From Saccostrea cucullata (lineage: Eukaryota), in assembly GCF_032062105.1 (NCBI RefSeq), contig NW_026936630.1, positions 1 to 64,000 on the forward strand: a stretch of 64,000 bases of DNA, given 5' to 3'. Position numbers and translations under genes: made by a program. Under the pieces are notes generated by a model that was not told the origin of the DNA, made no database searches, and was given only the letters and a program-made list of their open reading frames with translations. This document shows, one piece after another, positions 1 to 64,000 of this stretch (positions within the stretch are counted from its first letter, which is position 1; the number at the start of each line of letters is the position of its first letter).

Positions 1-869
1 ATCAATGCCAATGATGTCATTAGTGCAACTGGAGGAAATGGAGTTTCAACCAGTTCGAGGGCCTCTGAAGAAGTGTCTGGAAGGTAAGGTTAAGGACAGT
101 ATTTAATTTTCTCTTGAATGTAAACTTTTTGGAGGAATACATGTACAATTTATATACATTTAGCACAGCTACAGTCTGTGTCATAGTTTTATGCATTTAC
201 TGAATTACCATACTTTAGTTTAGATTTTTGTTCCATAAAAGGTACATGAACCTGTACATACTTTCATATATACAGAAAAGTTACTTTCAAGATGTCAAAA
301 ACTTTAACAAATTGAATTTCAAGAAAACTAAACCCACAGGAATTTGTAATCTATTTTTTTTTTCTGTTGAAGATCTTTCCTAATTGTGTATGATTTTATT
401 TGCCTGACAGGGAATATAAACAGTTTCATTAGGACAAAACTTGATGATATATATCATTCTCTTGAATGTCATCTTTTATGCATCTTGAGTTTATATGTAT
501 CTACTTTACAACTCTTAATTTTCCAGTAATTCACCTTTATACTTCACTTTATTTCAGCATACAGAAATTAACAGAAAAACAAGAAACAGGCAAACGGAGA
601 AGAAGAAGAAAGAAAAAGAGATGGAAGCACCTGCAGCCGAAGACGTAGAAGAAGAAATAGAGGAAGATGATGATGATGGCAATGATGGGGACAATGAAAA
701 GGATGAAGATTTTGTGGCAGATGAGGAAGATGAAGAAGACGATGAAGAAGAAGGTGAAGAAGAGTCAGTGGGAGGGGGGAGTGTGGTGAATGACAATGCC
801 AGTGTGTCGGGTAGTGTTACAGGTAGTGTAACGGGAAGTGTGGTGGAGATTTCAGATGATGATGGCTGA
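1..869 (+). CDS. POLE3: DNA polymerase epsilon subunit 3 / CHRAC17 histone-fold protein, last two exons (1-83, 558-869), with frameshifts and an in-frame stop as assembled
   Basis: Across frames reads INANDVISA / LEEMEFQ..GPLKKCLE / AYRN*QKNKK..EKKKKEKE, then an acidic tail (ORF 621-869). This matches the POLE3 C-terminus as I recall it ([38 protein letters not shown] + acidic tail). Donor AG|GTAAGG at 83/84, acceptor TTTCAG at 557. Confidence 0.8.
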
Positions 870-2031
870 CAGGGAAAGGGGGGATGAGGGGTGGTCAATG
901 ACATTGCTATAGTGGCAGATAGTGAAATGGAAAATGTGTTGGATATTTCAGATTATGAGAACTGACCAGGAATCTGTGTTTTGTATTATTAGTATTGAAT
1001 ATATATCTGTATAGATGAACTGTTAAAATTGTTAGGAATACTTGTATTAAATCATGCAAATATGCAAACTTGTGTAATGTCATTTGCATCCTGCAGGTGA
1101 ATGATTTTCCAAAATCTGGAAAATTTTTGTTTAAAAAAATTAATAGTGTTTTAATGAACTTTGACTATGAGAGAAGTTACATGCCAATAGTAATTAATCA
1201 CTGTAACTAATGTGATTGAATGAAAAAAATCTTTGAATCGTTACCTTTCAAGTACAAAATTTTGATAAGTAATTGAAGGTAATGACAAACGAAAATAAAT
1301 TTTCTCAAGTATCCCTGCATAGCACACTGGTATAAAATTTGATAAAATCTAAAGAAAAAAAATAGAGGGATTTTTGCCACTACAACACGTATTCTGACTT
1401 CTAAGCAGAAGCAGAAATTTTCAAAGATGAATGCATTTCATTTGAAGAAGCATCAATGGTCCTCACAATTATGTTCAATAAAGCCCAGTTTTAACTTCAG
1501 AGTCCATGACCCCGAGGGGGCATGAATTTTAAAATTTTGGAAAATGTGTCCTTGCTTATCACAACTATTCACCTAGTTAGTCTGCTGAAAACGCAGGGGG
1601 AGAGAACATTTTCAAATGTACATGTATTAGCTACTGTACTTTCACTGTATGTGATCAACTGATCAATAGAGTCCCGTGAAGAACTGCACAGGTTTGGTAG
1701 AAGACCCAGTGCAATACAACCATGCCACAATTTACATGATTTGTAGAAGAAATTAATAAGATCTTGGAAACTGCAACTTCATATAGTATATCATGCAATT
1801 AAAAAGGTCACTGGAGTCTCTGGTGCCCCCAAAATAGTCATTAATTCCAGATAGAGTTGTCTCTCATTGATCCTTGAGAAAATATTTCTGGAACCAACAA
1901 TAACTCTATCATCTTGTAGTAATTGTGTAAATGATTGTGGTACTACGTACATTTTATCACCGTCTCAAAATCAATCTGTGATTGTGAATACTTTCAAATT
2001 AGGTAAATTTTGACCAAGAAGTGCTATTTAA

Positions 2032-3001
2032 AGGGACATGGACAGTTTTAGCAAAGATTTCAAATTTATTTATCCATTTTTGCAAATATTCAACTAAGGT
2101 CTTTCTATATGATATTATCAAAAAGAAATACGCGCGCTAACTCTCGATTCCCGCCTACATTTTGCAACCATTTAATTCAATATAAATGGCAATTTGGCCA
2201 TAAATTCTTTGTTTAATGCAAGGAATAGTTCAGTAAAAATTGATGAATTGTCTTGATACCAGCTCTAAATAGTAAACCATCCCTAATTCCAGCTCTTGAA
2301 AAAAAGGGGGGGGGGTATACGATATTTTCCATTGAAATACGGAGTTTCAGGCATCACCATATTTTGAAATAGTCTTGGATGTGATTAAATGTTCCTTATA
2401 TCTTTTCTTATGTTTTAGGCTAATAAATAAAACATAAATATATTAATAAAATATAATGTTTCATGAAAATCCATATAATTATCTATAAAAAATATTTTTA
2501 AATTTATCGAATTTGTTAACTTTTGAAAATTGACTTGGAGGTAGGCGGGAGAACAATACTATCGTTCGCAGTTTTTTGAATTTCATTTGTTGGAAATAGA
2601 TAGATTTGGAGCTCCAAACCTTTGTTATATAAACAGGGTCCGGCAAGTGAAGTTTAAATTTTTATTTAAACAGGGTGCGTGTCATGTTTTTGTTTATACA
2701 GATTAATATACTAATATATGTTCTTGCAAAGCAGATAATTTCAATAAAGAAGTTAATTCTAAATACGATCGATTAGACATTTTTTAGTGATTTGCTGAAT
2801 TTCATTTTGTTGTAAATATATTTTCTATATGTGAACAAAAACAAGGCACGAGCCTTGTATATATTCTGAAGAACTATTAAGTCCTGTATCTCGTTTGTTA
2901 ATTGATTGAATTTTTGCTGATCTGAAGATGATATCATAGTTAGGAATTGTAAACATTAAGATTGGTTTTGAAAATTCAGTTGAAACTGTGTCCGTGTCCC
3001 T
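2032..3001. mobile_element. Non-autonomous TIR element with TTAA target site duplication (Kolobok-like)
   Basis: TTAA|AGGGACATGGACA ... TGTCCGTGTCCCT|TTAA. Confidence 0.75.
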
Positions 3002-3439
3002 TTAAGGTTTTCAGCGGGCATTGTCGTGTTTATAGTAAAAAGTTATGTTCTTATCATATAGTTAACTAATTCCAATGATATCTTGGATGCTCAAGAAAAC
3101 TTTACACCCGTGCAGAAAGTTTTATCCGAACTGAAAAAAAGAATTAAGAGTTGATAATTGTAAAGTGATTTTAACAGGTTCTTTTAACCTGACTGAAATG
3201 TGGAAGAGGGAAAAAGGAAAGGGGTTCAATTTATACAGGAGGTATAATTTTAAATTTTATTGGAAATTAAAGAAAAAAAAACCCCAGATGATTAAATTGA
3301 ACAAAGAATATTTTCAAATCTAAAAATAAAAAAGATTACACTTCCCTTTAATCATTTGATGAACGAAAAACTCAAGGTTGTTGAAATCCAAGAATAAATT
3401 TTTTTGATCGAACAAGTTTTGAAATGAAAACACCATATG

Positions 3440-5200
3440 CAGGTGACAGTGGGGTATTTCTACATAAATAAGAGAATTTGAATGATCGAGACGCTTAAAT
3501 AATCTCGTTTGTCATCAGGTGACGGTAGGATATTTGTTCATAATTAAGAGAATTAGACGATCGAGACGCTTAAATAATCTCGTTTGTCATCAGGTGAGAG
3601 TGGGGTATTTGTACATAAATAAGAGAATTTGATGATCGAGACGCTTAAATCACCTTGTTTGTCATCAGGTGACAGTAGGATATTTGTACATAAATAAGAG
3701 AATTTGACGATCGAGACGCTTAAATCATCTCGTTTGTCATCAGGTGACAGTAGGATATTTGTACATAAATAAGAGAATTTGATGATCGAGACGCTTAAAT
3801 CATCTCGTTTGTCATCAGGTGACAGTAGGATATTTGTACATAATTAAGAGAATTAGATGATCGAGACGCTTAAATAATCTCGTTTGTCATCAGGTGACAG
3901 TGGGATATTTGTACATAAATAAGAGAATTTGATGATCGAGACGCTTAAATCATCTCGTTTGTCATCAGGTGAGAGTAGGATATTTGTACATAATTAAGAG
4001 AATTAGACGATCGAGACGCTTAAATAATCTCGTTTGTCATCAGGTGAGAGTGGGGTATTTGTACATAAATAAGAGAATTTGATGATCGTGACGCTTAAAT
4101 CATCTCGTTTGTCATCAGGTGACAGTGGGGTATTTGTACATAAATAAGAGAATTTGACGATCGAGACGCTTAAATCATCTCGTTTGTCATCAGGTGACAG
4201 TAGGATATTTGTACATAATTAAGAGAATTAGACGATCGAGACGCTTAAATAATCTCGTTTGTCATCAGGTGACAGTGCGATATTTGTACATAAATAAGAG
4301 AATTTGATGATCGAGACGCTTAAATAATCTCGTTTGTCATCAGGTGACAGTGGGATATTTGTACATAAATAAGAGAATTTGACGATTGAAACGCTTAAAT
4401 AATCTCGTTTGTCATCAGGTGACAGTAGGGTATTTGTACATAAATAAGAGAATTAGACGATCGAGATGCTTAAATAATCTCGTTTGTCATCAGGTGACAG
4501 TGGGGTATTTGTACATAAATAAGAGAATTTGATGATCGAGACGCTTAAATCATCTCGTTTGTCATCAGGTGACAGTGGGGTATTTGTACATAAATAAGAG
4601 AATTTGATGATCGAAACGCTTAAATCATCTCGTTTGTCTTCAGGTGACAGTGGGGTATTTGTACATATATAAGAGAATTTGACGATCGAAACGCTTAAAT
4701 CATCTCGTTTGTCATCAGGTGAGAGTAGGATATTTGTACATGAATGAGAGAATTAGACGATCGAAACGCTTAAATAATCTCGTTTGTCATCAGGTGACAG
4801 AGGGATATTTGTATATAAATAAGATAGTTTGACGATAGAGACGCTTAAATAATCTCGTTTGTCATCAGGTGAGAGTAGGATATTTGTGCATAAATAAGAG
4901 AATTTGACGATTGAAACGCTAAAATCATCTCGTTTGTCATCAGGTGACAGTGGTGTATTTGTACATAAATAAGAGAATTTGACGACCGAGACGCTTAAAT
5001 CATTTCAGGTGACAGTGGGGTATTTGTGAGAATTTGATGATCGAGACGCTTAAATCATCTCGTTTGTCATCAGGTCAGGTGACAGTGACGACCGAGGCTT
5101 AAATATTTGTGAGAATTTGACGACCGAGACGCTTAAATCATTTCAGGTGACAGTAGGATATTTGTACATAAATAAGCAAATTCTGATGATCGAGACGCTT
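3440..5200. repeat. 75-bp tandem satellite, about 23 units, derived from a Penelope-like RT coding segment
   Basis: ATCGAGACGCTTAAAT recurs at 3485, 3560, 3635 and so on. The minus strand of a unit reads DKRDDLSVSIIKFSYLCTNILLSP and the array runs into LSPAYGVFISKLVR at about 3408-3449. Confidence 0.9.
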
Positions 5201-6029
5201 AAAGAGGTTGGGTGGTCGTGGCCATTTTTAGACTATTTTGATCTCCATTAGAAGAAGAGCTCGATATAAAGATATAATAAAATGATCAAATTTTAAAACT
5301 AAAATTTATGAAATTTTTCTTTGCCAAATTGTAGTTGACAGCTTAAGATATCATATCCCAAAATTTAAGTTCTAAATCTGGTGTTTAATAAAGATAATTT
5401 GTTGATCCCCATCCTCCTTGAGTTTATTTATTTGTCATGTACAATTTAGTTGTTAGTTGGCACTTATCGTCTGTAGTCAGTAAAACATTTCAAATATGAA
5501 ACAAATGTGGCAGAATATGTGTTTTCTTTATTTCAATTTTTGTATACAATGCATGTATATCAGATTGATATATGAATGAAAGTAACCACAGTTGTGTATT
5601 GTTAATCGATGATGTCGATATACATATTCTAATGTCTAATTGAAGGCAACAGCACTTTCCTTCTTCCCATGTAGAAGTTTTGAATAAAGTCTGCTTCATG
5701 GGATTATAAAAACAGGTCATCTAATAATAGAGCACAATTTTTAGAAGCACAGCTGAAGTCTAATCATCTAATAATTGAGCACAATTTTTAGAAGCAAATC
5801 GGAAATTTAACAGTTTGTTGAAAGACCTGGTCTCGGATGACTACATACATGTATATGTTGTCATTCAGGAAACCAACCGTCCTTTCAATATCAACTTCCT
5901 TTCTAAGGAGGGAATTCTTTAAAATCAAATGTCAGTTTTGAAAATTTTTAATTTTCCCAACTACCAGAATGAATTTGAATTATCATATTATGAAAATCCT
6001 TACAAACAAAGTAACAAATAGGGTTCCAG

Positions 6030-6690
6030 AAAATGTTCTACCAAGCCTCTTTCTTTGCTTCTCAATAAAATATTAGCAGTAGTGAAGGAAAAACATGAGG
6101 AGTACTGTGGAACAATGTATTCAAGAAGTGGTGTAGATTAGATGTGGATAATGAACTTTTGGAAAATTTGAAATCACAAAATTTTATCAAAAGCAACATC
6201 ATTAATCGTACAACTTTTCAAAATTATTAACAATTCCCCACGATAAATTAAAGTCGGATCTTTTCTGATATCATTGGCAGCTGCTTTTGTAATAAAATTC
6301 GATACACAGGAGCATGCTCTAAGTATTAACAATTTTTAAAACGAGATAAGTTATTGAAAAACAAGTTACTGAAACAAGAATATCAACAGTCTCGACTAAA
6401 GTCATCATTTTGCACACTGATATTTTGTCAGCAAATACAAATTATCATTAAGTCAAATGCTGACTAACGGTTTTCATACTTATTGTTAGACCTTACATAC
6501 ACCTGAATTGACGACGGATATTTCCGTTTTTTTCATAATGACATGGAGCACATAGCGGGAGTGATCGGTCGGCAGGGGACGCTCACGCCTCCATGGCACC
6601 TTATCTTACCCCTGATGGATGTCCGTGTTTGATACATCCTATTTTGTATTGTTGGACTATTGAGCTTGAATGCTTTTCGTTATCTCGATA
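6030..6690 (+). mobile_element. Degenerate, internally deleted Penelope-like retroelement fragment (RT pieces plus conserved 3' end)
   Basis: Residual CSTKPLSLLL..IL..VKEK, YSRSGV..MWI, TIPHDKLKS, RY..ACS..FLKR..LL.NKLLKQEYQQSRLKSSF; 3' motif GGTCGGCAGGGGACGCTCACGCCTCCATGGCACC. Confidence 0.75.
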
Positions 6691-7311
6691 TATTTGATTT
6701 CAGAATACCTTTTTATGAAGAACGAGAGTGATCATTATCTTGGTAAATTTGTTGATGACCAATCACAAGATAGAAAAATTTCCGACCCACAATGTAACTG
6801 AAACAGCAGTTGTTTATGAGTTCAAAATGTCTTGTTTTTATTTATCGTTAGAAACGGATAGAGAAGTGAAGAAAAGTGGTACGTTTTGATGTTAACAACT
6901 TTCGAAAAAAAAAATTTCAATCGATTTCAAATTTCAGTATAGGTAGGGTATTTCTACAAAAATGCACTTTGCTTCATCATCCCTATGATTCTACACTAAG
7001 TCTTAAATAAATATTGTAACCTTAGATTTAGTAAAGTCTGTATTAAAGGAAACTGGAGTTCCTTTTTAACAAGTGTATGACAACGTTTGACATTTGAGAT
7101 GGTTACTTAAATTAATGCTTAAGGGGGATGTACGGCCACTTTTAGTGCAGTGAGAGCAAAATGTAAACATTTCTTCAAATGGCTAAAATACATTATATTT
7201 TGATCAAATTTTAAGTCTTTTTGATAAAGATACAATAAATATGCATAACAAAATGCATGTTGTGCATATATAATCTATACTTTTGCAGAAAAATGCTTTT
7301 GATATGCTCCT

Positions 7312-10300
7312 TAGAACTGCGCAGCTACAGAATTCAGCAGAGCCTTAAAAAATCCAAAAAAATATGCAAACTGTGCATTGATGGTCTCTCTACAACCATT
7401 TGTTGAGAAAATGTCTAAATTTTGCACTTTTAAATGATAATTTCAAGTTCAAAACAAGGTACCATTGTCTTCCAAAAGAGTGTAAAGAACCATGAAAGTA
7501 GTTCATGGATAGCAGCACGTGGTCTATTTTTAGCACAGAATTTTGTTTTCCAGACCTCTTCTTAATATGGAGGGAAATAACATCTTTAAATGTAGAAGAG
7601 AATTACAGTTGCAAAATATTTCAAATAATATGAACACTTTTAAAAGAGGAAAGGTGTTATAGTGTGGCTTGAAGTAATTTATTTTAGTATTATTATCCAT
7701 GCCAAGAAAACCTTAGCATTCTCTCCGTATAGCAAACTTAATAAAAGCCGAATTAACATTAATCTGTGATTCTTCCCCTGGGAGACGCGCGGAAACAATT
7801 AATGTCTGCAGTTTTGAGGGAGGGATCTTAAAATTTACTGGGTTAAAATTATAGGTAGAATATTAGTTATTTAGAAGCCTTTGCCCCCCCCCCCCTCTTG
7901 TCTTTTTCGGGTGGGGGGGGGAGAATGCAAATAATTATAGTAAAGTAATTCTTTAATAAAATAAGCTGCCTTTCAATTTTTTTTACGTAATTCAATTTCA
8001 AAATATTTTTTCTCAGTACAAATAAATTGACATCGGGTAGTTGTGGAAGTACCGCGTCGAAATACAGATAAAAGAGTACCAAATTTCCGGAAGTTTACAC
8101 CATTTCCTGGTTGAACAAGATGGAGACGAGTACTGAATGGGTAGACGTTACCCGATTGGCTATGTGTATATTTTCATTTTAAAGTGAATTTTTTCTTTTG
8201 ATTGTTTGTTAAACGTATTTTGAAAATAAAGATATTTGACAGTAACTTTTTAGGGTATTTGTACTAATTCCTGGGGTAGAAGTTTATTTTTTCTTTAACT
8301 AAGAAAGCTTAAAACCTAGGATCCACCCCCCAAAAGTCTGTTGCCGTAAATTGTCTTGCTGGCGTTTTGGGAATATGGCTGATTTGCATCAATTACACTT
8401 TTATTGACTCAATCGCTGTCGAAATCGGACGAGATTTCTTGGCATGGAACAGCTGTTATATAGTTTACGTATTGATATAAAAAAAATTTAAACTCTTTGA
8501 TTCCAGGCAAGGAAAAAATGAGCACCATCAAAGTTAAAAATTAAGAGTTTGTAAGTTTGCCACAGATAAATTATATTATCTATTAAAATTTAATTATCTA
8601 CAATAAAACACAAAAAAATTTTCCGGATTTTTTTTTTTATTTTTTTTGACGATTAAAACTTCAGACTCCTGTGGATAGCCAACACAAGTTCTATAAATAG
8701 CATATGCTGAAGCACAGGAGTCTGTAGTTTAAATCGTCAAAAAAAATTAAAAAAAAAATCCGGAAAAAATTTTTTCCTACCCTTAACTAAAAAAACCGGG
8801 TTTTTTTAGTTAAGGGTAGGAAAATTTTTTTCCGGATTTTTTTTTTTTTTGACGATTAAAACTTCAGACTCCTGTGGCTGAAGTTTTGATCCTTGTTTGT
8901 GATGTCACAATCTGAAAATGACGTCATTATTCTGGTACTTTTTGACTCAAAAATGGTTGTCTCAGTGGAACTCGTGGCACATGTTTATCTTAGAAATGAC
9001 TTTGAAGTAGCGTATAAGAATTTGTTCATTTTAGTGAAGGAAGGCAGATGGTTAAATATGATACTTGATGTTCCCCGGTGAAAGCAAGTTTGAAAAGGGA
9101 TGTGTTTTTAATAAAGCAATATACTATCAAAGACCTTCAATTAAAATTTTACACTTTGAAAAATACTTGAATATTTCAACAATAATATAAATATCAAATA
9201 CCTAAGATATTGAATGTTTACTTTTTAATCACCCCTCTATTGTGTCAAATAAACATGCATTTATAATTTTCATCACAGAGGAGCAACAGTTGAAAAGGCA
9301 TGAAATCATTCAGAGTGGGTTAGGAGATTTAATGAATAATTTTTTTTATTTCCCCAAATTTTTTCAAAATTACAACTGTACAAAGAAAAAGAGAAAAATA
9401 TCAACCTATAAACATCTTTAAAATGATGTTTGGTGGCCCCCCAACTAGGGAAAAATTTTTGGGGTCCGAATTTATAGGTGAGAAAAAAATCCTAAAAATT
9501 TAAACAGAATTGTTTACGGAAGAAAAAGAAAAAAAATATCGTGTAATGGAATGCTAAAAAAATGAGTCGGGTCATTTCTAGGCAGTAGATCGGGAGAGAG
9601 GGCAACCAAATATTTTTATAACAAGTGGTATTATAAGGCTAGTACATTTTCCCAAAATACTTAGTAATGCTTTTTTTTTTTTAATCTTTGACACTATTTT
9701 AAAAAACAAACATAGGATTTTCGGGGGGGGGGGGGGGGGGGGGTTAACACTATTTTTTTTCCCGATATAGACATAGCATATATGCAAGGGATTTCTTTGC
9801 AAACATTGTGCTCGTTTCAAATTTCATAAAACAACTCATTATATTTTATCAAGCTTCGTATATGTTCAATGAGCGAGAGCTTACAACGTTGTCAACATAA
9901 TGAGACATGAGGGTTTTTTGTGCCCAAAACATTACTCCATACAATGTGTGGGTCATTGCAAACATTCTAGCTATTTATGTGAGGTGCCTGAAGGATATCC
10001 TTAACTGCCATTTTTTTCTATCTAACTTCTAAACAAAATAGACATATGTACCAACTTTTCGAATGTAAGACATGTAATTACAATTTATTTTTCATGCACT
10101 GCATATTGTTTAACATTTTCAAATTAAATGCAAAGATCCTCCTTGCAGTGCCCCATATAAAAATCCATCGCCACAGCAAAAAGACCCACCAAAACACATA
10201 TGTTTAGGACATTTTTATTTTTTTTTTTAGTTTTAAAAAACCAACAAATTATCAAGATTTTTCTATAAAAATTGAATATAATCATGGTAATCAACGGATT

Positions 10301-10739
10301 TATCCACAGCAGATATATGCACATGCCAACCTTGTTTAGGGAAAATATTAAAGAGGAATTTCGAGTTGATAACAAAAGTTTTTCCCGATTTGCTGGAGTG
10401 AGGTTAAAATCGCGTTTTTTCATTAATCAGACGATGCGATGCAACAAATAAAAGTATAAGAAAAAACCAAGATTATTACTTAGTAATTTCTTGCTTGATG
10501 TTATTAGGGTCGATTTATTCAAAATCATTGTTATTCGAACTCTGTGTGACAGAGGAATGGCGGACCAAAATAAACACATGGCCTCAGCAAGACACCCATA
10601 TAAAAAATCAAATTTTCAAGAATTATGGATAATGACAAAAAAAAAACGAAACAAATGGTTGTAGCCATATTACAATAATCAAACTAACTCCATTTTCAAT
10701 GTTTTTTCATCTCGTGAATGCTGTAGCTGCGCAGTTCTA
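7312..10739. mobile_element. Nested TIR element with TAG...CTA termini (Academ-like, tentative)
   Basis: TAGAACTGCGCAGCTACAG at 7312 and its reverse complement ending at 10739; shared subterminal CTACAACCATTTGTT. No clear TSD. Confidence 0.55.
8713..8876. mobile_element. 164-bp foldback MITE with a 7-bp TSD (GCTGAAG)
   Basis: CACAGGAGTCTG...CAGACTCCTGTG, near-perfect palindrome; GCTGAAG at 8706-8712 and 8877-8883; an extra copy of the right end at about 8612-8673. Confidence 0.75.
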
Positions 10740-12769
10740 ACATGATTAATTTTCTTCAAATTTAAAAGAAAAATAAACGTAATTGTTTACGTTTTTGGCT
10801 AACAGTAGGTAATTAGGCATTAGCACTTTGAGTAACTTTGGGCTAGTTTAGAGAGTATTAAGCGCATTCTTGGTATTTTTAGTTTACACCAGACTAGATC
10901 CAATATGGCTTGTACACCCCCCAAAAATCCAAAGAAACCCTAAAAAATTTGATATCACAAGATTATTATCAAACTTGGTACCTTTAAAACTATGTAATTT
11001 CTACACTTTTTTTCTACCCTTTCCCGTGAAAATGAAAGACCAGGATTTTTGACGTAAAAGATAGTCATTGCTTCAATTAAAATGAAAATTCTAGATTTGT
11101 AAATCTTGTCACTGGTCCCCTGCAAGCTTATTTTGTCCAAAAAACCATTATGACTCTACTCTGGTTATAAAAAACAGCATCCTTGCAAGCCAGAGGTCCT
11201 GAGTAGACACGTTGCTGTTTGACCCCATATATTTTTTCAATATATGTGGGCTTGCTTCTCTCATTGAGAAGCACCAATGAAATTAAAGCTTTCAAAACAA
11301 TAGTCAGATAAGGATTCAGCTGACATCTCAAATGCATGTATTACAAGTTGTTTGTCAGAGAATGGCTCAATATGATTGATTGAGAGATAAGAAAAACAAT
11401 CAGGTTATACAATTTTTCCTAAAATTTTGCTACAGTCACCCCACAGATATTGAATGAAATATGCCATGGGTCAAACGGCAACGTGTTGACTAAACCCACG
11501 GCTTGCGAGGATGATAAAGAGATACTTGAGCTTGTCATAAACAATTTATATGTACATTGTTATCCAGAAACAAGAATACCAACATTCTCGTCAAATGTAT
11601 CATTTCTCAAGTTCTATGGTCAAGTAATACCCCCCAGCAAATGCAATCTTTTATTAAGTATAAGGCTGATTGACGTTTTTCATACTAATTATATTAGGCC
11701 ATTATTTACAAAATGAATTGTGTACCGAGTTTTTTGTTTACCAGGTCAGGGGAAAGGGGTAGATGACAGGTGTGAAAATTCAACAACAGGTACCACTCCT
11801 TTTGACACCCATCTTATGAACGTGTTTGCACTGCTTTTCTGGCACCTGATCTCTCCTCTGTTTTCAAATGAGTGTGTTTGCTCTGCTTACAGTTTGTTTG
11901 AAACATTCAAAGTATATTTGCTTATATGTCTTATATATTAGGTGAAAGGGATTTAAAAACCATATATTTCTTTCCTCATCACAATTGTACAATTTTAAAA
12001 AAGAAATGGTAAAGTGTGTTTGAAAATTAGCAGGGACTATATTTTTGGCGGAATGGTGGTGTATGAAATATCTTCTTTTCTGCCTCTTAAAATTATGATA
12101 GAACAATGAATTTATTTATAACTTTTACTCAATGGAAGACTTGGAGAAATTTTCAAATGTAAGTTAAATTAATAATGAGGGACTAAACTTTCAAAGTATA
12201 TCAAATAAATATGATTTTTCAAACAAACTGACCTTTGTTAGGTTTTAAACGCTTCCTATCAAGGTGCAGATTTGAGCCTGAAAAATCCATAAAAAGTATT
12301 TTTTCTCTAGTGAACCATCAAAACTTTTTGTTTTTGTATCATTTTGTACATTTATAAGACTACTTTATTATATATGTGAAAATAAGAAAAAGTTAAATAT
12401 AGGAAGCATCTGAAAATAATTATTATATCCTAAAAAATAAGAAAAACAGAGAAAATTTGGATCAGCCAATATCCAGTTTTGTTAAATTATATATGTATAT
12501 TTGGTAATACTGATAGACCCATATAGTAATATGTTTTTATGAAAAAAGAGCAATCTTTACACTTTTGAAAAAAAGGGGTATAATGTTTGGCAACAGTATT
12601 TTTTTTTATTCTTAATGTCACGGAAAAAGATAATGACCTTGACCTGACCTTGCCTCTAATATAAAATGGTCAAATTTAATCTCACTGATACTATCACTTA
12701 CTGATATTTCTTCTTATTCGTGAGAATTTTATTAATTTTTAAATATTAGAAATATGAGAAAATCCCACC

Positions 12770-14380
12770 TTAAGTCAAATGCTGACTAACGTTTTTTCAT
12801 ACCTATTGTTAGGCCTTATATACACACTGAATTGACGACGACCATATTTCTGTTATTTCCTGATCATGACAAGGAACACACAGCGGGTATGATTGGGCGG
12901 AGGGGGGGCTCACGCCTCCATGGCACCTGATCTTACCCCCAGGTGTCCTGTTTGATACCTCCTATTTTGCATTGTTTAATGGACTATTGAGCTTGAATGC
13001 TGTTCGTTATCTTCATATATTTGATTCCAGAATACCTTTTATGAAGAACGAGAGTGAACCTTATCATGGTAAATTTTGTTGATGACCAATCACAAGAAAA
13101 TAAAATTTCCGACCCCCATTTTAATTAAAGCAGCGGTTGTTTATAAGTTCAAAAAGTCTTTATTTTAATTATCGTTAGAAACAGATGTATAAGTGTAGAA
13201 AAATAGTACGTTTTGATGTTACCAATTTTAAATAAAGTTTTTTTTCATTCAATTTCAAATTTCAATATAGGTAGGGAATTTTTACAAAAATGCACTGTGC
13301 TTCAGTATCAGTATGATTCTACACAATATTTAGCCTTAGATATAGAAAATCTGGCAAAGGATACCGGAGTTCCCTTTTAACAAGTGTATGACAGCATTTG
13401 ATATTTGAGATGAATACTTTGTTTAATTAATGCTTAAGAATCCAAAAATAAAAAATTTGATATCAGAAGATTTTACCAAATTTGGTAGCTTTAAAACGTA
13501 TGTAACTTTTTCACTTTTATATCCACCCCTTCCCACAATAAATAAAAGCCAGGATTTTGAGTAAAAAAATAGTCATTGCTTCAATTGAAACGGAAAGTCT
13601 AGGTTTGTAAATCTTGTCAATGGTCACCAACAAGCTTATTTTGTCCAAAAAAATCCATTGTGACTCTACTTTAATGGTTGATATAAAAACCTCCCCGGGG
13701 TCCCAAATCAACACGTTGCCGTTTGACCCCTGGTATATTTCTTTCAATATCTGTGGGCTTGCTTCTCTCATTAGAAGCACCAAAGAAATTAAAGCTTTCA
13801 AACAATAGTCAGATAAGGATTCAGCTGACATCTCAAATGCATGTGTTACAAGTTGTTTATCACAGAATGGCTTAATCTGATTGGTTGAGGATAAGAAAAA
13901 CAATCATGTTTTACAATTTTTCCTAAAGACGTCGCTACCAGCCCACAGATATTGAATAAAATATGCCATGGGTCAAACGGCAACGTGTTGACTCAGGACC
14001 ACTGGCTTGCGAGGATGATAAAGCAGATTCTTGAGCTTGTCATAAACAATTTATATGTACATTGTTATCCAGAAACAAGAATACCAACATTCTCGTTAAA
14101 TGTCATCATTTCTCAAGTTCTATGGTCAATGTAATGACCTCCAGCAAATGCAATCTTTTATGAAGTATAAGGCTGATTGAGTTTTTATATAATTATATTA
14201 GGCCATTATTTACAAAATGAATTGTTTTTTGTTTACCAGGTATGGGAAAGGGTAGATGACAGGTGTGAAAATTCAACAAAGGTGACCACTCCTCTCTGAC
14301 ACCTATCTTATGAACGTGTTTGCACTGCTTTCTCTGGCACCTATTCACCTTGTTTTCAGATGAATGTGTTTTCTCTGCTT
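12770..14380 (+). repeat. Direct duplicate of 6440-7122 joined to 10923-11880
   Basis: Long collinear matches, e.g. CAGAATACCTTTTATGAAGAACGAGAGTG and AACAATAGTCAGATAAGGATTCAGCTGACATCTCAAATGCATG occur in both copies. Confidence 0.85.
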
Positions 14381-14663
14381 TCATTTTGTATTGTTTAATA
14401 ATATTTTTTAGTATCGCTAACTGTTTGTTGTCTACCTATCATTCAGTCCTCCAGAGGGTCCAAATTGGTAATGTATTAGTATATATTGAGAATATAGTAT
14501 TATTTTGTATATAATATCGCATATTTGATGGATATCCAGCAAGTAAACTGTTTGCATCAAGAATTAAAAAGGCTCAAGGGGGGGAAATAATTTGGTCTTT
14601 TTTTTTTTTTTTTTTTGAGGTTTCATTTTCCGTATTGAAAATTTGTTATTCCTTGACATTTTA

Positions 14664-15186
14664 ATTAAGGAAAACTTAACTTGGCCATATTATTTAAATT
14701 TGGTTTCCCGTTTACGCTTTATAATCCGCGAACGGATTATAAAAAAACGTAAACTACCCAAACCAGATTAACTCGATAATATGGCCAAGAATTAAAGTCA
14801 TTCCTTATAATTTAATTTTAAAATAATTAAAAACTTTTGATGTAAAATTGTGTCGCTTTTTATCAGTTCAAATTTACCGCGCAATAATACAGTCGTAGTA
14901 ACGGAAGTATTTGAAGCGAGGGGGGGGGAATAAAAACATAGATCTAGCAGCCATGATGTTTGTTTACATGAGGTAAGAACGAGTAATTGTTTAAAGTTGA
15001 AGGTAATTTATTAAATCTGAAATTTTCCATGGGTTTCGAGGACTGGAAATAGGGGATTGCATGGATATAATGATTAAGCTGGTCGTCAAGGGGGGGTTCC
15101 CCATACCAAACCAAAATACAAAATGTTTTGCGTTCCTTTTTGGAAATCAACCAATGGGGGCAGAATACAAACAAAATTAAATTATA
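14664..15186. mobile_element. Non-autonomous element with a terminal palindrome and short internal/terminal inverted repeat (Crypton-like architecture, tentative)
   Basis: Imperfect hairpin centred on ATAATCCGCGAACGGATTAT, followed by TATAATTTAATTT, which is inverted at the far end as AAATTAAATTATA. Confidence 0.45.
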
Positions 15187-16244
15187 GACAAATAAATGAT
15201 AGCAATCAGTTAATCAGTTAAGAAAGCCTCTACAAAACTTATATATACAGTTAGGACTGAGGTTCTAGTATGGATTAACTTAACAATTCAATTTCACTGA
15301 AAATTGTCAAGTTTATCTAAAAAATTTCTTTATCATGAGTAAATAGGCGACAAGCTTAATAAATGTGATAATGAAAAAAAGATCCTCATGTCGGGCATAG
15401 TTGGTCATTACCTGAGAAACTCTTCTGCTTAACGTATTGTAATAAGTACTTAAGTGGCCTTTGATTGCCAGTTTGATTCAGAAGTTCGGCACAATAACAG
15501 GTCATTTATGGATGAATAAAAATCGACAAACATTTTGCACTGAGTAAACATGAAGCATTTCCTAGTTGGGGTTCAGGTGGGGTGTGGACTTAGGATTTCC
15601 GTTGTTTCAGCGATCTCAGCACCTTCGTAATAACGCCAAAATTACATCCTCGCTAGAATTTGCTTTTAAATGTTAATACTTTATTCGTTACTTTGATTAA
15701 AAGTTACCAAGGCTTATTAGGTTAAAATCTTTTCAACAACCTCATTTAAAGCCACCATTTGTACATTCTATGGCTTTATAAAGATCTTGTTAGCAAACAT
15801 AACCTATCATTTGGTCTTGTTTTGCTGTCGTAGTTCAAATCAATTATCATGCCTTTGTTTTATTCCCAATTTGATTACAGGCTGTCCGTCTACCTACCAA
15901 TACATATGATTGATATCGAATGTGACCAGGGGATGCTTACCCTGCTACAACCTATCCAACGTCTGTTATTCTAAGGGTCTATGTTTTTCCCGTTCAAGAT
16001 TTTTATTGATAAGTATGTAATTTTTTTTAGTTTGGTGATTACTTTTCATCATTTTAATCTTTTCACTGGGTTTTGTAAGTGTTATGCGTTATAGTGATCA
16101 GGTTAAAAATGAATGAGGGGCTGTTATACAAAAGAAATTACGACTAAGACCAAAAATTTTGCTTGTTTTAAAAATTAATAATTTTGTCTAAATTTTCAAG
16201 CTTAAAATATCTTTAAACATTATTTTAAAAAAAAATAAAATGAA

Positions 16245-16790
16245 GGAAATAACGAACAGTATTCAATATCAAAGTCCATAAAATAGTACAAAATAGGAGC
16301 AGAGCAAAAACAGACTCCCAACACATCAGAGGTGGGATCAGGTGCCATGGAAGAGTAATTCCCCCCACCGGTCACACCCGCCGTGTGCTCCTTGTCATGA
16401 TCGGGAAATAACGGAAAAATCCGTCTTCAATTCAGTGTTTAAATAATGGACTAACAATAAGTATGAAAAACGTCAGTCAGCATTTGACTCAATGATAAAT
16501 CGTATTTGCTGACAAGGTCATTGTATCGACCATAGAACTTATGAAATGATGACTTTAAACGAGACTGCTGATATTCTTGTTTCATCAACTTGTTTGTCAA
16601 TAATTAACCTCGTTTTAGAAATTGTACAAAATGTAGAGCATGCTCTTGCGTATCGAATGCACTGAGATATATAAACTCCATATGCAGGTGATGAAGGTAT
16701 ATTGCTGCATAATTAAGGGAAGTTGACGATAGAAAAGTAAAATTCATCACGTTTATCATAGAGCTTGGTTGTTAGATTACCATTAGCGTC
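16245..16790 (-). mobile_element. Penelope-like retroelement 3' fragment
   Basis: Minus strand reads YDKRDEFYFSIVNFP*LCSNIPSSPAYGVYISQCIRYARACS, followed by the conserved 3' motif. Confidence 0.8.
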
Positions 16791-19700
16791 TTTTTCATTT
16801 TTTTTAATTTAAATAAATAGGAAAATTATAACAAATTACATTTTTTGTTTTTGTGTAAAAAAATATTTATTTGTAAATGGGGCCCCCGAATTCTAAATAT
16901 TTACAAAAATTACACATAACTGTTAATTTATAGGCTATCTACAGCTTTTTTAAAGCGGCTAAAAAGAAACTTGTTGCCTCTTGCTAATTATCAGAGGAGT
17001 AGATGGATATCATTTTATCTAGAACATTTAATAAAAGATTAAACGAGTGAGTCCAGAATTCAATTCATAATTAATTTACTTTGTGACATTTAATTAAAGC
17101 TCTATTTGTGTTAGTTCTTCGATTTTCGGTATTTTAAGGAAATTTAAGGGGGGTTTTATAAATAAATTCTTTTCTTAAATAAAAAAAAAAAACAAGAAAC
17201 AGTGGTTTACTGTTACATTGCCTTTAAAAACCATATCTTAGTGTCTATAAAGTACAAAACGTCAGATACAACCAAATCCATAAAACCGGTATTCTCCTTT
17301 CTCAGTTGCACAAAAAATAAATTAATTTTAAGACCTTTGCGTCCAAAAAAAAAAAAAAAAAAAAAAACAGATTTCCGACTTTTTTTGGGAAAAAGCATTT
17401 GGGCTTGAATACCAAAAAAAAAAAGCAAAAACAAAACCATTGTATAAAAAAGTAACAATACAACTAAAAAACTCTGTTTATTCATAAATTAGAGGGGATG
17501 GGAAAGGGTTTAAGAATACAAAAGTTTATATAATTTGCATTAAAAAGAAATAAGACAATCATGCATGCATTTGACAATGGAATCTTGCGAAGGAAATTTA
17601 TGTGGTTGAAGTGCTGTTACATTATTGTAGTTACCTTTGTTCACATTTTCAGTTATTTAGCTGGAAAGGCATAAAGAAACTATGAAATAATTCATAGAAA
17701 TATGTTCTAAAGAACTTTAGATTTAACCATATCTTAAAATTGTTCCACTATTAGGACTATCATTCGTTCCTGACCTTATCCCTTGAATTTGCCTTACATC
17801 GTGTGGAACGAAGGGCATTGGGTTTCCAAAATACTTTCCTTTTTTCTTACAGACATAAAAGAGGGAAGATAAACCCCGTCCTGATTTTCGGGGACATTCG
17901 TTCAGATATTCTTAAGATCAAAATGTCAATTTCCGAGGACAGTTGTTCAGTTTCCGTCTCCACGCTTCGTCTTTTAATATCTGACTTAGTACTTTTAGGT
18001 TAGGATCTTGAATTGTGGAAATGAAATTCATGAAAACGATTTTGGGAAAAACTACGTGACCCTGATGTTGCCATGATCGTCGTACAGATTGTGATGGCGA
18101 AACAGAAGACATTTCTGTAGAAATGATCGTGGCATCTGAAAAAAAAAAACAAAAATATTTAAAACAAATAAAATCTCAAATAAGAAAGTTTAATACTAGA
18201 CTAAGTAATAACATAACGGTTAAAACTTTTAACTTTTAAGGACTTTTTTAGGAAACACCATTACCTTTTGAACATTAAAACTCTTATACTAATTTTATAT
18301 ACACTGAATCTTAAAGTACACATGGTTTTTTACTCTTTGTAAAAATATGCCTTACCTATTCTGTACATTTAAACACAAATGTAACTGAGTTTTAATGTTG
18401 TTTGTATTGTATATATGATGACATACAATTTTACTCCTACTTATTAGCTGTGCGTAATATGATAATTTACGTTATGGCAAATGTCCTTAATTAGGGTCCC
18501 CATTCCTCAGATAATTAAGAGAATCTCATTGGATGAATAAAAAGAGTAGTACCCATTGTTGACAGATTATTTGTAAAGACACACCAGTAGAGACCATTAA
18601 TGGAAAGTCCGTCTAATGAATGATATGTCATTGATTGTTTTTTATAAACTATTAGGATCTCAAAAGCAAAACCCTTTTTTTGTTTAGAATTTTTTTTCCA
18701 CTTCTATTTTTTTCTAAACTAAAGGCCCGAACAAAAAACCTTATAATTTATATAACTTTTTTCAATACATATAACTAATGTTGAAAATGGAAAAAGTTAC
18801 TGTGTATTTGTGTTGTATTACCAATCAGATGCTAGAATACATAACATTGTAGATTATGATATTATGTCATATAATTTGAATAGTACTTGAATAAGTTACA
18901 ACATAGTACAGTGACAATATTAATTTTTTAACAAAGTAATTTAAATGGACTTTTCAGTGACTAGATGTCAATTTTATGTATGCTCATGTACAAAAACACG
19001 TGTAACCTGAAAAACAAAGACAGTTTCTATTTGTTCCCAAGTCTTCAAAAAAGATTAATTACTCTTTCCACAATTTGCTTTTTGAAATCTAAAAAAAATG
19101 TGAATAATGGGTGGAAACACCATGTTTAATCATGACACGAAGGCAGGGATTCTAATCATTTCCTGTGACAAGAGCCAGGGAAATTTTCGATTTTTCTTTT
19201 TCTGTCACTAATTAAGATTTATATACCAATTCCTTAACAGTCGCAATTGACTAGCTACACCATAGTTTTTTAAATTTTCCCTTTTTTAAAAATTTTTTGC
19301 TATGTTATAAATATTTGTATTTATTTTTTTGGATAAGACCACATATAGATGCCCAAAAAGCAAAGAAAATAGGGGGTCTGTGGACCTACTAGTTACAATT
19401 AATTTACCCTTTTTTTTACTTATTTTTTTTTTTTCTTTTGTTTAATCACTTTAATCTTTATATATTTCATTTGATGTAACTATGGCGATAAATAAATTTA
19501 TTTTAGTAAAATATTTTTAATAAATTAATATTAAAAAATTGAAAAATGCGCGTAAATTATTGTGTACCTTTTGCACTAAAAAAACAAATTTTATGTATAA
19601 AAAATCTAATGGGCAAAAAATTTTTTTGTATCAAAATTTTTACGATAAAGTGATTATCAGTAACAAGTATCGAGTAGTTTAAAATAATGAAATGTATTCT

Positions 19701-21372
19701 TCTATATGAAATACATATGTACTGAACACTAAGTCTTTGTTATTATTAGAACTTTGATAACGTATGGGTGACAAATCCATGGGGAAACTCAATTTGTTAT
19801 TATAAAAATATGTAACAGTATTTACCGCGGGGCAGAAATTGAAAACTTAAATTCTTTCGCAGCAAACTCTTTTATAATGTTTGAATTGGGTAGTTTTCTC
19901 AAACCTTTCTTCGTGTTAAGTAGTAATCCAATTCATCTTTTTGAGTATGACAGATGGTGTCCTGAAAATGTGCAATAGGGTTTCACATCTTAAAAAGAAA
20001 TTGGACAAAATCTTCCCTCCTCAAACCCCTCTTACCCTCACCTTTTAGAGGATGAAGGAAGATGCGCAGTAAGGTTTTAACCTTTTTTCAGTTATTCAGA
20101 AAAATCATGATCATTGTATGTTATTTTACGTCCCTTTCGAATTTTTCTACTCATATAGAAACGTCACCATATATATAACTATACTCTAAAAGCTGCTTTA
20201 GACTTTACTTGACACTCAGGGCCATTTAGCAATGGGAAATCTTTATTGTGCCAACGACTGTCGTGAAACTAGGCCTAACATAAGTTCAATAAGATCCCTC
20301 ATTTGAAAAAAATACAACTTCAAATTCCAAGGGACGATTGCTTGGCGGAAGTACAAGTCGCTGCCTATATTTTATCGACTTAAAATACCCCATATTCATT
20401 CGACATGATTTACATACCTCAGTATATTTTACTCATATGTAAATTTACTCACTTGTGCAATTTTTGTCGTATGAACGGATTTGCTCATACATGTAAATTC
20501 TGCACAGTTGAGTAAAGTTACACCTGGTCAGGACTAGGTGCAAATTAACTTTTGCATACATGTTGTCGCAAATTATTAGTTCTTGTGTGTAAACTTTGTC
20601 GTATGAACACGTAGCAGATTTACTCAGGTATGTATTTTGTTTTGTTTATTGCATAAATCTCCATTTTAAGTGTTGTTTCGGTTGTTTATGCATTGTAAAG
20701 TGTATAATATCAGTCTGTTAACATGGCGGCTAGAGAGCAAAAGAAAAAAAACTTGATTTTTTATGGTCGTTTTTGTACTTCAAGGACAGCTGAAAGTAAA
20801 TGAGTTTTGATAAGGGTACTGCTTTAAAGGATACGCCAGGTTGTACTAGCATAGTTAGTACTTTCCACAAATGTTTTTTTCAACTCTGAAAACAAGGATC
20901 TACGATATATCTCCAGTCTCCTCTGAGATAAATTTGAATATGCACCCTTTCTGGCCAACCTATGATTATGCCTCTAAGTTATAAAAATATAGCTGTGGTC
21001 GCGCAAACATGTGTCCTGCAGGATCAATAAGTTGTCCCCTTACTATTTAAGTAGTCTTCATGGGAATGCCCCGGAGCTGTGATAGGAATAGGCATTACAT
21101 CAATCGCCCGAGCCCCATTACAGATTGACTTTCTTCTATACCTTTCTTTGTATTTAAACCAAGGCAAGCTGCTGACATATAAATTAATGTTACAGGAATT
21201 TCAACAACACTGTTGAAAATAAGCATTTTTAAGTATTCTCCTTGGCACCTGATCCCGCCATGAATTTATAGGGGATTCCTGTTTATTTCCTTTTATTTTC
21301 ATTCTCCTGGAAAATAAATGTAATATTCAAGCAGATACTTCATAATGAACTCGCAAACGTGGTAAACCTTAG

Positions 21373-23398
21373 ATTTCCAAACACCAAAAACCTATGCTGC
21401 CTACTACTACCGAAGTTATCGTTACTATTACTATAGATACTACTACTACTACTCCTCATACTATTCCTCGTAAGTACTAAAGCTCAGTGACTATCATGAC
21501 CAGTTTGTGTTGTTATTAAAGGGTTTATTTATATTACAAGTTAATCAAAAAACAAGTTTTATGTTTTTGAAATTTTGAAAATACATATTATACCAAGTAT
21601 ATTGCAACATTAATTTTTAATAATTAAGGGAACAATCGTACAATGTTAATGACATATAGGATTTCTTATCAGAATATGTTGGAATGAAATATGTTGTCGT
21701 ACCGATAGACATGATAATAATTCTAAAACATCACCAGATGTCAAATTTATGATGAATAGAATATTTCCCTTTTTTCAGGATAGAGGGATCGAAGGACAAA
21801 ATATAAAAAAAAAGTACATGTACATTTTTTTTCAACATGAATTTAGCAGATTTTTGAAATCATGTATGAAAGGCATACATGTAAGCCTTACAAGTAATAT
21901 TAAAACTGATTATTTGTTCTTTATTTTGTTCTTAATTTTTTTGCATGTAACTTTTCCCCTAAGAAGCGTTAACATATTGGTTTAAGTACTAAGGTCCGCT
22001 CATTGGTCTGTCTTGAAGTCTTTTATTTTCCACCAACAGGGGCGCTGTCATCGGTGGAGCTGTTGCAGGTGTTATCATCTTCTGTATCATCGTAACTGTC
22101 GTTATCATCGTCGTCTGTAAACACGTGAACAGGGGCAGAACTCTTATCCACGGGACCACCGGGGGCACCACGGTGACGACAGTTAGTAATTCCAACACCA
22201 TGTACACCCATCCACAAGGTAAATATTCTTCCACACTTTTTCATGATAAAATTATTGGAAAATTTCGTTTTAGTAGCTGAGTGCATGTACAAGGGATTTT
22301 TCGAGCTAAAATAAGATCAAGTTCACAGATATGAAAATGTACTATCCCCCTATCTTCTTTAACAATATTATACAATTATTTAATGCCTGAGCAGTCAATA
22401 GACCAGAATATTTTTCCCTCGGTGCAGGGAACAGCTCAGTGTGTTCTATTGCCCGAGGCCAGCGGCCGAGGGCAATAGAACACACTGAGCTGTTCCCTGC
22501 ACCGAGGGAAAAATTTTCTGGTCTATTGACTGCTCAGGCATTAAATAATTGTTTTATTACCTAATTTTATTTTCCGTATTAAGTGTTCACAATTGTATAT
22601 TCAGTACAGAAGGTTCCCGTACCATATTGTGAATGTACTGTATTATTAATTAAAGACTGATTGTATAGATATTGTTTACATTCCTCTTGAAAATTTTTCA
22701 CTCTTATGGAGACATCACCATTTCCCGGTGGAGAGGGACCTGTTTCGTGCCAGCAGAGCACCTACTGCTACACGGGACGGTCTCAACGTCCCACAGTGTA
22801 TTATAATTAAAGGAACTCTCATTAAATAAAATACCCTACCATTGAAATCATACAATTTTTAAAACCAATGTCGAAAGATCAAATAAGATGATTGTTTACC
22901 ATGTCTGTGCATTGTTACAAACAACTAAATTCGAAACCCGGATCGTTTTTTTCCGAAATACGTTACCGGTCAATAGAACGCGCGTTCTATTGACCGGTCA
23001 ATAGATCGGTTTGAAAAGATAAGAAAAACTGAAAACACTTACAGAATAGATGAAAATATTAAATCTCTAATAAAACAGCAAAATTCTCTTGATTAGGTAA
23101 TAAAAGATATTGTTATATACAGAACTCAGCTTTTTAATGAGAAAGACTTTCTAATCTTTACGTTATACGCTTCACATTTTTTTAAATTATAGTAACGGCC
23201 GGTTATCCACCTCCGCCACCAAGTTATAGCAGCCCCGGTTACAGCAACCCAGCTTACAGCAACCCCGGGTATCCTCCGCCAACTTACAGCAACCCGGCCT
23301 TTCCACCACAACCGCAACCGGCACCGGGACCTAGCGGCAACGTGTACGGAAGCATGTTTAGCGATCCAGCATCTAACGGTCTCCCACCAAAAGCTTAA
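21373..23398 (+). CDS. Small single-pass membrane protein with Tyr-rich ectodomain and Pro/Tyr-rich PPxY tail (CYYR1/Shisa-like architecture). Exons 21373-21469, 22040-22218, 23193-23398; first exon not located
   Basis: Phase-consistent GT-AG exons give FQTPKTYAAYYYRSYRYYYYRYYYYYSSYYSS-GAVIGGAVAGVIIFCIIVTVVIIVVCKH...-VTAGYPPPPPSYSSPGYSNPAYSNPGYPPPTYSNPAF...PPKA*. Confidence 0.8.
22372..23104. mobile_element. Intronic element with a 181-bp near-perfect terminal palindrome (Crypton-like non-autonomous architecture)
   Basis: Hairpin 22372-22552 centred on GCCCGAGGCCAGCGGCCGAGGGC; TTTATTACCTAAT (about 22554) inverted as ATTAGGTAATAAA (23092-23104); internal palindrome ACCGGTCAATAGAACGCGCGTTCTATTGACCGGT. 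Confidence 0.65.
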
Positions 23399-26300
23399 CA
23401 TTACATGGACTTCTTTTTGCAAACAGCAAATGTCATTTATAGATTGAACAATATACCTTTCAGCAATCAAAGTCTATGTGATACTCATTCAGTCATTGAT
23501 ACATCTGTCGATTTATAATCTATCTTTTTTAATGCTGTGTATATACTTGTACCCGTTTTATAACAAAACTCCGTCCATATTTAGTATTGGCCAGATGTAT
23601 GAACATAAATGCATGAGGTGCTTTTTTTAGAATTCTGCGCAACAGATTTGATCCTGGAGATTTGTCTAATTAGGTGCCACGGTCATTTGCATAAATTAAT
23701 TTATACTTATATCCTGGGAAATGCTATATATGTGTTAGTTCGTTTTCAAAATATTCCACGTTTTTTTTTCTCTAAATGTGCCATGAATCACACAGGATGT
23801 GCACGTTGTATCCTGTCATATCACACTATAAATGTATAATTAGAATAAATGACACAAATTACACGTGACATAATTATACATTGTATCAAGCAGTGCAATG
23901 CACGATATATATATATTTTTTCAATTATTTTTAAAAAAACGTTTTTAGTATTTAATTTTTGTTTTGTTTCTTATGTGTATTCTTTCATTTTGTTTTCTTA
24001 AGAAAATAAAGTTCCTGTTGTATGAAATTGTGTTATATATATTTGTTCTTTAGACTTATTACTCTCGACTCTTAGCTCAAACATTCATCCCCGGTTGTTC
24101 GTTTGCATATATCACAGTGATAAACATGAGAAATAGTGCGTTTGATTCAACTCATTGTAATTCAATATCTATGCAAATGTCTGAGGTTTGAAATAGATAT
24201 TTGCTAAATCAATCCACACCTATTAATTTAATTTGAACCAAATCCTGCAAAAATCACGTTTTATACATTATTTAAATATTTTGACGTGAGCGCAACGCAG
24301 CGGTGTTTGAGAGAGGAACGAAGGACAACTCTGCATGGGAGATTAAAACTATTTTTTTTAATTTTGCGTTTGACATGAAATTATATACCTATTTATTTAT
24401 TTTTAGCTGTAACAATACATGCCATTTGATTGGATAAAAGATTTACTCTATTTCGGATAACATACATGTAAGTTGCTACGTAACAACATGAACACGTCAA
24501 TTACATATTACTCCGCTTGACATTAATTTTGATATATAATTATGCTCAATTTGAAGCCATTTTTAGAGGAAAAATTGTCTTATTGACTACATTGAAATCA
24601 AATTTTAACGAATGATCAGAAGCTTATTTTAACCTACGCCTTACGATATAAAACATAACATGGGACAGTTTAATATGCTTAAAGCGTAATCTACCCCAAG
24701 TTATCACTCGAAGCTCCTCGGACGTCAAACGTGTTCTATCATCTCGCTGATTCAGTCATGTGATCTCATTTGAATTTCGTTCAAATGCTATGCTTTTGAA
24801 ATCCAAGTTACTGTGTTGTAGGCCCAACACTATTTTTTGCTTTCAATAAAAAATAAACCTTTTCTAAGAACTTTTTGTAGAGTATATTTATTATGCAACA
24901 AAACCTTCTACAAAGCATTGTTGATTTAAGGAATGATATGACAACTCTGCTAATTGTGCGGATAATCATTTAAAACATTAATGTGATTCTGCCATTGTTC
25001 TTGTAGTCATAAAATTTGAATGGAGCCGTTGGTTATAATAATAATTACCAGTCCGATAATATATTGACCATCAAGTACGGCAATGATAACAAAATAGACG
25101 GTTTTTTTTAAAAAGCAAAAAGAACAGTGAAAAAATGCTAAATATGTCCAAAAACCAATAAAAATGTTTGAAAAAAAAATTCAGGGAAAACAAACGCAAG
25201 GAAATTTAGTTGCTACAAAATAGCAAATCCATGAAAAAAATGGAGTTAATTTGAACCTCCCTCAAAATTAATACTTTCCACTTTTCAAAGGTTTTTTTTT
25301 TTGATACAGCACTTTGATTACTGAATTTAAATTCATTGTCTGAGAAGGAATTTGCAAATTTCCTAATTTTATAAGGCTTGTTCCCCGATAAAGGCATTTT
25401 TAAAACCTGGGAACTTTAATTATATAAACTTCAAGATGAAAATCCGCATTTTTTACTTTCCATGGTGATGGCAATTATAATATCACTCAAATTATGTCTG
25501 CGTCAATGTAAATTTATGCACATAATAAATTAAAAAAAAATGTTCCAAAATAAAAAAAAATCCTTCACCACTGAACCAATTAATGTCCTGTTTAGCTAAA
25601 CGACTACCATTGAATGAAAGAAATGAAAAAAGAGTTCATTCACTGTTTTTACTGTCTCGTTTCTTTTATCTACTTATCAGACGGGTAGAAAACAATGGAT
25701 TCTTGAATCCCATGTGTAATTATCGGACTCCTCCAGGTAACTTTTGGACATTTAAATGGCAATGTTTTAAGTATGATATATGCCTCATACTTTTCTATAT
25801 GTACATATCCATTACTTATTGTTTATATGGAATGATATGACAAAACTGCCCTTTCTGGTATTTTACAATCATTGATCTTATTTTATGCATAAATGGAATT
25901 TGCTCTCTTATTTCTATGGTTTTTAAGGCTTAAATTTTCAATATTAAGAAGATTCCATATACTTTTTAATATTTTTATGCCAAAAACATTTCTCAAAAAA
26001 TTAAAATTATATTTTTATTTAATCTTATTCATTCTTGTGCATTTGTCATGAAAGACTTTTCCTTCTGGTAAATTTTGATTATTATTTATTTATAAAAGTT
26101 AACTCTCACTTTATGAAATTCATAAAATAAAAAAGATTAATATTACGTACAGCAATTGATCTAAATCCAAAACTACTGACACCAAAAATTTGTTATCATG
26201 GCATAAGATACGGACCCCGAACATTTTAAAGGAAGAGCAGGTGGTTAGTAGGAGAAAGCCTCTCCTGGTGACTGGTTGTGATCTCTTTGTACTGACCGGA

Positions 26301-26399
26301 TAATGGACAACTCCAAAACAGTAAAACAAATCCCTATAAACAAGTCGGCCTAAAACGACCCAATCATAGGTTATTATCCCTAAACTTTTCTGCCATCAA

Positions 26400-26870
26400 C
26401 TTCTCTTGCTTATGCAGCAATATCATCATGACCTGCATACAGAGTTTATATATAGATCATTTAATTCGAATGCTCTATGTATGAACAATTTTTAAAACGA
26501 GGTAAATTAGTGACAAACAAGTTGATGAAACAAGAATATCAGCAGTCTTGTTTAAATTCATCCTTTTGTAATATAGTCGATATAATGGCCTTGTCAGCAA
26601 ATACAATTTATCACTGAGTCAAATGCTGACCGACACTTCTATACTAAATTGTTAGTCCATTGTTTATACACTGAATTCAACACCGACGGGTTTTCCAATA
26701 CTAGTATTTCCCGATCATGACAAGGAGCACGCAGTGGGTGTGATCAGTTGGCAGGGGACGCTCACTCCTCCATGGCCTGATCTCACCCTGTTTTGGAGGC
26801 CCGTGTGTTGCTCTACTCCTATTTTGTATTATTTTATGGATTTTTGATCTTGAATACTGTTTGCTATCTC
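26400..26870 (+). mobile_element. Penelope-like retroelement 3' fragment
   Basis: CSNI..PAY, YEQFLKRGKLVTNKLMKQEYQQSCLNSSF and the conserved 3' motif GGCAGGGGACGCTCACTCCTCCATGG. Confidence 0.7.
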
Positions 26871-26887
26871 AAAAAATTACAATAAAA

Positions 26888-28052
26888 ACAAGATGTGTTT
26901 GTGAAAACTGATGCCCCAGTATGGCAGCTTATGGCGAAGATTGAACTATCCTTAAACAGTTAAATGTAAACTTATTGGAAATACAATTCTGAAATATAAA
27001 AGTAGGTTTAAGTTTTTTCAGCAGCAGTCAAAAATCTCAAAGGTCATGGTCAAAAGATAAAGGTAATTGGTGTCCAATGAAAGGTCTTGCCACAAAAAAA
27101 TACATATATGTGAAGTATGGAAGTCCTAGCCCTAACCTTTCATAATTTATTGCCAAGGTCAAAAATTTTAAAAAGTAGGTCAAACTCTAAGTTCAAGTTC
27201 AAAAGGTCAAAGGTCTTACTATGAAATGAAAGGTCTTGTCACAAGGATTATCTATGTGAAATATGAGATCACCAGCCCTTAGCGTTCAAAGGTTATAAGT
27301 TATGCCCAAGGTTAAAGTTTTGTGATAAGAAATACAATCCCCAAGGTCAAGGTCAAAAGGTCTTCACCTGCTCAAAATTCAGAAATCATGGGCAAGGTTT
27401 AAAATTTTAAAAAGTAGGTCAAACTTCAAGGTCAATGGGTCTTGCTTTTAATAAAAGGTATTGTCACAAGAATTAAATAATAAAGTATGAAAGAACTAGC
27501 CCTGACCCTTTAAATGTTATGGTCAAGGTTTGCCTTTTAAAAGTAGGTCAAACTCTAAGGTCAAAGGCTCAGGGGCCAAAAGTTATTGGTATCCAATGAA
27601 AGGTCTACTCACAAGGATTATATACGTGAAGTATATTCGTTTAGAAATTTAATCAAGGTTACAGTTTTTTCATAAGTACAGAAATCTCCAATGTTAAGGT
27701 CAAATGGTCAAGTATGTTGCTATCTAATGAAACGGCTTTCCACAAATAATACATATCTGAAGTATAAATGTCCTGAAATTTACTGTTAAAAAGATATGGC
27801 CAAATTAAAAGTTTGGAATTTTTGTGTAAAAGTGGGTCAAACACCAAGGTCAAAAGGTCAAATTTGGTGATACCCTAAGAAAGGTATTGTCACAAAGAAT
27901 ACACGTGTGAAATATAAAAGTCTTAGCTCCACTAAATGAAAACTTATGAGAAGGGTTAAAGTTTTTGCAAAAACAGACAGAGAGAGGGGCAGACAGACGA
28001 AGGAGGAGGACACGACAAAAACATCCCCCAAATTTGTTTACGGGGGCAAAAA
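26888..28052 (+). mobile_element. Non-autonomous Helentron/HINE-type element with an internal degenerate tandem array
   Basis: Starts ACAAGATGTGTTTGTGAAA; repeated AAAGTAGGTCAAACT..AAGGTCAA and GAAAGGTCTTGTCACAAG units; GACA microsatellite and a terminal CCCCC..GGGGGC hairpin. Confidence 0.65.
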
Positions 28053-28896
28053 CAATGTATTTATTTCACCAACTTAACGTTTGGAGCAGAGGAATTATGT
28101 ATGTATTTTTACTATTATTCATTAGAGCCCCAAAACCACAACCCGTGATCATGTGGTCATGAAATTATTCAAATTTTGGAATAGGTACCATTCCTCATCA
28201 TAACTATGTTCTGGGTTTTTTCCTTAATGCCAAGGAGAAGAGGAGAAGATTTTAAAAGAAACAAGGCGTTTTCATTAAATCTATTTATAATAAATTTGGG
28301 GCCTGTAAATATTGACCGTGGGTCATGAATTTAAAATTTGGGTAGAGGACACAATACTTATTATAATCATACCACCATTTGGTGCTTCATGTTTGGGAGC
28401 AAGAAAAAGATTTTTAAATTTTTTAATTTTGAGGGTTTTAAGCCCAAACCCTCAGGTCCCAGGGGCACAGGGTCAAGAAATCACAAATTCTTCTTTTCCC
28501 ACCCATATATGGTTTAGTGGTTTCATAGAAGAAGTTAAAAATGCACAATAACCCACACAAAACAATAGCAATAGTCACCTGAGGAAAATTGCACATCAAT
28601 AGGAAAATAACCATATTTTTAGTATGTTTGCTTAATACCAAGGGGCAAAGAAATTTTTAAAATTTAAAAAAAAAAATTTCACATACATAAAAATCCCCAC
28701 CCAGGGACTTTGAATTTCATCTTTTGGTAGGCTCACCTGCTCATAATAACCATGCAATAAGTTTACATTTTTATAAGGATGCTAACCAAAAATAATTATG
28801 AATAACCCTGAAAATCTAAAATCTATAATCAAATTTGCTGTATTTAAACAAAATTGGAATGTATTAGATATTAAGAAAATTGAAATTTAACAATAC

Positions 28897-29080
28897 CCTC
28901 AGAGTGAAGTACTGTATGCAGAGCTGTCCGTCCATGGTTGTTTCTGATGTTAAAATCTGCTCCCCCCTCTAACAGCCTCTCTACAACCACTTCTTCATTT
29001 TGTTCACAAAAGTAGAGAAAAGGTGTTGTCCTTAAGCATTTATTACGTTTAGTTAAGCTCCTGGGGTGAACTTTAAAATC
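28897..29080 (-). pseudogene. Ankyrin-repeat coding fragment (probable exon of a degraded or mis-assembled gene extending to about 30070)
   Basis: Minus strand reads RTTPFLYFCEQNEEVVVERLLEGGADFNIRNNHGRTALHTV; nearby LLVAGYDP (ORF 29298-29540) and YKNGADVR (about 29890). Confidence 0.55.
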
Positions 29081-32000
29081 TGAAAGTAAGCTGCGATGTG
29101 AGATCTGTTTCTTAAAAATGTAGCATCATTTTGTCGCTCCCAAAATTTTGGGAAAAAAGACTGTTGCATATAAATGTTGTTCCTTTCTCCTGAAGCAGCA
29201 CGTTAAGAAAGGAAAGATCATCTAAAGAATAATTTTTCACTTAGTTTTGTACTGATAATTTCAAATGAAAATTGGAAACTAAAGATTATGATTTCAATCA
29301 ACAGATAATATAAAAGATATAAAGAAATTCCCACATGACACATTTCTCTATTATATTTTCCTCTTTAGAAAACGGATCATATCCTGCTACTAGTAACTTT
29401 CGGAAGTCCTCTGATTTGTTTAAGAGAAAGACATAACGGACTGTTGCCTTTTTCCCTCCTTTAAATTTGGATTCATATTGACTGACAAAAGAATTTGAAG
29501 TACAGTCCTTCGGCTTCGGTTCAATGTTGAATCTGTACAAAAAATATGCTTTAAATTTTTCTTTTTTTAATTTTATTTCAAAATAAATGTTATTTCAACT
29601 TACCTACCTCAGTCCTGGATTAGAAAGACGACTCCTTTATTTGAGAACAGTTTCTTTAGTGATACAAATTTGGGGTTGGACGAGGCTTTAAAAAAGTGTA
29701 TTAAAATATCTTTAATAATATTTTAATTTTGATTCCCATTTCAAGCTCTCTCTTGTCATTTAATTTTTTAAAGGTCTGCTTTTCCAGACTAAAAAAAGAG
29801 GACTAATCAAATTGTCTATATAATGGTGATAAATTAACCTTTCTTTAAATTCTTCTGTAAAGGGCATCTTTGGTTTCTCCGAATGTCTAACATCAGCACC
29901 ATTTTTATATGACAGTGTACAATGTTATCCCAAACAATGTGTGATATTGAATCGGTAACGTGTTACTCATTTAACAGGATTACAGTTTCCCCGGCATGGG
30001 AGTTTCTCAAAATAATTGTCTTTTTTCAAATATGATAATTTCCTTTAGCAAGGGCAGTAACCCTTGTTGACAAACTTTACCCCATACGAATTAAAATAGT
30101 TTATTTTTGCAAAGAACTTTTTTTAGATAAATTTTTAAACTTTTTTTTTCAATTGGTTTTAAAAACCCAAGGTTTATGATTATATAAATGGTAAAAATAT
30201 GTATAGCTCTATTATTATATAACTGTTTTTCTTTTTTAATCGGGTTTATGCAATCTGCAATCGACAGGATAAAAACGAAAAGGATTTGCACATTTTGTTG
30301 TTTCACCAGTAATCACAACTTATTTCTTCTACATCACTTAAATCAAGTTTTATGGAATTTTTTGAAAAGTTGGTTTATCAATGAAATATATGGAGATAAA
30401 GAAAAAATTTGAGCTCAAAAGTCCATTCAAACAGTACAAATCAGGAGCAAGAAAAGGGACTTCTTAAACATTAGAGGTGGGATCAGGTGTCACGGAGGAG
30501 TAGCATCCCCCCCCGTGTGCTCCCTGTCATGATGGGAAACAACGATAAAATTCTTTGACAATTCATTTTTTGAATAATGGCCTAACAATTATTAGGAAAA
30601 ACGTCAGTCAGCATTTGATCAAATAATTTATGGATTACTTTGAGCAGGGGGTTCGCGTACAGGTTATCATTTTTACCGAAATTATCAGTAAATAAAAAAT
30701 ACGTATAAAATACATATAATAATTGTCAATATAGGTATGACGTATTTTTGTATTAACTGAATATTTCGGTAAAATTGATAGGTACGCCAACTTCTGTGCT
30801 TTGAGAGTGAAATCTAAATATAGTTGACGGACATCAGCTCGTACCAAAAACAATATTAGTGAAGTAAGTATGTATGAACTCTGAACTATGAACTAGTCGT
30901 TTCGGAGTTTATTTAGAAAATTAATTAAATTATAAGTGCAGATGTCACACATATCTTTCAGCAGATATTTAATAACCGATTCGTTTCTTATCTTACCTTA
31001 TTTTTGAGATATTGATTGACATATATATTCCATGCCCTACAGTGTCAATGCAGAATATCCCAATCCTTACAGACACATTTTTCTGTCCATTATGAGACTT
31101 TTAAATATTTAGTTAAGATATAATTAAGTGGACTTCAGTGTGTATCTTTTAAAAAAATATCTAAAAATTTTAAGTGTAAATAGGCTTGAAAATTGAAAAA
31201 GTTTTTCCCCAATCACACTGCATCTGGATAGGAAAAATTGCGCAGTTAAGACAATTTAAGAAAAAAAATCACAAACACGTTTTTTATTCAGTATTTAAAA
31301 AAGATTTTCATTCGTTCAAGTCATTCATGTAATTTATTTACTAGAAAAATATGAAATGGTGATGCTTACCTTAATATTGCAAAGAAATCATTACCAAAAT
31401 GCAAACATGAAAAAATCATGTCATGTTTACGTTTTTTAAGGACGGAAAATCCTATGACGTCACACGAGCTGATTAATTTTCTTAAATGTATATTATTGTT
31501 CCAAACAATCCATCACGGTATGACAACTGGATATTTAATTAAGAGACGCAATTGAATTCATTTTTTCTAATGTTTAAGTTTAACAATCTGAAACCAATAT
31601 ATCAGTTTAAAAATTCTTTCCCGTGTTCATTTATGGAATAAATTACCTATGTATGTACGTTTTTCACCAACTGTAGAAAAACTTGTTAAAATGTAGAAAA
31701 GTTATCATGCTTGCGACTAAACTGTGTAAGTAACCCTCAATTCTATACATATTCCATACGTCCTTAAATTTTCTATATACAAGTAATATATTTCTTATGT
31801 AACTACAGACTGTAGCATTATTAAAGAATTTAAGCTACGGTATTGTACAATCATTGGCGTCGGAAACAAAAGGGAGAGGGCTAAGTGATAGACAAGAGAA
31901 AAAAAATTCAAACGTACACAAACATCTGAGAAGCAAAAAAAAAAAAAGGGAAAAAGTGCCTATTGTCCAAACACAAAAAAAACTATTTTCGGGAGGGAGG

Positions 32001-33014
32001 CGACAAAATTACGAATTTAACTAATATCATGTATTATAAAGAAAAAAAAATATTTCGGGGGTTGCATTTATAAACGATTCATGGGATTATTTTTCAAAAA
32101 TCAAGCTAATCCATTCATATTAAGTCCTCGATAAAAAGCGTGTTTAAACACTTCAACATGCTCGAGGAGAAAGACTAAAATCGTTTACTTTTGGTTTCAG
32201 TGGGAGTTTTTTTACTCACAAATTGAAGTAAAACAAGATAATATTAATAAATCTGTAGAAATTCATTCTTCAAAGTAAATGTTCCAAAGATGTTTATTAA
32301 TAAAAAAAATAATAAAAAAAATCATGTAAACAATAATAATTAATATAATAGAAATACCAGCTTTCAACATGCGCAGTCTATAGAGCTTCCAGGTATGAAA
32401 GATCATCGAAACATTTTAGCGCAATTTGACGTCATTTTAATTGTGACGTTTTTATATTTAAGAAATAAGGTATCTTTTTTTTTTAGTTTTATTGGGATGT
32501 AAAAGGGTTGGTCAGTAATCAATAGGGTATTTTCATGACATTCAATTTGAAATCATATGAAAAGTAAACCGGATACCTATATTAAATTTGATATTGATTT
32601 AAAGAAGAGGCCATGAACTTACTAATTACCGTTTTCTGAGAGACTGTAGGCAACCTGGATACATTTCCTTTGTCGAATATGAAAAAACTCCGGTCCAATA
32701 TTCATGAATGGTTTTCTTATTTTTCATTGAAAATGACAGTTCAAAATACAGTTTTTCATCTTGTTTACCTACAAATTATGCCCCGAAACACCTTTTGACC
32801 AAGCTAAAGTTGTAAAGCATCAATAAAGGAATTTATTTCTCAAATTTGATAAATCTGTAGGCACCTTTCATTTACTAGATCTTGACCTTAAATGAAACAT
32901 TGAAATGTAAAAACAAATAAGCGAAGACAGAAAAAGATAGAAGAGTTTATATCAGTATATCTTTACCAATTTTAAAATGCTTTTGTTCTTTATTATTGAA
33001 TGGGCTGTTTACAG

Positions 33015-36000
33015 GTAATGACGTCGCTATTGTTGGAACTACAGTGGAATTATGTATCTATTGTTCACGAAAACAACGCATACGGCCTTCATGGCGCAGA
33101 AACATTGCAAGTGGTTTTGAAAAAACATGGAATATGCATCCGCACCATAAATGGATTTAATACAACATATGGGGTTGAATTATCTCTTCTTAATCAAATC
33201 ATTAAAAACGTCACTTCGCCAGCAGATGGCGCAGTCAGTGGCATACTGTTTTTTGGTGGTCAAATTTCCGCCGAAAAATTTTTGACGGCCCTTGCAGACC
33301 TGAAACTCGGTGGAGATACGCCATCAGTAATATTTTCAGAAGGTGCCGGAACTTCGAATGTTGTGTTTAATGATAGAACTTTACCAGCATCTAGGGGAAA
33401 CCTTGTTGTGAGTCCTACATATCAACCGGTGGAAGAATTTCTGACGCACTGGAGAAACATTTTTCAAAACGAGACAGTGTTAGCTCAAGAGAAGATAACG
33501 AATCCTTGGCTTGAGGACGTATTAAGAGAAATTAAAACTTGTGGTAACTGCGAGTTTCCCACGGTAGAAGATATAAATGATGCCGCATCAAACAATATCT
33601 ACGTAAAATTTGCTCTAGAAACTGTTTGCATGTTTGCGAAAGCTTTAAAAGATTCTCGACAATTATTGTGTTCTAACGAAAACTGCAGTTCCCTTCAGGC
33701 TAATGCCATGAATATTTTTTCAAATTCTTTAAAATCTGTCGACGTGAACGTGTCTGTGGAGTTTTCAGCAATTCTTCCTACAAATATTCGATTAAAATTT
33801 GACAAAAATGGTGATATTGACTCCAATGTAAAGAGAACTGAGTTGTCGGTATATAACCACCGAAAATGTGTTAAAGACAATTCAAAATTTTGTTTTGTCC
33901 AGGTATGTATCTAGTGTTCATACGATGAAAAAAGATTTAGCAAATGAAATGATTTATACTTACAGAGTTCCAAATGAGTAAAAAAAAATCCGAGAGAGGG
34001 ACGCTAAACAACAAACAAAAAAATAGAGATCATGGCGGTTGTGGTCGGTCAACAGGGGATGCTTAAATCCCAGTCACATTTCCAAAAACGACCAGCGGCC
34101 GACGGGTTTGAAGCAAAAATGGGATTCTTCGGATGACAGTCGGCAGATCATCGGCCATTGTCTTGCCCGATTTTGACTTCTTTTTTTGTCGGCCGACCAA
34201 TTTTGTGTCCATCGGTCCAAGTTATAATTTTTTCTGCGTCGGTGGCCGATTTCTTCAATTGACGTTATCTGTCGACCAACCTTCGATCATCGTCCGACCA
34301 TCGGTGGTCAGTTTATTAAGTCGGTTGTCCGTCGTTCGACAAAAAGGGTGTCCAAAATTTCTGCCGACGGTTAAAATCTAACTGTAGCTCTAGGCTCAAT
34401 GATCGGGCGACGATTGGCCGACTTATAAATATTTAACATAGTAAAGATGCATAACACAATACTAAATTTTGATGCATGGATTGATGTATATTTTTTGAAC
34501 GGAAATAACATAGATAATTGATCCGTAATATATAAAGGAATCTTAAGTATTCTTTGCTGCTAAGATTTGCATAATTTGTCGTTTTTATGCAATTCTATAC
34601 AATTTTGCACACATTATCAACATTGAGTCACAATTTTATAAAATTCTGCCACTTTGCCTTGCAAACATTACTCACGTCACCTATCTGAATATAGATCTAT
34701 GAAAAAATATTGCTGGTTTCTAAAGAAAAAAGATTTTTTGTGTTATTTATCCAAGTCATCGGTGTTCTTAAGAATTAATGTGACTGCTCCTGTCGCCCGA
34801 TACTTGTGTCGGCCGATCAAATTCTTGCAGCCGACAAGACCAGAAAAATTTAGTCGCCCGACCATCAGCTTAAATGTGACCTAGGCATTACTCTCCCTAG
34901 GCACCTGATCCCACCTCTGGAATTTCCAGGGGTCCGCATTTATGCCCTCTTCACATATATACATTGTTTAACGATTTTTTTCAAGATCAATCACCACTCC
35001 TTATCTGCATCTTTTACATTACAACAATCTGAATGACATCTTTATCACTATTGATTAATCATTGTTTTTTGAATAATTTTCCTTCCTCGTTATTTTTTTC
35101 TTAGGTTGAAGAGGTTGTATACCCCTTTTTATATTTAAATCTTTCTTTTTTTAAATCTTCACATTTGGAATCTAACAGAAACATACATGAAGTGGTAATG
35201 TGAGCAAAAACTGAGCTTCCACAAATGTTAGTAGTGTGATTCTTTGATACATTTAAATGAACTGCATTGAAAATAATTCCCGTCTCCAGTTTTTTCTTAA
35301 AAGTAGATTTTAAGTTCCCAATTGATGCTCTTTCCATAATTTTTTTTTACAAACATACTGGGGTTTATTTGTTTTTGTATCAAGTGTCTTTTTTTGATCA
35401 AAAAATCCTTTCGCAGACATTTTTTGTGTTGGATTTTGGGGTTAAAGAGTTATTTTAAAAAGATTTAATTTTTGCAGGTGGCGAATTACTTTGACGATAA
35501 AATTTCTATAAATAGAACTTTACTGAAAGATTACGACCAAAAAGGTGACGAAAGAAGCTTCCACAAAGCCCAGTGTAAACAAGGCGACATCTGTACGTCC
35601 TGTATTGGAAACAACGAACACTTATACTACAAACCCGGAGACTTGATCATTGTTGCGGCATTCCCTATCCATAACGTCGGCACTGAACCTTTACGGTGTG
35701 GAGGATTGCGAAGTAATACGGGTCTTGACGTAGCTTTGGCCATAGAACACGCCGTGGAAACGATTAATAAAGATTCAACCATTTTCAGTGGTACTTCAAT
35801 CGGTTTCATAATTTTAGATACTTGTAATGACCCTTTAATCATTCAGCAACGCGTACTACATCTATTTCGGAAGGATGGATATCCAAGACTTCCGCCAGAT
35901 ATCGCAGATAGGATTCTTGGTTACGTTGGATCGTTAGGGAGTACACCGACTATTGCAATGGTCTCTGTCACAAAGAAGCTTGAAGGAAAGCCCCAGGTAT

Positions 36001-39000
36001 TCACGAATATAGATTAATTTTCTTCTTAATTTTTTTTCTCGATAAAAAAAAAATCAATAAATAAGAGTTTTGTTATCTAAGTATATAGTGTGATTTTTCT
36101 TTGCTTGGGTATTTTTTTTACTAGTTTTTCTTTTTTATAATTCCCATAAATTTTCGACATCGATAGTTCCGAAGGTTCTCTATTCAAAAACAAAGTTTAC
36201 ATATTGCGTTTTAAACAATTGATTCTTTTCTTCATTGTGCGAATTTTACATTGTTTATTTGAAAAATCCTGTCTCATTTTTATTGCTGAAAGGTTGGATG
36301 TTGTTCAACGTCTTCAGTGCTTTCCAACAAAGAACAGTATCCAAACTTTGTACGAGTTTCAACGCCACTTGATAGGACAGCAGATACGATGGTTCAAGTA
36401 GCCAAAAAACTAAATGCAAAATACATTCAAATCATATATAGCTCCGGATCCTATGGTGAAGTTGGAAAAAATGCCATCATATCGAGTGCGAGGAACTACG
36501 GTGTCTGTGTAGCAAACTCGATTGAAGTGCCTGAAAAATCTAACTATAACACGGTTCTAGACAAGCTTCGAGTTAAACCCTCGGCCAAAGTGGTTTTGAC
36601 TTTTCTTCGTTCTCACGTTGGGCCTCATGTTATGCAGGTTACGGCAAATAGGATGCAAGCAGAGGGTGAGTTTTACTTTATAGCATCAGAAACTCTTGGC
36701 ACGCGCACACAGTACCTTATTCCAAGACTGAGAGGGACTGTATCCGTTGCGCAGGTGATGCCACAAGATACCTCCTATTTGCAATATTTGAGAACCAAGT
36801 CGCCAAAACCAACAGATGACAATGCTTGGCTTCTTAATATAATTCAAAGTCGCCAACGATGCTACTTTCCGTGGAGCTTTAATAAAAGTGATGCTCTGAC
36901 TCGACAATGTGGATCCAGTGACCATATTTTTAATAACGCTAGCCTTTTGGTCGACCCATGGGCACCATACCTTTTAAATGCTGCTCTAGCCTTATTGAAG
37001 GGTTCCGCTAGTGCATTGCGCGATATATGCCAAACAACGAAAACAATTTGTTCAGGATATTCTGATACAAACAAGGTTCTGCAACACATAAAAAATGTCA
37101 AACTTGACCTCAACCAAAACGGTTCATCAGTTCCAGTCTTTGATGAAAACGGAAATGGGATATATGGTCATACTATATATGCCATAGTATCTGAAGAAGG
37201 AACATTGTCTTTCAAAATGGTAAGCTTTGGACAAACCTCGTGTAATACTTAGAACATAAAGTACTAAGTACTTCTAGGCCTATATAGTCTCCTTTTTCAA
37301 GAAAAACTGGTTATTTTGTAATATGAAACTTTCATTAGATAGGACATTGGTCACATTCAGCCGGTTTAACTTTTGGTCATGAAGACGAAATTTTTCCGGG
37401 TTATTCTGGTCAGACGGAGTGTCCAAATCCACAGGACTGTACATTCTGCAACAGTTTCCTGCGGACAGTTGGCACTAGAAGTGATGTCGGTGCAGTGACG
37501 TCATCTGAACTGTAAGTAGACTGAAGATTGTTTTACGATTATTGATTAAAGATTGCTTTACCAGTATCATTCATACTAGTATCTGTATCATAAAGCAGGA
37601 TATCTTAATTAACACATGTAATTAATATGTTAACGTTTGAAAAACTGCAAATGAGAAAATTGAATTATTTTATGCAAAAGAAAAATATTTTGATAATCAT
37701 ATTAAATATTATTAATACAAGTTAACAATGTAATTTACAATAAATATAAATCACAAGATTTAGAATGTGTATCAATTACCAGTTTACGAACGTGACATTC
37801 AATTGAAAAATTACACGTTTTTTGTAATATAATGAACACTTTTCGTAAAAAAAAAAAAAATTTAAAATACAAATTTATATATATACGCTTTTGAACCGGA
37901 TACCTTTGGAATGCTCTTATCAAGAAATAAGAGTGCTGTATGTTAAAAGAAGAAAAAAATTACTGATTTTAAGTAAAATATTGTATTTTGTCTTACCCAG
38001 GTTATCAACGGCAAATATGTCTCTGATTGTAGCTGTATCGGTCACAAGCTTTCTTGCTATTTTATTCATCGGTCTTTTTTCGTACCAATGTTATCAAAAA
38101 CGTCAAGGTAATTATCAATTTGCTATCATTAAATTTACCACAAAAAAATGAATTTAGAAATGAGAATATATGTACATGTCTCAAATTTTTGTACTTCTTT
38201 TAATTTTAAATGTATGCGTTTTCTCAATTAAGTTTAGGAGAAAAATTATTATTCTGTATAGTCTTAAAATTTTGGCGTACAGCAAAGCTAGATTTTAGGG
38301 TAAAATAAACACGAATATGAAAAGCTTTCATTTAGTAGACACTGACTAATACAACTGGCAAAAAATCTTAGGTTTCTCAAGTACCAGTGCATCAGTTTAA
38401 CCAATGCTGCATTGGTCGATTTTATTGGCATATTGAAAAAGGGACAGGCTAAATTATGTTTTCTTTCCAGATGTTTTGTCCCTTTTTTATTTATGCAAAT
38501 AGAAATACGTGTTAATTACATAAAGAATGTATTTCTTTTTGAAAAATTATTTTGAAGCTTGCTTGGAAGAGAGATGTTTGAAATGACATTTTTTTTAAAG
38601 TTAAGTACATTGTTAAGGTCAAACGACACAATCCCCAAAAATATATAATTTTTCCCAAGAATTTATCACTGAAATCTACAATGTAGGTACTTAAACAAGT
38701 TTCCAGGCATTCGGTCCAGATACCAAAATTTGATATTTGTTATCTTATAGGGGTAATCTTCTGAATTTTTGGTGTATTTATATTTAAAAACATATTAAAA
38801 ACAATGTAAAAATCCCAAGAGAATGACAATTATGCATACTTTTTCCTATAATACCAAGAAATGCAAAACATATATTTGGGGAAGGTTCTATTGACTGAAA
38901 GAACAAATGGATGGCACCTGCTTAAAAAAATTGTCAGCGCCATTGAATTGTTTTTAGCCCTAAAAAGTAAAATAAAAATGAATACAGTTTCTCATTTCAG

Positions 39001-39235
39001 CTAATCTCAAATTCTTTTCAAAGAGAAAACTCTTATTGATGTGAAAGCCTTCTTTTAAATGAAGAAAAGGGTAATACAATGTTCGTCAATTTCAGAAGCT
39101 GCAGCAAATCCTTATATTACACCTAGTGGCATGGAGGGGATCGGAAATGAGTGTTATTTGGAGGTCCGCGACATGGAAAGATTTAACTCAAATAACGAGA
39201 TGGATTGTATGGGATATAATTTTTACGAAACTTGA
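33015..39235 (+). CDS. Tandem Venus-flytrap single-pass receptor, copy A (5' exons not found in window). Exons 33015-33902, 35478-35996, 36293-37219, 37339-37511, 38001-38107, 39096-39235
   Basis: Class C GPCR ectodomain motifs twice (WNYVSIVHENNAYG, NPWL, YKPGDLII, GFIILDTC, YPNFVRVS, FDENGNG); one hydrophobic helix LIVAVSVTSFLAILFIGLF; stop at 39233-39235. All junctions are GT-AG and phase-consistent (917 codons). Confidence 0.85.
34066..34887. mobile_element. MITE with TTA TSD (PIF/Harbinger-like) inserted in a PLE 3' motif within an intron
   Basis: GGGGATGCTTA|AATCCCAGTCACATTT...AAATGTGACCTAGGCA|TTACTCTCCCTAGGCACCTGATCC. Confidence 0.65.
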
Positions 39236-39859
39236 TTGCTTCTTCCATATTTTATATATATACTGAAAATTGATTCCTTATTACGTTTTATATAAATATA
39301 GCTTTTGAATACCTACATTTTTTTTTCAATTTATTTTGAACAACCTAATTCTAAAAATACGTCATGAATAAATTGCATCATTTTTTTATGTATGGCATTT
39401 TAAACAATTATTCTCATTCTCAATTATATATTGTATAATACACTTTAAATTCTTTTTTAAGTGCAAAATGGTATAATGTAACTCATCTTTTACAATAGAT
39501 AGAAACCCCAAAGACATCATTAACTAATTAAAGGAAATACTAATCATGTTGATTTCTATTTTTATAAATTAATAAAATATTTTGAACAATTGGAAATATG
39601 TACTTTTTCAAACGTTGTGTTTGTTCAGTTTAGGATTCGTATTAATTAAAGTTTAGGCTTCTTCATGTAATTGACAGCTTTTTTTTTTTTTTAAAACAAA
39701 ATACGAAAATGGAACTCTTCATTTGTTTTCGTTCATTTGTAAAATACAGTAGGTAAAAATGCCTGTCTTAGTTGTCTCCATAAAAAGACGTCATGTAATA
39801 TAACAACAAAAACTTATTATAAACTTGATGATTTCAACTTTTCTATCGTCAATTTCTTA

Positions 39860-39862
<3 letters not shown>

Positions 39863-39940
<78 letters not shown>
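39863..39940. repeat. (TA)n microsatellite
   Basis: Direct reading. Confidence 0.95.
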
Positions 39941-39943
<3 letters not shown>

Positions 39944-40377
39944 ATGAAAATTATCGCCTGTAAATGAGGTTTATGTTTCCAAGTTTATTCGAAAAATAAG
40001 AACATGCTCTAATTACTGACAATTCTAAAACGAAAGCAACTATAAACAAACATATCAATAGTCTCATTTAAAGTCAATATTTTGCAATTTATATGGTCAA
40101 TACAATTTACTTGTCAACAAAAACAATCTTACTGAAGTTGAATGTTGAAAAACATTATTCATACAAATTGCTAGGCTTTAATTATCACGCTTTTGTCCGA
40201 TCATGGCATAGAGCACACGGTGAGTGTGACCGGTGGACACAGGATGCTTGCTCCTCCATGGCACATGATCCAAACTCAGATGTCTTTAGATGCCTCTGTT
40301 TGTTCTGTTCCCATTTTGTATTGTTTTCATTTACTGTTTGTCATCATCATATTTCAATGATAAATGATATAGAAATA

Positions 40378-40383
<6 letters not shown>

Positions 40384-40442
<59 letters not shown>
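40384..40442. repeat. (TC)n microsatellite
   Basis: Direct reading. Confidence 0.95.
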
Positions 40443-40445
<3 letters not shown>

Positions 40446-41202
40446 TATCACATATGTAGTAAGGGAATTAATAATACAGCTATTGCAACCAAAAATTTAA
40501 AAAAAAATACGCAAGTTATGTTTGCAACAGCTGCAAAGGTTCTAATTACTAGCAACCAAAGAAAGCATTTTATTATCTAAATAAGCTTCATGAGTGGAAA
40601 AAAATATGATCACAGAATAATTATTTGTTAGCTTGGACATTAAATTAAAAAAAAATTCTCCTATTTTCAAATTTGTATCTTCGAGACAAATATACGTAAA
40701 GGAGAAATCCTTAAATGTATATAAGTAAACCTTTTCTATAAGGTAGTAATAAAAACAGAAAACGAAGGAATTTGTATATTTATTATATTTATGATCAATG
40801 TTCCAGACCACCATCCATTGATTTACAATAGAAACGATTATAACTATTATCATATCCTCCTAAAATTTAAATAAACAAGATATCAAGGGCGATCCATAAA
40901 CATCTTTGAGGTTTAATTCAGTTTTTAAAAAATCTTAATATGTTCATTTATGCACGACGACTTATTTCGAGAATGACGGTTAAGGTTTAAGAAACAGAGA
41001 AACGGTGAACGCTTTACGGGTTTTAAATATTTTCCTTGCGACATCCACCAGAAGATTTGATTTGGGTGAGGCATCGTCTTTTTGTCCCGGGGGAGGAGAA
41101 AGGGAAATATTAGAATTCTCAAATTTCCCCGTCCAGATAATCAGAAGAAAAGTAAATGGACTGGAGGTAAGAGTCTTCATGTGTAACGCACGAAAGATCT
41201 CG

Positions 41203-44200
41203 ATGTCTATTCAGTAAGAAATTTCACTTCCTGGTTTCGATTTTTGCTCTGGGTTGCTTCTCATGTTTTTGAATGTCATTTAATCTTCTTTCATTTGACG
41301 TATTCACTTATGCAAATAAATGTTGTTTCATTTGTTTGACACGTTATACAAAGAATGTTTTAAAAATGTCATTTCAAACACACAATATTATCCTTAATTT
41401 ATCATGATATATTTTATCGTTGTTTCAGAGTAATATCTTTGGTTATTGTGAACGTGATGTTGAGCTCTGCGACCTTGACCCCGGTAATATCAGTGTCAGG
41501 TGACGTTTACTTGGCGGGAATATTTACCATAAAATCCTCAACAACATTTGGACATGAATGCAATGGTCCCGTATCCATTACCTCAGTAATGGGACTAGAA
41601 GCAGTCAAGTGGGCAGTTCGTCGACTTAATCAGCACAAATTCATTCCCGGGGTTCAATTAGGTAACTTTAAAATTTTTTTTTAAACCTGAAGTTTCTCTA
41701 AGCGACCTTGGATGAAACAAAAATGCCAGATGCCTCTCTTTTATTAAAAAATAAATAGTTCAGGATTTAGTTAAAATTGAATTTTTACAGACTTGTCATA
41801 CTGTATGAATTCAGAACGCAGAACTAAATAAATTATCGTAAAATGACACTGGATTTTTATGATAATAAAAGTTAATTGTTTATTATAAATAAATATTCGA
41901 AGCGTTGTATAGGAATACATGGGAATTCTCTTAACCATCTTTTTGCAATAAGTAAACATCTTTTAAGGGTCAATTCGTTTGTTTTTTCTTTTCAAAATCA
42001 TGCACCTAATATGTTTATGTTGGGCCTCATTAGGGGTTTTAAGTTAGAATCAATGTATTTGTATATTGGATTTTCAATTCTTGAGTAGAAAATAAGGATA
42101 ACTGTCGGTCTTTTATGGTTTCTCTTTAATCTACTTTATCTAGTTTCTTGGATTGGAGTCTCAAATATTGATTTTTATATTCTCAAAATTGGATAGAAAA
42201 TCTAATTAATATAGAATGTAAACATGAGAAACATTTATACGTATATAACTGGCTTTCCTTTGAATAAAGGATATGGAGATAACGAACAGTATTCAATATC
42301 ACTTAAAATGACGACAGTAACTCTACTGGTTTGTACTATAACAAAGGAAAAGAAAAGTAGCATTTGAACTTGAAACATTGCAGCAGCAATACATTATAAA
42401 ATATCATTGGTTTAGTCTTTTTCTTGTCAAGATTTATTGTTATCAGATAAAAACTGTAGGAATAGCATTTTAAAAATATTTCAAAGAAATTTCTATTTTT
42501 TGATAACCATGGCAACACCTTTCATCGAAATCAAAAACCGATAAACAGAATTATTTATCTTAGTCAATAGTGTAGTCTACTTGTGTGCCAAGTTATATTG
42601 AAATCAGACTAAAACTGTAAGAAAAGTAGCATTCTGAAAAATCAAAGAATTTTCTATATTTAGTACCATGGCAACACCGTTCATCGAAATCAAAAAAACG
42701 ATATACAGAATACAGAATTATGTATCTTCGTGTAGTCTACTTCTGTGCAAAGAAACATTGAAATCAGACCAAAACTGTAGGAGGAGTAGCATTGTGAAAA
42801 ATTGTTTACAGACAGACGGACGGACGGACTACGAACACATTACTATCTCATATGCTCTTCTGGCCTTCGACCAGTAGAGCTAAAATCTGTAATTTATTAT
42901 GAAAATATTTGGTTTGTCACAGGTTTGATTGCTTATCCAACATGTTTATCTGAAGAGTTGGCCGGATATAGAGCAGTGGAAATTTCCACAGCAATCAAGG
43001 AAAAATCAGAAAACATCATAGGTAGGAGCAAACAGTAAAACATGTTAACCGTGAGTGTTGGAATGTCATGTTTTATACTGGGTCATATTTTATTACAAGG
43101 GTACAATTTCTTGACTGTTAAGAGTCTAATTTATTATTTTCTAAATATTGGCCCATAGATTACAGTTTAGAATGAGAAACAGGAATTTCCTTCGAAAAAC
43201 CCCTTTTAAATGATGATATGGATACGAAAATACAGAAATGAGTGTAAACAAACATAAAAAGCTGACATTCTTGCGAGATATTTCAAAATCTATTTATATA
43301 AATTATATCATTTCTTTAAAATCTTCGAATTTGACCGCAATATATATGAAGAAAATGAACATTAAACTCGCTGATCTTTAAAGGAAAGATTTTTGTAAAA
43401 CACGTGTTACCCAACTTAAATTCAGGGATATTACACATACATTTGGATCCAAGTTAAACATATAAAAAATTAATTTAGTTTAGCAATTTATTCCTTCATT
43501 TGACGAATTCATTTTTTGCAGGAATCGTCGGAGCGGAGAGGAGTTCCGATTCCGAATCAATGTCAACAGTTCTCGCGAGACTTCCTCGTTCCATTGCGCC
43601 ACCTATGATCTCATATTCTTCTACCTCTGTGTCGCTTAGTGATAAGTCGACGTTTCCCAACTTCTTCAGGACAATTTATTCAGATAAAATACAAGTCGAG
43701 GTTAACGTTACTTAAGAGTGTCACTTATCTGTAGTTTTAGTTATTCATTAATATAAAAAATACAACAATTTTTCTTTTTATTAAATTGTCTTTAAATTTA
43801 AGGGCAAATAACAGAAAACGTGTTTTCTACCAGTTTGCATTATGCATATAAGCTTAAGTCATACATAGAATTCTTACGACCATTTTTTAAGATAAGGATA
43901 GATGGAAAGATATGCTTATTTAATTTTACTGCCCTTTGCATATTTAACTGCTGCCCATTGCATATTATTTTCTTTGACAGGTTATAATCACTCTAATGTT
44001 GGAATTACATTGGAACTACATATCTATTGTGCGCGAGAACAACGCATACGGTCGACATGGTGCTGAAGCATTGAAAACACAACTCCTTAATCACGGAATT
44101 TGCATTCGCACCGTTAATGGTTTCAATACTACAAACGGAGTTCAAATATCAGTTCTTAGTCAAATAATTTCAGATGTCACCTTACCAAAAGGTGGCGCAG

Positions 44201-47200
44201 TCAGCGGAATAGTTTTCTTTGGAGGACAGTCGTCTGCTGAGAAATTGTTGACGGCCACGAAGGACCTTAATCTCGGAGAAGACACACCATCAATCATTTT
44301 TTCAGAAGGTGTTGGAATGTCTAAAGAGGTGTTTAAAGCAGAGACTATTGCGGCATCAAGAGGAAATCTTGTAGTTAGCCCTAAATATCAACCGGTGGAT
44401 AGTTTCCTGGAACACTGGAAAGCTATTTTTACGAATAAAACATTGCTATTATACGAAATACAAACCAATCCTTGGTTAAAGGATGTTTTCTTTGATGTAA
44501 AAGGGTGTTCTCACGAAGATTTGACTTGTATCGAACCAACAGAACAAGAAATAGATGATTTTATTTCAAAGAATATCTATATCAAGTTTGCTGTGGATGC
44601 AGTATCTATGTTTGCAAAAGCTTTAAAAAATTCAAAGAATGAAGTTTGCAAGAACGAATCTTGCTCATCTCTTCTTGAAGATGGAATAGAAAACTTATCG
44701 AAAGCAGTAAGAGATATAGAGGTTAACTCAACGACAGAGTTTGAATCAATGTTTAAACTGGATCAAAGACTTATTTTTGACGAAAATGGTAATATTCAAC
44801 CACAAAAGAATGCAGAAGTATTCTCAGTGTATAATCACCGCAGATGTTTGGAGGACGAATCCAAGTACTGTTTTGTTAGGGTAATATTACCTTTACACAT
44901 CTCATCAATGGATAAAGTTCAAAATATTTTGAAATTTTGAGATTAACGAAATAATGATAAATTTTGTAATAAAAAAAACTGCATGTTTTTGTAGGTGGCA
45001 AGTTTTTCTGATAACAAAATAGCAATAAACCAATCTCTGTTAAAAGATTATGACCAAGCTGGAAAGGAAAGAAGTAGTTATCACAAAGCTCAATGTAAAC
45101 CGGGCAACATATGTACAAATTGCCTACATGACGACGAGCAAATATACTACAAACCTGGAGACCTCATTATTGTTGCTGCTTTCGCAATACATAACGTTGG
45201 CACGAAGCCTCTAACATGTGGAGGGTTGAGAAGCAACGTTGGTCTTGATGTAGCACTGACAGTTGAACATGCTGTCGACCAAATAAATCAAAACAAAACC
45301 ATTTTCGATGGCACGTCATTTGGATTCATCATTCTAGATACTTGCAATGATCCCCTTGTAATTCAGGAGAGGGTGCTCCGTCTATTCAGAGAGGATGGTT
45401 ATCCGAGACTGCCTTCTGATATAAAGGACCGAATCCTGGGATTTGTCGGATCCTTGGGAAGTACTCCTACTTTGGCCATGGTTTCGGTCACGAAAGAGCT
45501 GCAAGGAAAACCACAGGTTAAATTTCCTTCTATCTCTAAAGATTTTTTCATATTTTTATTGGCGATGTATAAAAGGCTTGTTAAATAATATATTGTATTA
45601 TCCTTGTCTACATGTTGCTGCTTTCATGATCACTGAATGATGACAGATAAAGGTGAACATCAGGAAAAAGCTGGCGAGCCGATAGGGTTTTTTTTATTTT
45701 GTCTGTAAGTGGGTATGTGTTTCACTTTGTTTTAAACTAATGTTTCATTTCTTGTAATTTTTAGGTCGGATGCTGTTCAACAACTCCAGAATTGAACAAT
45801 AGAGACTTGTATCCAAATTTTATACGTGTTTCAACCTCACTAGAACACACGGCAGACACAATGGTTCAATTAGCGAAACAACTCAACGCCTTATACATTC
45901 AGGTTATATACAGTTCTGGATTCTACAGAGAAGATGGAAAAGATGTCATTATATCTAGTGCAAAGAAACATGACATCTGTGTGGCAAATACTATAGAAGT
46001 ACCTGAGAAGTCTAACTATTTCAATGTACTGGAGAAGCTTCGAGTCAAACCTTCGGCCAAGGTGGTTTTGACTTTTCTTCGTTCTCATGTTGGACCTATC
46101 GTAATGAAGGCAATCACAGACGAAATGCAATCGGGTGACGAGTTTCACTTTATAGGTTCAGAGACTGTTGGTACTCGCAAGCAGTACCTTATCCCCCGAT
46201 TAAAAGGGACATTATCTGTAGCACAAGAAATGAACCAAATTCCTTCTTATCTCCAGTTTTTACAGACAAAGACTCCCAAACCAACCGATGATAATTCTTG
46301 GCTTCTTAACGCAATTCAAAGCCGTCAAGGATGCTATTACCCATGGAGTTTCAACAAATCCAAAACTTTGTCCAGAGAATGTGGACCAAATGACCATTTA
46401 ACTAAGAACGACAGCGCCCTTTTGGACCCTTGGACACCATATCTTTACAATGCTGTTCTTGCTCTTCTAAAAGGTTCGGCAACAGCTTTGCGCGAGATTT
46501 GCCTGACAACGTCGAAAATATGCGCAGATTATTCAGATACGAAGAGGGTTTTACAACATATAAAAAATGTCCACCTAGATCTCGATCAAAATGATTTACC
46601 TGTACCCGTTTTTGATGAAAACGGAAATGGAAAATATGGGCATCGGATTTATCGTATTGTTTCTGAAGAAGGGGAGCTGTCCTATGAATTGGTAAGTAAG
46701 AAAAGAATTTTTTATAACAGAATACAACAACATGTACGCTGTATACATGTACATGTGTATACTCGGTACAATTAAATCAAATCAGAACTCTGAATTTTGC
46801 ACGTAACGTTTTTGAGACAATGTCTTACTTGAAAGGAGAATTAAAACTTGCTACTGTCTTACGACAAACAAATCCATACAACTGTATTTGTTTATGTGGC
46901 TTGAGTACAATAAGGATGTTGAAAAAAATCTTTCCATTGCATATCGGATATTCTCTCCTCCTGCCACCATATCCCACCTCTGATGTTTTGGAGGTCTGTG
47001 TTTGCTCTGCTCCTGTTTTGTATTGTTTTATGGACTTTTGATCTTGAATACTGTTCGTTATCTCCTTATGTTTCATTCACTAGCTAATATTGTACAGGAA
47101 AATACATTTGTGTGATGAATAATTTGTAAATCACTGGTGTTAAGTCTAATAATTATTGCAACATATTAAAAATCTTATTTTGTTTGTTTTACTTGATTCA

Positions 47201-47864
47201 TGAAATCCTTTTGGCGGTAAGTTTCATATAGATACTTACTAGGATGCAGATATTTATATTATCTTTTTACTAATCTTCATTTTTCTTCATTTTCCAACAA
47301 GAAATTTATAAAAATTACTAGATTCCTTGTCTGTAATATGATTCACAGGAATTGTAGATTTAAAACTAATTTAGCTTTTGCAAGCCATCATTAATTCTGC
47401 AATTTCTCTATATAGGTCGGACGTAAATTATTCGAACCCAATCAAGTGGCCTAGTATTTAATCAAAAGAATGAAATACTTCCAGAATATTCTGTAGAAAC
47501 AGAATGTCCGAATCCTACAGACTGTAAACTCTGCCGAGAATTTTTGAACAAGCCACAAACCGACGATGATTCTTCAGACTTGTGAGTTGGGTGAATGTAA
47601 TACTTTTATCTTCCTGTTTAAACATAAGTTGACAATTGTTATAAGATTTGATATGGATTCATTACGAGAACTTAATTGAAAACGTATCTACATTATATTT
47701 TAACTTTAAAGGAAACCAAAGACATTACACCTATTGAAGGTTGTTTTCTCTATATTTTAGGTCCTTAATGCAGATTTTGCTTATTGTGGGAATACGTATT
47801 ACCAGCTTTTTGGCCATTCTCTTCGCAGTTCTATTTTTGCGTCTGTAGTGGGAAAAAAGGCGAG
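41203..47864 (+). CDS. Tandem Venus-flytrap receptor, copy B. Exons 41203-41213, 41429-41661, 42923-43021, 43522-43700, 43981-44880, 44995-45516, 45765-46691, 47416-47581 (frameshifted), 47761-47864 (TM, in-frame TAG)
   Basis: Signal-peptide-like MSIQVISLVIVNVMLSSA; GDVYLAGIF, IPGVQLG, GIVGAERSS, ISYSSTSVSLSDKSTFPNFFRTIYSD; 957 uninterrupted codons to 46691; exon-by-exon paralogy with copy A. Confidence 0.85.
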
Positions 47865-48098
47865 GTAACTCTTGAACTCGACTTGAATTAATGAACAGAA
47901 AGAATAGCTCGAAAATTTACAAATTCTAAAGTGCTGGGAACACTAAAACAAAAGGATTAAAATCTAAAGACTTAATTTAGACACAGGTAAAAGTCAGTAC
48001 AACAAAATATGGAGATAATAACAAAATGAAGCTCAAAACTAATATAAATTGAGAGTAGAACAAGCCCAGGCCTATAAAAACATCAGAAATAGGAGCAG

Positions 48099-49678
48099 GG
48101 GCCCGTTTCATCAAAGGTCGTACGCCTAATCGTAGAGCTACGCCGGCGTAAATTCGGGACTAGCACGAAGATTTGCATTTCAATAAAGAGCGTATCACTA
48201 CGCCTGACTAAATTTAGGACAAAATTTTACGTCTACTCATGGGTAGGCGTAAGTTAGGGCGTAAAGTTAAATTAAAGCCTTTTTTATTAATTTTAAACAA
48301 TTTAGCGAGTTCTAAAGAAAAAGTGCGTTTCTGAGAAGAATTTAAAATGCAAACAATGCATTGTTTAATTACACATATTATGAAGTGTGTATGTGGGGGG
48401 GGGTGTCTTACAACTACTTTGGGACGTAGTTGATTTGAGTAATTACGTACTTAATATTTTAATAAATTTCTGATGAGAAGAAAAGCTTGTCTTATTAGAG
48501 ATTTTTTCGATCACCATTTCTTACGTTTTGACAATGCATTCATACACATTTGATGGTATTGTACATGTTGTATGTATAAGGTATTGTAAATCAATATACA
48601 TGTACATACATGTGTATAAAACTATATTTCTACACCCCGCTTGAAAAGCGGGAGGGTACATGTAAATACTAAATAGAAATCGGGATGTCCGTCCGTCCGT
48701 CTGTTACGCTTTGGAGGTACACATCTCTATCCGAAACTCCTCTCATACCACTGATTGAAATTTGATGAAATTTTCACAGAATCTTTATTACATATTGCCA
48801 TTGTGCCTTATTGTACTTTTTGATCCGATACATATTTTGGTTTTCCTGCAGTAAAACATGGACACCGCCACTATATTTATATTGGAGGCGGGGGGGGGGG
48901 TATCTTTTATTGAACTCATTGATCACGGTACCTCTGGTTTCGCTTTCATCGCTTTCACTTTCACTCACTAAAAAGAAACCCATTAAAATTGTCTATTTAG
49001 AAAGGAAATATTTTCCCAATAACATATTTTATGAAAAAACAAACAAACAAACAAACAAAAATAATCGGTTTCAAAAGCATACTAATCCTCTTTCTGGTAA
49101 TTTTCTACATTTAAGAAAAAATTTCAAATAAAAAAAATTAACCCATCTTAAAACCAAATAGTTTTTTGTATGTTTGAAGAGTCCATTTCTTATTTACTTC
49201 TCGTCCACATGCGTAGATCTAGAGGTAGTCTGAGAGAGGGTTCAGAACCTCCCGAATTTGCAATTAACATTGAATGTACAGAATACTCAGTTAAAGACGA
49301 AAGTAATAATTTTCTAGGTATCTGGGACAAGTGAAGTTTCCGGCGAATCTAAGACGGAACCGAGGGAGGGGGGGAATCATAAACAATAAGAGATTTTGAA
49401 ATGGGGAAATATATTATTGCTTTTATAACATGAATTATTCCTAAACTTTGATGCAGAATACATCTTTAATTTTCATGAATTTGTTTAGGATTAAATTTTA
49501 CATACATTGTAGTGTAAGATAATCTGAGCGCATATAAAGCACATATAAGATGAAAATATACATGTTTTTGATTTCCTGCATAACTTAATTTTTAATGAAA
49601 ACAAAATAAAGAGTAGCTGTTACTTTTATTAAAGACAGAGACCACACAAGCAGAGAATTTTTGTAAGAATATCTTTGT

Positions 49679-49727
<49 letters not shown>

Positions 49728-50587
49728 GTACTTTTAAAACGGTACATTATACATTTAATCTGCAGAAAGTAAAGAATTTTTTTCTATATCTGCACGACCT
49801 ATAGTCTAGTAATTTGTAATTATATGATGAACCTTTGTGTCATTTTAATAAACAAAAACATTTTATGTTATAATGATTTGAATTGACAAAAATTTAATAA
49901 ATTTAGAGAGGATTAACTTACATGTACCTTAGTAGTAAACGTGTAAAATTTATTTCTTGACTCAAAATGTATACATAAAATTATGTAAACCGTTTGCATT
50001 TTGTATTCATTATTTTTGCTTGCTTTAAATCTTATTCTGCCTCAAACTTAATTTTAAGTATTTTTCAGTAGAATCAGTATTTATCATGAAATTTATTATC
50101 TAAGGCGAAGTCATTAACCTTAATCAATTTCGGGAAGAGAGGGGGAGTGGCTGTAATTAAAATTCCAAAATAAATAGTTTTGCTTGATTCCAAAATACAT
50201 GTACATGTACGGTCCTTTTCTTCCTTTTAATTTATAAGACTTTTATTATTGAAATGTTGTTAAAAAAAATAAAATAAAATTGGATTTTTACATTTGTGTC
50301 TCCTACATGACACTATAAACCCATGCATGTTTCAATTAGTGCAAGTATTAATAAATATAAAATTTGTGTTATTTATACATGTTTGTACGCATTGGGCAAT
50401 GTTTATGTTTTTGCGCCTGCGCAGTGCAACGTTGTCAAGGACTTAGTCCTGTGACTAAGCGTATCTTTTACGACTAGACTTACGCCACTTGGTGAAACGC
50501 TAATTACGCCCGACTAAATTTTGGCGTAAGCCCCGGAAGTACGCCTAAGTTAAGGCTTAACTTTACGACTTTTGATGAAACGGGCCC
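48099..50587. mobile_element. 2.5-kb non-autonomous Harbinger-like element (CWG target) splitting a minus-strand PLE fragment
   Basis: CAG|GGGCCCGTTTCATCAAA...TTTGATGAAACGGGCCC|CTG. The flanks rejoin to the PLE 3' motif, and ORF 50643-50906 reads ARACSTYKQFLKR. Confidence 0.75.
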
Positions 50588-51483
50588 CTGGTGTCGTAAA
50601 AGAGTAAGAATCCCTTTCGATGATTCATCCACTATGTGTTTCTTAGCATGATCGAGCAAACAGAGGAATCAAAAGACAGTATGACGTATGAAAATTTAAT
50701 GTTCTAACAATATGTATGAAAATGTCAGTCATGATAGTAATTGCTGACAAGCAGATCATTGTCATTGTATCGACCATTAAGTTTTCATTCAGAAATAATG
50801 ACATTAATCGAGTCCATTGATATTCATGTTTCAACTTGTTTGTCAACAGCTTGACTCGTTTTAGAAATTGTTTGTATGTAGAGCACGCTCTTGCACATTT
50901 AATCAACGGTGAAACATAAAATACGAGTAAAAATGGAACATAAATAAGGCAAATAAAGCAAAACTCGCTGAAAACTCAACTCCATCGCAATTTTTCTCAT
51001 CCGGATATTACTGTTTTCAAAGAAAGTGACCAGATTAGAGATCTCCTCGGATTAGACAGCATTTTAAGGATAGATGATACAAACAAACTTTTGTCAAAAA
51101 TTTTGGAAAAAAACAAATTGGGTCATGTTTTAATGATTAAAATGAGTAAGTTTCACCGCGTAGTTTTTAATTTTTTATTCAAAATCTCACAAAAATGGAA
51201 TTTGAGGTGAAAAATATTTGTATAGAATAAGAAGGATGGTTTCAGAGGGGTAGAATTTTGTTTACAATTTCTTGATATTCTAGAAATCTATTAGTTGCAT
51301 CATTTGCAATGAAATTAGGTAAATATATATACTGCTAGGAGACAGATTCCGTAGGTCGAGAGTTCAACCCCGGGCTGGGGCGGAATGAGTATCCTTGTAA
51401 AAAGTGAATTTCTCTGTGCTTTCTATATTAATATTCCTTCACTTAGAGCAGTTATATTAGTTTAAGAGTTGTTGTAATTTGTG

Positions 51484-51541
<58 letters not shown>

Positions 51542-51545
<4 letters not shown>

Positions 51546-52331
51546 TTATATCTTTTTTCACCAAAATTGAACAAACATTAACATTGAGAAATTAGCTAAT
51601 TTTTTATATATCATCAATTAGAATTTCTGTTTGCTTTGTTTATTGAGACTGAAAAATATGTGATTTATTGTCCATTATTGTCCAATTTGAATTTCCCTAA
51701 CTTTTACGCAACGTAGCCATACTATGACGTCATAGTTTACTTCCTTCCCTGCAAAGACTCTCATGACGTCATGACGTCATAGTTAACGTTACTAAGCAAA
51801 ACAATCAGTTCAATTTATGTACACCTGGGGTGCGTTCAACGGCGTATCAGCTAACTTAGCAGCTAAATAGTAGATATCTATCTCTATTGAACAGACAGCT
51901 AACTTAGCTGCTAAGTGTTATATTTTGAATAAAGATTTATCAGTAAAAACTTATTACTGGAACAAATAAAGTTTATTTCAGACGAAAATATATATTTAAA
52001 TTTACATTTAATTCACTTAGATATAGGAAATAACCCTCCTTTTTGTAAAAATCTTGAATGCTGCAGATTTGTAACCAAGGAAACCATCTTGGATTTGGGA
52101 CGTAGCATTAAATATTTATGCTAGCTCTCCATACGTAGCAGCTTGGTTAGCCGTCCGTTCAAGAGCGTAGCTTTACATAGCGGCTACGTAGCAGCTACGC
52201 TGTTGAACGCACCCCTGAAGACGGATTATGAAATCCAGAAAGCGCTTGTGTTAAATGAAATTTGGAAACTTCATTTTCTTTTTCTTTTATAATTATTTTC
52301 ACCTGTGTGACATCGACTGTGAACTATTTTC

Positions 52332-52334
<3 letters not shown>
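51542..52334 (+). mobile_element. Solo Penelope-like terminal (pLTR-type) segment between (TA)n tracts
   Basis: Three TGACGTCA motifs followed by a hammerhead motif, the same layout as the neighbouring PLE ends; (TA)n on both sides. Confidence 0.6.
51828..52214. mobile_element. Harbinger-like MITE with CTG TSD
   Basis: CTG|GGGTGCGTTCAAC...GTTGAACGCACCC|CTG. Confidence 0.8.
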
Positions 52335-52379
<45 letters not shown>

Positions 52380-53080
52380 AAAATTTAAATAGTGTCTCAG
52401 TAATCGGATAACAATATTAAAAAATGGTAAAAAGAAAACACAAAAATCCTCAGTTAAGCTTTAGCGCTTTCATTTTCAATCTTCAGAAGCTTATAATAGT
52501 ATCATAGTAACAGTGATTATGACGTCATGTTAAGCGGAACGTTAAATGTTTATTATGACGTCATAGATACAATATGACAAAAGTACGGGGAAATCACAAG
52601 TAATTTATAAAACACTATTAAGTTTTGGCTGAAAAATACTAATAAAATGTTTTTCTTTTTCCCGTCTCTGGATATCGGTGGCACAACTGAGTTTATAGAA
52701 AGGGAAAATTCTGAATTGTTTTTTACCACACGCCTCCAGGTGCGAACTTAATTGAATTTGTCTGTATTCGGGTGTACTAATGTGTTGCTTATGTACACGT
52801 ACACGGGCACGGAGAGTGTTGCCGGTTTCACCAATATAATATTCCTTGCATCCAGGACATGTGATGACATAAATGACATTTTTTGTATCGCATGACATGT
52901 TTTCTTTAACTCTAAATTCACGCCCATTGAAATTATAGCTGGTCCCTTCTGTAATGTATTCACATGTACCGCATCTAGGGTTCTTACACTTAGAGACTGT
53001 ATAAGTATGGTCGTTGAATTTGGAAGAACAAAGTATTCTCTTTAGGTTTTTGGGTTGACGTTTACTGTTGATAAAACGAC

Positions 53081-55291
53081 AACAAGTTACTGTCTAAGGG
53101 TCTAAAATACACCCCTACGCCTCAAGTAAATAATCAAGAGCTTAAAACGGATATAAAAGCTTATACTCGGCGACTCAGGCTACGTGAATATTTTCATGAA
53201 AGTGATACCAGTGAATCTGATTCCGAGTCTACAGACGCAGAAGAAACAGACCTTGTTAGAAACAAATCCAAGTTTAACCCAAAACGAGGAAGAAATAAAA
53301 CTTTAGATGCTGTTTGCGACACATTGGAAAATATTCATTTCCCAAATAAACCCAGGACTATTAAACCAAACCTTTCTAAGGAAGAAGAAAAGGCTCTTAA
53401 AAACCTCAGAGATGACCCTACCATCATAATCAAAGAGGCCGATAAAGGAGGCGGAGTCGTCCTTATGAATAAGGATTTTTACAAAAGTAAAATTTTACAA
53501 ATGTTGCAAGACAATAATTTTTATGAAAAATTGCGCAACTGTCATGAGAAGAAAACAATTACAAAAATAAAAAACTTAGTATATGGACCACTATCGGAGG
53601 GCTTAACAGATAAGGAAAAGGACTACCTGACAAACTTTGAATTCCGAGAGAGTCAATTCTATGGTTTACCTAAAGTGCACAAGTCTAAAATTATAAAGGA
53701 TGCCATAAAAGAGCAAAATAGTATATGTATTACATGTGCTGATCCCGCTGATTTAAGCTTCAGACCAATTGTAGGAGGACCGAACTCTTCAACGCAAAGA
53801 CTGAGTCATTTATTGGATATACTTTTAAAACCATATTGTCAAAAAGTACCCAGCTTTGTGAGAGACGATCTTGATTTTATAAATCATTTACCTACTCATG
53901 TCACCTCTAACACCAAACTTGTCACACTGGATGTTGTAAGTTTGTATACAAATATTCCTACAGAATTGGGATTGCTAGCTGTCAAATTCTGGACTGAAAA
54001 TTATCCCGATGTTCTAAACAACAGGTTTCAACGGGACTTCATCCTAGAGGCTCTAAAATTAATTCTAGATAACAATACGTTTGAGTTTGCAGACCATCAT
54101 TACCTCCAAATTAAGGGAACAGCAATGGGGACAAAAGTCGCACCTACCTATGCAACATTAACCCTTGGTTATCTAGAACATAAATTACATGATCAACTGT
54201 GTACGTTGTGGGGGATAGAATCTGCAAACAAAATACGGTCTAAATGGAAAAGATTTTTAGACGATTGTTTTATCTTATGGGAGGAGGATGTCGATAAACT
54301 AACGGAGTTTTATGATTTACTTAACCAAATGAATTCGGATATTAAATTCACGATGGAAACAGATGATTTGCAAATGCCATTCCTCGATGTTCTTGTAACA
54401 AAGGATAATACCAGCTTAAATACGGATATTTACTATAAACCAACCGACATACACCAATATCTGCATTTTGGATCAAGCCATCCCCATCACACTAAAACAG
54501 CTATACCATATAACCTCGCAAGAAGGATATGCACCATTGTGAGTAATACCAATATCAGGGATATTCGACTGGAGGAATTAAAATTATATTTATTAAACCA
54601 AAAATATCCAGAACAACTTGTAGATAATGGTATAAAGAAAGCCAAGGAGTGCGATAGAAGTCAGTTACTTTTAAACATACGACGTGCGAATGACGTTGAA
54701 ATAATTCCATTTGTGCACACGCATAACCCGAGAAATCAAAACGTGAGTTCAATTATTCATGAATTAAACAACCTACTTACAGAGGACGAACAAACGAAAA
54801 ACGTATACAAGAACTCTCGTTTTATCAACAGTAAACGCCAATCCAAAAACCTAAAGAGAATACTTTGTTCTTCCCAATTCAACGACCATACTTATACAGT
54901 CTCTAAGTGTAAGAACCCTAGATGCGGTACATGTGAATACATTACAGAAGGGACCAGCTATAATTTCAATGGGCGTGAATTTAGAGTTAAAGAAAACATG
55001 TCATGCGATACAAAAAATGTCATTTATGTCATCACATGTCCTGGATGCAAGGAATATTATATTGGTGAAACCGGCAACACTCTCCGTGCCCGTGTACGTG
55101 TACATAAGCAACACATTAGTACACCCGAATACAGACAAATTCAATTAAGTTCGCACCTGGAGGCGTGTGGTAAAAAACAATTCAGAATTTTCCCTTTCTA
55201 TAAACTCAGTTGTGCCACCGATATCCAGAGACGGGAAAAAGAAAAACATTTTATTAGTATTTTTCAGCCAAAACTTAATAGTGTTTTATAA
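53081..55291 (+). CDS. PLE reverse transcriptase + Cys-rich linker + GIY-YIG endonuclease; frame open from the inversion junction, no start codon at the junction
   Basis: LLSKGLKYTPTP, ADKGG, FYGLPKVHK, RPIV, LDVVSLYTNIP, GTAMG, RFLDD, CKNPRCGTC, VIYVITCPGCKEYYIGET. Confidence 0.92.
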   Translation, partial: NKLLSKGLKYTPTPQVNNQELKTDIKAYTRRLRLREYFHESDTSESDSESTDAEETDLVRNKSKFNPKRGRNKTLDAVCDTLENIHFPNKPRTIKPNLSKEEEKALKNLRDDPTIIIKEADKGGGVVLMNKDFYKSKILQMLQDNNFYEKLRNCHEKKTITKIKNLVYGPLSEGLTDKEKDYLTNFEFRESQFYGLPKVHKSKIIKDAIKEQNSICITCADPADLSFRPIVGGPNSSTQRLSHLLDILLKPYCQKVPSFVRDDLDFINHLPTHVTSNTKLVTLDVVSLYTNIPTELGLLAVKFWTENYPDVLNNRFQRDFILEALKLILDNNTFEFADHHYLQIKGTAMGTKVAPTYATLTLGYLEHKLHDQLCTLWGIESANKIRSKWKRFLDDCFILWEEDVDKLTEFYDLLNQMNSDIKFTMETDDLQMPFLDVLVTKDNTSLNTDIYYKPTDIHQYLHFGSSHPHHTKTAIPYNLARRICTIVSNTNIRDIRLEELKLYLLNQKYPEQLVDNGIKKAKECDRSQLLLNIRRANDVEIIPFVHTHNPRNQNVSSIIHELNNLLTEDEQTKNVYKNSRFINSKRQSKNLKRILCSSQFNDHTYTVSKCKNPRCGTCEYITEGTSYNFNGREFRVKENMSCDTKNVIYVITCPGCKEYYIGETGNTLRARVRVHKQHISTPEYRQIQLSSHLEACGKKQFRIFPFYKLSCATDIQRREKEKHFISIFQPKLNSVL

Positions 55292-55402
55292 ATTACTTGT
55301 GATTTCCCCGTACTTTTGTCATATTGTATCTATGACGTCATAATAAACATTTAACGTTCCGCTTAACATGACGTCATAATCACTGTTACTATGATACTAT
55401 TA

Positions 55403-55441
55403 TAAGCTTCTGAAGATTGAAAATGAAAGCGCTAAAGCTTA
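55403..55441 (+). ncRNA. Minimal type I hammerhead ribozyme (inverted copy at 52455-52493)
   Basis: TAAGCTT-CTGAAGA-TTGAAAAT-GAAA-GCGC-TA-AAGCTTA: 7-bp stem I, intact core, palindromic stem III AGCGCT. Confidence 0.8.
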
Positions 55442-55472
55442 ACTGAGGATTTTTGTGTTTTCTTTTTACCAT

Positions 55473-55548
<76 letters not shown>

Positions 55549-55549
<1 letters not shown>

Positions 55550-56450
55550 GTAAAAAATAACAGAACGCCGATTAAAACTCTACCGGTTTCAATTGTATCA
55601 TCAGGAGTTTGACAAATTGCTATAGATACAAACATTTCAAAGTATATTGTGACGTCATGTAACGTCAAAAGTGTTGCGCTTTAGTACAGTTCATTGTGAC
55701 GTCATTATGTTACGTTATTACGTTAACAGTTAGACAAATAATGCGGGAAAATTGTAAATTGTCTATTATGACAGGGCGTTTAGCTTTGGTTTAAACAATG
55801 AAATAAAATGTTTTTCCTTGGTTTCACGTTCCTTTTCGGAAGTCTTGTTATAGAACTTGTATATAGGAAACACTGTAAAATTAGGAAAAATGTTTTCAGC
55901 ACATGTTCTAATATGTCCGCTCACGGCAGTACACTGGTATTCAGTTTGACGAATTTGTTGACGATGGACACCCTAAGACACCGCATGACCGTCCATCGTC
56001 AACAAATTCGTCAAACTGAATACCAGTGTACTGCCGTGAGCGGACATATCAGAACATGTGCTGAAAACATTTTTCCTAATTTTACAGTGTTTCCTATATA
56101 CAAGTTCTATAACAAGACTTCCGAAAAGGAACGTGAAACCAAGGAAAAACATTTTATTTCATTGTTTAAACCAAAGCTAAACGCCCTGTCATAATAGACA
56201 ATTTACAATTTTCCCGCATTATTTGTCTAACTGTTAACGTAATAACGTAACATAATGACGTCACAATGAACTGTACTAAAGCGCAACACTTTTGACGTTA
56301 CATGACGTCACAATATACTTTGAAATGTTTGTATCTATAGCAATATGTCAAACTCCTGATGATACAATTGAAACCGGTAGAGTTTTACTCAGCATTCTGT
56401 TATTTTTTACTATTTAAATACTTGTGTGGATTTTTTTATCAGACTTTTGG
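55549..56450. mobile_element. Foldback of the 3' end of a second Penelope-like family (arms about 420 bp, 21-nt spacer at 55970-55990)
   Basis: The right arm encodes a GIY-YIG C-terminus (TLRHRMTVHRQQI...KEKHFISLFKPKLN); the left arm is its reverse complement; (TA)n on both sides. Confidence 0.88.
56350..56385 (+). ncRNA. Minimal type I hammerhead ribozyme (inverted copy at 55575-55610)
   Basis: AAACTC-CTGATGA-TACAATT-GAAA-CCGG-TA-GAGTTT; palindromic stem III ACCGGT. Confidence 0.85.
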
Positions 56451-56533
<83 letters not shown>

Positions 56534-57550
56534 CAATCCAGGCATCCATTTTTTGGTTTGTTTCATCTGTCCTTAAGCAATTGAATTTTTGAAATGGACT
56601 TAAAGTTTACAACGTTTTTCGGAGAACATGTAGAAAATATCCTGATTATAAAAGTTTCACTTTGTTTAATGCATTGCTTTCTTATGATCATACAGATAGT
56701 TGTCAACCGCAGGATCCTTACTATCTGACCGTCCAGCATGAGGGAAATCGAAATACAGAGAGGATTAATGCTGAAGAACCCGGAAGCGAATATCATTCTG
56801 GCAATGGCTTCTCACCCCTTTGATGAATACATAGATCCCTTTGACCACTTCACACTATGTAAAGAGTTCTTATATCAGTTATTCTTACATGTATGCAGTC
56901 CGAGTGATCAGGCATTATATCTGAACTGGAGAGAAATATTGAAATATACCATACATTACGTGATGAATTTGTTTACACTGTATTCTTTTAGTAAGGCAAA
57001 GATGAATTACTGGTAACTGAACACTTTATTTGATTGCACTTTCCTAATTTTGGTTACTGATTTTAACAGGGCAGGAAAACATTTGTCCCCTGAATTTTAT
57101 CTAGTCAGGTGCTGTACCCCAATCGGCTATATGGCCACCGGAGCTTGAATCTGTTAGAAATAATATTGTAATGAGGAGGTAGTTCTCTTCAAAAATTAAA
57201 ACTTTATATTAATTGAAGCCAAGGGAAAGATCAAGTTGGTTTTACTTTAAGAGTACTTGCCTAGTTATCTCCTGAAGTTTACTTCTGAACTGATGAGAGT
57301 TGTACTGCATGGGTAGGATATATAAATATATATTATTATAACAGTAACTTGATCCGAAGGGTCGTATCACGTCGAGTTGACAGGCGCAGATCATCAGATC
57401 AAACACCATGGATTGTGTAAAATTTTGACAATACCGAACATGATGTGACTTCACAAATGAAATAACAAGCCGGGTTGCGAAAGGTCAAGCGGCGCATTCG
57501 GCGTACGCCGGTATGACAAATGAAATCCTACCGATGTTAGTGTAGCGAGT

Positions 57551-57661
57551 ATGCGAGCGGATCTAACATCTAATTTTAAATAGATTGATGCGAGCGGATC
57601 TAACATCTAATTTTAAATAGATTGATGCGAGCGGATCTAACATCTAATTTTAATTAGATTG
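57551..57661. repeat. 37-bp tandem repeat x3
   Basis: ATGCGAGCGGATCTAACATCTAATTTTAAATAGATTG at 57551, 57588, 57625. Confidence 0.9.
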
Positions 57662-57811
57662 AATTCTAACGAAACTAATTTTTTTCGTCATTGCTGTTAA
57701 CAGATGGCGGTTGAGATGGGCGTTTCTGCTGCTGCAGTAATTGCTAGTACCGCCATACCCAGGCTGCTGAGATGGTCTTTATCCTCAATGAGCCGGGCAG
57801 TTCAGACCTTA

Positions 57812-57878
57812 AAGGGAGGATTCAAGTACCTGAAGGGAGCATTCAAGTACCTGAAGGGAGCATTCAAGTACCTGAAAG
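57812..57878. repeat. 21-bp tandem repeat x3
   Basis: AAGGGAGCATTCAAGTACCTG units (KGAFKYL in ORF 57704-57937). Confidence 0.85.
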
Positions 57879-60800
57879 GTATTAGGATAATAGGAGTCCA
57901 AATCTTCATTACTCCAGTTTACGTGAAAAAGAATTAGCGAAACCTAATTTTTTTTTTTGAAAGTTAAACTTAAAAAATGGCAATTCCAACTTTAAAGTTG
58001 GCTTTTTCAATAAATCGAACTTTAGAGTTGGAGTTGCCAACTTCAAAGTTGTATTTACATTTACTTACTTAAAACGTCAACTTCAACATTGGAATTTGCA
58101 ACTTTAAAAAATATTACGTGGTACGAATACCCTTCTGTAGTATACACTTATAATTGACAATGATATTTTTTTAATTGAAGACCATGTTCATTCAGAAAAT
58201 CTATCAAGGACAACCCTCAGCAGAATTCTCCAAAATACGAGTATTTCTTGTGAGTATACCTTGACATTTGTCTTATTCACTGTATACAAAGTGCTAATCG
58301 AAAATCTACTTGATTTGGATCACTAGCTATATTGCTTTGGGTACTCTGATGCATTATGGGTAAAAAAGAAAAATCTGCGGACAAAATATGGGTAAAAGTA
58401 ACTTTAAGAAATTAGGAAACTATTTAAACCTTTATAGAAACAAAGTAAATTTATTTGAGAAATTTTTTAGGTTGAAACATGTTAGAAATTCGATACCGTT
58501 CTCATTTACTAAGTTAAAATGGGATTTTTGCTCATTTTGAATTATTTCAATTGTTCTTAATTTTTTTAAACTATATTCTGTTGTAAAAGTTATTGTATCT
58601 AAGTTTTCACCTCAGTTCACCCACGAAACATCATCTGATTTCTATAAATTACGCTTTTTAGAGAAATTTAGCTATTCTTGTTTTGAGTGAATGCTATACT
58701 ATGTTTGCAACATATTTTTGCGATGGCTATACTTTTTTCGGATCCTTTTTGTGATTTGCATGAAATTAAGTTTTATTATTTTTTGATAAAATTATCGCGA
58801 TTTAAACAGTTTTGAAAAAATATTGGCGTTTATTATCACAAGAGAAACATTTATCAGTCGAAAGAAGTTAAACAGAAATAAATAATCATAGAATTTGATG
58901 AAATGTGCTATCATTGCTGGTGTTTGTGCGATACTTGATTTGCGTTTTGTCGTGATTGATACAGAAATGCTATGTTTGATTTGAGTAGAATACTTCTTGA
59001 AGAATGAAGGCGTATATGGGGGGAGTATAATCCAAAGACACTGTCTCAAGTTTATGTCATTAAATAACTTAATGATAAATACACGTAATATATTTTCACT
59101 TATGCTTTAAAGGTATGTAAACGGAAAAAAGGCTTCACAAACTATTCGAACTTTTTCCAAAGCTCATGATAGCGTAAGACTGAATGCGTTAACCACGATA
59201 TGCTACGGTGTCTTCTTGATGTTTGTGTGTCAGTTTGCTTTAAAGAAACGAATTTGTTGAGACAAATAATGTTTTTCAACCTATCATTTAATTTATCTTG
59301 GGTCGGTTTTTTGGGGCTTACTTCTTTTATCCAACTGTTTTACCTTTGTTTTTATACTAAATTTGATTATGAAATGCTCTGTTTACTTGATCAATACATA
59401 GAGCTCACAGCGGATGTGACCGATCAACAAGGAATGTTTACTCCTCCTAGGCACCTGATCCCACCACTGGTATTCCGGAGGAGGGGGGGGGGCGTATTTA
59501 TGCCCTGCTCACATGTTTGTATTGTTTGTATATTTTTCGACATAAATCAATGCTCATTATCCTCAATTTCTTTTCATTTCAGAAATATTCGATTTTTAGA
59601 TAGAATGGGTTCAGACGCCATTAAAAAAACACAATGCATTTACTTTTCCGTAATTTAAACACTAGACTTCGAATAGAAACCTGATCCGTTCATATTCAAA
59701 AATAAATCTTTATAGCTAGAATCATTAAATATAAACGTACCCATTTTCGACTAAATTACTCTAAAAACAATTTTCAATCAATATGTCTTTCAGAACAATA
59801 TATGAATCAAATATGTTGAAGATGACATTACCGACAACATAATTTTAGAAAAATTAAACTTTTCCGTCATAGAGCGGGTGATTGTCCTCGCCTTGTACAC
59901 TTTTTTTCTCTCTTTTATAAATCTATGATAAAGAGATTATAATGCAACTTTTGTAATATTTCACCTATTTTCACACTATATTAAGACATCAGAACTTTAA
60001 ACTAAGAATCTGAAACAGAATCTATAAAGATAAAAGTTTAATTAAAATTTCTCATTATATCCCCATAGACAGATCCAGAAAAGCGGCTATAGGTCAGGGG
60101 GTCAAGACCTGATAATTTTTTCAAATTCACTAAAATTTAAGAATATTAAAGTAACCATATCAAAATAACTTTGCCCCCCCCCCTTCCCAAGAAACACAAA
60201 CTCTTAACAGTCAGTCTACGATAAAAGAAGTTAATTGATTTTCAGGGATATGTTATGATTTCTATAAAAAAGATCCATGCATTTTTTTGAGAAATGTGTT
60301 AACCGTTTGTTTTTTTTTTATCATATGAACATTTTTTTAATATTCCATGCAATCTTTTCTTAACGCTTATTTGGCTGAATTGAAATTAGTAAATGAACGA
60401 ATCGGCATTAAGATTTGAAGTTGAATGCGTTTTAATCATAATAATCAAATCGAAATTTTGAATGCATATATATACCACTAAATATTTTCAAAACCAGGTG
60501 TATATGTAAAGTCTAAGAGTTGAAATCGATCTTTAAAATTGTTTAAAATTTTACAATAGTACATGTAAATTGGTGAGCGACATAAAAATTCTTAATTTGG
60601 TATGTTTTTGTTGATGAATGACTGTCATAAGTTGATAGGAAAACTGAGAATATATATGGAAGAATGTAGCTTGTCCACCAATTAAGTCAACCCCATCCCC
60701 AACCATAAAATAGGATTTTTGTGTTGGGATATTTAGTGTTAAGGACAGCAATGTAACCCCCTCCCGTTTCCCGAAGAAATTTATGCTTGAGCTATCCTTT

Positions 60801-63462
60801 ATTCCGGAATGAAAAAATGGAACTAAACATATAAATTAACGAAATAAAAACGTCATTACAGTTGCTTCCATTAGAAATTTTAAAAAAATACTGTCAAGAA
60901 AGGTTCAAAATGTTATTAGATAGGGGTATAATTTATTTTATTAAAAGAAAAATAAGTAACGTCAGGTGCCTGTGTGTTTGTACTCTCCTTCGTACCTAAG
61001 TAACTTACCAAGAGGCCACACTACTTTTTCTATAATTTATATAAATACATATGTATCACACTCACCGATTGAGCATAAAACGCTTAAGGTGAGCATATGA
61101 CACATGGACCTCCTACGGACTGGGCCATTGTTGAAATGTAAGAGGAGTCTGGGGAAGAAAATATTGTACAGCACTGTTGTTAACACAAAGTAACGTCAAT
61201 AAATTATTTTACTAATTGCAATCGGCCTAAATGCTATATGTATACTCGAAAAAAGTATAGCTGTCATGACAAGCTTTCTGGATATTTTCTACGCAAACCA
61301 AAAATAGCTCTGGAAAAGTTGGGTAGGTGCATATTTGCTGTAATTGTCAAGTTATAAAGAAGACCTTGTGGTCGAATTTGATAAATTACGTTTGATAAAG
61401 GTTCATATTAAACATTACAATAAATGTTTTATTGAAATAATGTCAACAGTCCATTCCAGTGGATGATTAGTCGAAAAATGACCATTAGATGTGTGAAAAA
61501 CGCGTGCTACAGATGTTTATGGAGGGGTAGATGAAACAAAAATATCATAATCTTTAAATATACCAAGAAGAAGTCTCATATTGTTTGAAGTAGTTTTATT
61601 ATTAGTAAGAAAACGTATATAAAAGCACATTTTTTGTCTTAATGTGCAGACAGAAACTTCGAATGATCCAAACAAATATAGCTAGTGATCCAAATCAAGT
61701 AGATTTTCGATTAGCACTTTGTATACAGTGGGACCGTAACAAGGATTAGACGTGGACGGCTTTGGGAACGTGGTCCAAGATGAACGCTCATAGACATTTT
61801 GAAATTCATTAATTTCATTTTGTATATTTGTACATATTTGTTTTTATATAAAATTGTAAATAGAAAATAGTCTTGTTATCATTGATTAAGCTTAGGGTGT
61901 CGTGACACTGACGCCTGGCCGTACAAGTGGAATTTTAAAATTCGCATTAATTTACTTTACATTTTCTGTCGTGTGAACGCAATTTAATTCGCATTATTTT
62001 GATTCACATTAGTTTACTTCGCATTAATTTACTACGAATTAAATTCTCCGTGTGAACAGGGCATTAAACTGTCATTTCAATGAAAAATTAAGAAAACTAG
62101 TCATGAATATGGGAGCTTCATATTCGACAAAGGAAATGTATCCAGATTGCCTACAGTCTCTCAGAAAACAGTTATTAGTATGTTCTTGGCCTCTTCTTTA
62201 AATCAAAATCAAATTTAATATAGGTATCCGGTTTACTTTTCATATGATTTCAAATTGAATTTCATAAAAATACTCTATTTTTTACATAATTCTGCTAAAG
62301 CCGTAGAGTACGGGAAAAAGAAAGTTGAAATTGATTATGACGTCATAGTGGATCTAGCACCAAAAAATTAGTCTGAAGTTATTTACTACATCTTGACCTT
62401 AAAAATTTTCCATACATATTTCTATGTAAAACTTTGATCCCCCATTGTGGCCCAGTCCTCTGGGGTCATGATTGAGCAAACTTGAAACTAAACTATGTAA
62501 AGAAGATTTCCTATTAGTTTTAATTTGTTTGGCACAGTAGTTCTTGACAAATAGAATTTTAAAAAATCCCACCAAATTTTAACTTTTTCTTAATAAGGGC
62601 GGAGCCCTTCATGTGAACAAACGTGAATCCCTTTCACCAAAAGATTTGGGAAATTTAAACACTATATGTTGGTGATGGTTGAATATTACCACAGAAATAA
62701 GGGACGTTTACAATGGCTCATTTCAATTTTATTGACAGCTAAATACTGTGTTATAAATGCCCATTTTATTTAAATTAACTATAAGTTAGTAAGTAAGTAA
62801 GTAAATTGTTTATTATAGTGACATGTGTTATACGTTATACAGTACAATGTAAAACATTTAATACAATTAATATCCAAAACACCCGGCCCATCGGACCTAT
62901 ATGTCTACTTTAACAAAATGTTTGAAAAATATATACACAAATATTACGCATGGCGTTTTTTGTACAACAGAGATTGTCTGAGCATGTAAGAAAGGTATAA
63001 ATATTTTGAGGTCTGCCTAGGAAAATTTACACTCTCTTGATCTGACATAGAAAAAGTTGGGTTACATTTAAGGAAGGATTCTTCTCTGGTTTCTGACTAG
63101 ATGGGATATTCAAAGTATATTTATTGATATGTCTTATATATTTAGATGTAAGAGATTTAAAAGACCATATTTTTCTTTCCTCATCACAATTATACAACTT
63201 AAAATAGAAATGGTAAACTGCGTTTGAAAACTAGCAGGGACTATATTTTTGGCGGAATGGTGGCGTATGAAAATATCTTCTTTCCTGCCTCTCAAAATTA
63301 TTATAGAACATTGAATTTAGTTATAATTTTTACGCAATCAAAGACTAGACGAAATTTTCAAATGTAAGTTAAATTAATATTAAGGGACTAAAGTTTCAAA
63401 ATATATCAAAAAAATAAGATTTTTCACACATACTAGAACTATGCTGGCTATGTTACCATCAC

Positions 63463-63888
63463 TTAGTGATATTGTCCTCTTGATTCTGTAAAAATTTGAT
63501 TAATTTTTAAATACAAGAAATGTGAGAAGAATCCTACCTTAATACTAGTTAATAAATCTGATATGAAATTGGAATATTCTGTACAATTTAATAGAAAGTG
63601 GTACTCGTCTTCTACTTCATCTTTAGAACAAACATTACATAATCTGTCTTCTAATGATTCTTCATTATATCTTCCAGTTTCAACTCTAATTGGTAAAATT
63701 CCAATTCTAAATTGAGCAAGAATAGATATTTGAAATTTTGGAATATTCATTTCTTGGTAGTTTTCAGTATTAAAATGTGTTTTGAAATCTTTATACATAC
63801 GTAATTTAGGTAGTTGTTTTATCTTTACTAGCCATTCACTCTCATAATTTAAAAGTAATCTTCGTTCAAATTCAACGATATCAAACAT
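63463..63888 (-). mobile_element. Non-LTR retrotransposon ORF2 C-terminal fragment (RTE-X-like Cys/His domain)
   Basis: KLRMYKDFK..LAQFRIGILPIRVETGRY..RLCNVC..VEDEYHFLLNC..Y. Confidence 0.7.
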
Positions 63889-64000
63889 AACCTATGATAA
63901 ACATGTTTAGAAATCACCGATTCAAATAGAAATTTAATTTGCGAAGTCCAGCTATATTTATTACTGTACATTGATTTAGTTCCCACAAGAAAACGTGTTT

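What the first reader, a model, noticed from the sequence alone, without database searches (positions are those of the whole stretch)
33015..47864. Receptor pair with two tandem mGluR-type Venus flytrap domains, a single TM helix and no 7TM or enzymatic domain
Seen: both paralogs splice into VFT1, a short Cys linker (AQCKQGDICTSC), VFT2, a second Cys linker (TECPNPQDCTFC) and one TM helix. Copy A then stops after a tail of about 54 aa, and no 7TM exons appear anywhere in the window. Known: class C GPCRs couple one VFT to a 7TM; Venus kinase receptors and receptor guanylyl cyclases couple one VFT to an enzyme; NPR-C has one VFT and a short tail. Inference: this is a distinct amino-acid or chemosensing receptor, co-receptor or decoy class that would be auto-annotated as 'mGluR-like'. 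I cannot confirm that it is undescribed.
Basis: partly seen in the sequence, partly recalled or inferred. Interest (0 to 1): 0.85.

Follow-up and report, generated by a model that had tools for sequence, protein, structure and literature searches.

The report
Double-flytrap receptors that lost their GPCR
These two oyster genes belong to an apparently undescribed family, shared by molluscs and a brachiopod, of probable amino-acid sensors that carry two glutamate-receptor-type binding domains but have replaced the usual G-protein-activating part with one membrane anchor and a short tyrosine-motif tail; both copies in this particular contig are damaged.

Summary
The architecture is real: two mGluR-type Venus flytraps (VFTs), three-cysteine knuckles, one TM helix, short tail, no 7TM. 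The window is a Saccostrea cucullata contig (RefSeq 'uncharacterized' LOC134245962 and LOC134245964). Corrections: here copy A lacks exons 1-3 (signal peptide, start of VFT1), and copy B has an 8-nt frameshift and a stop after its TM. B's tail exon lies at 56696-56823, outside the finding. Another contig of the assembly and S. echinata carry undamaged copies. The family is widespread: 37 representatives analysed (bivalves, gastropods, Lingula). Intron-free assembled contigs of relatives end TM, tail, stop, 3' flank. Each VFT position is one clade, sister to VFTs of five-VFT class C GPCRs, so 7TM loss is the likely origin. Both VFTs keep the alpha-amino-acid residues and lose the two glutamate-specific ones. 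19 of 30 short-tail members have Y-[ILV]-x-[PVI] within 45 residues of the membrane (shuffles: 1.2). Best reading: a non-glutamate amino-acid sensor signalling through a phosphotyrosine/SH2 site; ligand and signalling are inferred. I found no paper describing it. No reads of this species were examined. The scan had noted A's tyrosine-rich tail only on this window.

The parts
32521..32521 (+). Left edge of copy A: homology to intron 3 of the other contigs begins here; exons 1-3 of A are missing upstream (mis-join or rearranged allele)
33015..33902 (+). Copy A exon 4: VFT1 lobe 2 and C-terminal part
   Evidence: PF01094 E 1e-10; splice sites
35478..35996 (+). Copy A exon 5: end of VFT1, first Cys knuckle (C-x5-C-x2-C), start of VFT2
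36293..37219 (+). Copy A exon 6: body of VFT2
   Evidence: PF01094 E 1.4e-21
37339..37511 (+). Copy A exon 7: end of VFT2, second Cys knuckle, Ser/Thr-rich stalk
38001..38107 (+). Copy A exon 8: single TM helix and basic stop-transfer residues
39096..39235 (+). Copy A exon 9: cytoplasmic tail with the family motif (NPYITP) and stop; AATAAA at 39367 and 39571
   Evidence: S. echinata orthologue P0171
41156..41166 (+). Copy B first coding exon as implied by the RefSeq model (start codon); not independently tested
   Evidence: P0178 N-terminus and sequence
41429..41661 (+). Copy B exon 1: signal-peptide-like stretch and start of VFT1
42923..43021 (+). Copy B exon 2 (VFT1)
43522..43700 (+). Copy B exon 3 (VFT1 lobe 1, with the S165- and T188-equivalent residues)
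   Evidence: PF01094 E 5e-8
43981..44880 (+). Copy B exon 4 (VFT1)
44995..45516 (+). Copy B exon 5: first Cys knuckle, start of VFT2
45765..46691 (+). Copy B exon 6: body of VFT2
47416..47581 (+). Copy B exon 7: second Cys knuckle and stalk; 8-nt insertion near 47424-47431 shifts the frame in this contig
   Evidence: alignment to C18933
47761..47864 (+). Copy B exon 8: TM helix; in-frame TAG at 47846-47848 in this contig (TGG in C18933)
56696..56823 (+). Copy B exon 9: cytoplasmic tail (DPYYLTV motif) and stop, beyond an 8.8-kb intron that holds Penelope-like elements
   Evidence: 55% identical to the tail of S. echinata P0172, E 3e-13 pairwise; phase and acceptor

Best explanation
A single-pass cell-surface receptor for small L-amino acids other than glutamate, derived from a multi-VFT class C GPCR that lost its 7TM. 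Shown: architecture, one origin, purifying selection, retained alpha-amino-acid pocket residues in both VFTs, loss of the R78/K409 equivalents, a conserved acidic-Y-[ILV]-x-[PVI] motif about 13-20 residues inside the membrane in the subfamily of these genes. Inferred: amino-acid binding closes the flytraps; the Cys knuckle, tied to lobe 2 as the CRD is in mGluRs, passes the movement on within a dimer or cluster; a Src-type or receptor kinase phosphorylates the tail tyrosine, which recruits an SH2 protein (PLC-gamma, SHP2 or Crk type), replacing G-protein coupling. Two pockets with different side-chain residues (Tyr/Phe in VFT1, Trp in VFT2 at the K409 position) would widen the ligand range or require two ligands. 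The two alleles in this contig are probably non-functional or mis-assembled.
For: Single TM and stop in orthologues and in intron-free contigs with 3' flanks. S165/T188/D208/Y236/D-E318 equivalents kept in 20-26 of 26 short-tail sequences at each position in both VFTs, K409 replaced in all and R78 replaced by non-arginine residues in nearly all; the same pattern is read as binding of another amino acid in class IV mGluRs (PMC6307864). Motif in 19 of 30 tails against 1.2 in shuffles, maximum 6 of 2000, 14 of the 19 with D/E in the three residues before Tyr; compare PDGFR-beta Y1021 ADNDpYIIPLPD bound by PLC-gamma and the +3 Pro/Leu need of Crk (PMC3514216; PMC7337045). Tail disordered in the model, pLDDT under 50. 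dN/dS 0.08-0.2. VKRs show that a VFT can drive a single-pass receptor on amino-acid binding (PMC3703292).
Against: No ligand, phosphorylation, dimerisation or tissue data. Y-x-x-[ILV] versions also fit an endocytic YxxPhi signal. The long-tail subfamily mostly lacks the juxtamembrane motif (1 of 14). How closure of the distal VFT1 would reach the membrane through VFT2 and a flexible stalk (pLDDT under 50 at 940-958) is not explained. SH2 specificities come from mammals.
Confidence: 0.45

Rival explanations
1. Co-receptor or modulator: the protein pairs through its VFTs with a related 7TM partner (for example the five-VFT class C GPCRs), tunes its ligand range or trafficking, and the partner signals through G proteins.
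For: VFT1 is sister to the first VFT of five-VFT GPCRs (100/97); class C receptors are obligate VFT dimers and heterodimers (established knowledge); hydrophobic positions of helices B and C are largely kept; a candidate multi-VFT 7TM gene lies on C17217 of the same genome.
Against: A two-VFT ectodomain would not sit in register with a five-VFT one at VFT1; a conserved phosphotyrosine-type motif suggests its own output; the single-pass genes outnumber the candidate partners in this assembly.
Confidence: 0.25
2. Clearance, scavenging or uptake receptor like NPR-C: binds amino acids or peptides and the tyrosine motif is an AP-2 sorting signal.
For: Tails as short as 19 aa (P0006, P0160); forms such as YLTV, YVTI, YSTI fit YxxPhi; NPR-C is a VFT, one TM and a short tail (established knowledge).
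Against: 15 of the 19 motifs have Pro at +3, which is not a YxxPhi residue; endocytosis is a poor way to take up free amino acids.
Confidence: 0.15
3. The VFTs act as protein-interaction or adhesion modules (cell-cell or immune recognition) and small-molecule binding is vestigial.
For: Tandem expansion, copy turnover and broken alleles resemble bivalve immune receptor families; several iGluR and mGluR VFTs bind proteins (established knowledge).
Against: Pocket residues are better conserved in the single-pass family than in most VFTs of the five-VFT GPCRs; dN/dS is low, with no sign of diversifying selection.
Confidence: 0.12
4. Annotation artefact: truncated or mis-predicted 7TM receptors, or pseudogenes.
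For: Both copies in this contig are damaged; no reads of this species were examined.
Against: Four intron-free contigs of relatives run from start to stop after one TM, with up to 1.4 kb of 3' flank; chromosome-scale assemblies give the same models; no 7tm_3 on the carrying contigs.
Confidence: 0.03

Closest known systems
Multi-VFT class C GPCRs of molluscs (five VFT + 7TM, e.g. Argopecten XP_069135753, Physella XP_059178375) and deuterostome invertebrates (two to four VFT + 7TM; Branchiostoma, Saccoglossus, Anneissia); database proteins, no paper found
   Same: Tandem mGluR-type VFTs, the same short Cys knuckle after each VFT, no NCD3G domain, sister VFT clades
   Different: They keep the 7TM; this family has one TM and a tyrosine-motif tail
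Metabotropic glutamate receptors, including class IV / Drosophila mXR
   Same: VFT fold (Foldseek E 1e-33, TM-score up to 0.89 by target), alpha-amino-acid residues; loss of R78/K409 as in class IV (PMC6307864)
   Different: One VFT, nine-Cys CRD and 7TM in mGluRs; separate clade in the tree
Venus kinase receptors (PMC3703292)
   Same: VFT, single TM, amino-acid ligand, phosphotyrosine signalling
   Different: One VFT and an intrinsic tyrosine kinase; none here
NPR-C (natriuretic peptide clearance receptor)
   Same: VFT-type ectodomain, single TM, short tail without enzyme; third hit by features in the ESM Atlas
   Different: One VFT of another subfamily, peptide ligand between protomers; best sequence and structure matches here are mGluRs
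Schistosome SmGBP (PMC3206071) and Entamoeba EhVFT (PMC12965686)
   Same: VFT proteins lacking the 7TM
   Different: Single VFT; SmGBP (488 aa) has no CRD or C-terminal TM and binds glutamate; EhVFT is GPI-anchored; neither has a cytoplasmic tail

Membership tests
Class C GPCR / mGluR | mGluR-type VFT ligand-binding domain | tested here: met
   PF01094; PDB best hits mGlu8/4/7, E 1e-40; Foldseek
Class C GPCR / mGluR | 7TM domain (PF00003) | tested here: not met
   none in proteins, on the contig or in intron-free contigs
Class C GPCR / mGluR | Nine-cysteine CRD (PF07562) | tested here: not met
   three-Cys knuckle only; no NCD3G hit
mGluR classes I-III | R78 and K409 for the glutamate side chain | tested here: not met
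Class C GPCR / mGluR | Single TM homologous to TM1 of the 7TM | tested here: inconclusive
   hhalign probability 22% and 10%, generic hydrophobicity
Class C GPCR / mGluR | Dimerisation through VFT lobe 1; G-protein coupling | not testable with these tools
   only hydrophobic pattern of helices B and C inspected
Venus kinase receptor | Intracellular tyrosine kinase domain | tested here: not met
   tails of 19-460 aa; no kinase family in those scanned
Receptor guanylyl cyclase / NPR-C | Single natriuretic-receptor-type VFT, with or without cyclase | tested here: not met
   two VFTs, nearest to mGluRs; no cyclase. NPR sequences were not in the tree
Two-VFT single-pass family (defined here) | VFT1 and VFT2 each fall in the family clades; one TM; no 7TM | tested here: met
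   P0153 (copy A on C18933) in both clades, 100/92 and 96/92
SH2-docking (non-catalytic tyrosine-phosphorylated) receptors | Tail tyrosine is phosphorylated and binds an SH2 domain | not testable with these tools
   motif enrichment only

The most novel reading that the evidence does not exclude
A lophotrochozoan receptor family in which a class C GPCR ectodomain with two ligand pockets was moved onto a non-catalytic phosphotyrosine tail: an amino-acid sensor that signals through SH2 proteins instead of G proteins or an intrinsic enzyme, possibly integrating two ligands in one chain, and missed by GPCR surveys because they filter on the 7TM.
Probability: 0.4. Interest if true: 0.82.

Novelty: new variant of a known kind. 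Interest (0 to 1): 0.68.

Why it matters
VFT domains are known coupled to a 7TM, an ion channel, a kinase or a cyclase. A conserved family coupling two VFTs to a bare tyrosine-motif tail would add a further output mode, shared by molluscs and a brachiopod and expanded in bivalves and abalone. It offers testable candidates for amino-acid sensing in these animals. [quoted passage not shown]

Tried and rejected
7TM exons further along the contig: none. A's exons 1-3 inverted elsewhere on the contig: none. VFT1 and VFT2 arising by duplication within the family: rejected, p-AU 5.6e-5. TM as remnant of TM1: inconclusive. Paper searches for tandem or multiple VFT, mollusc, single-pass or 7TM-less receptors found only VKR, SmGBP, EhVFT and unrelated papers; the library lacks most subscription papers. 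TM calls are Kyte-Doolittle windows, not a trained predictor; P0017 and P0161 have no TM (probably incomplete models).

Full report
Setting. The window is the first 64 kb of contig C18767 (73,401 bp) of a 1.17-Gb assembly with redundant haplotype-like contigs. RefSeq proteins on a contig of exactly this length identify it as Saccostrea cucullata: LOC134245962 is copy A and LOC134245964 is copy B, both 'uncharacterized'. The window has no N.

Checking the observation. Copy A has six exons from 33015 to 39235 with AG/GT boundaries and consistent phases, including 38107 to 39096; RefSeq's P0152 is the same 916-aa model. The large exons of A and B hit ANF_receptor, and a genome-wide PF00003 search finds nothing on this contig or on C4370, C18933, C566, C4245, C17675, C5764, C10463 or C17630, which carry the close paralogues. 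Three things differ from the finding. First, A lacks exons 1-3 on this contig: similarity to C18933 and C4370 ends at 32521, while those contigs continue into intron 3 and exon 3. C18933 holds both a full A and an inverted 5' fragment whose exon 4 region is 99.4% identical to the window's, so a mis-join is as likely as a true rearrangement. Second, B here has an 8-nt insertion at the start of exon 7 and TGG>TAG just after the TM; C18933 has neither, and RefSeq's P0178 detours round the first and ends at the second. As written, B would give a secreted two-VFT protein or a decayed transcript. Third, B has a tail exon at 56696-56823, found by motif search and confirmed against S. echinata P0172. 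dN/dS over exons 4-6 is 0.13 between A alleles, 0.20 between B alleles, 0.13-0.15 between A and B, and 0.08-0.09 against a single oyster co-orthologue, so the genes were under purifying selection and any loss is recent.

Is the single TM real? Four Logan contigs (L017-L020, 3.4-4.7 kb) encode full proteins of 1069-1131 aa that end after one TM and a short tail. L019 and L020 match the window's exons 1-7 end to end without introns and carry 150 and 1,419 nt after the stop; I infer they are transcripts, though I did not look up the runs. L017 clusters with C. gigas LOC105329806. Chromosome-scale assemblies of S. echinata, Solemya, Mactra, Haliotis, Littorina and Pecten give the same architecture. 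No reads of S. cucullata were examined. The joined window model was left out of all searches.

Family and origin. A search with exon 6 returned 845 representatives at E 0.001 or better. The best 150 hold some 40 proteins with two VFTs and one TM, nine with five VFTs (7TM in eight; one model ends early), and deuterostome proteins with two to four VFTs and a 7TM. Named single-pass members come from bivalves, gastropods and the brachiopod Lingula. In trees of separate VFTs, VFT1 and VFT2 of the single-pass proteins each form one clade (100/92 and 96/92), split into a short-tail and a long-tail subfamily that both span gastropods and bivalves. VFT1 is sister to the first VFT of the five-VFT GPCRs (100/97), then to the first VFT of hemichordate and crinoid four-VFT GPCRs; VFT2 groups with VFTs 2-5 (97/93); mGluRs lie outside. 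A single clade of VFT1 plus VFT2 is rejected. Since all surrounding branches have a 7TM, loss of the 7TM from a multi-VFT GPCR is the simplest history (inference; rooted on two CaSR/V2R-like domains; only four mGluR-like rows; fragmentary rows left out). The Cys knuckle (C-x5-C-x2-C in A and B) follows every VFT in both groups, and the lobe-2 cysteine that bonds to the CRD in mGluRs (numbering from my own knowledge) is present in 73 of 74 single-pass VFTs. Whether the TM descends from TM1 is undecided.

Structure. AlphaFold2 of P0153 with 81 sequences gives pLDDT 87, pTM 0.79, two complete flytrap folds, one TM helix, and a disordered stalk and tail. Best matches are mGlu2/3/4/5/8 ectodomains. 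The relative pose of the two VFTs was not examined.

Ligand pocket. In the 26 short-tail proteins the S165, T188, D208, Y236 and D/E318 equivalents are kept in 20, 23, 24, 23 and 24 sequences (VFT1) and 23, 22, 19, 26 and 23 (VFT2). K409 becomes Tyr/Phe in VFT1 and Trp in VFT2; the R78 position is variable in VFT1 and mostly aliphatic in VFT2. [quoted passage not shown] A hydrophobic or aromatic amino acid is the natural guess for VFT2 (inference).

Tail. The tails do not align, yet 19 of 30 short-tail members carry Y-[ILV]-x-[PVI] within 45 residues of the TM (15 with Pro), most at +13 to +20, against 1.2 in shuffles; several others carry it further out. The sequences are related, so this shows retention rather than independent gains. 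A has NPYITP, B has DPYYLTV. Acidic residues before Tyr, a hydrophobic +1 and Pro at +3 resemble the PLC-gamma site of PDGFR-beta and the Crk requirement. The long-tail subfamily mostly lacks the juxtamembrane copy.

Mechanism and verdict. Most likely (0.45) a non-glutamate amino-acid receptor whose tail is phosphorylated in trans and docks an SH2 protein; alternatives are co-receptor of a 7TM relative (0.25), clearance receptor (0.15), adhesion or immune module (0.12), artefact (0.03). It is not a member of the class C GPCRs, VKRs or NPR family by their defining features. The proteins exist in databases as uncharacterised or 'mGluR-like' (an ESM Atlas cluster of 105 members lists ANF_receptor and no 7tm_3), and seven paper searches found no description of them, within the library's limits. 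The family is a solid finding; the function is inferred, and this contig's two alleles are poor starting material compared with C18933 or S. echinata. Interest 0.68.

Noticed in passing
G000:C17217:71483-93387 (- strand): Several VFT-type exons in a row followed by 7tm_3 at 82900-83622, and a second VFT plus 7tm_3 at 71483-73717: candidate multi-VFT class C GPCR in this genome. Five-VFT 7TM receptors of about 2,800 aa recur across molluscs and seem undescribed too.
   Followed up: partly
G000:C566:1386977-1429480, C4245, C17675, C5764, C10463, C17630: About ten further single-pass-type paralogue loci (some allelic, some with stops), in tandem clusters without 7tm_3.
   Followed up: partly
G000:C18933:31317-33930 (+): Inverted 5' fragment of copy A (exons 1-4), annotated by RefSeq as a 413-aa 'mgl-1'; its exon 4 region is 99.4% identical to the window's A, perhaps the window allele's missing 5' end.
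   Followed up: partly
window 52608-56530: Penelope-like retroelement (738-aa frame at 53075-55288 with C-terminal GIY-YIG, inverted GIY-YIG copy at 52608-53093) and TA tracts, all inside the last intron of copy B.
   Followed up: partly
window 22017-22240 and 23186-23395 (+): Exons of a CYYR1/Shisa-like small single-pass protein with a PPxY-rich tail (weak PF10873).
   Followed up: no
window 28874-29125 (-): Ankyrin-repeat exon of a neighbouring gene.
   Followed up: no
window 3440-5003: 75-bp tandem repeat, about 21 copies, 92% match.
   Followed up: no
window 42402-42800: About 156-160-bp repeat in B intron 1, also arrayed on C18933 43058-44315.
   Followed up: no
window 62064-62403: Inverted 90% copy of the A intron 3 segment that spans the 32521 breakpoint; may be a repeat end involved in the rearrangement.
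   Followed up: no
window 63466-63891 (-): Frame that looks like the C-terminal part of a LINE-type ORF2 fragment (by eye; Pfam gave only a weak unrelated hit).
   Followed up: no
P0143: A one-VFT single-pass model nested in the long-tail VFT2 clade: loss of VFT1 or an incomplete model.
   Followed up: no

What the first reader, a model, noticed from the sequence alone, without database searches (positions are those of the whole stretch)
51487..56530. Three different Penelope-like ends strung along (TA)n tracts, each with a hammerhead ribozyme
Seen: (TA)n, solo end, (TA)n, inverted end + RT/GIY-YIG element, (TA)n, foldback, (TA)n, with five hammerhead motifs of three distinct sequences. Known: PLE terminal repeats carry minimal hammerheads, and Neptune-type PLEs have a Cys linker and associate with microsatellites. 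Inference: one (TA)n locus was hit repeatedly by independent families. The intact ORF and near-identical arms suggest recent activity.
Basis: partly seen in the sequence, partly recalled or inferred. Interest (0 to 1): 0.7.

Follow-up and report, generated by a model that had tools for sequence, protein, structure and literature searches.

The report
Stacked Penelope elements regrowing TA targets
Four different jumping-gene pieces of a known kind sit stacked between long TA repeats inside a small DNA transposon whose other copies usually carry only a 7-base TA run at that spot, so each insertion likely leaves TA repeats that regrow and attract the next one.

Summary
The array is real. Four hammerheads are intact; A's is split by a MITE. 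B's ORF is 5'-truncated, not intact: full copies have an ORF1 overlapping RT in the -1 frame with a U UUU UUA/G heptamer (17 of 19 loci). Other copies abut (TA)n (A 47/48, B 30/39, C 28/34 ends; 0.125% of random windows). Ends sit at 3-5-nt TA-like matches, and 30 of 31 inverted pairs join one tailed and one untailed end. The array interrupts a TTAA-flanked MITE whose 29 other copies have only 3-13 nt of TA there. The two flanks of single insertions sum to more than free tracts (p=0.001), so TA is gained around insertions; slippage versus synthesis by the RT is unresolved. Hammerheads, TA bias, tails and inversions are published. This scan noted the frameshift and two-site priming in other genomes and the tRNA-like passenger in this one. 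Known kind, useful mechanistic footprint.

The parts
51068..51321 (.). Left part of host MITE (about 325 bp whole; 24-bp terminal inverted repeats; TTAA at 51064-51067)
   Evidence: 1792 first-look candidates in the genome
51322..51330 (.). Short TA run (9 nt), left remnant of the seed site
   Evidence: 18 of 29 other MITE copies have 7 nt here, range 3-13
51331..51486 (+). Member D: 5'-truncated piece of a 349-bp tRNA-like tandem repeat, ending at that repeat's outer fixed end; no hammerhead found
51487..51551 (.). (TA)n tract 1 (55 pure nt plus AT-rich filler)
51547..52334 (+). Member A: 5'-truncated solo 3' end (last 9 codons of the endonuclease, 3' UTR, hammerhead, 41-nt tail)
   Evidence: 97% to full copy L127
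51828..52214 (.). 387-bp MITE with terminal inverted repeats and CTG duplication, inserted at the helix I/core junction of A's hammerhead
   Evidence: the other A copies listed match without it
52215..52251 (+). A hammerhead core, 5-bp helix II, palindromic helix III, CUU site; helix I broken in this copy
52335..52377 (.). (TA)n tract 2 (43 nt; 71 in the other contig)
52378..53082 (-). Member B inverted arm: 40-nt tail, hammerhead (core 52486, site 52462), 3' UTR and endonuclease end
53084..55291 (+). Member B RT-linker-GIY-YIG frame, 5'-truncated (no ORF1, no start)
   Evidence: 98% to full-length L133
55292..55478 (+). Member B 3' UTR with hammerhead (core 55410, CUA site 55434), untailed end
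55479..55549 (.). (TA)n tract 3 (71 nt)
55550..55969 (-). Member C foldback, untailed arm, hammerhead (core 55604, site 55581)
55966..56452 (+). Member C foldback, tailed arm (endonuclease end, hammerhead core 56356, GUA site 56379); 21-nt loop and 4-nt microhomology at the centre
56453..56530 (.). (TA)n tract 4 (78 nt)
56531..56572 (.). Right part of host MITE (TTAA at 56573-56576)

Best explanation
This is a stack of four 5'-truncated Penelope-type pieces (three Neptune-type families and one non-coding tRNA-like repeat) at one TA site inside an older MITE, likely built by separate insertions in which the element's nuclease nicked (TA)n and the TA runs left beside each insert regrew and were hit again. 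Shown: the families, their ends, the TA flanks, the short ancestral site, the one-tail pairing and the 3-5-nt TA-like matches at both end points. Inferred: GIY-YIG nicks both strands of the self-complementary (TA)n; each 3' TA end pairs with a short AU run on the RNA at one of two fixed sites about 40 nt apart and primes reverse transcription; the two cDNAs join at their truncated ends to give an inverted arm or foldback; slippage brings each flank back to about 70-100 nt. The hammerheads would cut only as dimers. These copies are likely dead; the enzyme came from full two-ORF copies elsewhere, likely made by a -1 frameshift.
For: TA flanks: A 47 of 48, B 30 of 39, C 28 of 34 distinct 3' ends abut TA of 10 nt or more; 10 of the 16 exceptions are tandem read-throughs; background 0.125% of 25-nt windows in 600 kb. 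Two fixed ends per family with 3-5-nt template match to TA. 30 of 31 inverted pairs have exactly one tail (p=3e-8). Host MITE: 29 of 29 other copies have 13 nt of TA or less; at a second insertion (99+102 nt of TA) 7 of 7 homologous repeats have 9 nt or less. Summed flanks of 12 single insertions exceed 12 free tracts (p=0.001). Re-hitting: 30 of 108 ends face another Penelope-type end across the tract, against 1 of 22 sides of unselected tracts (p=0.025). Tract lengths differ between the two contigs of this locus. Published basis: tail = two RT start sites in vitro (PMC11167929, parts 1-2 of 4 read); linker, TA bias, inverted/tail structure (PMC8557442, passages and section 15); minimal hammerheads cut weakly and not as monomers (PMC4209133, parts 1-2 of 4); dinucleotide slippage threshold 4-5 units (PMC3812793, passages).
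Against: Paralogs at 70-90% identity show the ancestral site, not the allele that was hit: free tracts of 73-132 nt without Penelope ends exist (8 of 12 in 1 Mb), so this site may have expanded first. 10 of 11 scored free tracts have no Penelope-type end, so these elements do not explain most long TA tracts. The unselected sample comes from long contigs, which may be poor in such arrays, and is small. Copy sets are the best 30 hits per search, so biased to young copies, and include this locus and its second contig. Tract lengths cluster near 70-105 nt, which may be an assembly ceiling. In the one in-vitro study (Poseidon clade) RT started at sites not homologous to the cut DNA (PMC11167929). 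The second contig is noisy across A and lacks part of D. The order of the four insertions cannot be read.
Confidence: 0.72

Rival explanations
1. The RT itself writes the long (TA)n at each junction, by repeated slipping on the short AU run or on the TA primer, telomerase-style, so short TA sites are hit and long tracts are born at once.
For: Very young insertions already carry about 100 nt on both sides (L006: arms 100% identical, 99+102 nt) where homologous sites have 9 nt or less; short runs outnumber long ones about 17 to 1 (206 of 8-11 nt against 12 of 20 or more) yet flank medians are 73-78 nt; every start site has an AU run; PLE RTs are sister to telomerase (PMC8557442).
Against: Free tracts of the same length exist without the elements; some young copies have flanks of 11-25 nt or none; no added repeats were mentioned in the parts of PMC11167929 that I read; slippage alone can give the pattern.
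Confidence: 0.15
2. The array arrived in one or two compound events, by template jumps between different RNAs or by copying a read-through transcript of an older array.
For: D sits next to C at several loci (L128, L146, L049, L134), so some co-insertion is plausible; all members are young.
Against: No other fetched locus repeats this series; neighbours vary among many hammerhead types; each inverted member has its own complete tailed/untailed pair; the MITE in A is absent from the other A copies listed.
Confidence: 0.08
3. The array is an assembly artefact joined through (TA)n tracts and palindromes.
For: No contig or read spans it; the second contig is degraded across A and B's left arm.
Against: Two contigs give the same order between the two halves of one MITE and the same unique flanks; they share a private base in C's tailed arm; junctions are precise family ends.
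Confidence: 0.04

Closest known systems
Neptune (or Nematis) clade of endonuclease-bearing Penelope-like elements (PMC8557442; passages and section 15 read, figures not seen)
   Same: RT plus C-terminal GIY-YIG, CX4CX2C linker, CCHH motif, GxKF/Y and DKG motifs, partial tandems, inverted truncated arm, tail at one end, hammerhead near the 3' end, microsatellite bias
   Different: Full copies have a separate 360-410-aa ORF1 overlapping RT in the -1 frame (canonical elements are described as single-ORF; the Fig. 1 legend mentions an ORF1 frameshift but I could not see for which clade); multi-family stacks and net TA gain were not found described in my searches
Poseidon element PAc of Anolis (PMC11167929; parts 1-2 of 4 read)
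   Same: Two RT start sites that bound the tail, both strands cut and extended, AT-rich targets
   Different: There the start sites are AC-rich and not homologous to the cut; here all eight have 3-5 nt matching (TA)n; the tail here reaches only the 5' UTR
Minimal type I hammerheads of metazoan PLEs (PMC4209133; parts 1-2 of 4 read)
   Same: Conserved core, palindromic helix III, short helix I; A has the unpaired base before helix II
   Different: B and C have no real helix II and no G10.1-C11.1 pair; A has a CUU site
Animal non-LTR retrozymes (bioRxiv 10.64898/2026.07.22.740005; part 1 of 5 read)
   Same: Member D is a non-coding tandem unit of about 350 bp with Penelope-type ends
   Different: No hammerhead found in the unit; it carries tRNA-like A and B boxes (box motifs recalled, ARAGORN found no tRNA)

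Membership tests
EN+ Penelope-like elements | RT followed by C-terminal GIY-YIG in one frame | tested here: met
   GIY-YIG above cut-off in A, B, C; RVT_1 above cut-off in A and C, not in B, whose RT motifs align with them
EN+ Penelope-like elements | Tandem/inverted structure with a 30-40-nt tail at one end | tested here: met
   tails of about 40-42 nt; 30 of 31 inverted pairs have one tail
EN+ Penelope-like elements | Single ORF | tested here: not met
   ORF1 overlaps RT in the -1 frame in full copies; PMC8557442 Fig. 1 legend allows an ORF1 frameshift in some PLE type
Neptune/Nematis | CX2-5CxxC linker before the endonuclease and CCHH motif within it | tested here: met
   C-X4-C-X2-C, CxxC and two His conserved in A, B, C
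Neptune (against Nematis) | Placement in the RT tree | not tested
   no clade-labelled reference sequences were available; database relatives carry no clade names
Hydra clade | CxCX5C linker, DKT, no CCHH | tested here: not met
   against PMC8557442 passages
Naiad/Chlamys | Endonuclease N-terminal to RT | tested here: not met
Minimal type I hammerhead | Core CUGANGA/GAAA/NUH, helix I, palindromic helix III | tested here: met
   B (7-bp helix I) and C (6 bp) in both arms; A only in MITE-free copies
Minimal type I hammerhead | Helix II with G10.1-C11.1 | tested here: inconclusive
   A has a 5-bp helix II; B and C have 7-8 nt without it; no Rfam match
Minimal type I hammerhead | Self-cleavage | not testable with these tools
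   needs an in-vitro assay; two-copy folds pair the palindromes for B and C
Programmed -1 frameshift | X XXY YYZ heptamer in the ORF1 frame inside the overlap | tested here: met
   17 of 19 scored loci (21 examined), roughly 14 families; 10 of 19 have no Met before the first RT-frame motif
Programmed -1 frameshift | Downstream stimulatory structure | tested here: inconclusive
   only weak folds, -6 to -8.6 kcal/mol over 75 nt; pseudoknots not modelled
Non-LTR retrozyme (member D) | Hammerhead in each tandem unit | tested here: not met
   none by descriptor or Rfam

The most novel reading that the evidence does not exclude
Neptune-type enzymes prime by base-pairing nicked (TA)n to two AU runs on the RNA and lengthen the tract themselves during insertion, so each insertion manufactures the target of the next: self-feeding hot spots shared by many families and by a ribozyme-free tRNA-promoter passenger.
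Probability: 0.18. Interest if true: 0.75.

Novelty: new member of a known kind. Interest (0 to 1): 0.42.

Why it matters
How Penelope-like elements form inverted/tailed insertions and why they favour microsatellites are named as open questions in PMC8557442. This locus and its relatives give testable footprints: short TA-like matches at both start sites, strict one-tail pairing, and a known short ancestral site with net TA gain. If the gain is made by the RT, a telomerase-related enzyme is writing microsatellites; if by slippage, it is a simple feedback that explains multi-family piles. In practice such arrays break assemblies and hide target-site duplications, and gene callers mislabel or truncate the RT frame.

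Tried and rejected
Rfam: no hammerhead or other meaningful match in 48000-60000 or in D. ORF1: no Pfam family, no usable Atlas hit, 10 unnamed relatives at 42-100%. Locus-specific empty alleles: not obtained. Joints 51319 to 56551 in runs X5 and X24 fit the empty MITE but can come from any of its copies. Flank searches for three young insertions gave homologous repeats for one (L006), a second contig with a long tract running to its end for another (L062) and nothing usable for the third (L047). Contigs laid on L023 list no joint across the insertion; equal depth values on both flanks in run X3 hint at a short empty allele but this is not shown. A blind search for empty sites among fetched loci found only sub-arrays with long tracts. 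Two-template test: C's tailed arm has three linked bases of a minority variant (3 of 30 distinct rows), but the second contig has the common variant in both arms, so conversion or polishing is as likely; B's three arm differences look private. No target-site duplication could be measured. RNA: family B contigs occur in an RNA library and oligo-dT reads are few and on both strands, so transcription of this locus is not shown. No tree was built. Arkhipova 2006 and 2017 could not be read (one search fetched an unrelated paper). Searches with no paper holding all terms: Penelope + ribosomal frameshift + GIY-YIG + retrotransposon; Penelope + non-autonomous + tRNA-derived + bivalve + tandem. Supplements and figures of the papers were not seen and may bear on the ORF1 claim.
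Full report
OBSERVATION. A strict type I hammerhead descriptor finds four motifs, two in B and two in C, against 0.0005 per shuffle and one hit in 1 Mb of unselected genome. The fifth core, in A, has lost helix I: a 387-bp MITE (51828-52214, CTG duplicated; most of 19 other copies have CAG or CTG beside their ends) sits between helix I and the core, while MITE-free A copies have the full fold. Rfam finds none of them.

WHAT THE PIECES ARE. The window is the start of a contig in a 1.17-Gb animal assembly; nearest named protein relatives are from rock oysters. A, B and C each have many near-identical copies (417, 203, 213 and 136 first-look candidates for the four end queries, 40 scored each). 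Full-length natural copies exist for all three; RT proteins of C and A are 49% and 47% identical to B. All have GxKF/Y, DKG, a C-X4-C-X2-C linker and the CCHH endonuclease motif, which fits Neptune/Nematis and excludes Hydra and Naiad by the criteria in PMC8557442 (passages read). No tree was built, so Neptune against Nematis is open. A is a solo end that starts nine codons before the stop; C is a foldback of the last 490 nt with a 21-nt loop and 4-nt microhomology; B keeps 2.4 of 3.76 kb, with one untemplated base at the inversion.

B IS NOT INTACT. Full copies carry a 360-410-aa ORF1 that overlaps the RT frame by 52-187 nt, RT in the -1 frame. T TTT TTA or TTG lies in ORF1's frame within the overlap in 17 of 19 scored loci (21 examined, two had no motif match; the two misses are broken copies), and 10 of 19 have no Met before the first RT-frame motif. 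No strong downstream structure was found. ORF1 has no Pfam family. The legend of Fig. 1 in PMC8557442 mentions an ORF1 frameshift for some PLE type; I could not see which. This scan noted the same signal in other genomes.

A FOURTH MEMBER. 51331-51486 is part of a 349-bp tandem repeat (1304 candidates) with tRNA-like boxes (motifs recalled; ARAGORN negative) and no hammerhead found. Of 29 array rows, 18 end at one of two fixed points about 56 nt apart, in TA; 6 run on to a locus edge or next unit; 5 end elsewhere; inverted pairs use one end of each. It behaves as a Penelope passenger, as earlier notes on this genome said.

TA TARGETING. A 47 of 48, B 30 of 39 and C 28 of 34 distinct 3' ends abut at least 10 nt of TA; 10 of the 16 others read through into a tandem copy. 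Only 0.125% of random 25-nt windows hold such a run. Each family has a tailed and an untailed end about 40 nt apart, and at each the element's own sequence continues for 3-5 nt as TAT, ATAT or ATATA. 30 of 31 inverted pairs join one end of each kind (some rows may be internal junctions; p=3e-8). This fits the two RT start sites shown in vitro for a Poseidon element (PMC11167929), except that those were not homologous to the target.

THE SEED WAS SHORT. The array splits a TTAA-flanked MITE (51068-51321 and 56531-56572). In 29 other copies (of 40 scored, 1792 candidates) the TA run at this spot is 3-13 nt, 7 nt in 18. The window now holds about 260 nt of TA in five runs; the second contig has 90, 55, 71, 75 and 83 nt. 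A second young insertion with 99+102 nt sits where 7 of 7 homologous repeats have 9 nt or less. In 1 Mb of fixed-offset stretches from long contigs there are 12 tracts of 20 nt or more (20-132 nt); 1 of 11 scored has a Penelope-type end. Summed flanks of 12 single insertions (62-201 nt; 15 loci looked at, one duplicate and two unclear ones dropped) exceed these (p=0.001). So TA is gained around insertions. Against over-reading: paralogs show the ancestral state only, long free tracts exist, the sample is small, lengths may be capped by the assembly, and no locus-specific empty allele was obtained.

RE-HITTING. 34 of 112 ends face another Penelope-type end across the tract; 30 of 108 without four rows from this locus, against 1 of 22 sides of unselected tracts (p=0.025). 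Other loci hold two- and three-family stacks (L123, L130, L132, L136). The window is a rich example of a common pattern.

IS IT REAL? No public contig or read spans it. Contig C17117 has the same flanks (96-99%) and order, noisy across A and missing part of D, and shares a private base in C. I read it as the other haplotype.

MECHANISM. Shown: anatomy, ends, pairing, microhomology, short ancestral site, TA excess. Inferred: nicking of both strands of (TA)n, priming by pairing at two AU runs, joining of two truncated cDNAs (self-priming snap-back, as discussed in PMC3846280 passages, fits C equally well), regrowth by slippage (threshold 4-5 units, PMC3812793 passages), re-targeting. Hammerheads with palindromic helix III would act as dimers and were dispensable in vitro (PMC4209133; PMC11167929); in these opposite-strand, truncated copies they are likely inert.

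VERDICT. New members of a known kind. Hammerheads, TA bias, tails and inversions are published; frameshift, two-site priming and the passenger were noted by this scan before. What this locus adds is a known short seed and evidence of net TA gain, which one word search of the scan's notes and my paper searches did not return. Interest 0.42.

Noticed in passing
L133:3689-7209, L134:4912-8417, L123, L357-L369: Two-ORF organisation with a conserved U UUU UUA/G heptamer in roughly 14 families of this genome; ORF1 has a shared W..W..PRK motif and no Pfam family
   Followed up: yes
L187 (C14606) and L370 (C3756): A B copy with a 1018-aa open frame, and a tandem family with 1078-aa open frames: possible in-frame ORF1-RT fusions
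   Followed up: no
window 51331-51486; L134:1-3195; L159-L177: 349-bp tRNA-like, hammerhead-free tandem repeat with Penelope-type paired ends and a T-run just before the next unit; often next to family C
   Followed up: partly
L123:2382 and 2657, L130:6207, L132:721, L134:9136, L136:5934-6673: At least seven further hammerhead-bearing end types face TA tracts beside A, B and C, some with canonical helix II, one with an AAUU helix III
   Followed up: partly
window 51828-52214; L146: The CWG-duplicating MITE is also inserted in a family C end at another locus
   Followed up: partly
window 56388-56394; L032, L037, L146: Three linked bases in C's tailed arm match a minority variant and differ from the same arm in the other contig: conversion or polishing
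   Followed up: partly
window 39863-39940: A fifth long (TA)n tract with no hammerhead nearby by the whole-window scan
   Followed up: partly
window 3440-5003: 75-bp tandem repeat, about 21 copies, 92% matches
   Followed up: no
window 57551-57662, 57812-57876, 57965-58050: Short 37-bp and 21-bp tandem repeats and an 80-nt hairpin
   Followed up: no
P0034, P0052, P0066, P0076: Close relatives of the RT are filed under bacterial symbionts of bivalves, probably host DNA in metagenome bins
   Followed up: no
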